NCBI GenBank assembly: GCA_018815925.1
Contig: JAHIWS010000020.1
Location: forward strand, 23,993 to 87,992
Direction: 5' to 3'
Length of the DNA: 64,000 nucleotides
Source of the DNA: Nanobdellota archaeon
GTDB lineage: Archaea; Nanobdellota; Nanobdellia; Pacearchaeales; GW2011-AR1
In this document: positions 1 to 64,000 of the stretch, piece by piece
Numbering within the stretch: the first letter of the stretch is position 1
How the letters are laid out: every line of letters starts with the position of its first letter
Made by a program: the position numbers and the translations under genes
The notes under the pieces: model-generated
The model's database searches: none
Told to the model about the DNA's origin: nothing
The model's input: the letters and a program-made list of their open reading frames with translations, nothing else

Positions 1-488
1 TACAGTTCATTGTCATCAATAGAAATGAAAATTACTCCATTTTTTTTAAGTAAACTCTTAGATAATTCTAATCTCTTTTCCATAAATGAGAGCCAATATC
101 CATGTCTAAAAGGATGATCTTTTGGAACTTCAGTTCCATCAGGAAACTTGGAAATTATTCTCTTATCTTTATATCTAAATCCATCAGAACCCGTATTATA
201 AGGAGGATCAATGTAAATTACATCGATTTTTTCCTTATGAGTATAATTTAAACAAGTTAAGGCATGATAATTATCCCCTTGAATCAAAATATGTTGGGGT
301 TTTCCATCATCAGTCTTTATGGCCAAATTGGGAACTTCTTTAAGAACAGGCAATTTATTTTCAACATCATCTTCAAATGCTTCGGGAACATCCATCCAAA
401 CCAGACCATACCTTTGTTTTTTTACAGATTTTTTAAGCCGTTCAATTTCTTTTTGTAATTTAAATATCTCTTGATCTTTTATCGTCAT
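1..488 (-). CDS. Type III restriction-modification Mod-like N6-adenine DNA methyltransferase (N-terminal part; runs off the window)
   Basis: Manual translation from ATG at 488: MTIKDQEIF...RYGLVW...HILIQGDNYHAL...IDVIYIDPPYNTG...WLSFMEKRL...GVIFISIDDNE; DPPY catalytic motif. Confidence 0.9.
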   Translation of the reverse strand, partial: MTIKDQEIFKLQKEIERLKKSVKKQRYGLVWMDVPEAFEDDVENKLPVLKEVPNLAIKTDDGKPQHILIQGDNYHALTCLNYTHKEKIDVIYIDPPYNTGSDGFRYKDKRIISKFPDGTEVPKDHPFRHGYWLSFMEKRLELSKSLLKKNGVIFISIDDNEL

Positions 489-596
489 TTTTGTTTATAT
501 CTCCCTAAGGTGTTTCATACTTTGTTTTAATTCCAGGCCTTAAATTTTATTTTTTTCTGCATGCTTAATTAAGAATAAACGATTTTTTAAAAGCAT

Positions 597-869
597 CTAT
601 TCTCCAGAGACTTTGAATACCTCTCTTAAAATGTTCCTCCCTTTTTTAGTAATTTTATAAAATTTAAATGAACGGTCTTCGGGATTAATACACTTTATTA
701 AATCTTTCTGAGAAAGTTCTTTTATCGTCGTAGAATTATGAGATTTATATTGTTTAAGTGCCCTCATAATCTCTGGTTGGCTTAATTGAGTGTGATTAGA
801 AAGTAGATTAAGCGTTTCTTTCCTCCTTTTTGCTCTCGCAACAAAACCAATTAGTTTTAAATCTACCAT
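597..869 (-). CDS. Winged-helix transcriptional regulator (MarR/ArsR-like)
   Basis: 90 aa; RRKETLNLL...SQPEI...STTIKELSQKDLI...FYKITKKG wHTH pattern. Confidence 0.75.
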   Translation of the reverse strand: MVDLKLIGFVARAKRRKETLNLLSNHTQLSQPEIMRALKQYKSHNSTTIKELSQKDLIKCINPEDRSFKFYKITKKGRNILREVFKVSGE

Positions 870-953
870 ATATAAAATGAGTTACAGATATTTTTATTTA
901 GAGGTTACAAATTGGGTTACGGAAATAACAACGTTTAAAAAAGCCCAAATCCT

Positions 954-1919
954 ATGAAAAGCATGCCAGAAAAACAAAAATCTTGGATCAGGAGACACTG
1001 GATTATTTCAGGAGTTATAGGGTTCTTTGCATTATTTTTAATCATCGGGGTTTTTCAAGGAGTAAATAATGGAATTACAGGAAATGTAGTTAATGAAGGG
1101 CAATCTGATTTACCTACTTCATATTCTGAAGCCAAGCAAAAAGCAACAGATGTTTCTTATGAAGAGCTCATGCGGCATGCTGAAACTTATCAAGGCCAAT
1201 GGGTCTGTTTTAAAGGAGAAGTTATTCAAGTAATCACAGATCTCCCTAAACTTGAATTGAGAGTGTCTACAAGGGCAGATGAATGGGTTGGTTACATAGA
1301 AGACATTGTTTATGTTTATGCAACTGATTATTCTGGTGAAAGATTATTGGAAGGAGATATGATTCAGTTTTGCGGAAAATCAGGAGGTGCGGTTACTTAT
1401 GAAGCAATTCTTGGTAATAAAATTACAATTCCCGGAATTGAAACTGATGAGGCTTATGTGGAATTAATTGATAAGAGTGAAATAAGTCAAGAGCAAAAAC
1501 CTGTTGCAACACTTGGCCAGATTTGGGTCTCTGCTGAAAACTTTGATGCTGATTCAGATATTGATGGTATTGAATTTAGTCTGCAGCCAAAAGATAGCAA
1601 AGGTGGACTTGTAAATGTAGAGGGCACTGCAAATATAAAACTCTGGAAGATGGAGTGCACAGAAAGAGGTGAATATGGAGAATATTGCCTTCAAGAAGAT
1701 TGCACTCGAAAAGACAGTTTGCTTATTGAAACTTGGTCTCTTCCTATTAACTCAGAAGATTATGATTTCATGGGTGCTAACATTCAAGCAGAATATAAAA
1801 GTTACAAACCTCAGGGAGATAAGTATGAACAAAAAGGCTGCATAGAAGTAACTTTTGTTGATCCAAAGGGAAATAGTTTCACAACATCTGAGAGGGATAT
1901 TTATTTAGCGGGATTTTAA
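954..1919 (+). CDS. Membrane-anchored exported protein with OB-fold-like domain (accessory gene)
   Basis: N-terminal TM helix; YEELMRHAETYQGQWVCFKGEVIQV...RLLEGDMIQFCG OB-like segment; Cys-containing C-terminal domain. Confidence 0.6.
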   Translation: MKSMPEKQKSWIRRHWIISGVIGFFALFLIIGVFQGVNNGITGNVVNEGQSDLPTSYSEAKQKATDVSYEELMRHAETYQGQWVCFKGEVIQVITDLPKLELRVSTRADEWVGYIEDIVYVYATDYSGERLLEGDMIQFCGKSGGAVTYEAILGNKITIPGIETDEAYVELIDKSEISQEQKPVATLGQIWVSAENFDADSDIDGIEFSLQPKDSKGGLVNVEGTANIKLWKMECTERGEYGEYCLQEDCTRKDSLLIETWSLPINSEDYDFMGANIQAEYKSYKPQGDKYEQKGCIEVTFVDPKGNSFTTSERDIYLAGF

Positions 1920-1923
1920 AGAT

Positions 1924-2526
1924 TCACCTCTTGCGTCTTATATCAAGAAATGCAAAAGCGAATCCTCCCGTCCAAGTAAAATTAATCAAAGCCTTAACAA
2001 ACTCCTGGTTTTCTTCTGGAAGCACTACCTTATCTTTGCCCTCTTCTACAATCCACTCGATTTTATCGAGCTGACTTTCTAATTCAGGAATATTTGGGAT
2101 TTTGATTAAACCTTCTTTGAAAAGTTTGTTTAAATAAAAATAAATTCTGCTTTGATCGTCTGCAAAATCATTTGATTTGAATTTTTCAATTTCGAATCTG
2201 CATTTATGAACAGTTACAAAATCTCTAATTTCTTCTATTATTTCATTACTTGCTCCACCAGGATTAATTCTGAATATTCCTTTTTCCACTCCAAAAAATT
2301 CTTTAATCACTTCTTTAATTTTCTCTTTTATATCTTGTCCGATAAAATAATCTATAATTTGATAGTTCTCTTTTTCTATTTCTACTACTTGACTAAATGA
2401 CCTCCCCCTTAAATTTGGGGATTGAACAAATTTACTTCTCTTAGTTTCAGGAATATGATAACCCCACACCATAGCAGACCTTTCTGTTGATGTCTGACCA
2501 ATGCTACATGCAATTATTTTTTTCAT
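1924..2526 (-). CDS. Stand-alone, degenerate terminase RNase H-like nuclease-domain protein
   Basis: Motif-by-motif similarity by eye to the C-terminal half of the adjacent TerL, with the catalytic Asp positions substituted; ATGA overlap with TerL. Confidence 0.55.
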   Translation of the reverse strand: MKKIIACSIGQTSTERSAMVWGYHIPETKRSKFVQSPNLRGRSFSQVVEIEKENYQIIDYFIGQDIKEKIKEVIKEFFGVEKGIFRINPGGASNEIIEEIRDFVTVHKCRFEIEKFKSNDFADDQSRIYFYLNKLFKEGLIKIPNIPELESQLDKIEWIVEEGKDKVVLPEENQEFVKALINFTWTGGFAFAFLDIRRKR

Positions 2527-3926
2527 TGAATAGCTCTCCGTATTTCATTTAAATCAAATAGTTTATTTGCTCTTTGAAAGACAAAAAACATCCTCATCAT
2601 GATTGAATCTCCATAGTCTGTTGATCTTCCAAGATTCTCTTTAATTTCCTCTTTTGTTAAAATGCTCAATGGCTGATCTTTTCCAGGATTCGCTTGTTTG
2701 ATTTGTTCAAGATCCTCAATAATTTTTTCTTTTATTCTCGCATCAATATCCCTATAAATTCCAATTCTTCCAGAGTTAACATAATTCGCAAGTTCAAACC
2801 AACATTGAGCTTTTAAATTTCTAAAATTCTGTAAAGAGGTTTCTTTTTCTTCTTTAGACTTAAAGGGACTTGCGTTATTCACAAATCCTTTGACACCTGT
2901 TAAATCTTTTACTAATCCAAAACCCACACCATCTTCGTCAACTAAGCAGTGACTTCTTTGAATTTTATTTTCTGTTAATATCTTATCTAATTCTTCATTT
3001 GAGATGTTGTCCATTATTTTAATACCTGTGATAAAAAAACCATCCCAAAAAGTTAAAACGGTTTTGTCTCTTCCCCTGCCAGCAACATCAACTGTGCAAT
3101 ATTTCTGACCCTTTTCTGCTTCATTCGTGAACAAGTCCATAATTGCATCATAATTAAAAAGTCTTGTAGGGTCATCGTCATATTCCCAATTTCCATAAAG
3201 CAATCTTTCTTTGCTCACTCTGTCTAATTTTTTAAGATTCTCCAAATGATGGGGGCTGATATAATGATTATCTTTTACAAATGCAGGCAAAAACTTTCTA
3301 TACTTTGGAAGCCTATTTTCTTTCCAAGGTTTGTAAAAATCATAATACAAAAAATTCTTACTTGGATTAGAACAAATCAATAATTTTGGAATTAATTTAA
3401 ATTCTTCAAGTTTGAATCTCAACCTACTCATTAAAATATTCTTTGCCTTGATTGTAACTTCACTTGCTTCATCTATCACAGCTCCGCAAAATTCAGTCGA
3501 GCCCAACGAATCAAATTCAGGATCGCTTGGATATAAGAATAAATCTTTCAAATAGATCTCACTTCCATTTGAAAAGGTAATCACGCCAGCCATTGAATTG
3601 TAATTATAATCTTGATTGGGTTTCAAATTCCAGTCCCTACAAATCTGGAAGAAGGTCAATAATGTTGAGTCTTTAAGTCGTTTTAATACTGCTCGGCCCA
3701 TAAGCCATCTACTCCCTGGATATCTCAAACAAGAGAATGTTAACCATGCACATGCAAGGTGGCTCTTACCTCCACCACTTGCACCTCCGAATAAGAGTTC
3801 TGTAGTCTCTTTGTCTTGAAGTATCTCCCATGCCTGTTCTTGCCTCTTCGTCGGAGAAAACCTGATCTCATGTGTCTGACCCCTTTGAAAACTTGCAGGG
3901 GTTGTTTCTGGCGTGCTTTTTCCCAT
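2523..3926 (-). CDS. terL: Phage terminase large subunit
   Basis: Walker A GGASGGGKS, Walker B AVIDEASE, coupling motif CSNP, LLYGNW linker, nuclease motifs VDVAGRGRD, VDEDGVG, TDYGDS. Confidence 0.93.
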   Translation of the reverse strand: MGKSTPETTPASFQRGQTHEIRFSPTKRQEQAWEILQDKETTELLFGGASGGGKSHLACAWLTFSCLRYPGSRWLMGRAVLKRLKDSTLLTFFQICRDWNLKPNQDYNYNSMAGVITFSNGSEIYLKDLFLYPSDPEFDSLGSTEFCGAVIDEASEVTIKAKNILMSRLRFKLEEFKLIPKLLICSNPSKNFLYYDFYKPWKENRLPKYRKFLPAFVKDNHYISPHHLENLKKLDRVSKERLLYGNWEYDDDPTRLFNYDAIMDLFTNEAEKGQKYCTVDVAGRGRDKTVLTFWDGFFITGIKIMDNISNEELDKILTENKIQRSHCLVDEDGVGFGLVKDLTGVKGFVNNASPFKSKEEKETSLQNFRNLKAQCWFELANYVNSGRIGIYRDIDARIKEKIIEDLEQIKQANPGKDQPLSILTKEEIKENLGRSTDYGDSIMMRMFFVFQRANKLFDLNEIRRAIQ

Positions 3927-3933
3927 TTCCCCA

Positions 3934-4371
3934 TCAATCCTCCTTCTTCTCTGTTATTATCTTGAAAACGTAATTTTTCACGTTCAAATTATGTTCATCT
4001 GCGATCTTTGATTTTAGCCCAAATTTCTCTAAGAAATCGGTGAAATTAGAAATTGTTTGATTAAGCAAAGAGATCCCCTTTGCTTGGATATTCTGATCTT
4101 GTGATAAAATCAATCTATGGGCGGCCCTCATGCTCACTTCAAAAGAGAGTATAAATTTTTTGGATAACTTCTCAATTTCAGGGAAGGCTATCTGTCTTAT
4201 CACAATTTCAATGTCTTTGTAAATTTGTCTTTCAGTAACCTTAAATTTTTCAGAAAGGCTTTTAACAACTTGCACAGGTATTCCAAAACCTCCGGCTGCA
4301 TTAAGATAATTCAAAATATCATTTCTCCTTTCTATGTAGTTTCCTTTTTTCTCTGCCATTTTTTGAATCAA
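3934..4371 (-). CDS. Putative terminase small subunit
   Basis: N-terminal HTH (LSEKFKVTERQIYKDI), helical middle region, C-terminal beta tail; directly upstream of terL. Confidence 0.6.
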   Translation of the reverse strand: MIQKMAEKKGNYIERRNDILNYLNAAGGFGIPVQVVKSLSEKFKVTERQIYKDIEIVIRQIAFPEIEKLSKKFILSFEVSMRAAHRLILSQDQNIQAKGISLLNQTISNFTDFLEKFGLKSKIADEHNLNVKNYVFKIITEKKED

Positions 4372-4419
4372 ATCGAAACAGGTTCTCTCTTAAAGGTCAT
4401 TTCATATCCAAAACCAATA

Positions 4420-4519
4420 GTTCAAAGTTCATATCTATAGAAATATGAACTTTTGAACAATCTCTTGGTTTTTTGCTAAAAGTTCAAATAATCCAATTGA
4501 ACTTTCTGAACTATTGAAC
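4420..4519. repeat. Iteron-like GTTCA/TGAAC array with inverted repeats (putative element origin or pac site)
   Basis: Eight GTTCA/TGAAC pentamers at 4420, 4427, 4446, 4454, 4482, 4498, 4507 and 4515, directly downstream of the primase-helicase gene. Confidence 0.6.
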
Positions 4520-4521
4520 AA

Positions 4522-6291
4522 TCATAAAACCTTATATTGTCCATGAGATACTTTCTCGATTATTCCTGACACCTCCATTGTTTTGAGTGCATTATTGAAA
4601 TTAGTTTTACCAATTCCTTTGTTAGCAGCTTTTTCTAATCCTTCATTTGTTTGAAATTCTTTTATTCCTTTTTCCTTAAACCATTTCTTTAAAACTTCAA
4701 TACATTTGTCCTCTTTGTTCTTTTTGACGAATTCGCCAGAGTAAACCATTTTAATCTCATCTTCAAGAAATGTAACCAAAAGTTTCATCGGTGGCAACTC
4801 TGATTCATTTCTATTCTTTAATTGTTTCAAAACCAAATTTCCTCCCTTCCTTTCTGCTTTAAGAATTGCATCTGCATAATTTGCCAAGTCGCTTGATCCC
4901 CTTAACTCATCCATCTCATCTCCAGCAGATCCACCCTTACGATTATGATGTAACAAAAGAATTGAGCAATTGTACTTTTCGACTAAAGGCCTTAAAGTAT
5001 CGACAAACAATTCAGATACACTTCCTGCATCATTCTCATCAAAAGAGATGGCCCTTCTATAAGTATCAATCACTAATAACTTAGGTTTATGTTCTTCCAA
5101 TATTTTCTCAATTGCTTCAATGTCTCTTTTTTTATCAATCTTAATTGAAGAAAAACAAATAAATCCAATATCATATTCTCCCGTCAACCCTAATCCCTTT
5201 TTAACCATCGAAGTTCTTTTTTTCATTATCGCATATCCATTCTCTTTATCGAGATAAATTACTTTTCCTTTTTTGGATTTGAACTTATTTAAAAAATCAT
5301 TACCTGACGCAACAGCATAACATATCAAGATAGCCAAAAAAGTTTTCAAGACTCCTGCCTTTCCGACTAACAAACACACAGATCTATTTGCGATAATCTT
5401 TTCAATTATCCACTCTAATCCTTCGGTTTCGTAATCTTTTAAATTGCCTTCCCAGATAATATTCAGATCAACTTTCTGTTCTTTAATTTCTCGTGGTTTT
5501 AATCCATATTTTTCTTCTGCAATTTTTAAAACATTAACAAAATCTACTTTTCTTAAAGAACCACTTTTTGCATCAGAACAATCCATAAGACCTTCCTTTA
5601 CTGCGATTGCAGCTGCAGGACCCCCACCAGAATTGCATCTAAAACAGTGCCACGTATTCTTAAAAGGATTTATCCAAAAGTTAGATTTTGTCTCAGAACC
5701 ATGAATAGGATGGGAACCATAATATTCACTTCCCTGTTTTTTCAATCCAGCAGTTCCCCAAATATCTACAACAGATAAGTTATCTATATCCGAATCTTGA
5801 ATTATTTTTGATACAGGAATTTCTTTCTTATCTTGGAAAGGTTTAACAAATTCAATAAGCTGATCATAATTAAGATTTGTTATTGGGATGTCATTCATGG
5901 CTTCATAAATTTTTCCAGAAGGATGAACTGATCCTGGCCCTATAACCTGAGTTCCCTGGCTCTGAACCTCTCCAATATGTTCTCCCTCTAATTTTAAAAT
6001 AATTTTTTTCTTTAACCCTTCAACAAAAAAATAATTATGCATTCCATTTCCTGTTTTAACCTTAAATGTCTGAGGTAACTTTCCATCTATCAACATCTGC
6101 AATTTTGTGCTATCAGCATCTATCACTGCAAGATTATCATATCCACATAAAACCCCATAATTCTCATCAGGAAGAAAATTCTTAATTTCACTGTAAGAAT
6201 ATGGTTTGTTAACCCAATCTGATTCAAAAGGCTTTTTCGTTCCCTTTTTTATCCTACAGAATTTTAAGTTTTGTAATGTTTCTGGTATCAT
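4522..6291 (-). CDS. Bifunctional primase-polymerase fused to Zn-finger and RecA/AAA_25-like helicase
   Basis: Prim-pol motifs NYGVLCG..VIDAD, KTGNGMHNYF, VIGPGSVHPSG; H-P-I-H...WHCFRC zinc finger; Walker A GKAGVLKT; LVIDT; LLHHNRK...LRGSS. Confidence 0.88.
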   Translation of the reverse strand: MIPETLQNLKFCRIKKGTKKPFESDWVNKPYSYSEIKNFLPDENYGVLCGYDNLAVIDADSTKLQMLIDGKLPQTFKVKTGNGMHNYFFVEGLKKKIILKLEGEHIGEVQSQGTQVIGPGSVHPSGKIYEAMNDIPITNLNYDQLIEFVKPFQDKKEIPVSKIIQDSDIDNLSVVDIWGTAGLKKQGSEYYGSHPIHGSETKSNFWINPFKNTWHCFRCNSGGGPAAAIAVKEGLMDCSDAKSGSLRKVDFVNVLKIAEEKYGLKPREIKEQKVDLNIIWEGNLKDYETEGLEWIIEKIIANRSVCLLVGKAGVLKTFLAILICYAVASGNDFLNKFKSKKGKVIYLDKENGYAIMKKRTSMVKKGLGLTGEYDIGFICFSSIKIDKKRDIEAIEKILEEHKPKLLVIDTYRRAISFDENDAGSVSELFVDTLRPLVEKYNCSILLLHHNRKGGSAGDEMDELRGSSDLANYADAILKAERKGGNLVLKQLKNRNESELPPMKLLVTFLEDEIKMVYSGEFVKKNKEDKCIEVLKKWFKEKGIKEFQTNEGLEKAANKGIGKTNFNNALKTMEVSGIIEKVSHGQYKVL

Positions 6292-6608
6292 AGTATTTGC
6301 TGTCCATATTTAATTTTGTTAATTGGTTCCTGCTTACTAAGCCAGCAGAAAAAGCATTCCTTCATGTAATAATTTTCTCGAATGAAAATCCTTCCACATT
6401 TACATTTGTATATTTTCTCTTCGTCAACTTCCATTCCAGTATTACACTCAAATCCGAGATTAACAGCACATTCGAAGCAGAGCCAGAGAATATCCCATCT
6501 ACCACTGCTGTTCTGGTCAACATAATACATTTCTTTTATTCTCCCACATAGTTTACATCTCCTTCCTTTTTTCATTTTAAAAATAAAAAGGGGATTTTTC
6601 ATCCCCAA
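6288..6608 (-). CDS. Zinc-finger protein
   Basis: CKLC, CFEC, CKC, CFFC motifs. Confidence 0.6.
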   Translation of the reverse strand: MGMKNPLFIFKMKKGRRCKLCGRIKEMYYVDQNSSGRWDILWLCFECAVNLGFECNTGMEVDEEKIYKCKCGRIFIRENYYMKECFFCWLSKQEPINKIKYGQQIL

Positions 6609-6612
6609 AAAA

Positions 6613-6933
6613 TTAAAGTGGCTTTAAGACAATCATTTCCTTTCCAAATTTCGGACTTTTGTCTTTAGTGATTTTCACTTTCTGACCAATCCAATTGACG
6701 TCATCTTCGCCGTACTTTCCAATCAAATTTGAAATTGAAAAGTTGTTCAAGAAAACATCAAACTTCAATTGTCCGCTGTCTACTGTTGCCACTAATCTGT
6801 CGCCATGCTTGGTTTCCAGGTCCTTAATTTTCTGGATGGAAACATCCATTTCCTTAACATATTCCAGATCTTCATCGGACGTCGGTTTGACCTTGATGGT
6901 CGGCAGAATTTCTTTAGCTTTTCTAAGCACCAT
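6613..6933 (-). CDS. Small beta-rich protein, possible OB-fold ssDNA-binding protein
   Basis: Strong SD (GGAGG); LIGKYGEDDVNWIGQKVKI pattern seen in viral SSB-like proteins; lies in the replication module. Confidence 0.45.
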   Translation of the reverse strand: MVLRKAKEILPTIKVKPTSDEDLEYVKEMDVSIQKIKDLETKHGDRLVATVDSGQLKFDVFLNNFSISNLIGKYGEDDVNWIGQKVKITKDKSPKFGKEMIVLKPL

Positions 6934-6973
6934 TGTTTAACCTCCTGCAATTTAATTATCTCTTCGAAGAGCA

Positions 6974-7159
6974 TCATTTTTCCGCCTCCTCTAAAGTCGA
7001 AATTTCAGAAATAGAAAGGAGGACAATTTTCCCAGTTTTATCTCTAATTTTTATAAAAGAATTGTCTGCAGCTAACAAATGCCCACGGTAATAAAAGCTA
7101 CTCCTTAAAATTATTTTGACATATTTCCCAATCAAATTATTACAATCAATCGAATCCAT
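6974..7159 (-). CDS. Sm-like (LSm/Hfq-fold) protein
   Basis: LIGKYVKIIL..YYRGHLLAADNSFIKIRD (Sm1-like) and IVLLSISEISTL (Sm2-like). Confidence 0.6.
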   Translation of the reverse strand: MDSIDCNNLIGKYVKIILRSSFYYRGHLLAADNSFIKIRDKTGKIVLLSISEISTLEEAEK

Positions 7160-7161
7160 TT

Positions 7162-7344
7162 TTACCTCTTTTTTTTAATCTCCTCGAGAATTTGATTTAA
7201 TTTTACTTCGACACTTTTTGATTGAAACATTCTTGATCGACAAAAAGAGGTTACAGTAGGGAACCCTTCCATCTTCGCAAGTTTCTCCAATCTCTCTTTC
7301 TCTTCCTTCGTCGCCTTTATCATAACGAAATGATTTTTAGCCAT
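7162..7344 (-). CDS. Ribbon-helix-helix DNA-binding protein
   Basis: HFVMIKATKEEKERLEKLAKMEGFPTVTSFCR beta-helix-helix pattern. Confidence 0.7.
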   Translation of the reverse strand: MAKNHFVMIKATKEEKERLEKLAKMEGFPTVTSFCRSRMFQSKSVEVKLNQILEEIKKKR

Positions 7345-7546
7345 TTTTCACCTCTTCAAATTTAATAAGTGTATTTTTTCCAGTGCTAAGAATTATAATT
7401 TGCCCATTCATTTTCAAAATTTCAAGAATTTCTTTAACAGTTCTGTATCTCAACATAGCCTCTGAACAGATTTGGGAAGGAGAAACAGCTACATCTTTCT
7501 CCCTTAGATAATTTAACACCTTTTGAATAGATTTTGTATTTGCCAT
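7337..7546 (-). CDS. Small winged-helix protein (Cro-like position)
   Basis: KVLNYLRE...SPSQIC...YRTVKEILEILK..GQI; first gene of the leftward operon. Confidence 0.7.
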   Translation of the reverse strand: MANTKSIQKVLNYLREKDVAVSPSQICSEAMLRYRTVKEILEILKMNGQIIILSTGKNTLIKFEEVKNG

Positions 7547-7552
7547 CTTGTT

Positions 7553-7648
7553 TGATATTTAATATCAATCAATAGTTCTTTTTTTATAAATCTTTTGGTT
7601 GGATATTAAGTATCATACTAATACTACACAATGACAACATTTATAAAA
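7553..7648. promoter_or_regulatory. Divergent promoters with two operator-like palindromes
   Basis: TGATATTTAATATCA (7553-7567) and GGATATTAAGTATCA (7601-7615) flank TTTATAAA near 7583-7590; a second TTTATAAA lies near 7641-7648. Confidence 0.55.
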
Positions 7649-7670
7649 TCAGTTTGACATAAAATACAAT

Positions 7671-8588
7671 ATGGATATAAAAAAGAGCAGCAGCGGAAGA
7701 GACAAGATAAAAGTTATTGAAAGTGTCCCATATAGCCAATTAATATTTTTGATCTCCTCTGGAAAAACCTATGCATTAGAGATAGCTAAAGCCAGAGGGA
7801 AAAAAGATAGCTCCCCAACAGCAAAACAATTGGACCAGTTAAAAAAAAGGGGGTTTCTAACTTCAAAAAAAGGGGGGTTACTTAATAAGAATATTTATTC
7901 AATTAATTGGAAAAAAATTAATAAAGAATTTGTCAATTATGTTTTTAACATTTTCGAGAAAGATGTTAAAGATTATAAAAAAATAAGTAAAAAAGAGCAG
8001 GATGAACCAAAGGAAAATCACTACAACGAACTTCTAAAAAAAATAAAAACCAAAAACTTTGATAAGGATATCAAAAACCACGAGTACCTCATCACGTTAT
8101 TAAAACTTACCTTCCCTCTTGTTGAGAATAGAGAAAAAACCATTAGAGAGATATTTGAAGATTTAAGAATAAATTTTCCTCAACCACCAGGCACTTTTGT
8201 TGATCACCCTTCAAAATTTCATGATGAAAAAAAGAGAAGAGAATCAGGAGAATACTACACAGATCTTATTGAAGGGAGAAAAAGAGATGAAAAATACGCC
8301 CAACTAGAAGAGTTCATTAAAATAACAAGAGGTGTTTCAGATACAGTTGGAATGCGTGGTATTGAACGTCTATGGAAATATCTGCAAATCAAATATACTG
8401 CTTCACACCCAAATAATGAAATAAGAAAAGAATTATTGCAAACAGTTCCAAAAGAGGTGATGGAAATTATAAAAGAAAATTGTTTCAAAGGAACAAAACC
8501 CACCGAAAATAAAGAAGAAGATTCTGAAAATGCAAATCAAAATGTTGTCTTATCGACGGAAAAAGGAGAAATTGAAAATGAAAAGTAA
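7671..8588 (+). CDS. HTH-domain protein, putative element repressor
   Basis: N-terminal wHTH (YALEIAKARGKKDSSPTAKQLDQLKKRGFL); divergent from the replication/packaging operon. Confidence 0.6.
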   Translation: MDIKKSSSGRDKIKVIESVPYSQLIFLISSGKTYALEIAKARGKKDSSPTAKQLDQLKKRGFLTSKKGGLLNKNIYSINWKKINKEFVNYVFNIFEKDVKDYKKISKKEQDEPKENHYNELLKKIKTKNFDKDIKNHEYLITLLKLTFPLVENREKTIREIFEDLRINFPQPPGTFVDHPSKFHDEKKRRESGEYYTDLIEGRKRDEKYAQLEEFIKITRGVSDTVGMRGIERLWKYLQIKYTASHPNNEIRKELLQTVPKEVMEIIKENCFKGTKPTENKEEDSENANQNVVLSTEKGEIENEK

Positions 8589-8684
8589 ATGTTCCTTTTA
8601 TACCACACCTATCCTAAAACAGATACCGGCCCAATATGTTCTTACAGCCCCTGATACCCTCGAATTTAAAGGTTTTAGCTCTAT

Positions 8685-9836
8685 GTGCATTCTTGGTACT
8701 TTACAGGCTTAATTCCAGGAATCCACATAAATCTTGTAGGGGTTTCTATTGTTTCTTTATCAGCATCTTTACTAGCATCTATAAACCCTCTTTATCTTTT
8801 GATTTTTATTGTTGCAACGGCAATCACCCACACTTTTCTTGATTTTATTCCTAGTGTTTTTTTAGGATGCCCAGACACAGACACAGAACTTTCAATTTTA
8901 CCGGGCCATGAACTTTTAAAAAAAGGCCAAGGATATTCTGCAATAATGCTAACTGCCTATGGGAGTCTAGCAGCAATATTTTTATTACTTATTATTACTT
9001 GGCCTTCAATAATAATTATTTCAAAAATACAAAACATTCTTCCAATAATAATTCCAGGATTATTAGTATTAGCTACTCTTTTTTTAATTTCAACAGAAAA
9101 AAATAAATCAAAGGCGATATTTGCCTTTCTCTTAACAGGAATCTTAGGATTAATTATTTTAAATTTAGAAAAAGTTGACCAACCTCTTCTTCCTTTATTA
9201 ACAGGATTATTTGGAGGGGCAACAATTTTATTATCTATAAAAAACAAAACCCAAATTCCCAAACAAACTCTTAAACTAACAAAAACTAAAATTTCCAAAC
9301 CCATCTTAGGAGCTTTAATAGCATCCCCAATATGCTCTTTTCTTCCAGGTTTAGGATCAGGACAAGCAGCAATCATAGGAAATTCAATTGCCCAAACAAA
9401 TAAAAAAGGTTTTCTAATTTTATTAGGTGCAACAAATACTTTAGTAATGGGTTTTTCTTTTATCTCATTGTATGCAATATTAAAAACAAGAACAGGAGCA
9501 GCATCAGCAATTAAAGAAATTTTGGGAACCTTGGAAACAAATTATTTAATTTTAATCCTGTTAGTAATTTTAATTTCAGGAGTAATTTCTTTTTATTTAA
9601 CAAAAAACTTAGCAAAATTCTTTTCACACAAAATAACAAAAATAAATTACACAAAAATTTCCCTAGCGACCCTATTAATATTAACACTAATTGTTGTCTT
9701 AGTTTCAGGTTTTTGGGGCTTGCTGATTTTAATAATCTCAACTCTAACAGGAATCTATTGCATCAAACTAAAAGTAAAAAGAACTCTTATGATGGGTTGT
9801 CTAATGTTACAGACGATTTTATGGTATTTGTTTTAA
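8685..9836 (+). CDS. Tripartite tricarboxylate transporter TctA-like (DUF112) membrane protein, 5'-truncated or frameshifted
   Basis: FTGLIPGIHIN, FLDFIPSVFLG, LSILPGH, FLPGLGSGQAA motifs; the first TM helix is missing. Confidence 0.8.
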   Translation: MHSWYFTGLIPGIHINLVGVSIVSLSASLLASINPLYLLIFIVATAITHTFLDFIPSVFLGCPDTDTELSILPGHELLKKGQGYSAIMLTAYGSLAAIFLLLIITWPSIIIISKIQNILPIIIPGLLVLATLFLISTEKNKSKAIFAFLLTGILGLIILNLEKVDQPLLPLLTGLFGGATILLSIKNKTQIPKQTLKLTKTKISKPILGALIASPICSFLPGLGSGQAAIIGNSIAQTNKKGFLILLGATNTLVMGFSFISLYAILKTRTGAASAIKEILGTLETNYLILILLVILISGVISFYLTKNLAKFFSHKITKINYTKISLATLLILTLIVVLVSGFWGLLILIISTLTGIYCIKLKVKRTLMMGCLMLQTILWYLF

Positions 9837-11245
9837 GCTTCAACCTCTCTCCAACAGCCAGGACACAAATTCTCTGCAGGCAAACCAACTGCCTCAACCA
9901 TATCATTAAAATATTGAAATTTCAGACTAGTCAAACCTAAATCCATCCTAATAACTTCCACCATCCGGCCATATTTTTCAGAGTTCTCATCTGTATAAGA
10001 TGTAATATCAAAAACATCTCTACCTTCAACTTTTTTCATTGCTCTTCTAGTAGCTAAATCCATTATTGATTTTGATCTTGAAAAATTTAAAAAATTACAA
10101 GCATGTGTCAAAGGTGGACAAGAAATCCTGGCATGAACCTCTGTTGCACCATGTTTAAACAATTCTCGAACCTTTTCTTTTAATTGTGTTCCTCTAACAA
10201 TAGAATCTTCTGTAATTATAATTTTTTTATTTTTAATAATTCTCCTATTTCCAATTAATTTATACTCTGCAACTAAATCCCTTATTTTTTGATCTTGAGG
10301 CATAAAACTCCTCCCCCATGTCGGAGTATACTTTACAAAACCCCTCTCATAAGGCAAACCACTCTTATTACTATATCCTATCCCGCTCCCAACACCAGAA
10401 TCAGGGATTCCAAAAACAAAATCAACATCAAACCCTCCCTCATCTAAATCTCTTTGAGCAAGAAATTCTCCAAATTGATACCTAATTTGTTCAGCATTAA
10501 CCCCTTCATAACAAGAAGTAGGAAAACCATAATAAATTGGTAAAAAAGTACATAATTGTAATTTATTTCTAGGTTCTTTCAACTGCCTATACACTTCATT
10601 TGTCAAAAGCCCAATTTCTCCAGGCCCTAAATCTTTTTCAAATTCAAAACCAAGATTTTCAAAAGCAGTAGTTTCAGAAGTAGCAGCCATACTGCCAAGC
10701 TTTCTTCCAACAACAATAGGAGTCCTACCAGATTTATCTCTAGCAAGATAAATTCCCTCTTTAGTAAGTAACATTAATGAAGAACTTCCCTTAATCTCAT
10801 TTTGCATAATCTCAATACCCTCAACAAAACTTTTTCCTTGAGAAATTAGATTAGCAATTAACTCAACTTGATTAAATTCTTCCTCAGTATTTTCAATAAA
10901 ATTTTTTCCTTTTTCAAGCTCTCTTAAAGCAAGTTTCTCTAAATTTGCAATTTTTCCAACATGTGCTAACGCATAATTCCCTAAATGTGATTTAATTTTA
11001 AATGGTTGCACTTCATAATCACTAACAACCCCAATTCCACTCCTGGCCTTAACATTTTCTTTAAAATTAAAAAGCTGGGGTCTAAAAGGATAAAGCCCAA
11101 TACTTTTTATCTTATAGTGAATATCTTTCCTATCATAAACAGCCATCCCTCCAATTTTAGTTCCCAAATGAAACTGGTAATCTGTTCCATAAAACAAATC
11201 ATCTACACAATTTCGATCTGAAACAATTCCAAATATCCCTGACAT
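9833..11245 (-). CDS. purF: Amidophosphoribosyltransferase-like protein
   Basis: Ntn glutaminase domain plus PRTase motif IITEDSIVRGT, GIPDSG, RSFMP, C-terminal LCPGCW. Confidence 0.85.
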   Translation of the reverse strand: MSGIFGIVSDRNCVDDLFYGTDYQFHLGTKIGGMAVYDRKDIHYKIKSIGLYPFRPQLFNFKENVKARSGIGVVSDYEVQPFKIKSHLGNYALAHVGKIANLEKLALRELEKGKNFIENTEEEFNQVELIANLISQGKSFVEGIEIMQNEIKGSSSLMLLTKEGIYLARDKSGRTPIVVGRKLGSMAATSETTAFENLGFEFEKDLGPGEIGLLTNEVYRQLKEPRNKLQLCTFLPIYYGFPTSCYEGVNAEQIRYQFGEFLAQRDLDEGGFDVDFVFGIPDSGVGSGIGYSNKSGLPYERGFVKYTPTWGRSFMPQDQKIRDLVAEYKLIGNRRIIKNKKIIITEDSIVRGTQLKEKVRELFKHGATEVHARISCPPLTHACNFLNFSRSKSIMDLATRRAMKKVEGRDVFDITSYTDENSEKYGRMVEVIRMDLGLTSLKFQYFNDMVEAVGLPAENLCPGCWREVEA

Positions 11246-11297
11246 AAAAACAAAAATTCAACCCCTCTTTTAAATTAAATTGTGGTAAAATAGGTAA

Positions 11298-14200
11298 TTA
11301 AACCCATTCTCCTAAACCTGTTTGTTTTTCAGCTTCCTTACCAAAAATACTATCAATATATCCTTTAACAAGTTCAAGGTTTTGTTTTACATAGGGTGAA
11401 AGATTATACTGCTTGGCTAAATTAAGCGCAGGTTCTAAATACTTTTTAATTCCACCTTCATGAACTGTAAAAATTATTTTACCTCCACACTTAGGACAAA
11501 TCCCTGTTAAAGGAGGCCTCCTTAAAATCTCATTGCAAGCAACACACCTAAATTCTTGGGTAGAAAACTTTCTTAAATTCCCCCTAAGATCTTTCATAAA
11601 ATGTCTTTCAATTACTAACCTTGCTGTATCTGAAGTGTCGACAGCCCTTATTTTCTCAACTAACTCCATTTGATGTTTAAGTTTTTCTTGCATTGTTCCA
11701 AGACTTTTATAAGAAGAACATCTTATTCCTTTATTAAAATCAAAGGTATCATGTGTATAACCCATTCCAATAAAAGGATTTTCTCCTTTGTCCAATAAAC
11801 TTTTAACATTTTTTATTTTTACTTCAGACGAGTGTTTTTTTTGTTCAGCAGCCCGATAAAGTTCTAAAGGATAGCTCTTTACAAATTCAAAATCTAAAAT
11901 CTGATCATCTACTTCCCCTGCATCAATTTTTGCATTTAAAACTAATGGAGCATCTTGGGTTCCTCCTCTGTGGCTTGGCAAAAACTGTCTTGAAAAATTT
12001 AACAAAACATCGCCCAACAACATCACAGCCATTTCATCACCATCACAATCTCTTCTAATAGCCGCGTGCATATAAGGAGAAGCTAAAAGCCCAAGAGTTT
12101 TTGAAAAACCAATAAATCTACAAATTACTCCTGCACAATTATGGGGTGCCATACACACACCCATTTTACCTATTAAGTCATCCCTATTTTTTACATTATA
12201 AAAAGGTTTTAATTTGTAAAACCTAACAAGTTCCTCATCAACAAAATTAGCAACCCTAATAAAAACATCATCAGCTTTTTCATCAGGTGTATCAGGAGAA
12301 CTTGGAAGAAGAATATCATGAGGCATTAATTCTATTATTTGTTCTTCATTTACAATATCTTTTCCATCTATATCCTTAACATACCCCAGGTCCCTTAATT
12401 TTTCAACATCCACACCTATTTCCCTTGGTTTAAATGCAACCAAAGGAAGTTCAGTAGCATCAAACCTAATTGTCCCATCTTTATTTACTTGCAGCTCATT
12501 TCTTGCTCTTAAAATGCCTTTAGAAAGATTTTCCATCATATGTCCCTCTGAACTCGTACCTCTAACCCCTTTAATTAACAAAGGTATTTCTGTTTTTGAA
12601 AGCCCAAGATTTCCAACTGCTTCATTAAAAAAATGATTTATGTCCAAAGAAAAAGTACAATAAGTTTGTTTATATTCATGTTCTTCACAAGCAACAAAAC
12701 TTTTTTCCTTGCACCTAGGACAATAATACATTTTTCGAGTTTTACACCCGCAAATTTCACAAACAGAATAAATTGTTTCTTTTTTACACTTATCACAATT
12801 GTAAATTGGAAATGCACTTCTAACACTCCCTTGCTCACAAGCAGCCTGAATACTCCTTAATCTTCCTCCTTCTTTTCCAACAGGAAATAAAACATTTGGG
12901 CTTCCAACAAGTTTCCTAAGTTTTGCTTTTTCAGGGCGCCCCATTCGTGCCCCAATAAATTCTCCTGATTTATCTCTAATTTCAAACTCAGAAACAGAAT
13001 TAACAATCTCCAAAATATTTTTACCAGATTTGAATTTATTTTCATCCATAAAATCCCTTAATAAATTTTTTTTATTGCAAACAAGTTCAAAATCAAGACC
13101 AAGATTAGCCAATAAAGCTTTACTATGTTCTTTATTTAAAACAACATTTTCAATTGTAACCACATGTTCTATACCTAATAATTCCAAAGCTCGCTTTCCT
13201 TGCTTAAAATTTTCTTGATCTATTTTTGCATATGGAAAAATTATTTTTCCATCAATCTTTGAAACTTTTAACCATTCAATAAGATTAAAAAATTCTAAAG
13301 GAGAAATTTCCTTCCAATAAAAAATATAATTTGGGTGCAAAGAAATCTCAAATTCCCTGCTTATTTTAACAGCCGTATCAAAATCTATATTAAAAAAATT
13401 TAAATTTCTTGAAAATTCTTTATCTTTCTCTTGTAATTCCAACCCCCACCACTCTTCAACATATCCTGGTTTAATCAAATCAGCATTTCTGTTTGCAACA
13501 TCACTAAAAGGAAAAAGAATGTCCCCTAGATAAATAATCTCCTCTACATCAGGGTAAAATAATTTTGCTTCTTCAATTGATTTTAATTTTTTTACACTTC
13601 CATTAAATAATTTAACTATAGGCCCATCTATCTGATCACAAACCGTGATTGCTGCCCCTTTAGTTGGTTTTTCAATCTTTAATTGACTTCCAATAGCCAA
13701 AAAACTATCTGTTATTGCCATTGTAGCAGGGTGTACAGAAGCTGCACTAAATCCAGACACCCTTCCCCTTCCATACCTAAATCTAAACGCTCCTGATCTT
13801 GAAGGATGCCCAAAAACAGGTCTTCCAGCAACAAGATCTTTAATATAAGTTGGGGAATCAAGTGCCTTTCCCACATCCCTTTTTTCATGAATTTTAATAT
13901 ACTCTTCAAGAAAATCAAAACCAGTGGATTTAAATCCTCTTTTTTTTAAACTTGTCAAAAGCCTAAAACCTTTTGCAGCTTTTTGAGCCAAACCTTCTCC
14001 AAGAATTAAACAAAATCCACTCCTCAAATAATTAGTTTCAACTCTTTCTAAATTTTTATAATTAGATACTTCAAGTTTTTCAGAAGGATCTCCTGAAACT
14101 TGGATAGGAAGATTCTTTGCTAAAAAAAGTGTTTCTTCTTCTGTAGGCATATATTGGAGATTAGTGATTCTATCATGAAAATCAGAGAGTTCTGTAAATA

Positions 14201-14759
14201 CTCTTTTTATTTCTTCCTCTGAAGGATCATGTTTTTCATACCCAAACATTTCTCTAAGATAATCTATTAAAATCAAAACCATACAACTTGCAGTAGTTCC
14301 TGCACTTCGTATTGGTCCTGAAAAACCTGCAACAAAATAATCCTTGCCTTGTCTTGTTTTTCTAAGTTTTAACCCAGTATAACCTTCAATTGGGCTTGAA
14401 ACAACACCTAAAGTAAGGTATGCAAAACCAACCCTAACACCTGCATCAATTGCCTCAAGCAAATCTTTAAATTTACAAAATTTTTGTTTTGCAACCTCTT
14501 CTGCAATTTTAAATGCAACAGCCACATCTAATTTCCCATATTCTTTTTCAAGACCTAAAATCCTTTTTGCAATACTAGATTCTTCCATCTGAGGATAAAT
14601 AGTAGATATTAACCCTACAACCTTTTCTGCCATACTCATAGCAAGAGGAATCTCAACCTTATCTACAGGATCTAATCCTTTAGCCCTAGCTTCCTCTGCA
14701 ACTTCATAAACTCCTTTGACCCCCTCTTCAATCATCTTAAAATATTTTTGAGTGTTCAT
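11298..14759 (-). CDS. polC: DNA polymerase II (PolD) large subunit DP2
   Basis: GVVSSPIEG, GPIRSAGTT, RMGRPEKAK, catalytic RRDCDGDE, C-terminal Zn finger. Confidence 0.97.
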   Translation of the reverse strand: MNTQKYFKMIEEGVKGVYEVAEEARAKGLDPVDKVEIPLAMSMAEKVVGLISTIYPQMEESSIAKRILGLEKEYGKLDVAVAFKIAEEVAKQKFCKFKDLLEAIDAGVRVGFAYLTLGVVSSPIEGYTGLKLRKTRQGKDYFVAGFSGPIRSAGTTASCMVLILIDYLREMFGYEKHDPSEEEIKRVFTELSDFHDRITNLQYMPTEEETLFLAKNLPIQVSGDPSEKLEVSNYKNLERVETNYLRSGFCLILGEGLAQKAAKGFRLLTSLKKRGFKSTGFDFLEEYIKIHEKRDVGKALDSPTYIKDLVAGRPVFGHPSRSGAFRFRYGRGRVSGFSAASVHPATMAITDSFLAIGSQLKIEKPTKGAAITVCDQIDGPIVKLFNGSVKKLKSIEEAKLFYPDVEEIIYLGDILFPFSDVANRNADLIKPGYVEEWWGLELQEKDKEFSRNLNFFNIDFDTAVKISREFEISLHPNYIFYWKEISPLEFFNLIEWLKVSKIDGKIIFPYAKIDQENFKQGKRALELLGIEHVVTIENVVLNKEHSKALLANLGLDFELVCNKKNLLRDFMDENKFKSGKNILEIVNSVSEFEIRDKSGEFIGARMGRPEKAKLRKLVGSPNVLFPVGKEGGRLRSIQAACEQGSVRSAFPIYNCDKCKKETIYSVCEICGCKTRKMYYCPRCKEKSFVACEEHEYKQTYCTFSLDINHFFNEAVGNLGLSKTEIPLLIKGVRGTSSEGHMMENLSKGILRARNELQVNKDGTIRFDATELPLVAFKPREIGVDVEKLRDLGYVKDIDGKDIVNEEQIIELMPHDILLPSSPDTPDEKADDVFIRVANFVDEELVRFYKLKPFYNVKNRDDLIGKMGVCMAPHNCAGVICRFIGFSKTLGLLASPYMHAAIRRDCDGDEMAVMLLGDVLLNFSRQFLPSHRGGTQDAPLVLNAKIDAGEVDDQILDFEFVKSYPLELYRAAEQKKHSSEVKIKNVKSLLDKGENPFIGMGYTHDTFDFNKGIRCSSYKSLGTMQEKLKHQMELVEKIRAVDTSDTARLVIERHFMKDLRGNLRKFSTQEFRCVACNEILRRPPLTGICPKCGGKIIFTVHEGGIKKYLEPALNLAKQYNLSPYVKQNLELVKGYIDSIFGKEAEKQTGLGEWV

Positions 14760-15337
14760 TTTAATTTCTCCAAGATTTCATACCAATCCTCAACTCTCTC
14801 GACATTATCAGGCAAACCATCTCCCTGATTCCAAGGTTTATCTAATAAAAAAACACCTATTCCTTTTTCAGCACAATCTAAACCATAAATTTCATTGTCA
14901 TCTACTAAAAAATCTACTTTTTTCTCTAAACATATTTCAGCCTTGCTTCCATTTTCAGTAGGGTGGATACCCCCTGAATAAAAAATAGGGGTGTTAAAAT
15001 TATTAAGATTCCTTTTGAAAAAACTTTCTGTTTCTCTTGAAACCTCCTTAGATCTTGAAGTAACAAAACAAGAAATATGTTTTTTATTTAAATCCTCAAA
15101 AACGTTTTTAAAATCAGAATAAAGGACCCTATCTTCAAAAAAACTAGTTTTCCTAAAATCTACAAGCAAATCTCTAAAAGAATCTTTATCTAACCCCAAA
15201 CACTTCCAAATTTCAGAAGAATTTATATCTTCAAAAGAATAATTGGTATTAAATCCCCTATTATAATATATAAGAAAAGGTTTCACAAAATCCACCACAG
15301 TATCATCCACATCAATTGCTATCTTCATCTTCCTCAA
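14756..15337 (-). CDS. HAD-family 5'-nucleotidase (NT5C-like)
   Basis: IAIDVDDT, FVTSR, SKAEIC..FLVDD, KPWN motifs. Confidence 0.85.
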   Translation of the reverse strand: MRKMKIAIDVDDTVVDFVKPFLIYYNRGFNTNYSFEDINSSEIWKCLGLDKDSFRDLLVDFRKTSFFEDRVLYSDFKNVFEDLNKKHISCFVTSRSKEVSRETESFFKRNLNNFNTPIFYSGGIHPTENGSKAEICLEKKVDFLVDDNEIYGLDCAEKGIGVFLLDKPWNQGDGLPDNVERVEDWYEILEKLK

Positions 15338-16898
15338 AATCCAAAATTTTAATTGCGCGAGTTTTTAAATTTAAAAGAGGAACCTTGCAATGATCAGGTT
15401 CATTTCCAAATTTTTCCTGATAGGGTGTCTTTCCCTCCCAACATGAAGCAGAAATCATCAAAATATTATTATAATAAGAAATCCCACTTTTATGCATATG
15501 TCCTGCAAAAAAAATATCAGGAACATCTCTAATAAGGTGTGCATCTTTTTCAAAAGGATAATACTGAACAGACTTGTGTGTAGGGGCAAGATGCCTATTT
15601 TTTAAAAGATATTTCATTATTTTTTCAGGACTATTTGCTGCTTTTTGTAACATGAGTTTTGGAATATTATTAACATAAAATGGAAAAGAAAATCCGTGAT
15701 AACATAAAACATTGAAACCAGGAAAATTAATTTTTGCCCCTATATTAACTGTTGATGGATTTTGAATAAGAATGACATTTTCCAATTCAGATATTGCCCA
15801 AGCATATCTTTTGTCTAAAATAGGTTGGGGTTCCATTAACCTAACACAATCATGATTCCCAGGACAAATAATTATCTTAATATCTTTTCTTATTTTTCCA
15901 AGAAGTTCTGCCAACTCGGAAAATTGTTCTTCCAAATTTTTAATTTTAAGGTCTCTTTCTTGATTAGGATAATTACCTATGCCTGTAACAAGATCACCCC
16001 CAACAAACAAATATTTTATTTTTTCTACTTCAGATGTATTAGGAAGCTTTCCACTTAAATAAGTAATAAATTTCAAAAAACTTTTTTCTAAAAACTTTTT
16101 ACTCCCAAAATGCAAATCTCCAATAAATAAAGCATATTCTTCTACAGGAGAGTTTTTTCTTTCTAAAAGCATAGATTCAGGAAAAATAATATCATTTACA
16201 AAAAAAATCTCCCTATTACCAACACCCTTAAAACCCAAAACAGAATCAAGAGCTATATCTTCTGCCTTTTGATACAAATCTTTTTTAGATGCATTAATTA
16301 AAACTTTTATTTTTCCAGTTAAATCTTCTACTTCTAACAAAATATTTTTATTTTTTGTTGTTCTCTTACTAGAAACAAGCCCTATAATAGAAACACCCTG
16401 CCTATTTCCTGAAATTTTATTTATGGATACAAGGTTTCCTAGCTCAGAATGTTCTTCTAAAATTTCCCTCATATCTTTAAATCTTGTCTTAAAATATTTA
16501 ACAAAATCTTTTACTTCAAGTTTTTTATTCTTTTGAATTTCAACAGGAAAAACCTTTACACCCTCTATAGCAGGTTGATTGCAAACTTCTTCCTCGATAG
16601 GTTCTACACAAACAGATGTTTCTTTTGAAATCTCAATACTCAACCCAAGTTTTATTTTAAGTTTTTCTAGTTTTTTTTGTTTTTCTTTTGGAAGAGTCAA
16701 AAAAACCTTGCTTACGCCCTCCATATTATTCTCAAAAATGTTTTTGGTTATTATCTTCTGTTGAGTATAGCTTCCCAATCTATCAATGATGAGTTTTATA
16801 GATTCTACATCCTCTACACCACTAAACAAACCTAAAACATCCTTATCCAATAAAAATCCTTTTTTTAGACAAAATCTTAAAATTTCTTTATTATCCAT
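15312..16898 (-). CDS. polB: DNA polymerase II small subunit DP1
   Basis: OB fold plus calcineurin-like motifs GDLHFGS, GDLVTG, PGNHD, YHG, GHMH. Confidence 0.95.
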   Translation of the reverse strand: MDNKEILRFCLKKGFLLDKDVLGLFSGVEDVESIKLIIDRLGSYTQQKIITKNIFENNMEGVSKVFLTLPKEKQKKLEKLKIKLGLSIEISKETSVCVEPIEEEVCNQPAIEGVKVFPVEIQKNKKLEVKDFVKYFKTRFKDMREILEEHSELGNLVSINKISGNRQGVSIIGLVSSKRTTKNKNILLEVEDLTGKIKVLINASKKDLYQKAEDIALDSVLGFKGVGNREIFFVNDIIFPESMLLERKNSPVEEYALFIGDLHFGSKKFLEKSFLKFITYLSGKLPNTSEVEKIKYLFVGGDLVTGIGNYPNQERDLKIKNLEEQFSELAELLGKIRKDIKIIICPGNHDCVRLMEPQPILDKRYAWAISELENVILIQNPSTVNIGAKINFPGFNVLCYHGFSFPFYVNNIPKLMLQKAANSPEKIMKYLLKNRHLAPTHKSVQYYPFEKDAHLIRDVPDIFFAGHMHKSGISYYNNILMISASCWEGKTPYQEKFGNEPDHCKVPLLNLKTRAIKILDFEEDEDSN

Positions 16899-16900
16899 TT

Positions 16901-18115
16901 TTAATTATAATTTAAAGAATGTTCAATTATCTCTTTTGCTTTTTCAATTATATTCCTACCAATTGCTAATTTTATTTCCCTCATTCTCCCTCCTCTCCCT
17001 TTAGAAATAACCTTGACATTAATAATTCCCAACATATCAAACTCCTGAATAATATCACTAACCCTTCTCTGGGTTAAAACTTCTAACTTATTCCTTATGC
17101 AAATGTCTTGATAAAGATTATAAACATCACCTGTAAAAATAGGGTTTTCTTTTTGTTTGTCTGATAATTTAATTATGGCACCTAAGACAACTTGAAACTG
17201 TTTAGGTTCAGAATCTATAACTTCTAAAATCTTATCCTTTTCTATCTTATCATTAGCTTCATCTATATGTTTTAATAGAATTTTTTCTGAGTTATCTCGC
17301 TCTGCTAATTCTCCTGCAACTCTTAGTAAATCTAAAGCCCTCCTTGCATCTCCATGTTCTCTAGCAGCATATGCAGCACACTTAGCTATCACACCTTCTT
17401 TAACTACCTCTGGTTTAAAAGTCAATTCTGATCTTTTTTTTAAAATTTCTTGGAGCTGCATAGCATTATAAGGGGAAAAAACTATTTCTTCCTCAGATAA
17501 AGAACTTCTAACCCTAGGATCAATCTCCTCTAAAAAAGTAAGATCATTACTAATTCCTACAATACAAATCTGGGTTTTAGATAGTTCAGAATTTAACCTA
17601 GTTAAATTATACAAAAAATCATTAGAAATTTTTTTGACTGTTTGATCAATCTCATCAAGGATAAGAACCAGCAATTGTTTTTCCGAATCAATAAGTTCTA
17701 TGAATTTACTATAAACAGCCTGTGTCGGAAGACCTGTAGAAGGAACCTCTCCACCTAATTTTTTAATAAGTTCTGCTAAAATCCTATATTCTGTGTCAGA
17801 AATTTTTTTTAATTTGCAATTTAAATATTCTATTCTAAGTTTAAAATCAGCATCTTTTTTTACCCTTTTCAAAAGTTCATCTTTGACATATTGTATTGAA
17901 AGGGTTTTTCCTGTACCTGTTTTCCCAAATAAAAATAAATTACTAGTTTTTTCACCTCTCAAAGCAGGAGCCAATATAGAAGCAACTTGTTTTATTTGTT
18001 CTCCTCTATGTAATATCTCTTCAGGCCTATGATTTGACTGTAAAATTGATTTATTTTTAAAAATCTTATTCTTATCAAAAGACTCAAAAATACCTTCTAA
18101 TTCCTCTTTCATCAT
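16901..18115 (-). CDS. cdc6: Orc1/Cdc6 replication initiator
   Basis: GKTGTGKT, ILDEID, HGDARRALDLLR, C-terminal winged helix. Confidence 0.97.
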   Translation of the reverse strand: MMKEELEGIFESFDKNKIFKNKSILQSNHRPEEILHRGEQIKQVASILAPALRGEKTSNLFLFGKTGTGKTLSIQYVKDELLKRVKKDADFKLRIEYLNCKLKKISDTEYRILAELIKKLGGEVPSTGLPTQAVYSKFIELIDSEKQLLVLILDEIDQTVKKISNDFLYNLTRLNSELSKTQICIVGISNDLTFLEEIDPRVRSSLSEEEIVFSPYNAMQLQEILKKRSELTFKPEVVKEGVIAKCAAYAAREHGDARRALDLLRVAGELAERDNSEKILLKHIDEANDKIEKDKILEVIDSEPKQFQVVLGAIIKLSDKQKENPIFTGDVYNLYQDICIRNKLEVLTQRRVSDIIQEFDMLGIINVKVISKGRGGRMREIKLAIGRNIIEKAKEIIEHSLNYN

Positions 18116-18194
18116 TTTAAAACAATACCCCTTTATTAATAAGATTTATATTCTTTAATCCTCATTAAAAAATTTACCTATTATAAAAGTTCTT

Positions 18195-18540
<346 letters not shown>

Positions 18541-18628
18541 TATTGATAAAAAAGAGAGATAATAGACTCTTGTAAATACTATATACCTTTACAGAAAAAT
18601 TTATAAATTGTTTCTCTCTTGCTTTGTT

Positions 18629-18889
18629 ATGCAAACTGAAAAAAATCCCTTTAGTGCTATATTGGGAAAAATGATAGTGACAAAAGAAGGAAAAAGATTA
18701 GGTTTTGTTAAAGATATAACTTTTGAAACACGATCAGGAGAATTAATTAATCTTGTAGTAAAAGATCCAACCCCTTATACTAAAAATCTTAATCTTGAAA
18801 AAACATCTTCTAATGATCTTTTAATTCCTTATAGTGCAATAATAGCCATAGGTGATTTTGTTATTGTTTCTGAAGAGGATTTAATTTAA
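18629..18889 (+). CDS. PRC-barrel domain protein (family includes archaeal CdpB division proteins)
   Basis: GKMIVTKEGKRLGFVKDITFETRSGEL...IPYSAIIAIGDFVIV. Confidence 0.85.
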   Translation: MQTEKNPFSAILGKMIVTKEGKRLGFVKDITFETRSGELINLVVKDPTPYTKNLNLEKTSSNDLLIPYSAIIAIGDFVIVSEEDLI

Positions 18890-18930
18890 TTTACACAAAT
18901 ATTTAAAAACACACTTTTTATTTAAATAAA

Positions 18931-19362
18931 ATGAAACTTTTAGGATTTAATTTTACTAAAATAAGCATAGAGAAAAAAGATACAAGAGTAGATAAATTAA
19001 AAATAAACACTAAAATAGATCTTAAAGAGATTAAAGAAGTAGAACAAGGTTTATTTAAAACAAAAGAAAAACTAATTGCAATTAATTTTAATTATTCTAT
19101 AGAATATGAACCTGAATTTGCAAAGATATATTTTGAAGGGGGTTTTGTAATTTCTCTAGAATCAAAAGATGCTAAAGAACTTTTAAAACAATGGGAAGAA
19201 AAAAAGACACCTGATGATATTAGGATTAAAATTTTTAATATTATCCTAAGGAAAACAAATGTAAAAGCACTACAATTAGAGGAAGAAATAGGGTTACCTT
19301 TTCATGTTTCTATGCCTATCATAAGAAAACAAGACCCAACAAACCAAAATACAGAAACATAG
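18931..19362 (+). CDS. Hypothetical protein (possibly SecB-like fold)
   Basis: Clean 143-aa ORF; beta-rich N-terminus and helical C-terminus ending in IGLPFHVSMP. Confidence 0.5.
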   Translation: MKLLGFNFTKISIEKKDTRVDKLKINTKIDLKEIKEVEQGLFKTKEKLIAINFNYSIEYEPEFAKIYFEGGFVISLESKDAKELLKQWEEKKTPDDIRIKIFNIILRKTNVKALQLEEEIGLPFHVSMPIIRKQDPTNQNTET

Positions 19363-19396
19363 GAAGAATTTTAAGTTATATTTCTTTTTATTTCTT

Positions 19397-19672
19397 ATGA
19401 AAATATCTAATATAAAAAGAGAAAAAATTTCAGAGCAAATTTTAGCATACCTTTACTCAATAAGCCCAAAACCAGCATTTACATCTCATATTGCGAGGGA
19501 AATTGCTAGGGATGAAGAATTCATTAAAGACCTCCTTTTTGAGCTTAAGAAGAAAAATCTAATCTTAGACATAAAAAAAAATGCCTTTGGATTACCCTAT
19601 AAACGAAGATTAAGATGGAAATTGAGTAATTCAGCTTACAATTTCTACAGACAACACCAACATCCTAATTAG
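19397..19672 (+). CDS. Small winged-helix protein
   Basis: ILAYLY...FTSHIAREIARDEEFIKDLLFELKKKNLI. Confidence 0.65.
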   Translation: MKISNIKREKISEQILAYLYSISPKPAFTSHIAREIARDEEFIKDLLFELKKKNLILDIKKNAFGLPYKRRLRWKLSNSAYNFYRQHQHPN

Positions 19673-19727
19673 TTTTTATATTTTTGACAATACTAAAATA
19701 TTTATACTTCTTGTTTTACTATTATTT

Positions 19728-20396
19728 ATGGATCAAATAAAAGAAGCTTTCCAAAAAGTAAAACAAGATGTTGATTTATTAAAAAAAGATTTAGATTTCT
19801 TAAAGGAAAATATTGTTGAAACAAGACAAAAAATAATTGATTTATGCAATATAGTCTTAAAATTATCTAAAAAAGAGGCTCCGACACATAAACAAGATAT
19901 TCCAACAGTTTCGACACATCCTTCGACACATTCAACAAGGTTTAAGCCATTAAAAACCCAAAATATGCTTATTTCCACTGGAAATCAAGGGGTTTCGACA
20001 GACAGACAGACAGACAGACAGACACACCAACAGACACAAAAAACACCTCAAAACACCCCCAATTCTATTGAAAATGCAGTTGAAATGTTAGAATCCTTAG
20101 ATAATCTTAAAAGGGAAATTAGGCTGAAATTTAAAAGACTTACAGATCAAGAGTGGGTAGTTTTTTCAACAATATATCAATTTGACGAAGAGCAAATAAG
20201 TGCAGATCATAAAGCTCTTTCTAAGAAGTTAGGTTTATCTGAAAGTTCTATTAGGGATTATGTTGGGAGATTAATTAAAAAAGGAATTCCCGTCGAGAAA
20301 AAGAGAATAAATAATAAACAAATATCCTTATCTATTTCTCCCAATCTCAAGAAAATAGCATCTCTTCCTACAATTTTACAATTAAGAGAGCTTTAG
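19728..20396 (+). CDS. Coiled-coil / low-complexity linker / C-terminal wHTH protein
   Basis: LTDQEWVVF...LSKKLGLSESSIRDYVGRLIKKGIPV; linker encoded by CGACAC and (GACA)n repeats. Confidence 0.75.
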   Translation: MDQIKEAFQKVKQDVDLLKKDLDFLKENIVETRQKIIDLCNIVLKLSKKEAPTHKQDIPTVSTHPSTHSTRFKPLKTQNMLISTGNQGVSTDRQTDRQTHQQTQKTPQNTPNSIENAVEMLESLDNLKREIRLKFKRLTDQEWVVFSTIYQFDEEQISADHKALSKKLGLSESSIRDYVGRLIKKGIPVEKKRINNKQISLSISPNLKKIASLPTILQLREL

Positions 20397-20577
20397 CTAG
20401 TTTTTATGTTAGCCGAATAACTTCCATTTTTTTCAAACTAGTATTAATTTTAAGTCTCTTTTTCTAATTTTTTACTTTTTTAAATCTTAAAACCCTCTAA
20501 ATTTCCTTTTTTATTTTTATTACTTTAAACAATTATTTGTTTTTAATTCTCACTTTTGATTTTTTAAATTTCTTTTT

Positions 20578-21237
20578 TTAATTTTTCTTATGCTTTTTTG
20601 GTCTTTTTACACTCACTTTTGATTTTTTCATTAATTTTTCTTTTATTTCATCAGGGATAAATACCCTTTTCTTACCATTATACTCTATTCTTTCTTCAAT
20701 TATATCCCCTTTTTGTTTTATTCGATTTATCTGTCCTCTTATTGTTGATTTAGATTTTCCTAACATTGCTGCCAAATCATCATAACTTAAGTTCATGTCA
20801 CTATTTAAAAGTACCCACAAAATAGCCCTCTCAGTTACTGAAAATTGGTCTAATTTTGGTGTTTGAACAGCTGTTTGCACACCTGTTTGAACAGCATAAA
20901 CACCTGTTTGTTTATCAAACACCTGTTTAGGTGTTTTAAACACCTGTTTAGGTTTTAACTCATTCATGATCGATAAAATATTTTTCAATCCTTCAAGCTC
21001 TTTTTTTATCGAAGACAAATCTTCTTTTAACCCTTCAATATTATTTTGTTGTAAATTTTTTTCAGATTCAAGGTGTTTTATCCATCCACTAACAGCACTA
21101 ATATCTTTTTTAACAGCCTCAAAACCTTTTTTTGTGTCTTCTTCAACACGTTCTACCTCTTTTTTTCTAGAAAACCACCTAAACATAGTATTTCTAAATA
21201 CCTTAATTATATAAATCTTTCTATTTTTCGACGACAA
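20578..21237 (-). CDS. Coiled-coil / repeat linker / C-terminal wHTH protein
   Basis: FSVTERAILWVL...LSYDDLAAMLGKSKSTIRGQINRIKQKG; linker encoded by AAACACCTGTTT repeats. Confidence 0.75.
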   Translation of the reverse strand: MSSKNRKIYIIKVFRNTMFRWFSRKKEVERVEEDTKKGFEAVKKDISAVSGWIKHLESEKNLQQNNIEGLKEDLSSIKKELEGLKNILSIMNELKPKQVFKTPKQVFDKQTGVYAVQTGVQTAVQTPKLDQFSVTERAILWVLLNSDMNLSYDDLAAMLGKSKSTIRGQINRIKQKGDIIEERIEYNGKKRVFIPDEIKEKLMKKSKVSVKRPKKHKKN

Positions 21238-21450
21238 TTTCCAAAGATGTTAGTAAATAACATAAATAAAAAAGAGCAAAAAAGGTGCCAAAAATTAACT
21301 TTTTTCTATGCAAAAACAGTTGTTTATTTAAAAAAACACCCTTAGCAGCCTGTTTAAAACACCCTCAAACAACCCCAAACAACATAAACACCTGTTTGTT
21401 TTTTTAACTTTTCCATCGGTAAAGCACCATAAACAGCCTGTTTAAACAAA
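20865..21450. repeat. AAACA(N)nTGTTT motif arrays inside the gene (20865-20950) and upstream of it (21313-21450)
   Basis: ACACCTGTTT four times in the CDS; CATAAACACCTGTTTGTTT present identically at ~20895 and ~21383. Confidence 0.8.
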
Positions 21451-21578
21451 CTCAATACATACTTAGGTAACCTTAGTGCACAATATGCCTAGGCTAAGAA
21501 GATTAATACAAAATTTTTTTTGGAAAGATAGTAAATTATCCCAAATATCTTTAAAAAGATTATTATAATTCTTTCTTT

Positions 21579-21806
21579 ATACCAAATAAACAAGGGCAAA
21601 TAACCTTTAAAGAAGATCTTCTTTTTGGAGGAATTGAAGGAAAATTTTACATTGATTTAAAAACACCTAATTGTATTTATGTTGTTGAAAACATCAAATA
21701 TTCTATATCAACAGATAATGTTGTAAGTGTTGTAAGAGTTCCTTATAATTTTGAGGGAAAGGAACGATCTGAATTAGGGGTAGCAAAATCATTACAAATT
21801 GTTTAG
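21579..21806 (+). pseudogene. 75-aa ORF with ATA in place of a start codon
   Basis: ATA CCA AAT... = IPNKQGQITFKEDLLFGGIEGKFYIDLK...LQIV*, about 25 nt after a TTTAAAAA box. Confidence 0.45.
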
Positions 21807-22068
21807 AAGATCCAAGAGCCCCTAAAGATTGGAAACCAAAACCAACCTAAGAATAATTCTTCATGAGGAAGGTTATGGACCTTTTAGCAAACCTCCTTGG
21901 GTAAAAGGCGGTCCTCCACACCCTACAAAAAATACTAAAATCCTTCTCTTTCACTTAGCTAACCTTAGTGCACAACTCCCACAGGCCACAAAAATTAAGG
22001 TCAAAAATAGGTGGAAAAACAGCAAAATATAATGGATCTTTTTAAAAATAAATGATTTTATGTTTATT

Positions 22069-22386
22069 AATGGCAGATGAATTAAAAGATATAGGTGGGA
22101 AAACAATTAGTCCTGGAATCTATTATTTTCCTGAAAAAAACAATAACATTTCTTTCAAATTATTTTAAATTAGTTTCTGTTCCTTTTTTAGGTAAAGGTT
22201 ATTAGTGGGAACAACTCTTTGGGGTGTAGGTCTTCCTATTTCTCAAGATCATCCTCCAGACCATAAAAGAGCAAGGAAAAGAGACTTACTACAGGAGAAA
22301 TACCTGCATTAAAAATAAGAACTCAAACAGAAAGATTTGTTTCTCAAGATAAAATAGAAGATTTCTTTAACTTACAAGCAGCCTAA
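22069..22386 (+). pseudogene. Fragmented small gene (MADELKDIGGKTISPGIYYF..., early stop, downstream fragments)
   Basis: ATG after a TATA-like box, premature TAA, coding-like sequence continues to about 22386. Confidence 0.35.
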
Positions 22387-22525
22387 TTACTAAAAACCAA
22401 TTTTCCTCTATAAAACTTCTTACAACCTATATTAACAGAACTTTTTACCCTACAATATATGAACTAAGGGGGTCCTAAATGCCCGTGAACCATAACTTTA
22501 TATACCTAAGTGCACGTTATTTACT

Positions 22526-22738
22526 ATGAAAAAGAGGGAAAAAGAGATTAAATGCAAACATTGTGGAGAATGTTGTAAAAGATTAAATTTTACAGACAAA
22601 TTAATTATATCTCTTAATACATTTTCTTTTATGTTTTCTAAAAAGTGTAAATTCCTTAATCAAGATAATCTTTGTAAAATATATAATAACCGCCCTAAGA
22701 TATGTAGAGATTGGATTTGTGGGGTTTTCAAAAAATGA
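22526..22738 (+). CDS. YkgJ-like CxxCxxCC cysteine-cluster protein
   Basis: CKHCGECC...CKFL...CKIYNNRPKICRDW. Confidence 0.85.
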   Translation: MKKREKEIKCKHCGECCKRLNFTDKLIISLNTFSFMFSKKCKFLNQDNLCKIYNNRPKICRDWICGVFKK

Positions 22739-23508
22739 TTACCACTAAACCCTTAGCAGCAATATATGTAAGAGTTAGCACAGAAGAACAAGCAAGGCAA
22801 GGGGTGTCTTTAGCTGCACAAGAAGAGGCCTTACAGAATTATGCAAATGCATTGGGTTATGATGTTTTGAAAATTTACAAAGATGAAGGAAAATCTGCAA
22901 AAGATATAAAGGGAAGACCAGAAATGGTGCAACTACTCATAGATGCAGAAGCACGTAAATTTCAGGCAATTTTTATCTATAAACTTGATAGGTTTTCAAG
23001 AAGCTTGAGAGATCTTATAGAAACAATTGCAAAATTAAAAGAATGGAACATAGATTTTGTTTCTCTTCAAGATAAGATTGAGACTACAAGTGCATCAGGA
23101 AAATTAATGTTCCATATAATATCTGCTTTTGCTGAGTTTGAAAGAAATGTTACCGGAGAAAGAACAAAATTTTCTATGGATAAAGTAGCAAGAGATGGAA
23201 ATCCTATTACTAGAGCCCCTTGGGGATATAAATTAGAAAATAAAAAACTAATTCCAACAGAGCATTCATATCAAGTCCAGGAGGTTTTTCAAGATTTTTT
23301 AAACCAAGACGTGAGCCTCACTAAATTAGCAAAGAAATATAGTTTCTCTGTCAATGGCTTAAAGAAAATTCTAACAAATCAAACTTATTTAGGAAAAATT
23401 AAGTTTGATAAGCAAACCCACCAAGGAACACACCAAGCATTAATATCTTCGACGCTCTTCAACCACGTTCAGAATAAATTAGAAAAGTTAGGGATAAAGA
23501 AGATTTAG
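22735..23508 (+). CDS. Serine recombinase (resolvase domain plus short recombinase domain)
   Basis: AIYVRVSTEEQ catalytic Ser, DEGKSA, RP, KLDRFSR, FAEFER, APWGY, YLG, HQALIS. Confidence 0.92.
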   Translation: MITTKPLAAIYVRVSTEEQARQGVSLAAQEEALQNYANALGYDVLKIYKDEGKSAKDIKGRPEMVQLLIDAEARKFQAIFIYKLDRFSRSLRDLIETIAKLKEWNIDFVSLQDKIETTSASGKLMFHIISAFAEFERNVTGERTKFSMDKVARDGNPITRAPWGYKLENKKLIPTEHSYQVQEVFQDFLNQDVSLTKLAKKYSFSVNGLKKILTNQTYLGKIKFDKQTHQGTHQALISSTLFNHVQNKLEKLGIKKI

Positions 23509-23900
23509 AATTCAGATAAGTAATCTCTATCACTAAGTAGGCTTTTCATAGTATTATTTTTAATATCTTTAGGAAGAATAAGTTCTTTATTAATAAATTT
23601 AAGTATCCTATTATAATTTAATCTTAATTTCATTCCTGGTTCAATATGATTTGGGTTATTTCCAACAATTTTTTGGTTATAAGGATCATTATAAATATCC
23701 TTAGCATTAGCTTCTGGACCATAGTATCTTTGTGCAATTCCTGTCAAACCTCTCTTAGAATCCTTTTCTCGTACAGTATAAAAAGCATCCCTTATAGGCG
23801 TTCCTGATGATCCTAGTCCAGCCCAAAGTGCAGATTCTACAACCTTAGGAAATAAACATAATCCCGCAATTGTTAAAAACTCTCTTCTACCAACTTCCAT
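23505..23900 (-). CDS. LysM-domain protein with twin-arginine-like N-terminus
   Basis: GRREFL; YTVREKD..LTGIAQRYYG...IYN...NPNHIEPGMKLRL. Confidence 0.75.
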   Translation of the reverse strand: MEVGRREFLTIAGLCLFPKVVESALWAGLGSSGTPIRDAFYTVREKDSKRGLTGIAQRYYGPEANAKDIYNDPYNQKIVGNNPNHIEPGMKLRLNYNRILKFINKELILPKDIKNNTMKSLLSDRDYLSEF

Positions 23901-24152
23901 ACAAAATTTACTCTTTTAATATATTTAAAGATTATTGTGTTCCGCACACCCTAAATTTTTTTAAATGAATTTTTATTTTATGATTTTTAAAAAAGAGTAT
24001 CCAAAGACTTTTTAAAATATAAACAACCACACAATATATATTTTGATGCTGGAAATCCTGATTTAGATTATTATTTAACTCATAAAGAACACAGAAGACA
24101 AAAATATGTCTTTAAACACTATAGCTCTAAACAACCTAGAAGATTAAAAGAA

Positions 24153-24554
24153 TTATCTATAAGAAGTTTGCCTCATTGCCCTGGCCCTGGAATCTCCCGG
24201 TTTATAGGCTTCTTTTCTTCTTACATCTGCAACCAGTAAATTCCTATCATAACTTAAAAAAGCTTCAGAAAGCTCTTTTGAATTCGTAAATTTAATAATA
24301 GCCCTTGATAATGCAACCCTTGCAGCTTCTATTTGTGATTTTTCCCCGCCACTTTTAACATTTATTTCAATATCAAAATTTAATTTTCCTAAAATTTTTT
24401 CAGCAATTCTTAAGGGTTCTTCTATTTTGAATTTATCAAATTTTTGAAGAGATGTAAATGGTTTTTTATTGATTGTGACTTTTCCAGAACCTTCTCTAAT
24501 AAGGGCTTTTGCAATAGCCCTTTTTCTTTTTCCAGATGTAATTATTTTTTTCAT
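24153..24554 (-). CDS. rps9: 30S ribosomal protein uS9
   Basis: SGKRKRAIA...ARAMRQTSYR. Confidence 0.95.
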   Translation of the reverse strand: MKKIITSGKRKRAIAKALIREGSGKVTINKKPFTSLQKFDKFKIEEPLRIAEKILGKLNFDIEINVKSGGEKSQIEAARVALSRAIIKFTNSKELSEAFLSYDRNLLVADVRRKEAYKPGDSRARAMRQTSYR

Positions 24555-24609
24555 TTAAAATTGTATTTATGTTTATTTTGAATGAATGGAAATTTTATAT
24601 TTACTTTTA

Positions 24610-25002
24610 TCATTTTTTTAGTTCATTAATTTTTAAAAATTTGGTTTTCTTTTCTTTTCCACCTATTATTTTTTTTGATTCTTCAAATTCCTTTGGAGTT
24701 TTAGAATAACATTTTATTCTTTTAAGAGCCTGTTTTCCTCTTCCTTTTCTATGATTAGGAATCATCCCCCTTATTGTTCTTTTAACAATTAAATAAGGAA
24801 CTCTTGAAATTTTTGGGCCTTTTTGCCCACTTCCAACTCTTTGCCTTTTTGCTTCAAATTTTTCTTTAATATCTTTTTTATTGCCTGTGATGACTATTTG
24901 GTTACAGTTTAAGAGAACAATTTCTTCTCCTTTAAGTGCTTCTTTAGCAATATAACTAGCTAATCTTCCAAGAATTGCGTTTTTACCGTTGATTATTTTC
25001 AT
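24610..25002 (-). CDS. rpl13: 50S ribosomal protein uL13
   Basis: ILGRLASYIAK...VKRTIRGMIP. Confidence 0.95.
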   Translation of the reverse strand: MKIINGKNAILGRLASYIAKEALKGEEIVLLNCNQIVITGNKKDIKEKFEAKRQRVGSGQKGPKISRVPYLIVKRTIRGMIPNHRKGRGKQALKRIKCYSKTPKEFEESKKIIGGKEKKTKFLKINELKK

Positions 25003-25352
25003 CTTAAAACTACCAATCCTTTCCTTTCAGGATTTTTTTTAATTTCTTCTGAGATAGTTAAATATTCACAACCAGCCTGTTTTAGTTTTTCTTTCGCCTT
25101 TTCTGAAAAAGAAAAAGCAACCACTTTTATTTTCTTTCCTATTTCTCCTTGAGAAAGAATTTTTCCAGGAACAACAACATTTTCTTTTAATTTATCTACA
25201 TTAAAATTTTTTTGTTTTTTTCTAGGGCCTGATAATATTTCAGCAACTTCTTTCCACCTTTTGTTTTTTTTAGCAAGTCTAATAGTTTCAACTAATTCTA
25301 TATTATGCTTTTTTTTTGTTTGTTTTTCAATTTTAGTATTTGATTTACTCAT
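24999..25352 (-). CDS. rpl18e: 50S ribosomal protein eL18
   Basis: WKEVAEILSGPR...VVVPGKIL...VAFSFSEKA. Confidence 0.93.
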   Translation of the reverse strand: MSKSNTKIEKQTKKKHNIELVETIRLAKKNKRWKEVAEILSGPRKKQKNFNVDKLKENVVVPGKILSQGEIGKKIKVVAFSFSEKAKEKLKQAGCEYLTISEEIKKNPERKGLVVLR

Positions 25353-25537
25353 TTTTTGATTTTGCAGAAGTAGTTACCCTACTCTGCTAACGCTTGGTTT
25401 GACTCGCAGGTTTTGTAAAAATGTTAGTTTTGAGATGTTTATAAAGGTTTTTATATGCTTAATTAATTCTTAGTTTATTAACCTTAAGCCTAATTTAAAG
25501 GAAAGTTTGATAAAGAAAAATTTGGTTATCTTTATAA

Positions 25538-25621
25538 GCGGAGTTGCTGGAGTGGTCAAACAGGATGGACTCAAAATCCATTAGCTTAGTGCTTACACAG
25601 GTTCGAATCCTGTACTCCGCA
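25538..25621 (+). tRNA. tRNA-Leu(CAA)
   Basis: Cloverleaf; stem ATGGA/TCCAT, loop CTCAAAA, long variable arm, GTTCGAATC. Confidence 0.95.
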
Positions 25622-25636
25622 TAAAAACCTTTACAA

Positions 25637-26362
25637 TCATTCTTTACTAATTTTTTTTCCAACTTCGGCTAAGCCTTTTTTTAAGATTTCAATAGATTTT
25701 TTAAAAATATCTTCACAAGGAAGATGACCAAAACTTTCAAGAGTTATTAAAAGTTCATTTGTTGGATTTATATTTATTAATTCTTTTCCTTGTTTTTTGA
25801 AGTATTCAAGACAAATACCACATTCATCACATTTTTCAGAATTTTGAATTTTTATTTTTCCATTTTCAGAGGAAAAAACTTTGAGAGGACAAATATCAAC
25901 AATTTCTGTTGGACAATTTCTGTCAACTTTAATATCAAAAATATTCCTATAAAACATTAAACCTGGGGTGAATTTAGAGTGTTCTTTTCCTTTTCCGGTT
26001 TGTGTAGTTGCAACAAATTCTAATTCCTGACCCCTTTTTAAATCACTAATAGGAATTTTATTATGTGCTGGTTGTATAATTCCTTTTAATTCCTCGGAGT
26101 AAACAGGTCCTTCTTTTTTTGAACTCAATTTAAGCTTAATTTCTTTTGATTTTGGGCTTATTTTACTGCTTTCTAAAGGGATTAAACCTAACCTATGGGC
26201 AATTGTTTCATCATAAAGAGGAGAATCATTTTTTGAAATTTCCACACTCTCTATTGCAAGGGTTGGAATTTGGTTTATGTATCTTCTTATAGCATTTGCT
26301 AAACTTTCATTTATTTCTGCATTAAAAATAATCTGGTTTTCTTGTTTTTTTTGAAGTTTCAT
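25637..26362 (-). CDS. rpoD: RNA polymerase subunit D (Rpo3)
   Basis: LANAIRR, LYDETIAHRLGLIP, GKGKEHSKF, Fe-S-type Cys cluster. Confidence 0.95.
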   Translation of the reverse strand: MKLQKKQENQIIFNAEINESLANAIRRYINQIPTLAIESVEISKNDSPLYDETIAHRLGLIPLESSKISPKSKEIKLKLSSKKEGPVYSEELKGIIQPAHNKIPISDLKRGQELEFVATTQTGKGKEHSKFTPGLMFYRNIFDIKVDRNCPTEIVDICPLKVFSSENGKIKIQNSEKCDECGICLEYFKKQGKELININPTNELLITLESFGHLPCEDIFKKSIEILKKGLAEVGKKISKE

Positions 26363-26398
26363 AGTATTTTTTAATATACTTTGTTTTTAAATTTATCT

Positions 26399-26821
26399 TT
26401 AAGGTCTTCGACCCCTTCGACCCCCTTTCTTTTTTGGGCCTCCTCTTGGAACCCTTGTTGTATCAAGGATATTTAAAATTTTAAATCCTGATCTCGATAA
26501 ACTTTTTATTATAGCATTTGCTCCAGGACCAGGAGCAGGATTTCTGGTTTTTGCTCTTATTCTAACATATAGGAATTTAATACCTAAATCTTGAATGTTT
26601 TCTGCAATTCTTTTGGCTATAAACATGGCTATGGTTGGATTTGCTTTTAATCTTCCATGTTTTGTAACCATACCTCCTGTAACTTTTGAAATTGTTTTAC
26701 CAGACATATCTGTTACATGTACTATTGTATTGTTAAAAGAGGTATAAATATTTACAACTGCTTCTACTTCTTTTTTGGGTTTTTTAGGTGTTTTTTTGAT
26801 TTCTGTTTTTTCTTCAGGCAT
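26399..26821 (-). CDS. rps11: 30S ribosomal protein uS11
   Basis: SFNNTIVHVTD, PGPGA, KGGRRGRR. Confidence 0.95.
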   Translation of the reverse strand: MPEEKTEIKKTPKKPKKEVEAVVNIYTSFNNTIVHVTDMSGKTISKVTGGMVTKHGRLKANPTIAMFIAKRIAENIQDLGIKFLYVRIRAKTRNPAPGPGANAIIKSLSRSGFKILNILDTTRVPRGGPKKKGGRRGRRP

Positions 26822-26823
26822 TT

Positions 26824-27291
26824 TTATTTATTTTTTTCTGTTTTAATTTTCTTTTTTAAACTAATTTTATCTTCTAATTCTAAAGGAACAATATATGAAG
26901 GAATATTAATAATCCTTTTATTAACTAACACTTTTTTATGAACTATTAACTGCCGTGCACTTTTTGGCGTTGTAGCGAGTTTTTTAGTTAAAACTAATGT
27001 TTGAAGCCTTCTTTTTAAATAATCTTTTTTATCTAGAGAAAGAATATCTCCTATAGATTCAATTTTAAAACCAATTTTTTTTAACCCATTAAAAAGAACT
27101 TTTTGTTCATTTGAATCTGCAGAAATTAGTTTTTTAGCTTTTTCTCTTATTTTTTTTATCTGAGCTTCTGCTTTCCAAATCTCTTTTTTGTTTTTTAACC
27201 CAAAATCTTTTTTTATCTGAGCTTCTTCGGCAATTCTAGTTTTATCAAAAGGTCTTTTTGGTTTTGAATATTTTTTGTGTTTACGTTTCAT
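26824..27291 (-). CDS. rps4: 30S ribosomal protein uS4
   Basis: FGLKNKKEIW, RRLQT, ARQLIVH. Confidence 0.95.
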   Translation of the reverse strand: MKRKHKKYSKPKRPFDKTRIAEEAQIKKDFGLKNKKEIWKAEAQIKKIREKAKKLISADSNEQKVLFNGLKKIGFKIESIGDILSLDKKDYLKRRLQTLVLTKKLATTPKSARQLIVHKKVLVNKRIINIPSYIVPLELEDKISLKKKIKTEKNK

Positions 27292-27866
27292 TTTTTCTTA
27301 ACTTTCTTTTTAATTCCTGTTGCTTTTTTTCTGTTTTTTCTAAAATTACTTCTTGTTCTTTGTCCTCTTGTTGGAAGTCCAGCCATGTGTCTATAACCCC
27401 TATAGCTTTTTATTTTCTTAAGCCTCTTAATATCAAAATCTGTTCTTAATTCTAAATCGCTCCCCACCAAGTGTTTATTTTCACCATCTTCAAAATCTTT
27501 TTGCCTATTTACTAAATATTTTGGGATTCCAGGGTTTTTTAAAAATTCAACAATTTTTTTAATCTCTTCGTCTTTTAATGAACCAATTTTTCTATTTTTA
27601 TTTATTTTAAGGATTTTACAAATAGCATTAGATAAAGCCCATGAGATTCCTTTTATCTTTGCTAGGCCAGGATATATCTTCATCTTCCCTTCTATATCTT
27701 TTGAAAGAATTCTAACTACTCTGTCTTCATACATTTGTTCTAATTTTTGTTCTTTAATACCTGAAATACTTTTATCTTCAAGTGCTTGTTTTTTAGTTTG
27801 GCTGCTTGCAGACGGGATAGCTAGAGGTTTTGTCTCTTGTCTTTTTTCTAATTTTTGTTCTTTCAT
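27288..27866 (-). CDS. rps13: 30S ribosomal protein uS13
   Basis: IKGIS, SYRGYRH..GLPTRGQRTRSN; N-terminal extension. Confidence 0.95.
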   Translation of the reverse strand: MKEQKLEKRQETKPLAIPSASSQTKKQALEDKSISGIKEQKLEQMYEDRVVRILSKDIEGKMKIYPGLAKIKGISWALSNAICKILKINKNRKIGSLKDEEIKKIVEFLKNPGIPKYLVNRQKDFEDGENKHLVGSDLELRTDFDIKRLKKIKSYRGYRHMAGLPTRGQRTRSNFRKNRKKATGIKKKVKKK

Positions 27867-27868
27867 TT

Positions 27869-28405
27869 TTAATTTACAAATAAATTATATCTTTCGAGAG
27901 ATGTTAACTCCTTTAAAATTCTTTTTTCAATTGCTTTTTGAGGATCAGGAAGGTTTTGAATTCTTTTTTTCATATCCTCAAAAGATTCAAAAGCTTTTTC
28001 TTTTCTTTTAGTGATGATTTCTTTCATGTGTTTTTTGCCTAAACCAGGAAGCATTTCTATTTGATGTATCCTTTTGTTAATTGCATCTGCTTTATTAAAA
28101 AATTCAACAAATTCTTTTTCTTTTTCTTTTACTACTTTCCCAATATGCTCTTCTAATTGTTGTTTTGCAGTTTCAGTTATTTTTTCTTTAGGAAGTCTTC
28201 CAAGAATATAATATATTTTATCTCTTTTTCCTTCCCCAATATAAACTTTTTCTCCTATTTCTAAACTAATTCCTCTTCTAGGGACTAATTCTAAAAGAGT
28301 AAATTGGGTTTCCCCTATAGCTTGTGCTATAGGCATCATTTTCCTATCCAAAGGATATCCATTTGGTAAAAATTCTAAGATTATTGCGTGGTCTTCCTTT
28401 GTCAT
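27869..28405 (-). CDS. DUF655 RNA-binding protein
   Basis: AQAIGETQFTLLEL, HQIEMLPGLGKK. Confidence 0.9.
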   Translation of the reverse strand: MTKEDHAIILEFLPNGYPLDRKMMPIAQAIGETQFTLLELVPRRGISLEIGEKVYIGEGKRDKIYYILGRLPKEKITETAKQQLEEHIGKVVKEKEKEFVEFFNKADAINKRIHQIEMLPGLGKKHMKEIITKRKEKAFESFEDMKKRIQNLPDPQKAIEKRILKELTSLERYNLFVN

Positions 28406-28410
28406 TTTTT

Positions 28411-28716
28411 TTATTCGAATTCTTTAACAATTTTAAGTATTTTTTGGGCTTCATCCTCATTTAAACCAACATCTGTGAAAATTTTGTTTAATTCTTCCGC
28501 TGTCTCAGGCATTATGTCAATTATTTTACTAGTATGATTTTCATTAATTTTCATTAAATCTAATGTTTCAATTTTTTTTCTAAATTCTTTAGCTTCTTTT
28601 GGTTTTAAATTAGTAAACTTTTTTATAAATGCAAGAACATCTGCTTTGCTATCTTTTGTTTTGAGAACATCTTCAAGACTTTCAGCCATACTGAGGGTTT
28701 TAATTTTTTCTATCAT
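28411..28716 (-). CDS. rpoF: RNA polymerase subunit F (Rpo4)
   Basis: KIIDIMPETAEEL; conserved position between rpl21e and DUF655. Confidence 0.85.
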   Translation of the reverse strand: MIEKIKTLSMAESLEDVLKTKDSKADVLAFIKKFTNLKPKEAKEFRKKIETLDLMKINENHTSKIIDIMPETAEELNKIFTDVGLNEDEAQKILKIVKEFE

Positions 28717-28726
28717 TTTATGTGTT

Positions 28727-28984
28727 TTAATTTGGTTTTATTTTTTTTAAATGTATTGGAGGTATTAAAAATGTTTTCTCTTTGTTTTGATCCTTCATTT
28801 TTATAATATAAACCCCTCCTTTTTTACCTTCTACTACTCCGGTTCTTCCTTGAATTTTTAAAGGAAAACTTGATTTTACAGATGATTCTCTTTTTACACT
28901 TACTTTTTCTCCTTTTTTTAGTTCCTGAAAGTATCTACTAAGTTTTAGTTTTCCTTTTGTTTTAATTTTTTTCTTTTGAACCAT
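28727..28984 (-). CDS. rpl21e: 50S ribosomal protein eL21
   Basis: YFQELKKGEKV, QGRTGVV, PIHLK. Confidence 0.93.
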   Translation of the reverse strand: MVQKKKIKTKGKLKLSRYFQELKKGEKVSVKRESSVKSSFPLKIQGRTGVVEGKKGGVYIIKMKDQNKEKTFLIPPIHLKKIKPN

Positions 28985-29018
28985 ATTTTACCCAGAAATA
29001 GCTTATTTAAAAAGGTAT

Positions 29019-29231
29019 CTAATTAAAATTTTTAGACCTAGAAAAATCACCGGAAACGTCTGTAAAAGCCAAATCTCCATTTTTTCTTGCATTTTCCATA
29101 TTTTGAACTATTGCTTTAAACATTTTTTCACCCCAAACATTTTTTCCACATTTTTCACAAAAATCAATAACACTCTCATCAGAAATTTCTGCATGGCAAT
29201 AAATACATTTTTTACTCATAGGATTCACCAC
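29019..29231 (-). CDS. Small zinc-ribbon protein
   Basis: CIYC...CEKC. Confidence 0.6.
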   Translation of the reverse strand: MVNPMSKKCIYCHAEISDESVIDFCEKCGKNVWGEKMFKAIVQNMENARKNGDLAFTDVSGDFSRSKNFN

Positions 29232-29309
29232 TTTTTAAGCTGAATTATTTGGGAAACAAAATTAGTTTTTAAACTTTTAGGAGAATTTTAAAGTTACTCT
29301 TTTAAGTTT

Positions 29310-30473
29310 TTATTTTTTTGGAAAGATTGTAAGAATACTATTTTTATCATATAAAATATATTTTGTATCCAGGGTATCATATTTTTCAGGATCTTTTTTG
29401 TATTTTCTCTTAGAAATCCAGTTTTCTTTTGTTAAAGTGTCACTAATTTGTTTACTATTAATATTTATTCCCTTCTCTTCAGAAAAATATTTTTTTGTTT
29501 CTTTTCTCATTATTTTTGCAATTTTTTTATTAGAGTAATATTTCGTTTTTAACCCAATAATTCTCTCATTAAAACTTGTATCCCCCTCATAAGTCATTTC
29601 CTTTACAAGGGAATAGTTTGACCTCATATACTCTTTATTTTTTGCTTTGAAATTTCTTTCTTGATATTCTTTTAATTTTGGCTCAATATCCATGTTGTCT
29701 AGAGAAGCAAATTTAGGGTTTGTTATTTCAAAATTACATTTATTTTCAAGACCAATTTTTTTATTAATGCCCTTTTCTTGAGTATCCCTTTCAAGATTCT
29801 TTTTCTTAAAAACATCTTTTTCACCCTCTGCAACATATTTTTTATTTATTTCTGATTCTGGTTTTTCAACCTGTATTCTTGTTAAATAAGAGGCTAAGTA
29901 TTTTTCTGTTCCCATTCCTAATTTATTTAAATTAATTTTAGTTAACCTAACTCTCTTGTTTAATATTTCTTTAGGTAAAACTATAAATCCTTCAGAATTA
30001 GGAAAATAATCTACCCCCTCTACTAAAACCCCATAATCTGGTCCCGGAGTTCTTATTCCTTTTTTTGTATATCTTAGAAAGGTTTTTCCCAGGATTGTTG
30101 TACCTGCTTTTTCCAGAACATCGGCTCTTATTACTGATTTTTTATTTTTATCTTTTATATTTAGTGTAACTAGTTTTGGAGTTTGTTTTTTTGGTTCAAC
30201 AAAATTAGCAAATTGTGCTTGGATTATTGGTTTTTCAAATTTGGAAATTACTTCTAATTTTGCTTTGGGAAATTTTATATAAGGAGATTCTTTTTTATCT
30301 ATTGTAAAATATCCTAGGCCTCCAATAGTCAAGATAGGAATAAAAAAATATTTTAATAAAATAGATTTTATGCTTTGGTTTCTATAAAACTTTTTTGGAG
30401 TCCATACTTGAGCGTCACTAGAACGACTAATTGCTAGGAGTCTTTCCTTCATGTTCTTCAATCTAAATCCCAT
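29310..30473 (-). CDS. Hypothetical membrane-anchored protein
   Basis: 387-aa ORF with one N-terminal TM segment; no recognised motif. Confidence 0.5.
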   Translation of the reverse strand: MGFRLKNMKERLLAISRSSDAQVWTPKKFYRNQSIKSILLKYFFIPILTIGGLGYFTIDKKESPYIKFPKAKLEVISKFEKPIIQAQFANFVEPKKQTPKLVTLNIKDKNKKSVIRADVLEKAGTTILGKTFLRYTKKGIRTPGPDYGVLVEGVDYFPNSEGFIVLPKEILNKRVRLTKINLNKLGMGTEKYLASYLTRIQVEKPESEINKKYVAEGEKDVFKKKNLERDTQEKGINKKIGLENKCNFEITNPKFASLDNMDIEPKLKEYQERNFKAKNKEYMRSNYSLVKEMTYEGDTSFNERIIGLKTKYYSNKKIAKIMRKETKKYFSEEKGININSKQISDTLTKENWISKRKYKKDPEKYDTLDTKYILYDKNSILTIFPKK

Positions 30474-30512
30474 GTTATTTTAAGGTGTCTAAATTATTTA
30501 TAAATTATTGTA

Positions 30513-31721
30513 TTACTCATACCTCAACGCATCAACAACATTTGTTTTACTTGCTTGCATTGCTGGAAGAATCCCAGATATAGCACCTATTAAAAATCCA
30601 AATCCTAAACACCCTAAGATTAAATAGGTGGGAGCAGCTGCTTGTAAAAGATTTGTATTCAAAGAAGTAATTGCTATGTATTCTATTGTTTTACTTACTC
30701 CTAGTCCTAAACTAACTCCTATTATTCCTCCTACAAGCCCTAACATACCAGATTCAATTAAGAAGATCATTAAAACATCTTTATTCTGCGCCCCAATAGC
30801 TTTCATAACCCCTATCTCTCTTGTTCTTTCAATAACAGAAGTATACATTGTGTTTGCAATTCCAATTGCCCCTACAATTAGAGAAATAGCTGCGACTCCT
30901 GCTAAAAAAGCAGTAACAATATTAAGTATATTTCCAAAACTTTCTAATAATTGATCAGGGGTGAGTATATCAAAATCTTGATTTTTTTCAGTAACATCCC
31001 TTAAATTTCTTAATTTTTTTTCAACTCTATCTGCAACTTCTAAAATATCTTCTCCTTCATCAATTTGGACAACAATCCAATCAACTCTTTCAGGAATATT
31101 AAATAATTCTCTTGCACTTTCTAAACTCATTACAACCATTTGATCATCGTCAGGGTTTCCAATTTTTTCAAATACCCCCCTAACCTTGAAATCTTGGCCA
31201 TTAATTATTAATTTGTTTCCAGTTTTTACTGGTTTTCCCCAGAGATTTCCTTCCTTATGATTAATCCCTAAATTAACCCCTGAATCTCCTTGTTGTAAAA
31301 ATCTTCCTTCATTAACCTCAAGGTTTCCTGTTTCTGCAAAAAGATTAGTATGGAGAGCAACCCCCCAAACTAGCATATATCTTTCTGTTCCTGCAAATTC
31401 AATTTTGGCATTTCCTGCAATATAGTCAGCAACATCTTTAACCCCTCTAACACTTTTTATAGTGTTTACATCCTCTTCTCTAAGGATTGTTCCGCCTACA
31501 CTTCCAGGAGGTCCAAGAAACCCTGTTGAAGGTTGGACAAAAAATTTATCAGCTCCAAGAGTTTCAAATTGTTCTTTAACAGCTCCTTGTAAACCTAAAG
31601 ACAAACTAATAAGCATAAAAATAGTTGCAATTGAAATGAAAATACCTAACATGGTCAACCCTGTTCTAAGCTTTCGCTTCTGCAAGTTTCTCAAACCCAG
31701 TTTAAAGTAATCTGTTAGCAT
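30513..31721 (-). CDS. ABC exporter permease (MacB/FtsX family)
   Basis: LTMLGIFISIA, GIANTMYTSVIERTREIGVMKAIGA, VVDALRYE. Confidence 0.92.
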   Translation of the reverse strand: MLTDYFKLGLRNLQKRKLRTGLTMLGIFISIATIFMLISLSLGLQGAVKEQFETLGADKFFVQPSTGFLGPPGSVGGTILREEDVNTIKSVRGVKDVADYIAGNAKIEFAGTERYMLVWGVALHTNLFAETGNLEVNEGRFLQQGDSGVNLGINHKEGNLWGKPVKTGNKLIINGQDFKVRGVFEKIGNPDDDQMVVMSLESARELFNIPERVDWIVVQIDEGEDILEVADRVEKKLRNLRDVTEKNQDFDILTPDQLLESFGNILNIVTAFLAGVAAISLIVGAIGIANTMYTSVIERTREIGVMKAIGAQNKDVLMIFLIESGMLGLVGGIIGVSLGLGVSKTIEYIAITSLNTNLLQAAAPTYLILGCLGFGFLIGAISGILPAMQASKTNVVDALRYE

Positions 31722-32023
31722 TTTTCCTTTTCTTGTTTAATTAAATAATCAATAATTTTTGAACCAAGGTTTTGATGGGAATGTCTTATTTTTATTATAT
31801 CTTCTAAAGAAATATTTTTAGGCAGGCTTACATCAACAATTATTTTACCAAAATTATTTTTTTCTAAAACATATACTGGTTCATGACCTAATTCAATAGC
31901 TTTATTATAATTTATTCTAGGGTTTCTCAAACAATTATCCAATACATCTTCTGGCCATTTTTGTTCCTTCCAAAATTCTCTTAATTGTTGCTCTTTGTTG
32001 AAGTATTTTTTGTTCATCCTCAA
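31715..32023 (-). CDS. Hypothetical protein
   Basis: ORF overlapping both flanking permease genes. Confidence 0.5.
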   Translation of the reverse strand: MRMNKKYFNKEQQLREFWKEQKWPEDVLDNCLRNPRINYNKAIELGHEPVYVLEKNNFGKIIVDVSLPKNISLEDIIKIRHSHQNLGSKIIDYLIKQEKEKC

Positions 32024-33237
32024 CTCCTTAATGCATCAACCACATTTAATTTACTTGCTTGCATTGCAGGAAAAATTCCTGAAATTATTCCTACAAAAAA
32101 TGAAAATCCAACAGCCCCAATCAACAACCCATAATTTGCACTAACCCTAAATAAATTAATTCCAAGAGCTTGGCTAGCAATTGATGAGGCTCCAAAAGCA
32201 ATACCTATTCCTATTAAAGACCCTATACTTCCTCCAACAAGCCCCAACATACCAGATTCAATTAAGAAGATCATTAAAACATCTTTATTCTGCGCCCCAA
32301 TAGCTTTCATAACCCCTATCTCTCTTGTTCTTTCAACAACAGAAGTATACATTGTGTTTGCAATTCCAACACCTCCAACAAAAAGAGAAATCATAGCAAT
32401 TCCAACAACAATTATGTTGATAATATTAAGAATTGTATTAACAGATTCTAATGATTGGAGGGGTGTTTCTACTGTAAATGTTTCTTCTCCCAATTTTTCA
32501 TTTCTGTCATTTCTTAATTTTCTTTCAATTTCTTTAGCAATATCTTCTATTTGGTTTTTATCTTGAACTTTAGCAACAATTAAATCATATTCTCCTTTTG
32601 TTTCAAAAAGATTTTGCATATCTTTTGTATTCATATAAATAATCCCATTAAGTTGAATGCTGCTTGATTTTTCCAAAATCCCAATTATTTCAAAACTAAA
32701 ATCATTAATTAAAACATTTTTTTCAATTAAAAATGGTTTTTCAAAATCATTTGTTTCAAGAAAAAAATTTCCTAGCATAATTTTTCCCCTATCTCCTGGT
32801 TCTAATAAACGGCCTTGTTCTGCTTCAACACCTAAAGTTTCATAAAATAAATTGGCTAGCTTTTTTTCATCAGGAACATCTGTTCCATATCCAAACCCAG
32901 AAATTTTATTATATTCTAATTTCCCAACCCTTATTAATCTTGGAATTACAGCTTCTACTCCTTGGATATTTTCAATTATTTTAAGATCATTATCATTAAG
33001 TTTTTCAACAACAGTGCTTCCAGGAGGCCCAAACCCTGTCCCCTTATTTTGTATTGTTAGTCTATCTAAAGAAAGAGTCCCAAACTGGCTTGTAACAGCT
33101 TCTTGGAGCCCCTGACCCATAGAAATAAGAGCAACAACAGCAGCAATCCCAATAAAAATTCCTAAGATTGTCAACCAGCTTCTTAAACCACGTTTTCTTA
33201 AGTTCTTAAATGCAAGTGAGAAATAGTTTTGTATCAT
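32020..33237 (-). CDS. ABC exporter permease (MacB/FtsX family)
   Basis: LTILGIFIGIAA, ERTREIGVMKAIGA. Confidence 0.92.
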   Translation of the reverse strand: MIQNYFSLAFKNLRKRGLRSWLTILGIFIGIAAVVALISMGQGLQEAVTSQFGTLSLDRLTIQNKGTGFGPPGSTVVEKLNDNDLKIIENIQGVEAVIPRLIRVGKLEYNKISGFGYGTDVPDEKKLANLFYETLGVEAEQGRLLEPGDRGKIMLGNFFLETNDFEKPFLIEKNVLINDFSFEIIGILEKSSSIQLNGIIYMNTKDMQNLFETKGEYDLIVAKVQDKNQIEDIAKEIERKLRNDRNEKLGEETFTVETPLQSLESVNTILNIINIIVVGIAMISLFVGGVGIANTMYTSVVERTREIGVMKAIGAQNKDVLMIFLIESGMLGLVGGSIGSLIGIGIAFGASSIASQALGINLFRVSANYGLLIGAVGFSFFVGIISGIFPAMQASKLNVVDALRS

Positions 33238-34028
33238 TTTTTGGTTTCTTTATATAATTTTTTTAATTCAGGATTGTTTTTGATAAATTCAGAGATGGCT
33301 TGCTTATGACACCCTCTTTTTTCAGCTATTTCACTCTGATTTAATCCTTTTAATAAACCAGAAGCAATTTCATCATAAATATCTATATTTGCACAAGAAG
33401 GTCTTCCTCTTTTTATTTTTCCTTTAATTTCTTTTATTTCTTTAGCGATTCTTAAGGTTTTTCCATAAGAGATTCCATAAACCTCACTTAGTTTTTTAAG
33501 AGAGATACCTTCTTCTGTAAAATTAATAATTTGTGTTCGTAGGTGCTTTTTTACTAAATAAGTGTTACGGGAAGATTCATAATCTTCTAACATTTCCATA
33601 AAAGATTTATTCCTCCTCACTCTTTCATGATATTCTTCAACAGCCCTCTTAAAAGGATTATATTTTTGGAAATTATTAAAAGAATTAAGACCCTCTAACA
33701 AATCTTCTTTTTTAATCATGGTGTGCTTACTAAAGTATTTTTCAGAGTTAGAATAAATATTTTTTTCTAAAGGAATTCCTCTTGCTGCAATGTGAAGTTT
33801 TAATTCATTCAGGGTTTTTTTACCAAGTTCCTTTGTTTTTTTTATTTTTTTTTCTGATAAACTCAAAATTTCCTCTATTGTAGGATATTCAAAAATTTTT
33901 TTGTTTAATAAATTCCAACCAATTACTAAAAGTCTGTTTGCAAGCTTAACACTTTTTTCATCTTCCTGAATAGAACCTTGCAAAACAACCTCAAGGTTTT
34001 CTGGCCTAGAATAAGTTTTGTTTAACAT
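33234..34028 (-). CDS. Protein with RNAP alpha-CTD-like HhH domain and HTH motifs
   Basis: TIEEILSLSEKKIKKTKELGKKTLNEL; GISLKKLSEVYGIS; GLNQSEIAEKRGCHKQAIS. Confidence 0.55.
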   Translation of the reverse strand: MLNKTYSRPENLEVVLQGSIQEDEKSVKLANRLLVIGWNLLNKKIFEYPTIEEILSLSEKKIKKTKELGKKTLNELKLHIAARGIPLEKNIYSNSEKYFSKHTMIKKEDLLEGLNSFNNFQKYNPFKRAVEEYHERVRRNKSFMEMLEDYESSRNTYLVKKHLRTQIINFTEEGISLKKLSEVYGISYGKTLRIAKEIKEIKGKIKRGRPSCANIDIYDEIASGLLKGLNQSEIAEKRGCHKQAISEFIKNNPELKKLYKETKK

Positions 34029-34033
34029 AGGAG

Positions 34034-34399
34034 TTACCTCCCCGATTCTCTTTCTACTTTAGCCATCTTTTCTAAATAACTATTATATTTAGGGTTAGAA
34101 GGCAAAATAATATTAAAATCCCCTAACCATTCTTTATATGGTATCCTCTCACTTAAAAATTCAAGAGCACTATCCACTAAATAAGTTTCTTGTATGTCAG
34201 GCAAAACATTTCCATCATCCCTATTTATGTAAGAGAATTTAACAAAAAGATGTTTTTGATTTGTTCTATCTTTTCCAATATAAAGATAATCCTCCACATA
34301 CACATTTCCCGTAAGATGGTCTTTCTTTCCCACTTTAACTTTTTTCCTAACATAATTTTTTAATTCATCTAAATTATTAATTTTAGTGACCATCTTCAA
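34034..34399 (-). CDS. Hypothetical protein
   Basis: 121-aa ORF within the operon. Confidence 0.5.
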   Translation of the reverse strand: MKMVTKINNLDELKNYVRKKVKVGKKDHLTGNVYVEDYLYIGKDRTNQKHLFVKFSYINRDDGNVLPDIQETYLVDSALEFLSERIPYKEWLGDFNIILPSNPKYNSYLEKMAKVERESGR

Positions 34400-34571
34400 A
34401 TACTTCTAAATTATAATTTATTTGAGGATTCTTGTCTTTTTGTTTTTTTATAGAATCCCTTGCTCTTTTTTGATTATTTCTAAAATCTTTCATAGCTTTT
34501 TCTTCTCTATCTGCTTCTTCAAAACTAGGGTAAGTTATTCTAAAATTATAGATGTTTTCATCCATTTTCAC
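34383..34571 (-). CDS. Hypothetical protein
   Basis: 62-aa ORF overlapping its neighbours. Confidence 0.4.
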   Translation of the reverse strand: MKMDENIYNFRITYPSFEEADREEKAMKDFRNNQKRARDSIKKQKDKNPQINYNLEVFEDGH

Positions 34572-35467
34572 TCACTTCCCCTATTCTTCTTTTTTTTTCT
34601 TCTTTTTATTTTCCTATAAATTACCCAAATAATTATTAATAAAATAATAATTCCAATATACAAACCTGTGTTACTTTTTTGTATTAATCCTTTTTCAAGG
34701 GCTTCTTCACTTGTATAAACTTTAAAAGGCAAATTTATGTTTTCTATTTGATCATTATTATCAAAGTCCTTGTAGGTTATTTTTGCTTTTAGCACAGGAG
34801 TTGTTGTTTTGTAAATAACATTAAATGTAGCAAAATCAGTATCATCTGCGTCAACACCCCCAATAAATATTTTACTTTTAGATAAAATTTCAAAACCTTG
34901 TGGGAAAATTTCAACAGACATAGATTTAATTTCTCCAAGACCCTTGTTTATTATTTCAAGAGAGAGTTTTCCTTCTTGTTCAAGAATAGGCGTTTCAATA
35001 CTTGCTCCTTTTGCTTCAGCAGCAAAATCAAGCTCTGTTTTAGCACTAACCCTTATTCCAAAACTTCCTGCTTTTTCATAATCATCATCATTATCATCTG
35101 CGTCTACATAAGTAATAACATAAGGAATATTATAATCTCCTGGTTCAATATCTGTTGAAGCTTTTAGAGTAAAACTTGTTGAATCATCATCATCTTCATC
35201 AAGATCATCTAATTCTTTTTCAGAACTTCCTATAACAGTAAATGGAAGTGAAATTGATGTGCCATCAGGAAGAACATGAACAAGAATAATCTGAACAGAA
35301 ACCTCTTCAATATCAAAATTTTGATTATTTTCTACATCAATGTTTACACTACCTTGTTCTCCTGGATATATTGTAATGTAGTCTGCATCAACAACAAGGG
35401 CTGATGCAAAGCTTATGTTAATTAAGAAGATTAATGCTAAAAAAGGGATTATTGATTTAGAGTTCAT
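34568..35467 (-). CDS. COG1361-like S-layer/Ig-fold exported protein
   Basis: Signal peptide, PGDYNIP, INKGLGE, FIG Ig-like repeats, C-terminal TM and basic tail; typical partner of archaeal MacB-type ABC systems. Confidence 0.75.
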   Translation of the reverse strand: MNSKSIIPFLALIFLINISFASALVVDADYITIYPGEQGSVNIDVENNQNFDIEEVSVQIILVHVLPDGTSISLPFTVIGSSEKELDDLDEDDDDSTSFTLKASTDIEPGDYNIPYVITYVDADDNDDDYEKAGSFGIRVSAKTELDFAAEAKGASIETPILEQEGKLSLEIINKGLGEIKSMSVEIFPQGFEILSKSKIFIGGVDADDTDFATFNVIYKTTTPVLKAKITYKDFDNNDQIENINLPFKVYTSEEALEKGLIQKSNTGLYIGIIILLIIIWVIYRKIKRRKKKKNRGSE

Positions 35468-35696
35468 TTTGTACTCTAATTATACTTGATTTAATTAGGT
35501 TGGTGATATCAATAGTGATTTTTTCTAAATCTATTTTCTTTTCAGATTTAAACATATTAAAATCTACTTTCACATCTCCTTGATTTTCTAAAATAGGAAT
35601 AATTAATCCATTAGAAGGGATTACGTAAGGTTCACTTTTACCCTTTTCTTTCACAGCATAAGTTAGATACTTTTCTTCCATTTTCTTAATTTCCAC
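35457..35696 (-). CDS. Hypothetical protein
   Basis: 79-aa ORF. Confidence 0.4.
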   Translation of the reverse strand: MEIKKMEEKYLTYAVKEKGKSEPYVIPSNGLIIPILENQGDVKVDFNMFKSEKKIDLEKITIDITNLIKSSIIRVQNEL

Positions 35697-35764
35697 ACAG
35701 AAATATCCTTTATAAATATTTCGATATTGTTACTACAGAATGATTACAACAATTGGGTTTAATT

Positions 35765-36505
35765 TCAATCCTTAAGAATACATTCTGGAAGTTTCACTTT
35801 TTTCCATTTTCCATTTGTCTTTTTTTCCAAACTTTCTATTTTTCCATCTCTTAAAGAATAGAGTGTTTTAGCATATGTTTTTGCAATTTCAGGATCATGG
35901 GTAACAATAATGATTGTCCTTCCTTTTTTATTTAAATCTGTTAAAAAACCCATTACTCTTTCACCTGTTTTTGTATCAAGATTTCCTGTTGGTTCGTCTG
36001 CTAAAAGGATATCTGGTTTATTTGCTAAAGATCTTGCAATAGCAACTCTTTGTTGTTGTCCTCCAGAAAGTTGATTAGGGTAATGGTTCATTCTATCTTC
36101 TAATTCCATTGATTTCAGAAGTTTTTCTGCTCTTTCCTCCCGATATTCTTTATCTTCATTTTGAAATAACATAGGGAGCATAACATTTTCTTTAGCTGTT
36201 AAATTAGGAATAAGATTAAACTGCTGAAATATAAACCCTATTTTTTTACCCCTAAGTTGGGCAAGTTCTGATTCTTCTAAATTTTCTATGTTTTTTCCTT
36301 TAAGATAAATATCCCCTTTTGTTGTTAAGTCAAGACTTCCTGTTAAATTCATAGCAGTACTTTTTCCACTTCCAGAAGGCCCCATTATTGCAACAAAATC
36401 CCCTTCTTGTATAGAAATATCAACACAATCAAGAGCTTTAACAAGAGATTCCCCCATTTCATAATATTTTGCAGCTTGTTTTAATTTTATTATTAGAGGT
36501 TTCAT
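35765..36505 (-). CDS. ABC transporter ATP-binding protein (LolD/MacB-like)
   Basis: GPSGSGKS, LSGGQQQRV, LADEPTGNLD, VTHD. Confidence 0.95.
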   Translation of the reverse strand: MKPLIIKLKQAAKYYEMGESLVKALDCVDISIQEGDFVAIMGPSGSGKSTAMNLTGSLDLTTKGDIYLKGKNIENLEESELAQLRGKKIGFIFQQFNLIPNLTAKENVMLPMLFQNEDKEYREERAEKLLKSMELEDRMNHYPNQLSGGQQQRVAIARSLANKPDILLADEPTGNLDTKTGERVMGFLTDLNKKGRTIIIVTHDPEIAKTYAKTLYSLRDGKIESLEKKTNGKWKKVKLPECILKD

Positions 36506-37017
36506 TTTTTAATTTTGAATCTCGAAGCATAAGAATTTAATTGAGGGTTTGGATTTTCAGTAATTATAGATGTAAAAAAACCTCTTATGGTATTATTTGC
36601 AAAACCAAAATCAAGTTTAAGTATAGGGTTTTTTCCTAGTCTCAATCTTGAAATATTAAATCTTCCTTGAATAGGTTCTCTTAAATTTAGTTCTTTTCTA
36701 AATTTTTCATATATATCAATAATTCTTATTCTTCCTTCTAATAGGGTTTGCCTAAGAGTTTCAAGGTTTAAATCTCCTAATAAATTTTCATTAACCAAAT
36801 TTTCCGCTATTGAATATCCTGCTTGCACTATACAAAGGTCTATTCCTCTTGGAGTAACATAGTGTGGTTGAATATGTCTTCTTGCAACAACAGGTTCATT
36901 AGGATTAAAATTAAAAACCCACTCTTTTTTATCATAGTCTATACTAGTAAGAGTCATAAATTCCGGAAGGTATACTTTTTCTCTAAGAAATTCAATTGTG
37001 TTCATTTTATTTTCCAT
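36502..37017 (-). CDS. Hypothetical protein, possible hot-dog fold (FcoT-like)
   Basis: HYVTPRGIDLCIVQAGY central helix followed by FRKEL...IQGRF strands. Confidence 0.35.
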   Translation of the reverse strand: MENKMNTIEFLREKVYLPEFMTLTSIDYDKKEWVFNFNPNEPVVARRHIQPHYVTPRGIDLCIVQAGYSIAENLVNENLLGDLNLETLRQTLLEGRIRIIDIYEKFRKELNLREPIQGRFNISRLRLGKNPILKLDFGFANNTIRGFFTSIITENPNPQLNSYASRFKIKK

Positions 37018-37067
37018 ATATTTTTCTCAATCACAAGCTTTATAAATCTTCTTAATGCAATATTAAT

Positions 37068-37265
37068 ATGATAATTCCAGTGAGATGTATGTCGTGCGGA
37101 AAACCCATTGGACACTTGTGGGGAGATTTTAAAAAAAGAGTATCAGAAGGAGAATCTGAAAAAAAAGTATTAGATGAACTGGGGTTAGAGAGATTCTGCT
37201 GTAGATCAATGTTCCTAGGACAAGAAGATTTTATAGAATTAATTGGAAAGTTTAAAAAGAGTTAA
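37068..37265 (+). CDS. rpoN: RNA polymerase subunit N (Rpo10)
   Basis: MIIPVRCMSCGK...LGLERFCCR. Confidence 0.96.
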   Translation: MIIPVRCMSCGKPIGHLWGDFKKRVSEGESEKKVLDELGLERFCCRSMFLGQEDFIELIGKFKKS

Positions 37266-37526
37266 TCATTTCATTTTCCACCTGCTTTTATATCCACAAT
37301 TTTCACATTCAACTGATTTTATTTTACTCTTTATTTTTATTTTAGGGTTTTGATAAGGTGTAAAACATTTTTTACAAAAAAGTTTTCTTTTTTTTCCTAG
37401 TTTAATATTGTAAGACATAGCCAACCTCTTAATTTTCTTAATCTCCTTGGTTTTTTTGTTTTTTAAATGATTGAAAAATTCTTTAATTTGTTGTTCTGCT
37501 TTTGTTTTTGATATTTTTTTTTTCAT
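37266..37526 (-). CDS. rnp4: RNase P protein Rpp21
   Basis: KRKLFCKKC...VECENCG. Confidence 0.8.
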   Translation of the reverse strand: MKKKISKTKAEQQIKEFFNHLKNKKTKEIKKIKRLAMSYNIKLGKKRKLFCKKCFTPYQNPKIKIKSKIKSVECENCGYKSRWKMK

Positions 37527-37576
37527 AAAACAATTAAGAAAGTAATCTTTAAAAACCCTTAAAACAACATACTTTT

Positions 37577-37690
37577 GAAGACGGCCATAATAGGTTGGAA
37601 ATACCTGTTACCATTCCGAACACAGAAGTTAAGCTTCCTATGCTGTTTGTTTTAGTGGCCGATAAGCTGCGAAGCATCAGTGCTGTCTTC
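37577..37690 (+). rRNA. rrf: 5S rRNA
   Basis: Helix I GAAGACGGC/GCTGTCTTC; GGCCATA; CCATTCCGAACACAGAAGTTAAG conserved core. Confidence 0.9.
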
Positions 37691-38653
37691 TTTAATTTTC
37701 TTTTTTATTTCATCAGTTGTGGTGGTTGCTGTTCCTTGTTTTTCAACAACAACACCAGATGCATAATTTGCTATTTTAATTGCTTCAGACATACTTAAAC
37801 CAGAAGCTAAACTTAAAGCTAAAGTAGCAGCAAAAGTATCTCCTGCTCCTGTAACATCTCTTACTTGCCTAGCTTTGGTTTCAATCATTACAGATTTTTC
37901 TTTTTCATATTTAAATACACCATCTTTTCCCAGGGTTATTATGGCATATTTTGAATTTACTCTTTCACAAAGTTTTCTACCCATTTCTTCAAGAACATCT
38001 TTTTTATTTTCATATTTTATCCCAGTCATTTGAAATGCTTCTTTTTTGTTAGGACGTATTATGGTGCAATCTTTAAAATAATGTAAATTTTGAGGTTTTG
38101 AATCAACAAGGATAGGGATTTTTTTAGTGTTAGCAGACTTAATTATTTGTTGAGATAATTTATCATTAAAAAAACCTTTGTTATAATCAGAGAAAATAAT
38201 AAAATCACATTTTTCTAAATTCTCTTCTATATTTTTTTGATATCTTAGGTCAATTTTTTTTCTATTTTTTTCACCATAATTTAATCTTGTTACTTGCTGA
38301 CCATGTGCCATTATTCTTTGTTTTAGGAGAGTTTTATTTCCATTATAAACTGGTTTTAAGATTATTCCTTTTTCTTTACATAATTCTTTTATTTTTTCAC
38401 CAGAATAATCTTTTCCAAGAACACCATAGAGTTCGCATTTTCCTCCAAGTGAAACAATATTATTTGCTACATTTGCTGCTCCCCCCAGAGCATATGTTTC
38501 TTCATTTTCTTCAACATTTACATTTGGTGCAGCATGTTGCTCAGGATTTAATTTTTTTATTTCTCCCCAAGAAAATTTATCTAATATAAGATCCCCATAC
38601 ACTAAAATATTTTTGTCTTTGAAATTATCAAGAGCATCCACCAAATTTTTCAT
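37652..38653 (-). CDS. PfkB-family sugar kinase, RfaE/HldE heptose-7-phosphate kinase domain
   Basis: GDLILD, GGAANVA, FSDYNKG, RPN, DVTGAGDT, ANYASGVVV. Confidence 0.88.
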   Translation of the reverse strand: MKNLVDALDNFKDKNILVYGDLILDKFSWGEIKKLNPEQHAAPNVNVEENEETYALGGAANVANNIVSLGGKCELYGVLGKDYSGEKIKELCKEKGIILKPVYNGNKTLLKQRIMAHGQQVTRLNYGEKNRKKIDLRYQKNIEENLEKCDFIIFSDYNKGFFNDKLSQQIIKSANTKKIPILVDSKPQNLHYFKDCTIIRPNKKEAFQMTGIKYENKKDVLEEMGRKLCERVNSKYAIITLGKDGVFKYEKEKSVMIETKARQVRDVTGAGDTFAATLALSLASGLSMSEAIKIANYASGVVVEKQGTATTTTDEIKKKIKEDSTDASQLIGH

Positions 38654-38764
38654 ATTTAACTTATTTAAGTTTGTTTTATAAGTGTTATGAAATAAGGATA
38701 TCTATTTTTAAAGGTATAATGCGGAACTCAAATTAAAATTTGGTTGCTCATCTTTTTAGAAAGA

Positions 38765-38848
38765 TGCGGAAGAAAGGATTCGAACCTTCGCAGACACTAA
38801 GCCACAAGAGCCTTAATCTTGCCCGTTTGACCACTCCGGCACTTCCGC
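38765..38848 (-). tRNA. tRNA-Leu(AAG)
   Basis: Minus-strand cloverleaf; stem CAAGA/TCTTG, loop TT-AAG-GC, long variable arm, A73. Confidence 0.9.
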
Positions 38849-38886
38849 ATATTCTTTACCTGTATTTCTAATATAAAAAGTTTGCT

Positions 38887-39159
38887 CTACAAAAAACTAA
38901 AAATTCCCTTTTGAAGAAGAAGCAAACCAAAAATAATAAAAACTAATTTTGGAATATTAAAAATCAATAAAAAAAGGAAAAGAATCCCCGATAAAATATC
39001 AACCCAACTTCCAAAATCTTTTAGTAAACCTAGACTAGATTTAGAAATTAAAATTAATCCAAAAACAAGAAATATTTTATTTGGAAGATTTATTAAAGAC
39101 CCGCTTATTAAAATTAATCCAGCAATTATATCAAAAATGCCCAAAGCCTTAACCAACAT
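38887..39159 (-). CDS. Small membrane protein
   Basis: Hydrophobic, with internally repeated D-I-x-x-G segments. Confidence 0.6.
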   Translation of the reverse strand: MLVKALGIFDIIAGLILISGSLINLPNKIFLVFGLILISKSSLGLLKDFGSWVDILSGILFLFLLIFNIPKLVFIIFGLLLLQKGIFSFL

Positions 39160-39193
39160 ATTTTTTAAACTAAAAACCTCTTTAAAAATATAT

Positions 39194-39324
39194 GCGCCTG
39201 TAACTCAGTCTGGATAGAGTGCTTCCCCCCTAAAGAGATGAATTTGTTCATTTACTTACACCAAATATTTAGTTGGGGTGTGGGGGAAAGGAAGAAGTCG
39301 TAGGTTCAAATCCTACCAGGCGCG
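39194..39324 (+). tRNA. tRNA-Arg(CCT) with 56-nt intron at 37/38 (39233-39288)
   Basis: Acceptor GCGCCTG/CAGGCGC, stem CTTCC/GGAAG, BHB-like CCCC/GGGG helix with 3-nt bulges, A20 and G73 Arg identity elements; mature length 75 nt. Confidence 0.85.
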
Positions 39325-39377
39325 TTTTTTATTAATATAGAAAACCTTTAAAACAATCCTTTTATTTTATCTTTTAT

Positions 39378-39449
39378 GCGTGGGTAGGTCAATGGCTAGA
39401 CTCTCTGCCTTCCAAGCAGATTATCCGGGTTCGAATCCCGGCCTGCGCA
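39378..39449 (+). tRNA. tRNA-Gly(TCC)
   Basis: Stem TCTGC/GCAGA, loop CTTCCAA, GTTCGAATC. Confidence 0.95.
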
Positions 39450-39513
39450 TACGACGTGAACTTTTTGTTCACGGAGTCATGGAGCCCTATTTCCGACCTG
39501 CATTTTAAATAAA

Positions 39514-40416
39514 ATGGAAGAACAAGGAAAATCAGAAAAAAGAACATTTGAAAGTTTTCACAATAAGTATTACAAGCTGTTTTTACTAATTCCACTTTGC
39601 CTTATTGTTTTCTCTCTCCTTTATATGGGGATGTTTTATTCTAAAAATAATGATTTTATTTACAAAGATGTCTCTTTAACAGGAGGAACTTCTGCAACTA
39701 TTTATGGAAAAATAAATACAGAAAATTTAGAACAAGAATTATCAAATAAACTAGATGATGTTGGGTTTAGAGAAGTTTATGATGTGGTAACAAGAGAACA
39801 AAAAGCAGTAATAATTGAGACAAAATCAGATATTGAAACCACTAAACAAGTTCTTGAAGAATACCTTGGTTATGAGCTTGATGGAGAAAACAGCAGCTTT
39901 GAATTTACAGGTTCTGTTTTAAGTGAGAATTTTTATAACCAACTTTTAATAGCAATTTTAATTGCTTTTGTTTTTATGGGGGTGGTTGTTTTTATTATTT
40001 TTAGAACTTTTATTCCTTCTGCAGCAGTTATTATTTCAGCTTTTGCAGATATTTTGATGACTCTAACACTAGTTAATATGTTGGGGATGAAAATGTCAAG
40101 TGCAGGAATTGTGGCTTTTTTAATGTTAATTGGTTATTCAGTTGATACAGATATCCTTTTAACAAACCGTATTTTAAAGAGAAGAGAGTGGAGTTTAAAC
40201 CAAAGGATTTTTGGGGCTTTTAAAACAGGAATAACAATGACTCTAACCTCTCTTTTAGCAATAGTTTTTGCACTTTTAGTTGTAAAATCTTTTTCAGTAG
40301 TTTTAACACAAATTTTTACAATACTTGTTATAGGATTGTGTTTTGATATTTTTAATACTTGGGTAACCAATGTATCAATACTTAAAGGGTATATGGAAAA
40401 AAAACATGGCACTTAA
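39514..40416 (+). CDS. secF: Protein translocase subunit SecF
   Basis: LTGGT, LMLIGYSVDTDILL. Confidence 0.93.
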   Translation: MEEQGKSEKRTFESFHNKYYKLFLLIPLCLIVFSLLYMGMFYSKNNDFIYKDVSLTGGTSATIYGKINTENLEQELSNKLDDVGFREVYDVVTREQKAVIIETKSDIETTKQVLEEYLGYELDGENSSFEFTGSVLSENFYNQLLIAILIAFVFMGVVVFIIFRTFIPSAAVIISAFADILMTLTLVNMLGMKMSSAGIVAFLMLIGYSVDTDILLTNRILKRREWSLNQRIFGAFKTGITMTLTSLLAIVFALLVVKSFSVVLTQIFTILVIGLCFDIFNTWVTNVSILKGYMEKKHGT

Positions 40417-41929
40417 ATTTACTTGGAGAATTTGGATTTTAATCTTTGTTTTGGTTTTGTCCCTATTGTCTATTTTTGGAATTCCTTCTTTTCAAAAAGG
40501 GGTTATAATAAAAAGTGTAGATACAAATTCAACAGCTTTTGAACAGGGATTAAGGGCAGGACAAATAATAACTTCAATTGACGGAAAAAAAATAACTAAT
40601 ATAGGGGACTTTTCATCTTCACTTGAAAACAAATATAATTTTAATGAAAGTGTTAAAATAATAATTCATACAAAAGATTCTGAAATAATTTTATTTTCAA
40701 AAATCCCTCCAGAAATAATTGTATCAGAAATACAAAAAACAAATATTAAAATGGGTTTGGATTTAGCAGGAGGATCAAGAGCACTAGTTCAGGCTCAAGA
40801 TAAAAAGCTTACTAGTTCAGAAGTTAATGATTTAGTAGATGTTATAAGTAATCGGTTAAATGTTTATGGGATTGCAGATTTGAATATAAGACCTGTTTCA
40901 GATTTGTCTGGAAATAATTTTATGTTAATTGAGATTGCAGGAGCAACTCCTAAAGATTTAGAAGAATTAATTTCTAAACAAGGAAAATTTGAAGCAAAAA
41001 TAGGAAATGAAACTGTGTTTATAGGTGGAGAAAAAGATATTACTTCTGTTTGTAGAAATGATGCAACTTGTGCTGGAATAGTGTCTTGCCAAGTTTCAGG
41101 AAATTCAGAGTTTTGCAATTTTAGGTTTACAATTTATTTGAGTGAGGAAGCTGCAAATAAACACGCAGAAATAACAGGAAATTTAGATGTAAATGCAACT
41201 AATCCAGAATATTTGTCTGAAAAACTAGATTTATATCTTGATGATAAGCTTGTAGATAGTCTTTTTATTAGTAAAGGTCTTAAAGGAAGGGTAACAACTC
41301 AAATAGCTATTTCTGGTTCAGGAAGTGGACAAACAAGAGCAGAAGCATATGATGCTGCTGAAGAATCTATGCACAAACTACAGACTGTTTTAATCACAGG
41401 AAGTCTCCCCTATAAATTAGAAATTGCTAAATTAGATACAATATCCCCTATACTTGGAGACCAATTTATAAAAAATATTTTTTTAGCTGGTTTTTTAGCC
41501 CTTTTAGCAGTAGTCTTAATCATCTTTTTTAGATACAAAAAAATAAAATCTTCACTAGCATTATTACTTACAAGTGTTTCTGAAATTGTTATTATTTTAG
41601 GGATTGCTTCTTTAATTGAATGGAATCTTGATTTGCCAAGTATTGCTGGAATCCTTGCAACAATAGGTACTGGAATTGACCAACAGATTATTATTTTGGA
41701 TGAAGCAAAACAAACAGCTTTTCTAAGTATAAAACAAAAGTTAAAAAGAGCATTTGCAATCATCCTTGGGGCTTATTTTACAGCAGTTGTGGCATTACTT
41801 CCCTTACTTTGGGCTGGAGCAGGTTTATTAAAAGGTTTTGCAGTAACAACAATTATTGGGATAACAACAGGTATTTTAATAACAAGGCCTGCATTTACAG
41901 ACATGGTGAAAAAAATAGAAGAAGATTAA
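40406..41929 (+). CDS. secD: Protein translocase subunit SecD with PDZ-like insertion
   Basis: GLDLAGG, RLNVYG, GSLP, IGTGIDQQIII; PDZ-like GVIIKSV...GLRAGQIITSIDG. Confidence 0.93.
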   Translation: MALKFTWRIWILIFVLVLSLLSIFGIPSFQKGVIIKSVDTNSTAFEQGLRAGQIITSIDGKKITNIGDFSSSLENKYNFNESVKIIIHTKDSEIILFSKIPPEIIVSEIQKTNIKMGLDLAGGSRALVQAQDKKLTSSEVNDLVDVISNRLNVYGIADLNIRPVSDLSGNNFMLIEIAGATPKDLEELISKQGKFEAKIGNETVFIGGEKDITSVCRNDATCAGIVSCQVSGNSEFCNFRFTIYLSEEAANKHAEITGNLDVNATNPEYLSEKLDLYLDDKLVDSLFISKGLKGRVTTQIAISGSGSGQTRAEAYDAAEESMHKLQTVLITGSLPYKLEIAKLDTISPILGDQFIKNIFLAGFLALLAVVLIIFFRYKKIKSSLALLLTSVSEIVIILGIASLIEWNLDLPSIAGILATIGTGIDQQIIILDEAKQTAFLSIKQKLKRAFAIILGAYFTAVVALLPLLWAGAGLLKGFAVTTIIGITTGILITRPAFTDMVKKIEED

Positions 41930-41982
41930 AAAGATATTTTTGATACATAAATGCTTTTAAAGATTTTTTTAATAAAAAATTT

Positions 41983-43107
41983 ATGAAGATAATTCAGCTT
42001 ACAGCTTTTTTTTTACCTGTTGAAGGAGGAATGGAGCAACATGTATTAAATCTTTGTAGAGAATTACAAAAAAATAACCATTCTGTAGAAGTTATTTGTT
42101 CAGATTCAATGAGAGAAGGAACAATTTTTATAAAAAAAGAAAAGATCCAAGGGATTAAAATTACAAGATATAAAACTTTTTGGAATATAACCAAACTATC
42201 AAAAATTTTTCCTGGTTTTATTTTTGATTTATTTAAAAAAGATTATGATCTCTTACATGTTCATTCTTATAGGCAACCTTATACATTAATGGGTTTAATT
42301 GTGGCAAAGTTAATGAAAAAAAAATGCATAATAACTACTCATTGCCCTTTGCATCAAAAAGGAACCAGATCTAGAGGAACATATTTTTTAGCAGTTTTAT
42401 ATGACCGTATTTTTGGAAAAATTGCATCTAAATTTAACCACATAATAGGGATTGCAAATGAGGAAATATCTTTTTTCTCAAGGTATGGGATAAATAACAA
42501 AAAAATTACTATAATCCCTAATGGGATAACAAAAAAAGAATTTAAAATAGGAAATAGGCAAGAATTCAGAAAAAAATATAAAATAAAAAAAAATGATTTT
42601 GTTGCATTATTTACTGGAAGAATTCACAAAACAAAAGGCCTCCAGAATTTAAAATATGCTGTAGATAATCTCCCAAAAATAAAATTCGTTTTTGCAGGTT
42701 TAAATGATGGGTATATGAATTACTTAAAAAAAATGTACTGTAAGAATAAAAATGTGATTTTTACTGGTAAAATAGACCATCTTAAAATGCCTAATGCATA
42801 TGCGGCAGCAGATATTTTTATTCTTCCTAGTGATTATGAGCCTTTTGGTATATCTCTTTTAGAGGCAATGGCTCAAAGATTACCTATAATTTCTACTAAT
42901 CAAGGAGGGCCGGTCGATTTTATAACAAAGGATTTTGGATTTCTGATAAATCCAAAAAATCAAAAAGAATGGTTTAATTTAATAAATTATTTACTAAAAA
43001 ATCCAAAAAAAAGAAAAAAAATGGGAAAATATGCTAAAAAAGAAGCTGAAAACTACCTCTGGACCAATATAGGAAAAAAAATAATAAAAGTGTATGAAAC
43101 TTGTTAA
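41983..43107 (+). CDS. GT4 glycosyltransferase
   Basis: GGMEQH, IPNG, GRIHKTKG, EPFGISLLEAM. Confidence 0.92.
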   Translation: MKIIQLTAFFLPVEGGMEQHVLNLCRELQKNNHSVEVICSDSMREGTIFIKKEKIQGIKITRYKTFWNITKLSKIFPGFIFDLFKKDYDLLHVHSYRQPYTLMGLIVAKLMKKKCIITTHCPLHQKGTRSRGTYFLAVLYDRIFGKIASKFNHIIGIANEEISFFSRYGINNKKITIIPNGITKKEFKIGNRQEFRKKYKIKKNDFVALFTGRIHKTKGLQNLKYAVDNLPKIKFVFAGLNDGYMNYLKKMYCKNKNVIFTGKIDHLKMPNAYAAADIFILPSDYEPFGISLLEAMAQRLPIISTNQGGPVDFITKDFGFLINPKNQKEWFNLINYLLKNPKKRKKMGKYAKKEAENYLWTNIGKKIIKVYETC

Positions 43108-44111
43108 ACCTCTTTTTTAAAATGTGTTTTAATTCTTTTTATTAAAAAAACAAAATTAAGAGGATATAATTTACTTTTTGGCATACCATTTTTTTCTTTA
43201 CAATTTTTACACAAGTCATTTGATTTAAAATCATTTTTTATGTGTTGTGTTCTTAGTTTTTTCATTTTTTGATTGTTCCAAATTTCTTTTAAGGATTCTT
43301 TATTCAAATCACCTAAAACATACTTAGCATCATAGTCATAACAACAAGGAACAACTCTACCATCCCAGAGGATAGTCATCCTATGCCAAGCTCTGACACA
43401 GGGATAAGGGCTCCTCTTATGAAATGCTTTTGATAATTGTTCTTTGTCTGCCAACCTCTCTATATCTTTTGAAGAACCCTCCCAAGTAACAAAGTCTTTT
43501 ATTTCAACCTCATCTACACCTTGTTTATCCCATTTTTTCTTGAACTCTTTTATTTTATTTTTTGTTATTTTCATATTTATCATAGCTATTACTATAAGAG
43601 GTTTTTTTCTTTTTCTTTTGTATTTGATTATCTCGTTTATGTTTGAAACCGCTTTTTCATAATTGGCAGTAATTCCCCTAATTCTTTTGTACATTACTGG
43701 ATCTGTTCCGTCTAAAGAAATATGTAGTTTGTCTAAACCTGCGTCAATTATTTTTTTAGCCATCTCTAAATTTATAACAGAAGCATTAACTGAAATAAAT
43801 GTTTTAATTCTTTTTTCTTTAGCATATTTTATCATTTTATCTAATTTAGGGTGTAATAGTGACTCTCCAAAATGATGTAGCCCAATACTAGGGGTGTATC
43901 CCTTTAATTGGTCAATTATTTTTTTATAAAGATTAATATCCATATGCCCTAATTTTCTTTTCATATATTTTCTTGGACACATTATACATTTCATAGGGCA
44001 ATGATTTGTGGGTTCTATATTGTATACTTCAGGATACCCCAAACATTTTATTTTTCTATGGAAATAAGAATAAAAATTCAAGAATTTATTTACAAATTGT
44101 TTAAGATTCAT
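43104..44111 (-). CDS. Radical SAM protein with SPASM/twitch domain
   Basis: CPMKCIMC; C...WDGRVVPCC...CKNC. Confidence 0.9.
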   Translation of the reverse strand: MNLKQFVNKFLNFYSYFHRKIKCLGYPEVYNIEPTNHCPMKCIMCPRKYMKRKLGHMDINLYKKIIDQLKGYTPSIGLHHFGESLLHPKLDKMIKYAKEKRIKTFISVNASVINLEMAKKIIDAGLDKLHISLDGTDPVMYKRIRGITANYEKAVSNINEIIKYKRKRKKPLIVIAMINMKITKNKIKEFKKKWDKQGVDEVEIKDFVTWEGSSKDIERLADKEQLSKAFHKRSPYPCVRAWHRMTILWDGRVVPCCYDYDAKYVLGDLNKESLKEIWNNQKMKKLRTQHIKNDFKSNDLCKNCKEKNGMPKSKLYPLNFVFLIKRIKTHFKKEV

Positions 44112-44149
44112 TCATTTTTTTAAACAACACCCTTTAAAATGATTTCTAA

Positions 44150-45010
44150 TCAATCCTCCTCTAAAACCACTGGATTTTTTTGAATATATTCTTTATACCA
44201 TTCAATGGTTTTTCTTAAACCTTCTTCTAAAGGTGTTTTGGGCATATACCCTAATTTTTTAATTTCAGAACAATCTAAACTTACTTTTTGAGGTTGAGCT
44301 ATTTCTGCTGAATAGCTATTTATTTGACTTTTGCTTCCTGTTAATTCTAAAATGTATTTGGCTTCATCATAAACATTGTACTCTTCTTTTCCACTAATAT
44401 TATATTCTTTATTCCACTCATTAGAATTTATTGTCAGCATTGTTCCTTCAATAAAATCATCAATATAAGTAAAATCAAGGGTTTTAGTTAAAGGATTTCC
44501 AAAAATCTTTAATTCTTCACCTCTTAGTGCAGCTAGGATATGTAAATGAACAAGTCTTTTACTTAAATCCCAGAAAGGTCCATAGACTGTTGAAGGACGA
44601 ATAATAATATATTCAATCCCATAAGAATTGTAAAAACCTTTACAAAGTTCCTCACCATAAATTTTAGAAGCAGTATAAGAATTTTTTTCAGGACTCAAAA
44701 TCCTAGATGAGGAAAAAAAAACAAATTTTGGAATTTTATGTTTTCTACAAAAATCTAAAGCATAAAAAGTCCCTTGAGCATTATTTAGATTAGCTATTTT
44801 TGGATCTGCAACCATCTTATTTATTTTAACATGTGCAGCTGCATGTATGAAAAGGTCTATTGAAGTATCTATTTCTAAATTTTTTAACCAAGAAAGATCA
44901 GACCCAGACCTATGATCTATGCTTCCAACAATTTTGTGGCCTTCTTTAATTAATCTTTTTTCCAAAGCAGAACCTATCAGCCCTTTATTTCCAGTAATAA
45001 AAATATTCAT
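44150..45010 (-). CDS. NAD-dependent epimerase/dehydratase
   Basis: TGNKGLIG, YTASK, RPSTVYGP. Confidence 0.9.
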   Translation of the reverse strand: MNIFITGNKGLIGSALEKRLIKEGHKIVGSIDHRSGSDLSWLKNLEIDTSIDLFIHAAAHVKINKMVADPKIANLNNAQGTFYALDFCRKHKIPKFVFFSSSRILSPEKNSYTASKIYGEELCKGFYNSYGIEYIIIRPSTVYGPFWDLSKRLVHLHILAALRGEELKIFGNPLTKTLDFTYIDDFIEGTMLTINSNEWNKEYNISGKEEYNVYDEAKYILELTGSKSQINSYSAEIAQPQKVSLDCSEIKKLGYMPKTPLEEGLRKTIEWYKEYIQKNPVVLEED

Positions 45011-45150
45011 ATTTTAATGATTTTTTTTCAATTTTTAAAAATATATGTAGTATAACTAAACTATCTTAAAAAGATACTTTTTATACATAAATGCTTTTAA
45101 AACTCTTTTGAATTTTATTATTAACTTAAAAAGAGATTTATTAATTAAAA

Positions 45151-46026
45151 ATGAAAATAGGTTTTATAGGGTTGGGTTTTGTTGGGGGTGCAACAAAACA
45201 AGTTTTTGAAAAAAATCACGAAACATTCACCTATGATAAATATAAAGAACCTTATAATTCAGAAGAACATTTGAAGTCTGTAGCTGAAAATTCTGAAATT
45301 ATTTTTTTATCTCTCCCAACACCTATGAAACCAAGCGGAGAAATAGACTATTCTGCTATCTATGACTCTTTAGATAATTTAAAAAAAACCTTAGAAGAAA
45401 TTAAAAGATCTCCTGAAGAAATTATAATTGTCATTAGATCAACATCAGTTTCAGGTTCTTCTGATAAACTTGCGGAACAGTATCCTTTTAGATTTGCAGT
45501 AAATCCAGAGTTTTTAACAGAAAGAAATGCTTTAGAAGATATGAAAAAAACAGACAAGGTAGTCATTGGAACAAGTTCTTTAGAAGATTATCAAAAGATA
45601 TATCAAGCTTATCACCCTGTTTTCCCTTATGCTAGATATGTCCATGTTGATAGAAAGACTGCAGAAATGATAAAATATTCTGCAAATGTTTTTTTAACAG
45701 GGCAAGTAACTCTTGCAAATGAAATTTATCAAATTTGCCAAGTTCTTGGTGTAGATTATAAAACAATAAAAGAGGTTGTGTTGTTTGATAAGAGAATAGG
45801 AACCCATATAAACGTTCCAGGTCCTGATGGAGATTTAGGTTTTGGGGGAAAATGTTTCCCAAAAGACATTAATGCCTTAATTTATTTAGCTAGAGAAAAA
45901 ATGTATAGGCCTTATTTACTTGAAGAAATGTGGAGGTTAAATGAAAGGATAAGAACAAAAAAGGATTGGTTTGATATACCTGGAGCAACCTCTGAAAACC
46001 AGAATTTTAAAGAATTTAACAATTAA
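45151..46026 (+). CDS. UDP-glucose/GDP-mannose dehydrogenase family protein (short form)
   Basis: GLGFVG, LPTP, NPEFL, AEMIKY, GFGGKCFPKD; C-terminal UDP-binding domain absent. Confidence 0.88.
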   Translation: MKIGFIGLGFVGGATKQVFEKNHETFTYDKYKEPYNSEEHLKSVAENSEIIFLSLPTPMKPSGEIDYSAIYDSLDNLKKTLEEIKRSPEEIIIVIRSTSVSGSSDKLAEQYPFRFAVNPEFLTERNALEDMKKTDKVVIGTSSLEDYQKIYQAYHPVFPYARYVHVDRKTAEMIKYSANVFLTGQVTLANEIYQICQVLGVDYKTIKEVVLFDKRIGTHINVPGPDGDLGFGGKCFPKDINALIYLAREKMYRPYLLEEMWRLNERIRTKKDWFDIPGATSENQNFKEFNN

Positions 46027-46076
46027 TATATTTTTAATATGTCAAATTTAAAAAGGGTATTTTTCTAATTATTAAA

Positions 46077-46553
46077 ATGCGTCCTTCTGAACATATATTT
46101 TTAGGAATAATCTTTTCCTTATTTTTATTTATCTTTTTTCCAAAAATAGGGTTTATAGGTTTTTTACTTATTTTTCTTTCAACCGTGTTAATTGATATAG
46201 ACCATTATGTTTATTATGTTTACAAAAAAAGAGATTTAAGTTTAAAAAAAGCTAGAAAATGGAACCTTGAATTAGGTAAAAAGTGCTTTTATTTAATACA
46301 AAATAAAAAACAGAAAAATTTTCATGGGGTTTTCTGTTTTTTTCATGGAATTGAAATAATTATTATTATGTTTTTTTTATCGATTTTTTCAAGAATATTT
46401 TTATTTATTTCCTTGGGTTTAACTTTTCACCTCCTTTTAGATATTTATTCCGAATATAGGTGTATTGGAAGAGTTACTAGTAAGTTTTCACTAATAGTTG
46501 ATATCATAAGAAATAAAAAAACTGAATTTATTGAAGATTATCAAAAATGTTAA
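46077..46553 (+). CDS. Membrane-bound metal-dependent hydrolase-like protein
   Basis: H, IDIDH, FHG, FHLLLD motifs with TM segments. Confidence 0.65.
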   Translation: MRPSEHIFLGIIFSLFLFIFFPKIGFIGFLLIFLSTVLIDIDHYVYYVYKKRDLSLKKARKWNLELGKKCFYLIQNKKQKNFHGVFCFFHGIEIIIIMFFLSIFSRIFLFISLGLTFHLLLDIYSEYRCIGRVTSKFSLIVDIIRNKKTEFIEDYQKC

Positions 46554-46990
46554 TAAAAAAATTTTTTGAAGAGATAACTTTTCTAGGGGGGGTTCTTTTT
46601 TATAGTATTTTTTTATTATATTTTTTATTAGAACAAAAATACATTTATTTTGGTATACTTTTGACTTCCTTAATTTTAGTATATTTTGTCACATTTCTCA
46701 TAAGAATCTTTTATTTTAAAACCCGTCCAGAAAAAGTAAAATACAATAATTTTTTAGAAAAAATAGATGCTTCAGCATTTCCTAGCATCCATGCGGCAAG
46801 AGTGTTTATTTTATTTCTTTTTTTTATTTCTTTTATTAATAATTTTTATTTCTTTTTTTTATTTTTACTTTTTGTATTGTTTTTAACTATTTATTCTAGA
46901 ATTTACCTTAGAAAACATGATATAGTGGATGTTTTTGGGGGGCTTATTCTAGGTACAATATCTTTTTTTGTATCCTTCTTAATTTGGTAA
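46547..46990 (+). CDS. PAP2-family lipid phosphatase
   Basis: KTRP, FPSIH, SRIYLRKHDIVDV. Confidence 0.88.
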   Translation: MLIKKFFEEITFLGGVLFYSIFLLYFLLEQKYIYFGILLTSLILVYFVTFLIRIFYFKTRPEKVKYNNFLEKIDASAFPSIHAARVFILFLFFISFINNFYFFFLFLLFVLFLTIYSRIYLRKHDIVDVFGGLILGTISFFVSFLIW

Positions 46991-47839
46991 ATAATAAAAA
47001 CTAAAGATAATAATTATTAACCAAAATAACAAAGCCAGGATAATTTTCTTATCAAAAATAAATTTTTCAGGGTTTCTTATTTTTTCAGGAGAATTATATA
47101 GGTTTTGGAAAAACATAATTACTATATACAATGCTATGGGTACACTTAAAAGAAGTGTTGGTTTAAAATTTAAGACACTATAAATAGAAAAGAAAACAAA
47201 TACACAAGCAATTGAAATTATTGATAAAATCTCTAAAATTTTTTTATCAGAACTAGTGAAATTTGGCCTGTATTTTTTAATCCCTTTCATCATAATTTCC
47301 AAAGAACGTTTTGAACTAACTAAAAATATAGATAGAAAAAAAGTTATAAGGATAACCCAAATAGAAACAGGGGATTTTATTATGAATGTTCCAGAGACAG
47401 CCCTTATCACAAAATTTAAAGAGATAAAAATAATATCTAAGTAAGGAATATTTCTTATATCTAAATTATATATTTGGGAAAGAATAAAAAGTAGAAGGAT
47501 AGAGTATAAAAAAAGACCTCCTAAAAATGAAGCAATTAGTAATGATAATACAAAAAGGACAACAGAGGTTATTATTGCCGGATTTTTTTTTATTTTTCCA
47601 GATGCAATAGGGCGAGTGTTTTTTTCAGGATGGTTTTGATCTTTTTTTATATCTAAAAGATCATTAATTATATAATAAGAAGAGGAAATAAAACAAAGTG
47701 AAATAAAACCAAGGATTGTCAGGAAAAAAAATTCTTTATTAAAAAGATTTAATGAAAAAATAAGTGAAATAAAAATTATAAGGTTTTTATACCACTGCTC
47801 AACACGCAACAATCTCAAAGAATCCTTAATCTGCAACAT
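46979..47839 (-). CDS. UbiA-family polyprenyl-phosphate phosphoribosyltransferase (DPPR synthase-like)
   Basis: LRVEQWYKN, YIINDLLDIKKDQNHPEKNTRPIASG, FVIRAVSG, KRSLE. Confidence 0.85.
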   Translation of the reverse strand: MLQIKDSLRLLRVEQWYKNLIIFISLIFSLNLFNKEFFFLTILGFISLCFISSSYYIINDLLDIKKDQNHPEKNTRPIASGKIKKNPAIITSVVLFVLSLLIASFLGGLFLYSILLLFILSQIYNLDIRNIPYLDIIFISLNFVIRAVSGTFIIKSPVSIWVILITFFLSIFLVSSKRSLEIMMKGIKKYRPNFTSSDKKILEILSIISIACVFVFFSIYSVLNFKPTLLLSVPIALYIVIMFFQNLYNSPEKIRNPEKFIFDKKIILALLFWLIIIIFSFYYLPN

Positions 47840-47890
47840 ATACAAAAAATATGAATAATCTTTAAATACCTTTCTTTGACTTTTCTTCTT

Positions 47891-48937
47891 ATGAAGAAAT
47901 TAATGGTTACAGGAGGTGCTGGATTTCTTGGGTACCATATTTGTAAAAAACTCTCTAAGGAATTTGACAAAATTATTATAACAGATATAGATTTTTTCAA
48001 TAAAAAAGAATATGCTAAAAACATTGAATATTTTAAATTAGATGTAAGGGATAAGAAAGGGATGGAAAAATTAATAAAATTGCAAAAACCAGATTTTATA
48101 ATCCATGGGGCTGCTGCTCTTCCTCTTGCCCAAAAAAAAACAATTTTTCAGGTTAATCTAGAGGGGATAAAAAATATTTTAGATCTTTCACTAAAAAATA
48201 AAATTAAAAGGGTTGTTTTTATTTCTTCTACAGCAGTATATGGGATTCCACAAAAATACCCTATTTGCGAAGAAGATCCTATGGTGGGTGTTGGGCCATA
48301 TGGGAAAACAAAAATTATTTCAGAAAAATTGTGTGAAAAATATAGGAAAAAAGGATTATGTATTACAAGTATTAGACCCAAAACATTTATTGGGACAAAC
48401 AGATTAGGTGTTTTTCAAATTTTATATGATTGGGTTGAGACTGGTGTAAAAATACCTATCATAGGAAATGGTAAAAATAGATACCAATTACTAGAAGTAG
48501 AAGATTTGGTAGATGCAATTTATTTAGCTTTGATAAAACCAAAAGATAAGGTGAATGATATTTTTAATGTGGGGGGGGAAAAATTTAAAACAGTCTATGA
48601 AGATGTTTCTGAATTATGCAAATTTGCAAACTCTGGAGCCAGGGTTATGAGAACCCCTGCATTTTTGATAATTTTTGCCTTAAGATTTTTTGAGATGTTA
48701 AATTTATCTCCTTTATATAAATGGGTTTACGGAACTGCTCAAAAAGATTCTTTTGTTTCTATAGATAAAATCAAGAAACAATTAGGGTGGGAACCCAGAT
48801 ACAGCAATGCCCAAGCACTTATACGTTCTTATAAATGGTATATAGATAACAAACCCACACTTGCTAAAGAAGAAGGGATAACCCATAGAGTGCCTTGGGC
48901 CCAAGGGGTTTTAGGCTTATTTAAAAAAATCCTTTAG
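47891..48937 (+). CDS. NAD-dependent epimerase / 3-beta-HSD-like SDR
   Basis: TGGAGFLG, SSTAVYG, YGKTK. Confidence 0.88.
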   Translation: MKKLMVTGGAGFLGYHICKKLSKEFDKIIITDIDFFNKKEYAKNIEYFKLDVRDKKGMEKLIKLQKPDFIIHGAAALPLAQKKTIFQVNLEGIKNILDLSLKNKIKRVVFISSTAVYGIPQKYPICEEDPMVGVGPYGKTKIISEKLCEKYRKKGLCITSIRPKTFIGTNRLGVFQILYDWVETGVKIPIIGNGKNRYQLLEVEDLVDAIYLALIKPKDKVNDIFNVGGEKFKTVYEDVSELCKFANSGARVMRTPAFLIIFALRFFEMLNLSPLYKWVYGTAQKDSFVSIDKIKKQLGWEPRYSNAQALIRSYKWYIDNKPTLAKEEGITHRVPWAQGVLGLFKKIL

Positions 48938-50179
48938 GATAATGTTTGTTACTTTTATGCCTGATTCTAAGGCTACATTCATATTTCTTATTTGAGGGTA
49001 TGTTAGTTGAATTCCTGCAAAATAAACATCCCTTAGGGGGGTTTTGTAGGGTGGCATATATTTAGGATACTTAATATCATATATTGGTTCTGCATATTTT
49101 GTTTTAAACACTTTTGCCCATTTTATTTTGGATAGGGGGTAATATTTTTTTATTACCTGAAGGTATTCTTTTTTTATTATTTCTTCACTTAAATTCAAGT
49201 CCTCTTCACTTCCACCATATCTTAAAATCCAGTTTATTTTATCTTTATAATTATCAGAAAGAACAGAATGTTGCATCAAAATATGTATTTTTTCATTAAA
49301 AAAATTTGTCCAATAAACTCCCTTTTCTAAAAAATTTTCGCTTCCAAAACACACACTTACTGCAGGACAATATTTTATTTTTGATAATTGCTCTTTGAAT
49401 GGTTTGGGGATTCCAATAGAAATATTTGTAAAAATTTCAAAAGGAATTGTATTTATTAAAATATCGTAATTTATTTTTTTACCTGAATTAATCAAATACT
49501 TTCCATTTAAGTTGATTTTTTGTATTTTTGAATTTATTTTTATTTTTCCTTTGTTTTTTTTAATTTCTCTTTCTAATCCATCTATAATACACTGGTATCC
49601 TTTTTCTGGAAATGAAAAAAAATCTTGAATTTCTTTTTCATATAATCTATGTGCAAATTGTTTAGCAGAAATTTTGTTTAAAGATACACCAAATTTGTTT
49701 CTTGAATATAAATGGAAAAAAATTTTTTGAGTTACAACTTTTCCAGCGTATTTATCTAGCCATTTTTGAGCATCAAGATTTTCAGATATTTTTTTTGGAT
49801 TTAATATAAATAAAGTATATGCTCCGAAAAGACCAAACCTTATTTTTTCATATAAATTAAGATACTTGAATTTTAACAAACCAAAAAAAGAATTAATTGG
49901 GTTGATTTTTTTATTAATTCCTATAGACACCTTAATTCTTTGCCAATTTAACTTAACTTCTTTTGAAAATCTTTGCAAGTATATCTGAGTAATTTTATTG
50001 CTTTTTATTATGTGGTGATAATACTTTGGAATTGTTTCTCCTTTATGATTAAAATTAGCAGCTAAGCCTCCTAAATAAGATTCTTTTTCAAAAATTTTAA
50101 CATTAAAGTATTTAGAAAGAATTTCTCCTGCTGTTAACCCTGCCAAACCACCTCCTAAAATAACAATTGTCTTTTTCAT
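48917..50179 (-). CDS. FAD-dependent oxidoreductase (amine oxidase / protoporphyrinogen oxidase-like fold)
   Basis: GGGLAGL, E..LGGLA, YYHHI, YFAG...RNMNVALESG. Confidence 0.85.
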   Translation of the reverse strand: MKKTIVILGGGLAGLTAGEILSKYFNVKIFEKESYLGGLAANFNHKGETIPKYYHHIIKSNKITQIYLQRFSKEVKLNWQRIKVSIGINKKINPINSFFGLLKFKYLNLYEKIRFGLFGAYTLFILNPKKISENLDAQKWLDKYAGKVVTQKIFFHLYSRNKFGVSLNKISAKQFAHRLYEKEIQDFFSFPEKGYQCIIDGLEREIKKNKGKIKINSKIQKINLNGKYLINSGKKINYDILINTIPFEIFTNISIGIPKPFKEQLSKIKYCPAVSVCFGSENFLEKGVYWTNFFNEKIHILMQHSVLSDNYKDKINWILRYGGSEEDLNLSEEIIKKEYLQVIKKYYPLSKIKWAKVFKTKYAEPIYDIKYPKYMPPYKTPLRDVYFAGIQLTYPQIRNMNVALESGIKVTNIILKDFFK

Positions 50180-51111
50180 TTTTGCATAAAATTTGTTAAA
50201 ATATAGTTTTTAGAATTTATCATTTCTTTTACTCCTTGTTTATAAGAAGTATATTTTATTCCAAATTCTTTTTCCCAATTATCAACAGCAAATATGTCTC
50301 CAGCAGTTAAAGCTTTTAATTGATCTACTACAAAAGCTTTTCTATTTGTAAAAAAATTATGTATTTTCAATAAAAAAACAAATATTGGTATAGGCACCTT
50401 AATAAAAATTTTATTTTGTTTATTTTGTTTATAGATTTCTTTAATTAAATCAATAAAATATATTTGTTCTTTTCCTATTATGCTGTAAATTTTATTTTTT
50501 GGTTTTTTTTCTATTAATTTTAAAAGTATCTTAATAAAATTTTTAACATATAATGGTTGCCTTATATAATCTCCTTTTCCAGGAAAAATAATTATAGGTG
50601 ACTTTTCAAATTTTTTTACAATAAAATTTAAATGTTTAATATCAAAACAACCATACATTAAAGGGGGTCTTAAAATAGTGTGGGGGATTTTACTTTTTTT
50701 AACAAGGTATTCTCCTATTTTTTTCGTATTAGTATAATAATCTTTTGCAATAGACATTACAACAGAAGAACTAATATGGATTAAATTTTTAATTTTATTT
50801 TCTTCACAGGTTTTAATTATATTTTCTACACTTTTTATGTTATTTTTAATATAGGGGATCTTTTCAGAATCTGAAATTTGTGCTTGTAATTGAATAACAC
50901 AAAAACCATTCTCAAAATACCTCCCCCAAAATTTATCTAAAACAGATAAATCAGCACATACTGTTTGAATTTTAGGATTAATTTTCTTTGCTAATCTTAA
51001 ATTATTTTTATTTTTATCTATTGCAATTACATTGTATTTTTCACAATTTATTGAATTTAACAGATTTAACCCCACAAGTCCGGCTGCCCCTGTAATTATA
51101 ATTTTTTTCAT
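50176..51111 (-). CDS. NAD-dependent epimerase/SDR
   Basis: TGAAGLVG, YTNTK, LRPPLMYG. Confidence 0.85.
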   Translation of the reverse strand: MKKIIITGAAGLVGLNLLNSINCEKYNVIAIDKNKNNLRLAKKINPKIQTVCADLSVLDKFWGRYFENGFCVIQLQAQISDSEKIPYIKNNIKSVENIIKTCEENKIKNLIHISSSVVMSIAKDYYTNTKKIGEYLVKKSKIPHTILRPPLMYGCFDIKHLNFIVKKFEKSPIIIFPGKGDYIRQPLYVKNFIKILLKLIEKKPKNKIYSIIGKEQIYFIDLIKEIYKQNKQNKIFIKVPIPIFVFLLKIHNFFTNRKAFVVDQLKALTAGDIFAVDNWEKEFGIKYTSYKQGVKEMINSKNYILTNFMQK

Positions 51112-51193
51112 AAAATTTAGGATTTTTAAGAATATTTAAAATTATATAGCCTGGAATAGTCATCTTTTTAAAGATTTTTTTTTTCAATAATCA

Positions 51194-51814
51194 ATGGACC
51201 AACACAATTTACTTTTAAAATTCAAATTAGAAAAAGTTGCCTCCTTGATTAAACCAAATTCAGTAGTTTTAGACATAGGATGTTATGATGGGAGGTTAAA
51301 AAAATTTATTCCTTCTTGTGATTATTATGGTATTGATGTTAATAAAGAATGCATAGATAAATTAAAAAAACAAAGAATAAAAGCAAAACAAGTTGATTTA
51401 AACAAAGAAGAAATTCCCTTTAAACCAAAAAAATTTGACTATATTTTTTTATTAGATATTTTAGAGCATTTAGTGGACCCAAAAAAACTTCTATTAAAAT
51501 TAAAAGAAAGATTAAAACCTCATAGCAAATTAATAATTACCTTACCTAATGATTACCATATTTTAAATAAAATAAGATTTTTATTTAATAAGTCACTTAC
51601 AGAAAATCCATTTAATCCCTTTGGTCACCTTCATTTTTTTCCTATTTCTTTTGCAGATAGTTTTTTAAAAGAACAAGGATATGAAATTTTGAAAAAAGAA
51701 TTTTTAGCTCCTGTAAAACCTTTGATTCTCCCAAAGGGCTTAAAAAACATATTATCTAACTTATTTCCACAAACATTTTCTAGAAACATACTTTATGCTG
51801 TTAAACTTAGCTAG
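51194..51814 (+). CDS. Class I SAM-dependent methyltransferase
   Basis: VLDIGCYDG, DILEHL. Confidence 0.88.
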   Translation: MDQHNLLLKFKLEKVASLIKPNSVVLDIGCYDGRLKKFIPSCDYYGIDVNKECIDKLKKQRIKAKQVDLNKEEIPFKPKKFDYIFLLDILEHLVDPKKLLLKLKERLKPHSKLIITLPNDYHILNKIRFLFNKSLTENPFNPFGHLHFFPISFADSFLKEQGYEILKKEFLAPVKPLILPKGLKNILSNLFPQTFSRNILYAVKLS

Positions 51815-51821
51815 AAATTTC

Positions 51822-53159
51822 TTAAGCTTTATTGTATACACAAAGTTCTTTATAACATCTATTTAATTTAAAATTATTTGGTTTTTTTGCATCTTTTCTA
51901 AGTACAAGAACGTAGTTTTCATAGGTTATATCTTCTGTTCTTTTAAAATTAGCAACTATTTCTAAATCACTTTTTAGTTTTAGTTTAGGCTCCACACCTA
52001 ATTTATAACTTCTAATAATTGTTTTATTCTCAATACTTGCTTCATAATCCTCCCACCAAACAAACCTTGGATTATCTTTCCACCAAAAAGCAGCAAGAAC
52101 AGTGGCTTCTGAAGGTCCTGCTATAACATAATCTACCTCAAAATCTTGATTTATTTGTTTTAGGTCTCTTTGTATCAAAATTTCACCATTAATCCCAAAA
52201 AAACTAAAAATAAGAACTATTATGAATATGGTTGAAATTATATTATTTATTTTAATTTCTTTATCATTTAAACTTTTACTTAACAAAATCAAAATTATAG
52301 GAGAGAGAATTAAAAAATACTTTAATTGTTGCACCCTTAATAAAAATATCAAACCAGATATACTAAGAAAAATTAGGTGTTTTTTATATTTATTAAAATT
52401 AATTTTACAAATTTTAAACAAAAATGGAGAAATTAAAACAACAATACTCAAAATCCAGAAATTTGATAAAAAATTTATTCCTTTTGTTAAAGGGTTTAGT
52501 CCTAAAAAAACCATAAAGTTATTTCCAAAATACCTAATTAAAGAATAAAAAGGCATTTTAAAGAGGTAGTACTCTTGTATACCTCTTGGGAGAAAACCTA
52601 TAAAAATAGCAACTACATATTTCACAACATTTACAAAGGAATTTTTCCAAAAATAAACTAATATAAAAATTGTTCCAATTAATATCATGGGTGTATAAAA
52701 GGCACAAGCTATTCCCAAAAATAAACCGGAATAAAGTAACCTATGTTTTGAGTCTTTTTTATAAAAAAAGATAAAAGATAACAAAAAAACAAATGTTGCT
52801 GGTAAAACAGGAGTTGTTTGAATAGAAACGTACCATGTTAAAGGAGAAAAAGCAAAGAGTATAAAAGCGGTTTTATTCTTTAACCAAAATAGCAAAACAA
52901 CACCAATTAAAAAAACCCACAAAATATTAACTATTTTTAACATTATAAAACTAGGCCAAACTTTCAAGAATAAAGAAATAAGTGCAGGATAAATTAAAGC
53001 ATGACCAGAAAAAAGGTTAATATTTTTAATCCCTGCAAAATTTTTTGCAATATTGATATACTCGTAGGAATCATGAAAACCTATTTTTGTAGAAAAAACA
53101 GCAAATAGGACTAATAAACAACCAAAAAAAATTAAGTGTTGGTGTTCTTTTTTTACCAT
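51822..53159 (-). CDS. Polytopic membrane protein, likely GT-C glycosyltransferase
   Basis: FHDSYEY...H..IYP first loop, many TM helices, soluble C-terminal domain. Confidence 0.6.
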   Translation of the reverse strand: MVKKEHQHLIFFGCLLVLFAVFSTKIGFHDSYEYINIAKNFAGIKNINLFSGHALIYPALISLFLKVWPSFIMLKIVNILWVFLIGVVLLFWLKNKTAFILFAFSPLTWYVSIQTTPVLPATFVFLLSFIFFYKKDSKHRLLYSGLFLGIACAFYTPMILIGTIFILVYFWKNSFVNVVKYVVAIFIGFLPRGIQEYYLFKMPFYSLIRYFGNNFMVFLGLNPLTKGINFLSNFWILSIVVLISPFLFKICKINFNKYKKHLIFLSISGLIFLLRVQQLKYFLILSPIILILLSKSLNDKEIKINNIISTIFIIVLIFSFFGINGEILIQRDLKQINQDFEVDYVIAGPSEATVLAAFWWKDNPRFVWWEDYEASIENKTIIRSYKLGVEPKLKLKSDLEIVANFKRTEDITYENYVLVLRKDAKKPNNFKLNRCYKELCVYNKA

Positions 53160-53265
53160 CTTTCTTATGGTTTTTTCTGTTTTAAATAAATTTCTACACT
53201 CTTTTTAAGCTAAATAATTAAAAAACCTCAGCAACCTTTATAAGCTTCTTTTAATAGGGAAAAAG

Positions 53266-53679
53266 ATGAGGTCTTTTAAGAGAATTTTTAATAGGGAGAT
53301 TTATAAACAATTTTTCAGATTTTGTTTCATAGGGTTGACAATTACTGTCTTTTCTTATATACTTTTTTTAATTTTGTATTATTTTTTGTCAATTAATTAT
53401 ATTTTTTCAGCAGGAGCAGGATTTATTGGAGGGGTTTTATTGGGCTTTGTTTTTAATAAAATCTATACTTTTAAGTCTAAAAGAAAATCTTTTTCAACAA
53501 TTTTACAATATTTTTTAGTTTATGGGTTTTCTCTCTTTTTTACGATGTGGTTAATTAAATTTTTAGTAGAAAAGATGTATTTTAATCCAATAGTAGCAAA
53601 CTTAATCCTTCAACCATTTATTGTATTAATTAATTTTTTTGGAACAAAAATACTCGTATTTAAAAATAAAAAATGGTAG
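53266..53679 (+). CDS. GtrA-family protein
   Basis: QFFRFCFIG, FVFNKIYTF, NFFGTKILVF. Confidence 0.9.
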   Translation: MRSFKRIFNREIYKQFFRFCFIGLTITVFSYILFLILYYFLSINYIFSAGAGFIGGVLLGFVFNKIYTFKSKRKSFSTILQYFLVYGFSLFFTMWLIKFLVEKMYFNPIVANLILQPFIVLINFFGTKILVFKNKKW

Positions 53680-55208
53680 AAAAAACAAAAGATTATAAGT
53701 TAGAAAAAAACTTAAAATTAATAGCTAAAACTTCTATGGTTGTTTTTATTGGTATTTTTTTATCAAAACTTTTAATGTATATTTATAAAATTATCATTGC
53801 GAGATATTTTGGACCAGAAATTTATGGTGTTTTTTCTTTGTCAATAATGGTTCTTGGATGGATCCTATCTTTTGCTGCTTTGGGTCTTTCAGAGGGGTTT
53901 TTGAGATTTGTTCCGCTTTATAGAGGAGAAAAAGGAGCAAACAAAATAAAATCTCTTTTTAGATTTTCAATGATTTTATTAATTTCAACAAGTATTTTTT
54001 CAGGACTAATTTTATTCTTTTTAGCTGACTTTATAGCAATAAATTTTTTCCATAATGCATTACTGGGAAGATTTTTAAAATATTTTAGTTTCTTAATTCC
54101 TGCATATCTTCTTTCAACCTTTTTTGTATCAACATTAAGATCATTTGAAAAAATTTCTTTATTTTCTTTCTTAACAAATATATTTCAAAATGTTATTAAA
54201 GTAGGTTCCTTGGGTTTATTTATTTTTTTAGGATTTAAGGTTAATTCAGTTATTTTTTCATATCTTGTAGGAATTTTTTCTTTGCTTATTGTATCCTATT
54301 TTGTTTGTAAGAAAAAAACACCTGAAATTTTTGGAAAATCTTTTTTAGATAAAAAAGCCAAATCAAATATCATTTCAGATTTTTTTTCATATTCTTGGCC
54401 ACTAATGTTTTTCTCTTTTAGTGTTAGTATTTTTCCTTGGATAGATTCTTTTGCAATAGGGTTTTTTAAAAATGTTTATGATGTAGGAATATATAATGCA
54501 GCAGTTCCTATTGCTTTTCTTCTTTATTTTGCTCCAGAAATATTTGTTCAATTATTTTTTCCATTAATCACTAAAGAATTTTCGAGAAAGAACTTAGATT
54601 TAATTAGAGAATTAAGCAAACAAGTAGGGAAATGGATATTTGCATTAAATTTACCTTTTTTATTGATTTTAATAGCTTTTCCAGGGGCAATAATAAATCT
54701 TTTGTTTGGACCACAATATATAGAGGTTGAACAAGCTTTGAGGATTTTATCTTTTGGTGTTTTCTTAGCATCCATATTTAGGATTTCTGATGTTTTAATA
54801 GCGATGAAAGGAAAATCAAAAATAATTTTGATAAATATTGTTGTAGCTTCTACAATAAATCTATTTCTGAATTTTTTGTTAGTCCCAAAATATGGGCTCA
54901 TCGGAGCTGCCTTATCTACAACTATTTCTTATGTTATATTAAGCATGATGCAAATGTTTGAAGCTAAACATTATCTTTCTATAGTTCCTTTAAAAAGAGA
55001 GATTATAAAAATATTATTAGTTTCAATGATTCCCTTAACTTTACTTTTAATTATAAAACAGTTTTTACCCTCCACTATTATGGGGATTATATTACAAGGA
55101 ATCTTTTTTGTCTTAGTATATATTTTATTGATTTTGTCAACTAAATGTTTAGATAAAAATGATTGGATGATCTTGAAAACAATCAAAAATAAATTGTTTT
55201 TTAAATAA
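53673..55208 (+). CDS. Wzx/MOP-family flippase
   Basis: ARYFGPEIYG, VGIYNAA, LVPKYGLIGAA. Confidence 0.92.
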   Translation: MVEKTKDYKLEKNLKLIAKTSMVVFIGIFLSKLLMYIYKIIIARYFGPEIYGVFSLSIMVLGWILSFAALGLSEGFLRFVPLYRGEKGANKIKSLFRFSMILLISTSIFSGLILFFLADFIAINFFHNALLGRFLKYFSFLIPAYLLSTFFVSTLRSFEKISLFSFLTNIFQNVIKVGSLGLFIFLGFKVNSVIFSYLVGIFSLLIVSYFVCKKKTPEIFGKSFLDKKAKSNIISDFFSYSWPLMFFSFSVSIFPWIDSFAIGFFKNVYDVGIYNAAVPIAFLLYFAPEIFVQLFFPLITKEFSRKNLDLIRELSKQVGKWIFALNLPFLLILIAFPGAIINLLFGPQYIEVEQALRILSFGVFLASIFRISDVLIAMKGKSKIILINIVVASTINLFLNFLLVPKYGLIGAALSTTISYVILSMMQMFEAKHYLSIVPLKREIIKILLVSMIPLTLLLIIKQFLPSTIMGIILQGIFFVLVYILLILSTKCLDKNDWMILKTIKNKLFFK

Positions 55209-55243
55209 GCAAATTTTAAAAACAGACCCTTTCTATATTTAAA

Positions 55244-56122
55244 ATGATTAATAAAACAAAGTATTTTTTATTTAGTTTTGTTCCAAAAAGGTTTAGGAAA
55301 ATTTTAAAAAATTTTTATTATGATTTTATAGCTTACCCTTTGCATGCCTTAAAAAACAGATATTTTTATGGGGTACCAGATTTTTTTGACGGCATTGCAT
55401 TAGAAACAACCACTTATTGTAATTTAAGGTGTGAATTTTGTCCAAATAGTAAATATCCTAGGGGATTAAAGAAAAACACCAAACTAATGGATCTTCATTT
55501 AATAAAAAAAATAATAAATGAATTATCTGAAATAAGGTTTAGAGGAAGAGTTTTTCTTCATTTTTATGGGGAACCCCTTACTGATGAAAGATTACCCGAA
55601 ATTCTTTCCTATATTAAGAAGAAACTTCCTAAAAATCCTGTCCAAATCAATACAAATGGATTTTTACTAACACTAGATAAGTACAAGCAATTAATTAAAT
55701 TAGGAGTAGATAAATTTATGGTAAGCCAATACGGAAAAACAATGCCGGTTCCAATAAAAAAAATTTTAGATTATTTAAAAAACAAACCAAAAAACCAAAA
55801 CAAAATTCATTATAGAGTATTTAATGAAAATTCTTCAGGAATTTCTACTAGGGGGGGAGAAATAGCCTTGGAGCATGCAATTGATTTTGAGAGGCCTATT
55901 TGCACTTATCCAGGGGTTGCCTTATCAATTAATTATGCTGGAGATGTAATGGTTTGTTGTAATGATTATCATCATACAATGGATGTAGGAAATTTGAAAA
56001 AAGAATCATTAATGGAAATATGGAAAAAACCAAAGTATGTTAAATTTAGAAAAGATCTCAGAAATAAGAAATTTCTTTTGCCTATTTGCAAATTATGTGT
56101 AGGGAAAAATGAAAAAACTTAA
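55244..56122 (+). CDS. Radical SAM/SPASM protein
   Basis: CNLRCEFC, YGEP, GDVMVCC, CKLC. Confidence 0.9.
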   Translation: MINKTKYFLFSFVPKRFRKILKNFYYDFIAYPLHALKNRYFYGVPDFFDGIALETTTYCNLRCEFCPNSKYPRGLKKNTKLMDLHLIKKIINELSEIRFRGRVFLHFYGEPLTDERLPEILSYIKKKLPKNPVQINTNGFLLTLDKYKQLIKLGVDKFMVSQYGKTMPVPIKKILDYLKNKPKNQNKIHYRVFNENSSGISTRGGEIALEHAIDFERPICTYPGVALSINYAGDVMVCCNDYHHTMDVGNLKKESLMEIWKKPKYVKFRKDLRNKKFLLPICKLCVGKNEKT

Positions 56123-56588
56123 TTTAGGTTGTGGAGAAGACCTCAAAAAGGGATGGGATAATGTAGATATAAGGAAATTACCTGGAATTACAAATGTTTT
56201 TGATCTTGATAAATATCCTTATCCTTTCAAGAATAATACCTATAATGAAGTTTTGATGAAAATGATTTTAGAACATTTAAAAGAACCAATAAAAACCTTA
56301 AAAGAGGTAATAAGAATTTCTAAACCTAATGCAAAACTAACCATTATTGTACCTCATGCATTTTCTTATGCTAGCAAAACAGATATACAACATAAAACAA
56401 ATTTTACTGAAAATTCTTTTACAGAAGAGTTATTAAAACAATATGCGTTGACTAACCTAAGATTAATTGGAAAATCATTTATTTTTAAAAACAACTGGAA
56501 AAGGTTCATTCCTTTTAAAAATTATCTAAAGATTTTTTTTAATGGGGTTTATGAAGATATTTGTTTTGAATTTATAATAAAAAAATGA
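56109..56588 (+). CDS. SAM-dependent methyltransferase
   Basis: LNLGCG, ILEHL. Confidence 0.85.
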   Translation: MKKLNLGCGEDLKKGWDNVDIRKLPGITNVFDLDKYPYPFKNNTYNEVLMKMILEHLKEPIKTLKEVIRISKPNAKLTIIVPHAFSYASKTDIQHKTNFTENSFTEELLKQYALTNLRLIGKSFIFKNNWKRFIPFKNYLKIFFNGVYEDICFEFIIKK

Positions 56589-57664
56589 AAATTGCCATCT
56601 TTATCCCATATATAGGGGGCCTAGGAGGTCACCAAAGAGTAATTGTGAAGTTAGCTACTTATCTTGAATCCAAAAAACACAAGGTAGAATTATTTACCCA
56701 AAGACATAATAAAGAAAATTCAATCCCTGGATTTAAAAACCTTAAAATAAATATTCTAAAGCCCTCACAAAAAATTTTTGCCCCTTTTGTTTTTTTGTTC
56801 AAAAAAATTAAAAATTTTGATGTGGTGGTAGTAGGGGCTTTTCCAGCGACTCTTTCCACAATTAGAAATAAACCCTCTTTTTATATTTGTTATACTCCTA
56901 AAAGAGATTTTTATGACTTAAAAAAATTTGCACTAAAAAATTCCTCTTTTTTTGGAAAATTAAAAATCTTTTTGAAAAATCTTTTTTTTAAAAAAATTGA
57001 TTTTATTGCAGCTCAAAAAGCAACAGTGATATCTCCAATTAGCAAAACAATTCAAAAAAGAACACAAAAGTATTATAAAAGAAAGACAACAGGAATAATA
57101 TACCCTGGAATTGATTTTAATAGTTATAAAACAGGAAAATATGGGGATTATCTTCTTTGTGTTTCAAGGTTTCTCCCTGCTAAAAGAGTTGATTTAGTAA
57201 TTAAAGCAATGGATTTTGTCAAAAATAAAAAAATAAAATTATATATTGTTGGAGAAGGGCCAGAAGAAAAAAAACTAAAAAAATTGTCTAAGAAATATAA
57301 GGATGTTAGATTAATTGGAGAGGTTAGTGATAAGGAATTAATAAGGTTGTATTCAAAATGTCTTGCAGGAATTTATATGCCTTTTAATGAGGATTGGGGG
57401 CTTGTTCCTTTGGAATTTGGTGCCTCTGGAAAACCAACTATAGGGGCAAATGAAGGAGGATTAAGGGAGACAATCGTCGACAAAAAAACAGGATTTTTAA
57501 TTAGTAATCCAACTCCAGAAAAGATATCCAATAAAATAAACTATTTTGTACAGGATAAAAAAAGAGCAAGGAAAATGGGGGAAGAAGCCAGAAAAAGAGC
57601 AAAAAACTTTGATTGGAAAAACCTTTTACCTGAATGGGAAAAATTGATTTTAAAAGTACACTAA
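56585..57664 (+). CDS. GT4 glycosyltransferase
   Basis: GGHQR, SRFLPAKR, EDWGLVPLE. Confidence 0.92.
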   Translation: MKIAIFIPYIGGLGGHQRVIVKLATYLESKKHKVELFTQRHNKENSIPGFKNLKINILKPSQKIFAPFVFLFKKIKNFDVVVVGAFPATLSTIRNKPSFYICYTPKRDFYDLKKFALKNSSFFGKLKIFLKNLFFKKIDFIAAQKATVISPISKTIQKRTQKYYKRKTTGIIYPGIDFNSYKTGKYGDYLLCVSRFLPAKRVDLVIKAMDFVKNKKIKLYIVGEGPEEKKLKKLSKKYKDVRLIGEVSDKELIRLYSKCLAGIYMPFNEDWGLVPLEFGASGKPTIGANEGGLRETIVDKKTGFLISNPTPEKISNKINYFVQDKKRARKMGEEARKRAKNFDWKNLLPEWEKLILKVH

Positions 57665-57725
57665 CTTATTTAAATTAAAAGATTATCTAAATTTATAAAA
57701 ACAATAAAAAACTCCTTGATAAAAA

Positions 57726-58718
57726 ATGTCATTAATAAAAAAAATTCAAAATGAAACAACTAAGAATTTTATCTTCTTTTTTTATAGAAATGTTTTAATA
57801 GTAATCTTTTTAATTAAGTATCTCAACCCATTTGGAAAAAAATCTACAATTAAAGATGTCCATATTGAACTCTCAAATATTTGTAATTTAAAATGTAAAT
57901 GGTGTGCATCTTCAATAAATGAAATGAGAAAAGGACAATTTTTTAAAAAAGAACTTATGAAAAAGTTTTTAGATAATATAACTTTAGATAAAAGGTTTGA
58001 TAAACTTAGAACAATTAGATTGTGGGGAATAGGGGAATCTTTACTTAACCCGGAATTTTTAGAAGTATTAACAATGATAAAAAATTATAAAAATAAAGCA
58101 CACAAAAAACATTCTAATTTTCCAGAGATAATGTTAACTACAAATGCAACTCTTTTAAACCAAAACCTATCAAAAAAAATAGTTCAAATTGGTGCCCTAG
58201 ATGAAATAAGATTTAGTCTAGATGGAGGGACAAAAGAAAAATTTGAAAAAATAAGGGTGGGGGCAAAATGGAGTAAGGTTTATAAAAATGTTAAAAATTT
58301 TATCAAAATAAATAGGGGCAAAATAAGAGTAAAAATAGATTGTGTTATGGAAACAGAGATAGGAAAAAAAGATTATTTTTCTAAAGAGTGGGAAGAGTTA
58401 TTCAAATTAGTAGATTATCATGCTATAAGGTATCCTAGTGAATTTGATGGGAATGCTAATATTAAAATAACTACTAGAAAAGAAAAATCCCAAAAAAGTT
58501 GGATATGTTTTGCATTAATGCATTCTTTATTTATTCTAGCTAATGGAAATGTGAGTGTTTGTTGTTTAGATTGGAGTGGAAGAGGTGTTGTGGGGGATTT
58601 TAATAATGAAGATTTGTATACTATTTATACTTCTAAAAAAAGAAAAAATATGATAAATAATATTTTACTAAAAAAGAAACATAAAGTACCTTTATGTAGG
58701 AATTGTAGGTTTGTATAA
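57726..58718 (+). CDS. Radical SAM/SPASM protein
   Basis: CNLKCKWC, GNVSVCC, CRNC. Confidence 0.9.
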   Translation: MSLIKKIQNETTKNFIFFFYRNVLIVIFLIKYLNPFGKKSTIKDVHIELSNICNLKCKWCASSINEMRKGQFFKKELMKKFLDNITLDKRFDKLRTIRLWGIGESLLNPEFLEVLTMIKNYKNKAHKKHSNFPEIMLTTNATLLNQNLSKKIVQIGALDEIRFSLDGGTKEKFEKIRVGAKWSKVYKNVKNFIKINRGKIRVKIDCVMETEIGKKDYFSKEWEELFKLVDYHAIRYPSEFDGNANIKITTRKEKSQKSWICFALMHSLFILANGNVSVCCLDWSGRGVVGDFNNEDLYTIYTSKKRKNMINNILLKKKHKVPLCRNCRFV

Positions 58719-59574
58719 AATGAAAAAAGAAAACAGAAAAAAAGTATATAACACAACAGAAAGTATAAAAAAAGTATTAAGATATGTGGTGCCAAGAAAT
58801 TTAAGAAAAAAGTTAAAGAATTTATATTTTCCTGATAAAATAGCTTGGTCTATTAAAAGGAAAAATATAAAAAAATTTTATGCACATTTTATCAATAAAA
58901 ACGATTTGGTATTTGATATAGGGGCAAATAAAGGACAATTTACAGAAATTTTTGCAGAGTTAGCTAAAAAAGTAATTGTTCTAGAGCCAAATAAAGATTT
59001 GGTTAAGGTATTATTGAATAAATTTAAAAAAAATGATAAAATTATTGTAGTTCCAAAAGGAGTTTCAGATAAAGGAGAGATAAAGGATTTTTATGTTAAT
59101 TTAGATCAAGATTGCTGCTCGACTTTTTCAAAAGAGTTTAAAGAATCTAGAATAAGTAAACATACTCCTAATTGGGAAAAGAGAGATAAAATAGAAATGA
59201 CCACTTTGGATAAATTAATAGAAAAATATGGGAAACCCAAATTTATTAAGATAGATGTTGAAGGTTATGAGAAAGAAGTTCTAGGGGGGCTTAACATCCC
59301 CGTAAAGTTCCTTTCATTTGAATTCTCTAGATTATTTAAGGAATTAAAAGATACAGAAGACTGCATAAAAAAAATAAAAAAACTCAGCAAAAATTCAAAG
59401 TTCAATTTTTCTTTTTCTCATGATTATGAATTTGTTTCAGAATGGGGTAATCCAGAAAAAATTATTAAGCAAATAAAAAATACTGTTAAAAATTTAGAAG
59501 ACATAAAAGACCAAGATGAATTGTTAAAACTGTGGGGCAAGATTGGTGGAGATATTTATGTTAAAATGTTTTAG
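58711..59574 (+). CDS. FkbM-family methyltransferase
   Basis: FDIGANKG, LEPN, IKIDVEGYE. Confidence 0.92.
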   Translation: MYKMKKENRKKVYNTTESIKKVLRYVVPRNLRKKLKNLYFPDKIAWSIKRKNIKKFYAHFINKNDLVFDIGANKGQFTEIFAELAKKVIVLEPNKDLVKVLLNKFKKNDKIIVVPKGVSDKGEIKDFYVNLDQDCCSTFSKEFKESRISKHTPNWEKRDKIEMTTLDKLIEKYGKPKFIKIDVEGYEKEVLGGLNIPVKFLSFEFSRLFKELKDTEDCIKKIKKLSKNSKFNFSFSHDYEFVSEWGNPEKIIKQIKNTVKNLEDIKDQDELLKLWGKIGGDIYVKMF

Positions 59575-59622
59575 TCTATTTACCTTAATAAAATTTATAA
59601 AACACTTTATTTTAGACTTTTT

Positions 59623-61002
59623 ATGAAAATTATGCTTTGTTTGGCTCCATGGGATTTATGGGAACAAGAAGAGGATACAATGTATCCCTTAGGATTGGCA
59701 TATTTAGGAGCAATACTTGAGAAACACGGACATACAACAGAGTTGCTTAATTTAACTAATTCTAATTGGGATAAAATTAAGTTTAGTGCCGAAAAAAAAA
59801 TAAAAGAATTTAATCCAGATGTTTTTGGAATTAGTATTTTATCAAATAGTAGAGTATCTACTAAAAAGGTTTTAACATTAGTTAGAAAAATAAGTCCTAA
59901 AATCATCATCATTGCAGGAGGAGTTCATACTACTTTTTTATATGAACAAATATTAAATTATTATCCTGTAGACTATGCGGTATTGGGAGAGGCCGATTAC
60001 ACTATTTTAGATTTAATAGAAGCAATAGAGAAAAAGAAACCACTATCTTTTTTTAGAAAGATTAAGGGAATAGCCTTTAAAAATAAAAATGAAATTATCA
60101 CCAATTGTTCCCAAGAGAGAATTAAGAATCTTGACTTGTTGCCTTTTCCAAAACATGAATATTTTCAAAATATTATTAAAAAAAATAAAATTGCTTATAT
60201 TATGAGTTCTCGTGGGTGTCCTTTTAATTGTACTTTTTGTCCAAGCTCCGCTTATTGGGGGAGGAGAATGGTTCAAAGAAGTGCAGAAAATGTTTTTGAA
60301 GAAATGCTGTATCTCAAGAAAAAATTTCCAGAGATTGAAATAATACGTTTTTTAGATGATGAGTTTGTAGTTAATAATCAAAGAGTAATTGAAATTTGTA
60401 AATTGATTATAAAAAATAATTTTAAAATAGCTTGGGGGTGTCTTGGAAGAGCATCTTCAATGAATGAAGAACTGTTAAAATGGATGAAAAAAGCAGGTTG
60501 TTTTGAAATTACTTTTGGGGTAGAAAGTGGATCTCAAAGGATTTTAGACAGGATAGGAAAAAAAGTTAGAATTAAACAGATAATTGATACTTTTAAACTA
60601 TGTAAACAATACAAAATTAATACAAGATGTTTAACAATGGTTGGAAATATTGGAGAAAATTCTGAAAGTGTAAAAGAAACAATTAAATTAGCTAAAATTC
60701 TAAAAATTAGAACAGAGCCTGCTATTTTGATTGTTTTTCCTGGAACAGAAGTTTATAAGGTTGCAAAACAAAAAGGTTTTCTTGATGATACATACTGGTT
60801 GGGCCAAGGTTTACCTCCTTTATTCAATGTTGAACATCCTAAATATAAACTTTGGTGGTGGTCTTTTAAAACCGGATTAATAACAAATTTTTATGCAGAT
60901 GATGGAGATCTAAATGGCTTTTTGAAGATGAAATTTCTTAATAAAATAAATTCCCATAATTTTTTAAGAATTTTTAAAAGATATGTTTCTGATAAATTTT
61001 AA
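59623..61002 (+). CDS. B12-binding radical SAM protein
   Basis: PLGLAYL, GGVH, GEAD, SRGCPFNCTFC, GVESGS. Confidence 0.92.
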   Translation: MKIMLCLAPWDLWEQEEDTMYPLGLAYLGAILEKHGHTTELLNLTNSNWDKIKFSAEKKIKEFNPDVFGISILSNSRVSTKKVLTLVRKISPKIIIIAGGVHTTFLYEQILNYYPVDYAVLGEADYTILDLIEAIEKKKPLSFFRKIKGIAFKNKNEIITNCSQERIKNLDLLPFPKHEYFQNIIKKNKIAYIMSSRGCPFNCTFCPSSAYWGRRMVQRSAENVFEEMLYLKKKFPEIEIIRFLDDEFVVNNQRVIEICKLIIKNNFKIAWGCLGRASSMNEELLKWMKKAGCFEITFGVESGSQRILDRIGKKVRIKQIIDTFKLCKQYKINTRCLTMVGNIGENSESVKETIKLAKILKIRTEPAILIVFPGTEVYKVAKQKGFLDDTYWLGQGLPPLFNVEHPKYKLWWWSFKTGLITNFYADDGDLNGFLKMKFLNKINSHNFLRIFKRYVSDKF

Positions 61003-62402
61003 CTCCAGGATTGAGATCCAGAATATTTTCTAGTTATTTTTTTAAATTTTTTTAAAACGTGTTCGACATTTCCTCTTTTTACCCAATATATAGCTTTTTT
61101 TATACGTGTTTGATAATATCTATAATTCCAAAATTTTTCAGCTGTTTTTTCTAAAAGATTGTTTGGAATTTCGCTAAAATTATGTTTGATTGTTTTAAGG
61201 TCACCAGTCCAATCCGCCCATTCTTTCAATGTTTGAGGTTTTGTGATTTTACCTTCTTTAACTAAATCATCAAATATTTTACTTCCAGGAAGAGGATTAA
61301 ATATTTTAACATCTGCAATATCTGGTTTAAATTTTTTTATAAAATTTTCAGTCATTTTCATTTCTTTAGTAGTTTCAGTAGGAATCCCTACCATAAAACT
61401 AGCATCATTAAAAATTCCAAATTTATTTATTAATTTTAAAGCTTCACCTTGTTTTTTAACAGTAATTTTTTTATTTAGGAAATCTAAAACTCTTTGACTT
61501 CCAGATTCAGAACCTAATTGTATTGTATTACATCCTGCTTTTTTCAAAGCCCCCAAAACTTCTGGATTAACAAAATCTGCTCTACCAAAAACAAAAAAAC
61601 TTATTTTGTTTTTATAATTTTTTTCTAAAAAATTACATAATTCAATACACCTTTTTTTAAAAGTCATAAAATTTTCATCAGAAATAGTAAATTCAGTTAC
61701 ACCCCCCTTGTCAATAACTTCTTTAAACATTTTTTTTGTTTTTTCTATATCATAAAACCTAACACATGGATGCCCCTTTTCACCCCACATTTGAACATTA
61801 TAGCAAAAATTACATGTTCCAGGGCACCCCCTGCTTGTACTAAGAAAAATTTGAGAATATTTTTTAATATCAATTAAATCAAAACTAGGAAATTCAAGGT
61901 TTTTTATATTTAAAAATTTTCTTAAGGGGTTTTTATTGATATTTCTTAATTTCTTAATTTTTTTAGGGTCTTTATCAAATACATCACAAAACTCTAAAAA
62001 AGCATCATCAGCTTCCCCCCTAATGATGTAATCTACAAAGGATTCTCTTAAAACAGAATCTGGTTCTATAGTAGGATGCACCCCTCCAACAATAATAATT
62101 AGGTTTGGGAATTTTTTTTTAATTAATGGTCCTAAATAAATTATATCTAAAAGCATAGAAGAAGTCATTGCAGTAAATCCAATTATGTCTGGGTTAAATT
62201 TCTTAATAAAATCAAAAAACAAGGAGTCATCTAAATTAACATTCCTATCATATATTTTCACAGGATGTTTATTCTTTAAAGGGGCTGCAACCCACATTAA
62301 ACTATAAGGAGCAGAATATTTTTCTTTTGACTTCTTTTTTAAATCCCTATGGGGCTGAACTAAAAGCACTCTTGTCATTTTTAGTGTGTTTTCAAACATC
62401 AT
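60999..62402 (-). CDS. B12-binding radical SAM protein
   Basis: GGVHPT, GEAD, SRGCPGTCNFC, GSESGS. Confidence 0.92.
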   Translation of the reverse strand: MMFENTLKMTRVLLVQPHRDLKKKSKEKYSAPYSLMWVAAPLKNKHPVKIYDRNVNLDDSLFFDFIKKFNPDIIGFTAMTSSMLLDIIYLGPLIKKKFPNLIIIVGGVHPTIEPDSVLRESFVDYIIRGEADDAFLEFCDVFDKDPKKIKKLRNINKNPLRKFLNIKNLEFPSFDLIDIKKYSQIFLSTSRGCPGTCNFCYNVQMWGEKGHPCVRFYDIEKTKKMFKEVIDKGGVTEFTISDENFMTFKKRCIELCNFLEKNYKNKISFFVFGRADFVNPEVLGALKKAGCNTIQLGSESGSQRVLDFLNKKITVKKQGEALKLINKFGIFNDASFMVGIPTETTKEMKMTENFIKKFKPDIADVKIFNPLPGSKIFDDLVKEGKITKPQTLKEWADWTGDLKTIKHNFSEIPNNLLEKTAEKFWNYRYYQTRIKKAIYWVKRGNVEHVLKKFKKITRKYSGSQSWS

Positions 62403-62435
62403 TAAACTTATAAATATTATTATTAGGTTTTATTC

Positions 62436-64000
62436 ATGACAAAAAACAAGATTTTGTCTAACTTAAAAAATAAAAAACTTTTGCTTGTTGCATGGGGGGC
62501 AAGTATTAGTACACATTATCAATGTAGGGATTGGATACCTCCTTTTAAAAAAATATTCAAAGAAATAGTTATTTTTAGCCAGAGAGATTCTATTTTTCAT
62601 CATGGAAAAAAAGAGATGAATAAAAACTTTTTAAATCTTTTAGCAAGAGAAAAACCAGATTATTTATTACTGGCACTAAACTATGATGAATTTTATACAG
62701 AAACTCTTTTAAAAATTAGAAAAATTTCCCCTCAAACAATAATTATTAATTTTTTTGGAGATGATATGTGGAGATATGATGATTGGGGAAGACATTATTC
62801 TCTTTTTTCAGATTATATTTTCACTACTGAAAAAAAACACCCCTTTTTTATAAAAGACGGAATTGAAAAAGAAAAAATTTTTTTTGTTCACGGAGTTAAT
62901 ACGGAATTTTATAAACCATCTAAAACAAGTGTAAAATATGATGTAAGTTTTATAGGAGGTCCTATTAGGGATAGACCTGATTATATAGCCTTTCTTAAAA
63001 AACAAGGAATCAATCTTACTCTTTTTGGTTTTCAATGGGATAAATTTGAAGATTTAAAAGAAATTTATAAGGGAGTTCTTAGTCCAGGTGATTATGTAAA
63101 ATTAGGGGGCCAAACAAAAATTAATCTAAGTTTTTCTAAAACAGCTTTAAAACAAAAAGGAGAAAAAGATACCCAATTTAAAGGACGTATTTTGGAGATT
63201 CCAGCAACAAACTCTTTTATTTTAATAGAAAAATTTTATGGTTTTGAAAAATTTTCAAAGAATTTTCAAAGGCTTTTATTTAGTGGCAAAGAAGATCTTC
63301 TTAAGAAAATAAAATATTATCTTGAAAATGAAAAAAAGAGAAAAGAAGCATCAAAAAAACTCTATAATGAAATAAAAAAAGATTACACCTGGTATGCTCT
63401 TTTTTTGAAAGCCTTTATAAATATAGAAAAAAAACCAATTTTTAGAAAACAAAATTTTAATTTACACAAAAAAATAATATCTCTTTCTAGACAAGACTTA
63501 TTTTTAGAACAAAGCTTGTTGAGGGATAAAATTAAAGATGCTGATTATGTTAAATTTAAAACCAAAAAATCTTCTGAAAATAAATTTAGAGATTTTTTCC
63601 AATCACATTCTTTAGAAAAATCTAATAAACAAATTAGCTGTTGTGATTATAATGTTTATTCCCCTTTAATAGGAAATTTCTTGATGTTCCAATCAAAAAA
63701 AGCTTTTAACTTTCTTACAAAAGAAAAATTTGATAATCTTATTATACCGGACCAGTTAATGTTAACCAAAGAATTTTTTTTAAAAAATATTAAAAAATTT
63801 CAAGCATATTTCAAAGGCAGAAAAGTGGATATTCTTGATGAAAATAACAATATTTTTGTTTCAATCCCTTTAATTAATATTTTTAAAATCAAATTAAAAA
63901 AATATGAAATATCAGAAAAATTTTTTAGGCTTAAATTTTTGGACAAACTTTATCCCATTTATTATCAAAAAAAATTTTCTATTTATCCTTTTAAATTATT
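62436..64000 (+). CDS. CgeB-like glycosyltransferase (runs off the window)
   Basis: Manual translation MTKNKIL...FFGDDMWR...YDVSFIGG...INLSFSK...KGRILEIPA. Confidence 0.75.
   Translation, partial: MTKNKILSNLKNKKLLLVAWGASISTHYQCRDWIPPFKKIFKEIVIFSQRDSIFHHGKKEMNKNFLNLLAREKPDYLLLALNYDEFYTETLLKIRKISPQTIIINFFGDDMWRYDDWGRHYSLFSDYIFTTEKKHPFFIKDGIEKEKIFFVHGVNTEFYKPSKTSVKYDVSFIGGPIRDRPDYIAFLKKQGINLTLFGFQWDKFEDLKEIYKGVLSPGDYVKLGGQTKINLSFSKTALKQKGEKDTQFKGRILEIPATNSFILIEKFYGFEKFSKNFQRLLFSGKEDLLKKIKYYLENEKKRKEASKKLYNEIKKDYTWYALFLKAFINIEKKPIFRKQNFNLHKKIISLSRQDLFLEQSLLRDKIKDADYVKFKTKKSSENKFRDFFQSHSLEKSNKQISCCDYNVYSPLIGNFLMFQSKKAFNFLTKEKFDNLIIPDQLMLTKEFFLKNIKKFQAYFKGRKVDILDENNNIFVSIPLINIFKIKLKKYEISEKFFRLKFLDKLYPIYYQKKFSIYPFKL

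What the first reader, a model, noticed from the sequence alone, without database searches (positions are those of the whole stretch)
1924..8588. PICI/satellite-like element in a DPANN-type archaeon: own TerS and TerL but no portal or capsid
Seen: repressor-like HTH divergent from an operon wHTH-RHH-LSm-OB-ZnF-primase/helicase-(iteron gap)-TerS-TerL-TerL-like. The operon ends by converging on an opposite-strand accessory gene at 1919, with no portal, capsid or tail gene after terL. Established: divergent regulators, pri-rep, ori, packaging and accessory cargo is the layout of phage-inducible chromosomal islands, whereas in tailed proviruses the portal usually follows terL. Inference: a packaging-only satellite that loads its DNA into helper head-tail virus capsids with its own complete terminase. 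I know of no described archaeal example with this content.
Basis: partly seen in the sequence, partly recalled or inferred. Interest (0 to 1): 0.85.

Follow-up and report, generated by a model that had tools for sequence, protein, structure and literature searches.

The report
Terminase-carrying capsid-less archaeal integrative element
A small-genome archaeon carries a 19.6-kb excisable element that has its own DNA-replication genes, a complete virus DNA-packaging enzyme and defence genes but no genes for a virus shell, so it most likely rides in the capsids of another virus, a lifestyle barely documented in archaea.

Summary
The flagged stretch is the right third of a 19,612-bp integrated element. 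One groundwater run holds a contig that joins the two flanks and skips exactly this stretch. That join restores the 5' end of a conserved TctA-family membrane gene.

The part left of the window holds a tyrosine integrase, a type III restriction-modification system, a Cas4-like nuclease and a DUF4238 protein. No portal, capsid or tail gene was found there.

TerL is intact. In a FastTree tree it sits among TerLs of virus contigs in which a portal gene follows. The "TerL-like" ORF is a stand-alone terminase nuclease domain that has lost catalytic acidic residues. The "TerS" label rests only on position and predicted shape.

Two environmental variants keep the order TerL, pseudo-nuclease, convergent membrane gene, under strong purifying selection (omega 0.03-0.17).

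Best reading (about 0.5): a satellite-type element that packages itself into a helper head-tailed virus's procapsids using its own terminase. Neither a helper virus nor packaging was shown. I rate it a new variant of a known kind.

The parts
3..488 (-). N-terminal part of the type III methyltransferase (Mod). The 559-aa gene continues left of the window (L002:10801-12480). It is defence cargo of the same element.
   Evidence: Pfam N6_N4_Mtase, E 5.7e-29; PADLOC MTase_III, E 8.5e-84.
597..869 (-). 90-aa winged-helix protein.
   Evidence: Pfam HTH_27 and MarR_2, weak, E 2e-4 or worse, at or below cut-off.
954..1919 (+). 321-aa membrane-anchored accessory protein, convergent on the packaging operon.
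   Evidence: N-terminal hydrophobic segment read. PHROG 5319 'outer membrane protein', E 5.8e-15. 85-86% identical copies lie next to the pseudo-nuclease gene in L075 and L076. omega 0.09-0.17.
1924..2526 (-). Stand-alone terminase RNaseH-like nuclease domain that lacks catalytic acidic residues (pseudo-nuclease). It overlaps the TerL stop by 4 nt.
   Evidence: Atlas structure TM 0.58-0.67 to Terminase_6C clusters. A profile search gives 39 hits, and 7 of 10 tested carry terminase Pfam domains. hhalign against the TerL C-terminus gives E 2.6e-4. The alignment shows S, N and K where TerLs have D. omega 0.11.
2523..3926 (-). Large terminase subunit (TerL): ATPase plus nuclease domain, complete.
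   Evidence: The Walker A lysine (K54), Walker B D152-E153 and nuclease residues D280, D330-E331-D332, D437 and D440 are invariant in a 3-sequence alignment. omega 0.03 over 211 codons.
3934..4371 (-). Small-terminase-like protein (141 aa from M5). It ends 7 nt upstream of the TerL start.
   Evidence: Position. 12 homologues at 62-94% identity. AlphaFold model (pLDDT 75.5) has an N-terminal three-helix bundle and a long helical hairpin. A 43% homologue lies directly upstream of TerL in L157. No specific match to a solved TerS.
4372..4521 (.). Iteron-like cluster: candidate replication origin and/or packaging site.
   Evidence: 8 GTTCA motifs against 0.24 expected, the window maximum. 9-bp inverted repeat with an 8-bp spacer.
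4522..6291 (-). PrimPol + CHC2 zinc ribbon + AAA_25 helicase replication protein.
   Evidence: Pfam AAA_25 2.7e-29, Prim-Pol 1.2e-12, Zn_ribbon_DnaG 9.3e-8. Relatives in 20 of 401 genomes of the phylum, G000 included.
6288..6608 (-). 106-aa protein with four CxxC pairs (zinc ribbon).
   Evidence: Read from the translation. No family hit.
6613..6933 (-). Not verified.
   Evidence: No Pfam hit; only a sub-threshold PHROG hit of unknown function, E 0.008.
6974..7159 (-). 61-aa Sm-like small protein.
   Evidence: DUF6897, E 0.0027, below cut-off. By eye, an 89-aa ORF of similar pattern stands at the start of L157.
7162..7344 (-). 60-aa ribbon-helix-helix-like protein.
   Evidence: NikA-like E 1.1e-4 and MobC_2 E 0.0037, both below cut-off.
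7337..7546 (-). 69-aa winged-helix protein, first gene of the leftward operon.
   Evidence: TFIIE_beta-like E 2.2e-4. PHROG transcriptional regulator E 6e-4.
7547..7670 (.). Divergent intergenic region between the operon and orf305. Presumed control region.
   Evidence: Layout only.
7671..8588 (+). 305-aa protein with an N-terminal winged-helix-like region. Candidate master regulator and last gene of the element.
   Evidence: No Pfam, PHROG or PADLOC hit. Atlas leads to wHTH repressor clusters at 0.84-0.89, leads only.
8703..8708 (.). Right junction (attR core ACAGGC). The element ends at about 8702. The left copy lies at C13:13083-13088, outside the window.
   Evidence: In run X2 a contig joins L158:183 to 19796 and skips 19,612 nt, with 6 shared letters. 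Sequences.
8685..9836 (+). Target gene: TctA-family membrane protein. Its first ~20 codons were displaced 19.6 kb to the left by the insertion.
   Evidence: Pfam TctA 1.9e-41, starting at profile position 13. 11 of 11 relatives' genes begin with a peptide like the one encoded at the left flank.

Best explanation
The flagged region is the replication-packaging arm of a 19.6-kb integrative element in a small-genome archaeon of about 29% GC that has PolD (DPANN-like).

Shown:
- The element sits inside the 5' end of a conserved TctA-family gene.
- It is absent from part of the population in one sample.
- It carries a tyrosine integrase at one end and a winged-helix gene at the other.
- It has a PrimPol-helicase followed by an iteron cluster.
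- It has an intact TerL preceded by a TerS-like gene and followed by a catalytically degenerate copy of the terminase nuclease domain.
- It carries about 9 kb of defence cargo: a type III restriction-modification system, a Cas4-like nuclease and a DUF4238 protein.
- It has no recognisable portal, capsid or tail gene.

Inferred mechanism: the element is a satellite-type hitcher. On infection by, or induction of, a head-tailed virus whose TerL is related (the nearest TerLs are in low-GC virus contigs with a portal gene), the divergent regulators switch on the leftward operon. The element excises and replicates from the iteron region. Its own TerS-like protein and TerL cut its concatemers and dock on the helper's portal-bearing procapsids. 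Element DNA is then packaged in place of helper DNA. The pseudo-nuclease may compete with the helper's terminase or modulate the element's own; this last point is speculation.
For: Boundaries and mobility:
- X2 holds a contig (depth 12.5) that joins L158:183 to 19796. A second contig (depth 8.61) starts at L158:160 and runs into the element. Together they look like a fork at the shared 30-mer.
- The join restores an in-frame N-terminus that matches 11 of 11 relatives. TyrRS lies next to that gene in 7 of those 11 loci.

No structural genes:
- Every ORF of the 19.6 kb was scanned. The only proteins of 290 aa or more without a family are orf290, the membrane protein and orf305. That is too few to supply both a portal and a capsid protein.
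- Searches of the whole genome with PF04860, PF05065, PF05133, PF06074 and PF04233 found nothing.
- 1388 ORFs from 82 related virus loci found only TerL, the pseudo-nuclease, PrimPol and host-like genes in this genome.

TerL is functional-looking and of viral origin:
- Catalytic motifs are conserved.
- omega is 0.03.
- It is nested in a 17-row clade of IMG/VR contigs with SH-like support 95 in a FastTree tree.
- Of 7 ORFs that follow related TerLs, 5 reach a portal family's Pfam cut-off.

Not a fresh remnant:
- L075 and L076 keep the order TerL, pseudo-nuclease, convergent membrane gene at dS 0.5-1.3.
- L157 keeps the trio TerS-like, TerL, pseudo-nuclease at 43%, 62% and 33% identity.

Other points:
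- The layout (integrase, divergent regulators, pri-rep, ori-like repeats, terS position, accessory and defence cargo) matches the PICI description in de Sousa et al. 2023 (passages).
- Element GC is 31.5% against 29% for the genome, and the nearest TerL contigs are 30-33% GC.
Against: - No helper virus, circular junction, raised coverage or encapsidated DNA was seen. The runs are Logan contigs, not reads.
- The empty-site joint has only 24 letters on its shorter side. The tool flags such joints as often spurious, and 14 other joints in the same table look like noise.
- The empty site may mean a strain that never had the element, not excision.
- The TerS label is unproven. There is no Pfam or PHROG TerS family and no solved-TerS fold match. 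A distant homologue (E 5.6e-9) sits in a G090 element after a D5-like primase-helicase, with no TerL found there.
- TerL of this kind was found in only 1 of 61 relatives and 2 of 401 genomes of the phylum, counts that include G000. No lineage of such elements is shown in assembled genomes.
- The Pfam negatives are weak here. PF17289 missed even this TerL's own nuclease domain. The genome is 88% complete.
- No att repeat longer than 6 identical bases was found.
Confidence: 0.5

Rival explanations
1. It is an integrative defence island or plasmid-like element whose terminase module protects the host. The TerS-like protein, TerL and the pseudo-nuclease sabotage or titrate the packaging machinery of invading head-tailed viruses. 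They do not move the element.
For: About 9 kb of the element is defence cargo: type III RM, Cas4-like nuclease, DUF4238-Pers. The extra nuclease domain has lost catalytic residues, as expected of a decoy. A TerS-like gene occurs without a detected TerL in the G090 element. Defence systems that target terminase are in print (listing and abstract only, 10.1101/2025.02.27.640495).
Against: A pure decoy would not need TerL's Walker A/B and all nuclease acidic residues, yet these are kept at omega 0.03. Satellites also carry defence cargo and interfere with helpers, so the two readings overlap. The element has its own replication module and an ori-like site next to the packaging genes.
Confidence: 0.2
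2. It is the remnant of a head-tailed provirus that lost its structural module. The surviving genes are retained by chance or co-opted by the host.
For: Its TerL is nested among TerLs of virus contigs that have a portal gene after TerL. The closest isolated phages are complete siphoviruses: Cellulophaga phi10:1 at 45.6% and Flavobacterium 11b at 42.9%.
Against: The same portal-less order is kept in two variants at dS 0.5-1.3, with omega 0.03-0.17. The integrase and boundaries are intact and an empty-site allele exists. The left arm holds defence cargo, and no broken structural genes were seen. The replication module is of a type found in other genomes of the phylum, in 20 of 401 including G000, without TerL.
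Confidence: 0.15
3. It is a self-sufficient virus whose capsid and portal are too divergent to recognise.
For: Several ORFs have no assignment: orf158, orf290, orf198, orf231 and small ORFs. The orf290 model was unusable, pLDDT 37. orf198 has a weak PHROG 'tail assembly chaperone' hit, E 1.4e-4.
Against: Only one unassigned soluble protein of portal or capsid size remains (orf290, 290 aa). The other large ones are membrane-anchored, wHTH-like or in known families. There are no tail-sized genes. A TerL needs both a portal and an HK97-type shell (established knowledge of Duplodnaviria).
Confidence: 0.05
4. It is an assembly chimera or a contaminant virus fragment binned into an archaeal genome.
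For: The best TerL matches in reference genomes are mostly Bacteroidota. This TerL kind is nearly absent from the phylum sample.
Against: The element lies in the middle of a 92-kb contig between an archaeal TyrRS gene and the TctA, PurF-like and PolD DP2 genes. A second run from a different study holds it at 0.96 of the sampled words, with contigs covering most of the stretch. The insertion splits a host gene precisely. Its GC is host-like.
Confidence: 0.02

Closest known systems
Phage-inducible chromosomal islands (PICIs, e.g. SaPIs) of bacteria
   Same: An integrase-bounded island of 10-20 kb. It has divergent regulators, a primase-helicase followed by iteron-like repeats, a small-terminase-position gene and accessory/defence cargo, and no structural genes. 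The layout is as described in de Sousa et al. 2023 (passages).
   Different: The host is an archaeon. It carries a complete TerL and an extra pseudo-nuclease domain. According to that paper, PICIs typically carry terS only and no other phage genes. No capsid-size-redirecting gene was recognised. The proteins were not compared directly with PICI proteins; Pfam and PHROG assign them only to broad families.
Capsid-forming PICIs (cf-PICIs)
   Same: They encode their own TerL and TerS and depend on a helper for the rest of the virion.
   Different: cf-PICIs also encode capsid, portal and head-tail connector genes and take only tails from the helper. Here no capsid or portal gene was found.
Archaeal virus satellites: pSSVx/pSSVi, the SRCEs of (nano)haloarchaeal spindle viruses, and the putative Asgard siphovirus satellite NMV2S
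   Same: Plasmid-type replication modules combined with an incomplete morphogenesis or packaging module. NMV2S is proposed to depend on a head-tailed virus and has a helicase-primase, an Arc-like regulator and a Cas4-like nuclease (passages).
   Different: pSSVx, pSSVi and the SRCEs exploit spindle-shaped viruses and carry an AAA+ ATPase and/or a spindle capsid protein, not a terminase. NMV2S is a 3.8-kb-scale circle for which the passages I read mention no terminase gene. The present element is integrated, 19.6 kb, and carries TerS-like, TerL and pseudo-nuclease genes.
Siphoviruses of Bacteroidota (Cellulophaga phage phi10:1, Flavobacterium phage 11b) and uncultivated IMG/VR head-tailed virus contigs
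   Same: The same TerL family: 45.6% and 42.9% identity to the isolates and up to 64% to IMG/VR contig L077.
   Different: In those, a portal follows TerL (5 of 7 tested reach a portal family's Pfam cut-off), and the isolates are complete phages. Only TerL is shared with all of them. A weak PrimPol match (28% identity) occurs in two contigs, L079 and L081.
PrimPol-helicase integrative elements of the same archaeal phylum
   Same: The replication protein is related, up to 40% identity over parts. It was found in 20 of 401 sampled genomes, G000 included.
   Different: In the 10 neighbourhoods I fetched, no other gene of the element is shared by tblastn apart from one weak, unrelated TerL match in L074.

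Membership tests
PICI-type phage satellite | Discrete integrase-bearing island with defined junctions. | tested here: met
   The empty-site contig skips 19,612 nt. The tyrosine integrase lies near the left end (Pfam 6.2e-26). The host gene is restored in frame.
PICI-type phage satellite | Own replication module (primase/helicase) with an adjacent origin. | tested here: met
   PrimPol + AAA_25 helicase. The GTTCA cluster and palindrome lie directly downstream. Origin function itself was not tested.
PICI-type phage satellite | No virion structural or lysis genes. | tested here: met
   No portal, capsid or tail family in any ORF of the element. Caveats: several ORFs are unassigned, and Pfam sensitivity is low in this genome.
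PICI-type phage satellite | Induced by, and packaged into the capsids of, a helper virus. | not testable with these tools
   Only assembled contigs of 4 runs were available. No helper was identified.
PICI-type phage satellite | Packaging redirected by a satellite TerS while the helper supplies TerL. | tested here: not met
   The element has its own complete TerL.
cf-PICI | Encodes capsid, portal and head-tail connectors besides TerS and TerL. | tested here: not met
   None found in the element or the genome.
Caudoviricetes provirus | HK97-fold capsid protein, portal and tail genes next to the terminase. | tested here: not met
   As above. The operon ends 4 nt from a convergent membrane-protein gene.
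Terminase large subunit (TerL) | N-terminal ASCE ATPase with Walker A/B, and a C-terminal RNaseH-like nuclease with acidic triad. | tested here: met
   Terminase_3 and Terminase_6N above cut-off. PHROG_2 match over residues 21-452. G51, G52, K54, S55, D152, E153, D280, D330, E331, D332, D437 and D440 are invariant. The motif names are from my own knowledge.
Terminase small subunit (TerS) | Small oligomeric DNA-binding protein (N-terminal HTH, helical oligomerisation core) encoded next to TerL. It recognises pac or cos. | tested here: inconclusive
   Adjacency. The model shows an HTH-like bundle and a long hairpin. No TerS family or solved-TerS match. A distant homologue occurs where no TerL was found.
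Terminase_6C-type nuclease domain (for ORF 1924-2526) | RNaseH-like fold homologous to the TerL C-terminal domain. | tested here: met
   Atlas TM 0.58-0.67. Profile hits to TerL C-termini. hhalign E 2.6e-4.
Terminase_6C-type nuclease domain (for ORF 1924-2526) | Catalytic acidic residues. | tested here: not met
   In the MAFFT alignment the window clade has S, N and K where seven of the eight aligned TerL C-terminal domains, the window's own included, have D at all three positions.

The most novel reading that the evidence does not exclude
This would be the first example of a class of satellites of archaeal head-tailed viruses that bring a complete terminase of their own (TerS-like plus TerL) and a catalytically dead copy of the terminase nuclease domain, but no shell. 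They would take over a helper virus's empty procapsids wholesale. The pseudo-nuclease would act as a portal- or terminase-binding competitor that shuts out the helper's own packaging. Related fragments in other metagenomes (L075, L076, L157 and the P0002-P0019 proteins) would then be a lineage of such elements in groundwater and marine DPANN archaea.
Probability: 0.4. Interest if true: 0.85.

Novelty: new variant of a known kind. Interest (0 to 1): 0.7.

Why it matters
Satellites of tailed viruses are well studied in bacteria. In archaea, the passages I read report only satellites of spindle-shaped viruses and one putative Asgard case.

An integrated, excisable DPANN element with a complete terminase but no shell would extend nested parasitism (host, symbiont, virus, satellite) to head-tailed archaeal viruses. 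It would also fill the gap between PICIs (terS only) and cf-PICIs (terminase plus capsid).

Three further points give it practical value:
- The dead nuclease-domain paralogue is a concrete, testable candidate for a new packaging-interference protein.
- The element carries a compact defence island into a genome of under 1 Mb.
- The defined junctions make excision and packaging directly testable in existing groundwater read sets and viromes.

Tried and rejected
- att sites by repeat search: no direct repeat longer than chance near the ends. The boundaries came from the empty-site contig instead. No tRNA gene lies in the 32 kb around the element.
So the 8,448-bp contig holding P0002 and P0005, and the 73.5-kb contig holding P0014, could not be read.
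- TerS fold search: Foldseek against PDB gave no match at E <= 0.001. VIA-align wide gave only generic helical hairpins, best Z 8.0. No conclusion is possible.
- orf290 structure: pLDDT 37, unusable, not searched.
- Complex prediction for TerL with the TerS-like protein: score 0.01, 'no answer'. This is evidence neither for nor against binding.
- The pseudo-nuclease compared by BLASTP with TerL and with the 196-aa ORF that follows TerL in Flavobacterium L013: nothing. Compared by hhalign with the ~220-aa ORFs that follow TerL in 29 virus loci: probability 0.3%. Those ORFs are unrelated.
- PrimPol-helicase in viral contigs: no relative found.
- Metagenome scan with the pseudo-nuclease: only two short contigs.
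- Expression: no RNA holder was listed among the runs.
- Parts of L158 have thin or no cover in runs X3 and X4. Nothing is concluded from that.
- PF06074 rang in none of the control genomes, so that negative says little. PF17289 missed this genome's own TerL.
- A script slip: the left-flank peptide was read one base out of frame. This was corrected.
- The Wu et al. 2024 paper on DPANN viruses and mobile elements is cited in PMC13573593. My searches did not return it and I did not read it.
- The statement that no terminase-carrying archaeal satellite is in print rests on searches and on passages of four papers plus PMC13573593. It does not rest on whole texts.

Full report
**What is there.** The window is G000:C13:23993-87992 of a 0.93-Mb, 29-contig, 29% GC genome that is 88% complete. 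It encodes the PolD large subunit, so the organism is an archaeon. Its relatives have genomes of 0.4-1.4 Mb, which fits a DPANN-type organism. The runs that hold the stretch are labelled groundwater metagenomes.

- TerL (2523-3926, minus strand) matches Terminase_3 and Terminase_6N above their cut-offs. It also matches PHROG TerL families at E about 1e-25, one of them over residues 21-452.
- The 589-aa protein is a PrimPol, CHC2 zinc ribbon and AAA_25 helicase fusion.
- The small upstream genes have only sub-threshold matches (wHTH, RHH/NikA-like, DUF6897) or none ('OB').
- The zinc-finger label follows from four CxxC pairs in the translation.

**The gap between the helicase and the TerS-like gene.** The stretch 4372-4521 holds 8 GTTCA motifs on both strands where 0.24 are expected. 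This is the highest density of any 150-bp stretch of the window. It also holds a 9-bp inverted repeat with an 8-bp spacer. So the 'iteron gap' is real. Whether it is an origin, a pac site or both was not tested.

**The 'TerL-like' ORF.** ORF 1924-2526 overlaps the TerL stop by 4 nt and has no Pfam or PHROG match.
- Its ESM Atlas model aligns to clusters carrying Terminase_6C at TM 0.58-0.67.
- A profile of its family, searched against 1.84 billion representatives, finds 39 proteins. The closest are stand-alone proteins of 195-250 aa. Many of the distant ones are 450-500-aa proteins matched at their C-terminus.
- Of 10 hits I scanned, 7 carry terminase Pfam domains and 3 carry none.
- hhalign against the C-terminal halves of 120 TerLs gives E 2.6e-4 at probability 42%.
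- In the MAFFT alignment, seven of the eight aligned TerL C-terminal domains, the window's own included, have Asp at three conserved positions. The window clade has Ser, Asn and Lys there.

So it is a paralogue of the terminase nuclease domain that has very probably lost catalysis. TerL itself keeps its Walker A/B residues and its nuclease acidic residues.

**The 'TerS'.** The 145-aa protein probably starts at M5. It ends 7 nt upstream of the TerL start. It has 12 relatives at 62-94% identity, in a short form and in a form with a C-terminal extension. It folds (pLDDT 75.5) into an N-terminal helical bundle and a long helical hairpin, a shape compatible with small terminases. Fold searches gave nothing specific.

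A 43% relative lies directly upstream of a 62% TerL and a 33% pseudo-nuclease in IMG/VR contig L157. Against the label, a distant relative (E 5.6e-9) in genome G090 follows a D5-like primase-helicase in an integrase-bearing element where I found no TerL. I therefore call it TerS-like.

**The element's extent.** Left of the window lie, from the far end inward:
- a tyrosyl/tryptophanyl-tRNA synthetase-family gene (host);
- a 158-aa ORF and a tyrosine integrase;
- small ORFs and a 290-aa unknown;
- DUF4238 (PADLOC DUF4238-Pers);
- a 198-aa unknown and a Cas4-like PD-(D/E)XK nuclease;
- a type III Res helicase, DUF365 and a 231-aa ORF in which I read a PD-(D/E)XK-like motif by eye;
- the type III Mod gene, which runs into the window.

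There is no tRNA gene and no convincing direct repeat.

I laid Logan contigs of four runs on C13:12900-32899. In run X2, from a different study than the likely source run, one contig (depth 12.5) joins position 183 to 19796 and skips 19,612 nt. Six letters (ACAGGC) are shared by both sides. Another X2 contig (depth 8.61) begins at position 160 and runs into the element. That is what a fork in a k=31 graph would look like.

The tool warns that joints with fewer than 30 letters on one side are often false, and 14 other listed joints look like noise. This one is corroborated independently:
- The left flank encodes a start codon and 20 further codons of a hydrophobic peptide that stops just inside the element.
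- Across the junction the frame continues into the TctA-family gene at window 8685-9836.
- All 11 relatives' genes that I examined begin with a closely similar peptide.
- The synthetase gene lies next to the TctA gene in 7 of those 11 loci.

The element is therefore C13:13083-32694, give or take 6 nt. It ends at window 8702 and is inserted in the 5' end of a gene found in 29 of 31 genomes searched, G000 included.

**Are structural genes anywhere?** Within the element none was found. Of proteins of 290 aa or more, only orf290, the membrane-anchored 321-aa protein and orf305 lack a family. orf305 has only wHTH-regulator leads. The orf290 model was unusable. This leaves too few genes for both a portal and a capsid protein.

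In the whole genome, Phage_portal, SPP1_portal, Portal_Mu, Phage_Mu_F and Phage_capsid found nothing. 1388 ORFs from 82 related virus loci hit only TerL, the pseudo-nuclease, PrimPol and host-type genes. These negatives are soft. Terminase_6C failed to find this TerL's own nuclease domain. Portal_Mu rang in no control genome. The genome is also incomplete.

**Relatives.** This TerL kind was found in 1 of 61 relatives (G000 itself) and in 2 of 401 genomes of the phylum, G000 included; the other is a weak hit at 1.6e-5. In reference genomes the best matches (33-50%) are mostly in Bacteroidota, plus one Methanosarcinaceae MAG contig that is a virus with PolB and a portal. IMG/VR holds 468 relatives, the best at 64%.

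In a FastTree tree of 120 TerLs, the window's protein sits with L077, L086 and L157 inside a 17-row clade made only of IMG/VR contigs (support 95). The tool warns about long branches here. Of 7 ORFs that follow related TerLs, 5 reach the cut-off of a portal family, one has Mu-F plus a sub-threshold portal match, and one is sub-threshold. The nearest contigs are 30-33% GC, like the element at 31.5%. Among isolated phages the closest are Cellulophaga phi10:1 (45.6%) and Flavobacterium 11b (42.9%).

The PrimPol-helicase has relatives in 20 of 401 genomes of the phylum, G000 included. No other gene of the element is shared with the 10 neighbourhoods I fetched, apart from one weak, unrelated TerL match in L074. 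The element thus combines a replication module native to the phylum with a terminase of head-tailed-virus origin.

**Is it a decaying remnant?** Two short metagenome contigs (L075, L076) carry 84-91% identical copies in the same order: TerL C-terminus, pseudo-nuclease, convergent membrane gene. Nei-Gojobori estimates give omega 0.03 for TerL (211 codons, dS 1.35). They give 0.11 for the pseudo-nuclease and 0.09-0.17 for the membrane protein. The portal-less arrangement has therefore been kept under selection over substantial divergence.

**Interpretation.** The best-supported reading is a satellite-type integrative element that supplies its own terminase and depends on a helper head-tailed virus for procapsids and tails. 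The layout and gene content are shown. Induction, excision as a circle, the role of the GTTCA cluster, the TerS function and packaging are inferred.

The main rival is an anti-virus role for the terminase module, which overlaps with known satellite behaviour. The remnant, hidden-virus and chimera readings are less likely, for the reasons listed under rival explanations.

**Literature.** In the passages I read:
- Zhou et al. (bioRxiv 2025) state that only pSSVi and pSSVx were previously described as archaeal satellites. They add satellites of spindle viruses.
- Meltzer et al. (bioRxiv 2026) propose a small circular satellite of an Asgard siphovirus. The passages I read mention no terminase gene in it.
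- Eppley et al. (PNAS 2022) report marine bacterial satellites with small terminase subunits and presume that the helper supplies TerL.
- De Sousa et al. (NAR 2023) define PICIs (terS, no other phage genes) and cf-PICIs (terL plus capsid and connectors).

I did not find an archaeal element with this content in searches. Wu et al. 2024 on DPANN mobile elements was not available to me.

**Verdict.** This is a new variant of a known kind, with interest 0.7.

Noticed in passing
L158:2562-2583 and 4120-4141 (C13:15461-15482 and 17019-17040, left of the window): A perfect 22-nt inverted repeat pair brackets a 1.58-kb segment that holds orf101, orf76 and orf290 inside the element's left arm. It could be a small mobile or invertible cassette.
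   Followed up: no
L175:5872-14709 (G090:C24): Another genome of the same class has an integrase-bearing element with a D5_N/DUF5906 primase-helicase followed by a distant relative of the TerS-like protein. No TerL was detected.
   Followed up: partly
L013:9496-14121 (Flavobacterium beibuense contig): A TerS-like gene and a 45% TerL are followed by a 196-aa unknown and then DinB-like and beta-propeller genes, with no large ORF downstream. This may be a portal-less terminase locus in a bacterium.
   Followed up: partly
L002:9698-10799 (left of the window): The type III Mod and Res genes are separated by two inserted genes: a DUF365 protein, and a 231-aa ORF with a PD-(D/E)XK-like motif that I read by eye.
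   Followed up: no
L002:1178-2502 (left of the window): The integrase ORF begins directly with the catalytic domain and ends in a SHOCT motif. A 158-aa ORF precedes it, and its stop overlaps the integrase start by one base. It may supply the missing N-terminal domain.
   Followed up: no
L003 (Gracilibacteria contig, 1391 bp): A 49% identical TerL fills a short contig binned to a CPR bacterium. In the tree it pairs with an IMG/VR contig close to the window's clade.
   Followed up: no
window 46000-54000: GC falls to 0.21-0.25 here, against about 0.29 elsewhere. The window beyond 15 kb was not examined.
   Followed up: no
L158:19063 (window 7970), run X1: In the likely source run the contig that covers the right flank (depth 16.6) already starts about 730 nt inside the element. 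The contig covering the rest of the element has depth 11.2. This may point to a second variant that shares the element's right end.
   Followed up: no

Follow-up and report, generated by a model that had tools for sequence, protein, structure and literature searches.

What does a gene placed directly behind a large-terminase gene do when its product resembles a terminase nuclease domain from which the catalytic residues are gone? This question is raised by ORF200, also called dNuc here (1924..2526), in the window, i.e. the whole stretch of archaeal DNA that we analyzed, 64,000 nucleotides long; coordinates are those of the window, and the genes and codons given below all lie on its minus strand. 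From its reading frame, profile matches and predicted fold we describe ORF200 as a stand-alone, putatively non-catalytic homolog of the RNase H-like nuclease domain of TerL. The frame is intact, encodes 200 amino acids and starts with an ATG (2526-2524) that shares bases with the TGA of terL (2525-2523), forming ATGA. A GGAGAG Shine-Dalgarno-like motif, read from the sequence, lies at 2539-2534, 7 nt 5' of the start, and together with the stop/start overlap (2523..2539) it points to translational coupling. ORF200 is a gene of its own, with an in-frame stop 6 codons upstream, its own ATG and Shine-Dalgarno-like motif, and no N-terminal packaging ATPase. Both the frame and the overlap can be read directly, and on these points the initial annotation, which had described an intact ORF coupled to terL by ATGA, was right. 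The adjacent gene, terL (2523..3926), encodes a complete large terminase recognized by Pfam Terminase_3/6N and by phrog_2 across residues 21-452; its nuclease active site is intact, D280, D287, D330, D332, D437 and D440 being invariant in an alignment with 30 relatives.

Compared pairwise by BLASTP, ORF200 and the neighboring TerL showed no significant match (best E 0.59), Pfam gave none, the Terminase_6C model included, PADLOC gave none, and PHROGs returned only two families of unknown function (E 0.038 and 0.098). A profile of ORF200 and its close relatives (4 sequences) produced only chance matches among PDB sequences (E > 1). Searching 1.84 billion representative proteins with a profile of ORF200 and 3 close relatives yielded 12 non-self matches (E 2e-8 to 8e-4), located in the C-terminal domains of large terminases; 11/12 belonged to PHROG 'terminase large subunit' and 8/12 to Pfam terminase families. 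TerL P0010, from the matched group, in turn found ORF200 when searched against the genome that carries it (E 3.7e-9, 33% identity). These profile matches, along with the RNase H-like fold described below, bear out the early claim that ORF200 is a homolog of TerL nuclease domains. The same holds for the four blocks that had been aligned by eye between ORF200 and the adjacent TerL, all of which MAFFT reproduced when other TerLs were included: CSIGQTSTERS with VDVAGRGRDKT, RINPGGAS with VDEDGVG, a long helix, and QEFVKAL with TDYGDSI. What did not hold is that ORF200 is a paralog of the adjacent terL. ORF200 scored 35-50 bits against a different clade of TerLs, 'clade B', versus at most 13.5 bits against 120 relatives of the adjacent TerL, and we rejected its origin as a copy of the adjacent terL because it is much closer to the other clade by bit score. 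A clade-B-like TerL and a portal region are encoded by a genome from the family to which the host belongs. The clade-B portal gene at L021:8941-13671 contains an intein. The queries used found no clade-B TerL, portal or MCP in the genome that carries ORF200, an absence that shows little since this genome is 88% complete.

Structure prediction followed by Foldseek against terminase domains, the check suggested at the outset, gave an RNase H-like model with TerL nucleases as the best matches. In the AF2 model of ORF200 (pLDDT 74, pTM 0.72), every match with E <= 0.001 among the Foldseek matches listed was a terminase, the best being G20c (E 2.7e-5). The first 34 VIA entries for the model were all terminase nuclease domains (Z 14.7 to 10.9), RuvC scoring 9-10, and the nucleases of the E217, Sf6, D6E, P74-26 and G20c TerLs reached Z 14-14.7 over 144-157 aligned residues. 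A control model built from a family-only alignment without TerL sequences (pLDDT 59.5) still had the D6E, Sf6, SPP1, G20c and P74-26 TerLs at the top. The ORF200 model includes the terminase-specific beta-hairpin (residues 157-168), and the alignment shows two insertions relative to TerL domains, at about residues 27-51 and 59-66, the former basic and poorly modeled. We conclude from the models that the predicted fold of ORF200 is that of an RNase H-like TerL nuclease.

The catalytic triad of Sf6 TerL is described as D244, D296 and D444 (PMC4678813), and D-to-N changes at the equivalent G20c residues are reported to abolish cutting (PMC5389553). Alignments place Sf6 D244, D296, N441 and D444 at S8, N88, E175 and K178 of ORF200. 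The codon for S8, at the first catalytic Asp in motif I as compared with T7-like TerL, is at 2503..2505, that for N88, at the second, is at 2263..2265, and those for E175-F-V-K178, positioned by profile alignment to 'SPNLADAL' of Sf6 gp2, are at 1993..2004. Thus the acidic metal-binding triad (Sf6 D244, D296, D444; G20c D294, D347, D429) is absent from ORF200, and S8, N88 and K178 stand in its place, as the claim that the RNase H metal-binding aspartates are replaced had stated. The loss extends through the dNuc family, which comprises 13 proteins in two subfamilies ~30% identical: an acidic residue is missing at motif I in all 12 members that cover it and at motif II in 13/13, where the residue is N in 12/13 and S in 1/13. 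At the position equivalent to D444, D or E is found in 7/12 members covering motif III, and Lys in the subfamily of ORF200 itself. E15 and E175 are conserved in the family. These two residues, or the D/E that the other subfamily has at position 178, could make dNuc a nuclease or another enzyme acting through different residues, and 'drifting' of active-site residues in terminases was noted in the Sf6 study (PMC4678813). We regard such an activity as highly improbable: two core carboxylates, those of motifs I and II, are missing in every member, D-to-N there is reported to abolish G20c activity (PMC5389553), and the third position is Lys in the subfamily of the window. We count the loss of the catalytic residues as established from the alignments, which make ORF200 a pseudo-enzyme as judged by sequence.

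The dNuc proteins share 27-98% identity, and their frames are intact (195-253 aa), with conserved start, tail and motifs. Nucleotide differences were taken from short Logan contigs, one of which, from another study, runs across the junction of terL and ORF200 with about 89% identity. Among the 40 of 343 differences listed, 14 fell in ORF200, where third codon positions account for 10/14 (P = 0.004) and 8/14 are synonymous; the listed differences in terL were distributed similarly (19/26 at codon position 3). Within the other subfamily, the comparison of L023 with L135 shows 5 synonymous against 4 non-synonymous changes, numbers too small to interpret. L023 and L134, identical across the dNuc and terL genes compared, encode a dNuc member of 246 aa (32% identical, E 7e-21) behind a TerL with 62% identity, and in L134 terL is preceded by a gene 43% identical (E 7e-41) to the putative terS of the window. 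Homologs next to terL elsewhere had been named as a further check, and this divergent dNuc behind terS-terL provides it. The cassette with its divergent dNuc is followed in L135 by a serine recombinase rather than a portal.

The family is rare. A dNuc-type gene accompanied terL at 1/111 IMG/VR loci of the clade of the adjacent TerL. Searching for related loci with a 4-member alignment confirmed none in metagenome, genome or viral contigs, and a 13-member alignment found one viral and two metagenome loci and none in genome contigs. When 401 genomes of the order were searched, ORF200 matched strongly only in its own genome (E 5e-131); 10 further matches were weak (E 3e-8 to 9e-3), and of three that we examined one was a clade-B-like TerL (L003/L021) and two were unrelated. 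The weak matches in L004 and L007 were read and set aside as unrelated proteins of 285-290 aa. Many marine viral contigs (e.g. L071, L078, L082) have ORFs of 190-240 aa downstream of terL; these were likewise unlike ORF200 and gave no profile match. Two sequence joints, 2189 to 4155 and 3554 to 3814, were each seen in one contig of low likeness, one of them having a shorter side of only 20 letters, and were given no weight.

That the catalytic residues are gone, that the family is rare and that no Pfam or PHROG family describes it would suit a decaying, functionless remnant of a second terL. Set against this are the intact frames of 195-253 aa in 13 clusters, whose identity goes down to 27% while start, tail and motifs are conserved, the bias toward the third codon position, which resembles that of terL, and the place after terL, kept in two diverged elements; a remnant is therefore the reading to which we give least credence, hardly any at all. 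Conservation and synteny of dNuc are observed, and the suggestion that an intact, coupled ORF reflects selection is strengthened by constraint on ORF200 and by its recurrence beside terL elsewhere. Together, the data indicate that ORF200 is very probably a selected, non-catalytic derivative of a TerL nuclease that works with TerL.

The cassette sits in an integrated element that spans about 19.5 kb (about 13100-32640 of G000:C13), the right part of which occupies 1..8650 of the window; its ends are approximate, since an att-site search across the AT-rich island revealed no convincing flanking direct repeat. The first gene of the terS-terL-dNuc cassette (3934..4371) encodes an HTH protein with a weak HTH_11 match, the putative small terminase mentioned above. 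At 4522..6291 lies the replication module, a primase-helicase that Pfam resolves into PrimPol, Zn-ribbon and AAA_25. Besides these genes and small ORFs, the element carries genes for a tyrosine integrase, a DUF4238 protein, a Cas4-like nuclease, a type III R-M system, a wHTH protein and a membrane protein. Integration would involve the tyrosine integrase, which lies beside an aminoacyl-tRNA synthetase gene, and replication the PrimPol-AAA_25 protein. Among the larger ORFs of the 19.5-kb island Pfam recognized no portal or capsid gene, the small ORFs being unannotated; the lack of structural genes is thus a statement about one island plus short contigs (L023, L134, L135). Neither portal or MCP relatives of the G252 provirus nor a helper virus were found in the 88%-complete genome of the element. 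A scan for bacterial promoters and terminators, a method ill suited to archaeal DNA, stayed at chance level. From this gene content we infer a satellite lifestyle.

We modeled ORF200 in complex with TerL, which was the only interaction tested in silico. The prediction reached ipSAE values of 0.75, 0.70 and 0.75, whereas three controls gave 0.00; the mark used is reached by 116/157 solved complexes and 2/215 mismatched pairs, a calibration that applies only roughly here because the models were built with our own alignments. The runs share at least 71% of contacts, with partner pLDDT of at least 74. At the predicted interface, TerL residues 453-467 (ANKLFDLNEIRRAIQ, encoded at 2526..2570), the C-terminal arm, lie against ORF200 residues 129-168 (2023..2142), a surface formed in the model by a helix (124-137), a strand, a second helix (147-154) and the beta-hairpin. 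The NKLFDL tail of this arm is specific to TerLs with a dNuc partner, and the sole one of the 111 IMG/VR terL loci with dNuc is also the sole one with this tail. ORF200 in turn keeps a TerL-type C-terminal tail, W-x2-G-x-[AV]-F-x-F; the [AV]F-x-F motif is present in both TerL clades and so indicates no single helper lineage. For studied phages the nuclease domain's C-terminal arm has been suggested to dock at the portal and control the ATPase (PMC5727402). According to the models, then, ORF200 is predicted to clamp the element's own TerL at the C-terminal arm (best ipSAE 0.75 vs best control 0.00). This tail-to-groove contact could mimic an ordinary contact between TerL tail and nuclease domain, within or between subunits, and would in that event tell little about a special adaptor role.

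A regulator internal to the motor would make just this contact. dNuc might hold the TerL arm, or pair a dead with a live nuclease domain, and thereby hold the ATPase or nuclease of TerL inactive until the proper time, with no part at the portal; alternatively, it might shape where and how DNA ends are cut or add DNA-binding specificity. The basic, poorly modeled insertion 27-51 could touch DNA, the D6E arm is described as regulating ATP binding and locking an inactive 'initiation' state (PMC5727402), and translational coupling suggests a fixed TerL/dNuc stoichiometry. Such a role is possible and, in our judgment, rather unlikely, since it explains neither the restriction of dNuc to terS-terL elements without a recognized capsid gene, with none at the other 110 terL loci, nor its descent from a different TerL clade. 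The foreign descent, from a clade present in the same host family, and the retained TerL-type tail are what would be expected of a pure decoy or inhibitor, which would imitate a rival or helper virus's TerL in its nuclease domain or its tail, and so poison that virus's motor or occupy its portal, or would, as the initial annotation proposed, soak up Avs-type sensors of the host. A bacterial precedent for a satellite-encoded TerL inhibitor is described in PLE Gpi (10.1101/2024.04.22.590561). We consider a decoy a poor candidate all the same: the one partner modeled, the element's own TerL, scored well, the matching, lineage-specific TerL tail argues for partnership with that TerL, and PADLOC recognizes nothing in ORF200.

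Of the role first proposed for ORF200, a decoy or an adaptor, the adaptor part fits the predicted complex with the TerL arm, while docking at a portal and the identity of a helper are matters that we infer. Our best explanation, to which we give about an even chance, is that dNuc serves as a non-cutting accessory or adaptor of the terminase of a satellite-like archaeal element. ORF200 would be an RNase H-like nuclease domain of TerL type from which the metal-binding aspartates disappeared long ago, kept as a separate, conserved protein and encoded in third place in a terS-terL-dNuc cassette on small integrative elements. These elements, with replication, integration and defence genes and without a recognizable portal or capsid, would be satellite-like residents of DPANN-like hosts. 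Translational coupling would make dNuc together with TerL; its groove (helices 124-137 and 147-154 plus the hairpin at 157-168) would clamp the NKLFDL arm of TerL and leave the TerL-type tail of dNuc free. dNuc would thereby take over or mask the arm for which portal docking and control of the motor have been proposed in studied phages, so that the element's terminase could work on procapsids of a helper of the TerL lineage that gave rise to dNuc and at the same time compete with the helper's own terminase. We put forward this portal-adaptor mechanism tentatively, as plausible rather than probable. Still more speculatively, the elements might be the first satellites of head-tailed archaeal viruses, with their own terS and terL and a portal adaptor made from an inactivated nuclease domain of a helper-lineage TerL; on that reading, less likely than not, the TerL tail may have evolved to plug into the adaptor, and the adaptor tail into the helper portal, retargeting the motor to foreign procapsids and shutting out the helper terminase.

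If a conserved, inactivated, stand-alone copy of a TerL nuclease partners with TerL, it would represent a novel type of packaging accessory, a pseudo-enzyme, and a molecular handle on how a capsid-less element aims its own motor at foreign capsids. The locus also flags an undescribed class of terS-terL integrative elements in small-genome (DPANN-like) archaea, in which, to our knowledge, virus satellites are almost unknown. The full-text literature that we searched, with most subscription journals outside it, held no report of a conserved stand-alone dead TerL nuclease domain, and we know terminase nuclease domains only as active parts of TerL. ORF200 shares with these domains (Pfam Terminase_6C; solved for Sf6 gp2, G20c, P74-26, D6E, SPP1 G2P, P22 gp2 and E217) the predicted fold, the order of motifs I-III, the beta-hairpin, the C-terminal tail and detectable sequence homology. 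Unlike them, it is a separate 200-aa gene product without an ATPase domain, has S, N and K for the three catalytic Asp and carries two insertions.

Among satellite proteins, Gpi of the Vibrio cholerae satellite PLE, for which TerL binding is reported from experiment (10.1101/2024.04.22.590561), resembles ORF200 in being small, in coming from a mobile element, here one with no recognized capsid gene, and in acting on the packaging motor via TerL, a binding that for ORF200 is predicted. As far as the two can be compared by description, Gpi targets the TerL of the helper phage and PLE itself lacks terL, whereas the element studied here brings the terL whose product is the predicted partner. We know of no report of Gpi being TerL-derived. 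PICIs, P4 and PICMI are like the present element in having an integrase, primase-type replication, defence cargo and packaging genes. The cf-PICIs carry capsid and portal genes besides terS/terL, and classical PICIs and PICMIs carry terS only; the present element differs in combining terS and terL with no recognized capsid or portal gene, and in its archaeal host. The archaeal satellites pSSVx/pSSVi, the SRCEs of spindle-shaped viruses and Asgard NMV2S are likewise small elements proposed to use helper virions; a 2025 preprint states that pSSVi and pSSVx were the only ones known until then. Unlike the present element, they are linked to spindle-shaped viruses or are without a terminase, and the accounts of them available to us report neither terL nor a TerL-derived accessory. 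An accessory gene beside terL has a parallel in the related complete provirus G252:C8, where an HNH gene overlaps the start of terL. HNH endonucleases are encoded beside terL in HK97-type systems and work with the terminase. The HNH accessory has another fold and is active as a nuclease, whereas the element in the window has no HNH gene beside terL and carries in dNuc a putatively inactive nuclease domain.

ORF200 (1924-2526, minus strand) is an intact ORF of 200 codons whose ATG (2526-2524) overlaps the TGA (2525-2523) of terL to form ATGA, with a GGAGAG motif 7 nt ahead of the start. The neighbouring terL (2523-3926, minus strand) encodes a complete large terminase of 467 aa with Pfam Terminase_3 and Terminase_6N domains, residues 21-452 of which match PHROGs family phrog_2, 'terminase large subunit'. 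Upstream of terL lies a putative terS (3934-4371, minus strand) encoding a 145-aa HTH protein in small-terminase position, followed further upstream by a PrimPol/Zn-ribbon/AAA_25 primase-helicase gene (4522-6291, minus strand). The host is archaeal, with PolD DP1/DP2 and Cdc6/Orc1 genes a few kb away; the assembly comprises 0.93 Mb (88% complete, G+C ~31%), figures that suggest a DPANN-like archaeon, and the sequencing runs containing window DNA are labelled groundwater metagenomes. A gene running towards ORF200 (954-1919, plus strand), its stop codon 4 nt from that of ORF200, encodes a 321-aa membrane-anchored protein whose residues 58-165 match PHROG 'outer membrane protein' families (E 6e-15); this protein may be cargo of the element.

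BLASTP of ORF200 against the neighbour TerL gave no significant match (E 0.59), Pfam gave no match and PHROGs no usable one, and a word-indexed search returned only three close relatives of 199-200 aa, which share 82-87% identity with it. In a search of 1.84 billion representative proteins, a profile built from ORF200 and these three relatives matched another 12 (E 2e-8 to 8e-4), 11 of them assigned to PHROG 'terminase large subunit' and eight to Pfam terminase families; in the full-length TerLs the matched stretch is the C-terminal end. When one of the matched TerLs (P0010) was used as a single query against the window's own genome, ORF200 was the sole match (E 3.7e-9, 33% identity). The AlphaFold2 model of ORF200 (pLDDT 74, pTM 0.72; low confidence at residues 29-51, 112-116 and 188-200) had as its best Foldseek matches the TerL nuclease domains of G20c, D6E, P74-26, Sf6, P22, SPP1 and HK97. 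In VIA-align the first 34 entries were all terminase nuclease domains (Z 14.7 to 10.9), including E217 (Z 14.7, rmsd 2.9, 154 residues aligned) and Sf6 residues 237-465 (Z 14.5), with RuvC next at Z 9-10. Because the alignment behind this model included TerLs, a control model was built from 13 family members only; it was weaker (pLDDT 59.5) and again placed the D6E, Sf6, SPP1, G20c and P74-26 TerLs at the top. Both models thus rank TerL nucleases first, in keeping with the RNase H-like fold expected from the initial annotation, and ORF200 groups with TerL nuclease domains by fold and descent.

Aligning ORF200 with the 12 TerL matches and the neighbour TerL, we compared the three nuclease motifs. 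Motif I reads C-D-[VP]-A-D-K-G-x-D-x-T in the TerL matches and C-S-I-G-Q-T-S-T-E-R-S in ORF200, motif II N-I-D-x-I-G-V-G and R-I-N-P-G-G-A-S, and motif III S-P-D-F-A-D-A-L and N-Q-E-F-V-K-A-L, respectively. The profile of this alignment places motif I on 'IDPSGRGKDET' of a T7-like TerL, and motifs II and III on 'LWDGDGVGAG' and 'SPNLADAL' of Sf6 gp2, i.e. at D296, N441 and D444. In Sf6, D244, D296 and D444 are the triad that binds metal, and N441 is an additional ligand (PMC4678813); in G20c, D294N, D347N and D429N had the lowest nuclease activity, the residues being called indispensable (PMC5389553). ORF200 carries S8, N88, E175 and K178 at the positions of D244, D296, N441 and D444, respectively; given the motif alignments and these residue roles, we concluded that S8, N88 and K178 replace the three catalytic aspartates. 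The neighbour TerL retains VDVAGRGRDKT, VDEDGVG and TDYGDSI, and its D280, D287, D330, D332, D437 and D440 are invariant among 30 relatives. ORF200 and its homologues (hereafter dNuc) lack two features that define terminase nucleases, the triad of acidic residues and a fused ATPase, and should not be filed among them.

A second, divergent type of dNuc, the 246-aa ORF246, shares 32% identity with ORF200 (E 7e-21), and a protein search with both types added nine more ORF246-type clusters of 195-253 aa. Across the family, motif I carries S (four), Y (six) or N (two) in the 12 members covering the D244-equivalent, and the D296-equivalent is N in 12 and S in one of 13 members; non-acidic motifs I and II in all members that cover them indicate that the inactivation is old and that the protein has been kept since. 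The N441-equivalent is E in all 12 members covering it, and the D444-equivalent is K in four, D in five, E in two and N in one of 12; a residual enzyme is one rival to the accessory role preferred below, and a remnant is another. At ≥80% likeness, Logan contigs of further groundwater runs could be aligned to the region; a 427-nt contig of run X8, covering 2362-2705, bridges the junction of terL and ORF200 and differs at 38 of 344 nt. Among the 40 differences listed (of 343), 14 fall in ORF200, 10 of them at third codon positions (binomial P = 0.004) and 8 synonymous, and 26 in terL, 19 at third positions and 18 synonymous. The four close dNuc proteins have 62 variable positions and a single gap of one C-terminal residue. 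Two ORF246 loci, L023 and L134, are the same in the compared dNuc and terL genes, and L023 differs from a third, L135, by 5 synonymous and 4 non-synonymous changes. Together, S8, N88 and K178 at the triad positions, the retained family and the third-position bias bear out a dead TerL-nuclease homologue under selection, and with the ATGA overlap, the intact ORF and the TerL-like fold models they confirm the core of the initial annotation, a dead TerL nuclease-domain ORF coupled to terL.

The interpretation given in the annotation is borne out in part. It had also taken ORF200 for a paralogue of the adjacent terL, and this was not upheld. The ORF200 profile scored 35.2-50.2 bits against the 12 matched TerLs (clade B) and at most 13.5 bits against relatives of the neighbour (clade A; among the 120 relatives listed). 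From this difference we concluded that dNuc derives from a different terminase lineage, and its origin as a copy of the neighbour TerL was rejected. A TerL matching the profile occurs in another genome from this host family (G294:C16). Its frame runs to 815 aa and includes a Hint/intein domain; a small HTH gene lies ahead of it and an intein-bearing portal-MuF gene (1576 aa) downstream. The viral region there spans 6392-13671 (L021), and the intein of the portal-MuF fusion has a LAGLIDADG domain.

Of 7999 proteins scored, 6296 belong to the neighbour's TerL clade at E ≤ 1e-10, a large clade in which just two clusters come near the neighbour itself (95% and 87%) and the next are at 70% or less. 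C-terminal tails in the clade vary by sub-lineage: the tail reads NKLFDL[ND][ED]IR[RK]A[IM][QR] in the window TerL and its two close clusters, NKLFDL-x-x-I-x-x-AFK in the P0039 and P0044 TerLs (62% identity), and LAFDFV, LAFAFG, KPYISV etc. in others. Comparison of 111 IMG/VR terL loci of the clade revealed an ORF matching the ORF200 profile in one only, L023 (terL P0039), which is also the only one with the NKLFDL tail; this ORF246 starts 6 nt past terL (E 3.6e-15), and the gene ahead of that terL shares 43% identity with the putative terS of the window (E 7e-41). The gene after terL matches the portal of provirus G252:C8 in 18 of the 111; many further loci have an unassigned ORF of 430-810 aa there, and others an unrelated ORF of ~190-240 aa. 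Many marine viral contigs (L071, L077, L078, L082, L088, L104) carry directly after terL a conserved, unannotated 200-240-aa ORF with the motif IP-x2-W-x-E-[VL]-[TK]-L-x2-Y, unrelated to ORF200, and the TerLs P0021, P0026, P0096 and P0123 have a K/E-rich C-terminal extension of ~50 aa that ends in the conserved motif G-[KQ]-[IV]-x-[FLM]-[GA]-P. On the JGI contig L134 small ORFs, terS, terL and ORF246 follow one another, and on L135 the genes after ORF246 encode a serine recombinase of 220 aa and an HTH protein rather than a portal.

Complex prediction with TerL (alignment of 30) and ORF200 (alignment of 12) in three runs gave ipSAE values of 0.75, 0.70 and 0.75, while three controls all gave 0.00; the tool's calibration, in which 116/157 solved complexes and 2/215 mismatched pairs reached the mark, is only rough here because the alignments were user-made. 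Contact agreement between runs was at least 71% and partner pLDDT at least 74. The predicted interface sets TerL 453-459 and 461-467 (ANKLFDL, EIRRAIQ) against ORF200 129-168, with L456 and F457 against residues 129, 130, 133, 136, 153, 156-158 and 167; we know of no solved complex like that of a TerL arm with dNuc. The NKLFDL core is exactly the tail part common to the two TerL lineages with a dNuc partner. ORF200 itself ends in a TerL-type tail (FTWTGGFAFAF; IWNWGLVFDF in ORF246, WSDGKDLAFAF in a clade-B TerL) that is disordered and free in the AlphaFold2 model. The prediction supports binding of ORF200 to TerL, short of proof, and the predicted arm contact, the shared NKLFDL and the free tail lead us to prefer an accessory subunit over an internal regulator or a pure decoy or inhibitor. 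As an accessory subunit, dNuc would grip TerL's arm, present its own TerL-type tail and might adapt or gate the way in which the element's terminase docks on procapsids for which the element itself has no genes. Of the adaptor proposed in the initial annotation, TerL binding is backed by the predicted complex, and the adaptor role, with its inferred docking step, is plausible; the Avs-type decoy of that annotation would be a hypothetical alternative.

The element measures ~19.5 kb with approximate ends. Left of the window on the same contig are a tyrosine integrase gene adjoining an aminoacyl-tRNA synthetase gene, and genes for DUF4238, a Cas4-like PD-(D/E)XK nuclease, a type III restriction enzyme and methylase and a DUF365 protein; the right end seems to lie ahead of a TctA transporter gene at ~8650. 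The integrase has a SHOCT tail, the synthetase is class I, the DUF4238 protein is PADLOC 'DUF4238-Pers', and the type III R-M genes (Mod 559 aa, Res 797 aa) form, with those of the Cas4-like nuclease and the DUF4238 and DUF365 proteins, defence cargo at ~13100-24000 of the contig (G000:C13; L002:5100-16500) and window 1-490. No portal or capsid genes were recognised in the element, no att repeats were found flanking it, and the G252 portal and capsid proteins had no match in the own genome, a weak result from two queries in a genome 88% complete. Past the Cdc6 and PolD genes, 18600-23510 may be another mobile element, with genes for several HTH proteins and for a serine recombinase that has Resolvase and Recombinase domains (22711-23508).

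The complete provirus G252:C8, whose clade-A TerL is 43% identical, has the order HNH, terL, 60-aa ORF, portal, HNH, protease/scaffold and capsid protein, an HK97-like HNH-terminase arrangement that the window's element lacks. Its head module is complete (L018, 2029-8946), in which an 80-aa HNH gene overlaps the beginning of terL and another HNH gene lies past the portal. A full-text search, with subscription journals largely outside its scope, turned up no publication describing a terminase nuclease domain that is both inactivated and encoded by itself; dNuc is a new non-catalytic version of a known domain. The archaeal satellites described to date are those of spindle-shaped viruses or the Asgard element NMV2S, and none is reported with terL, whereas the window's element has one; the kind of archaeal element carrying dNuc is so far undescribed. 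Gpi, a protein of the Vibrio cholerae satellite PLE, targets the TerL of the helper, whereas the predicted partner of dNuc is the element's own TerL.
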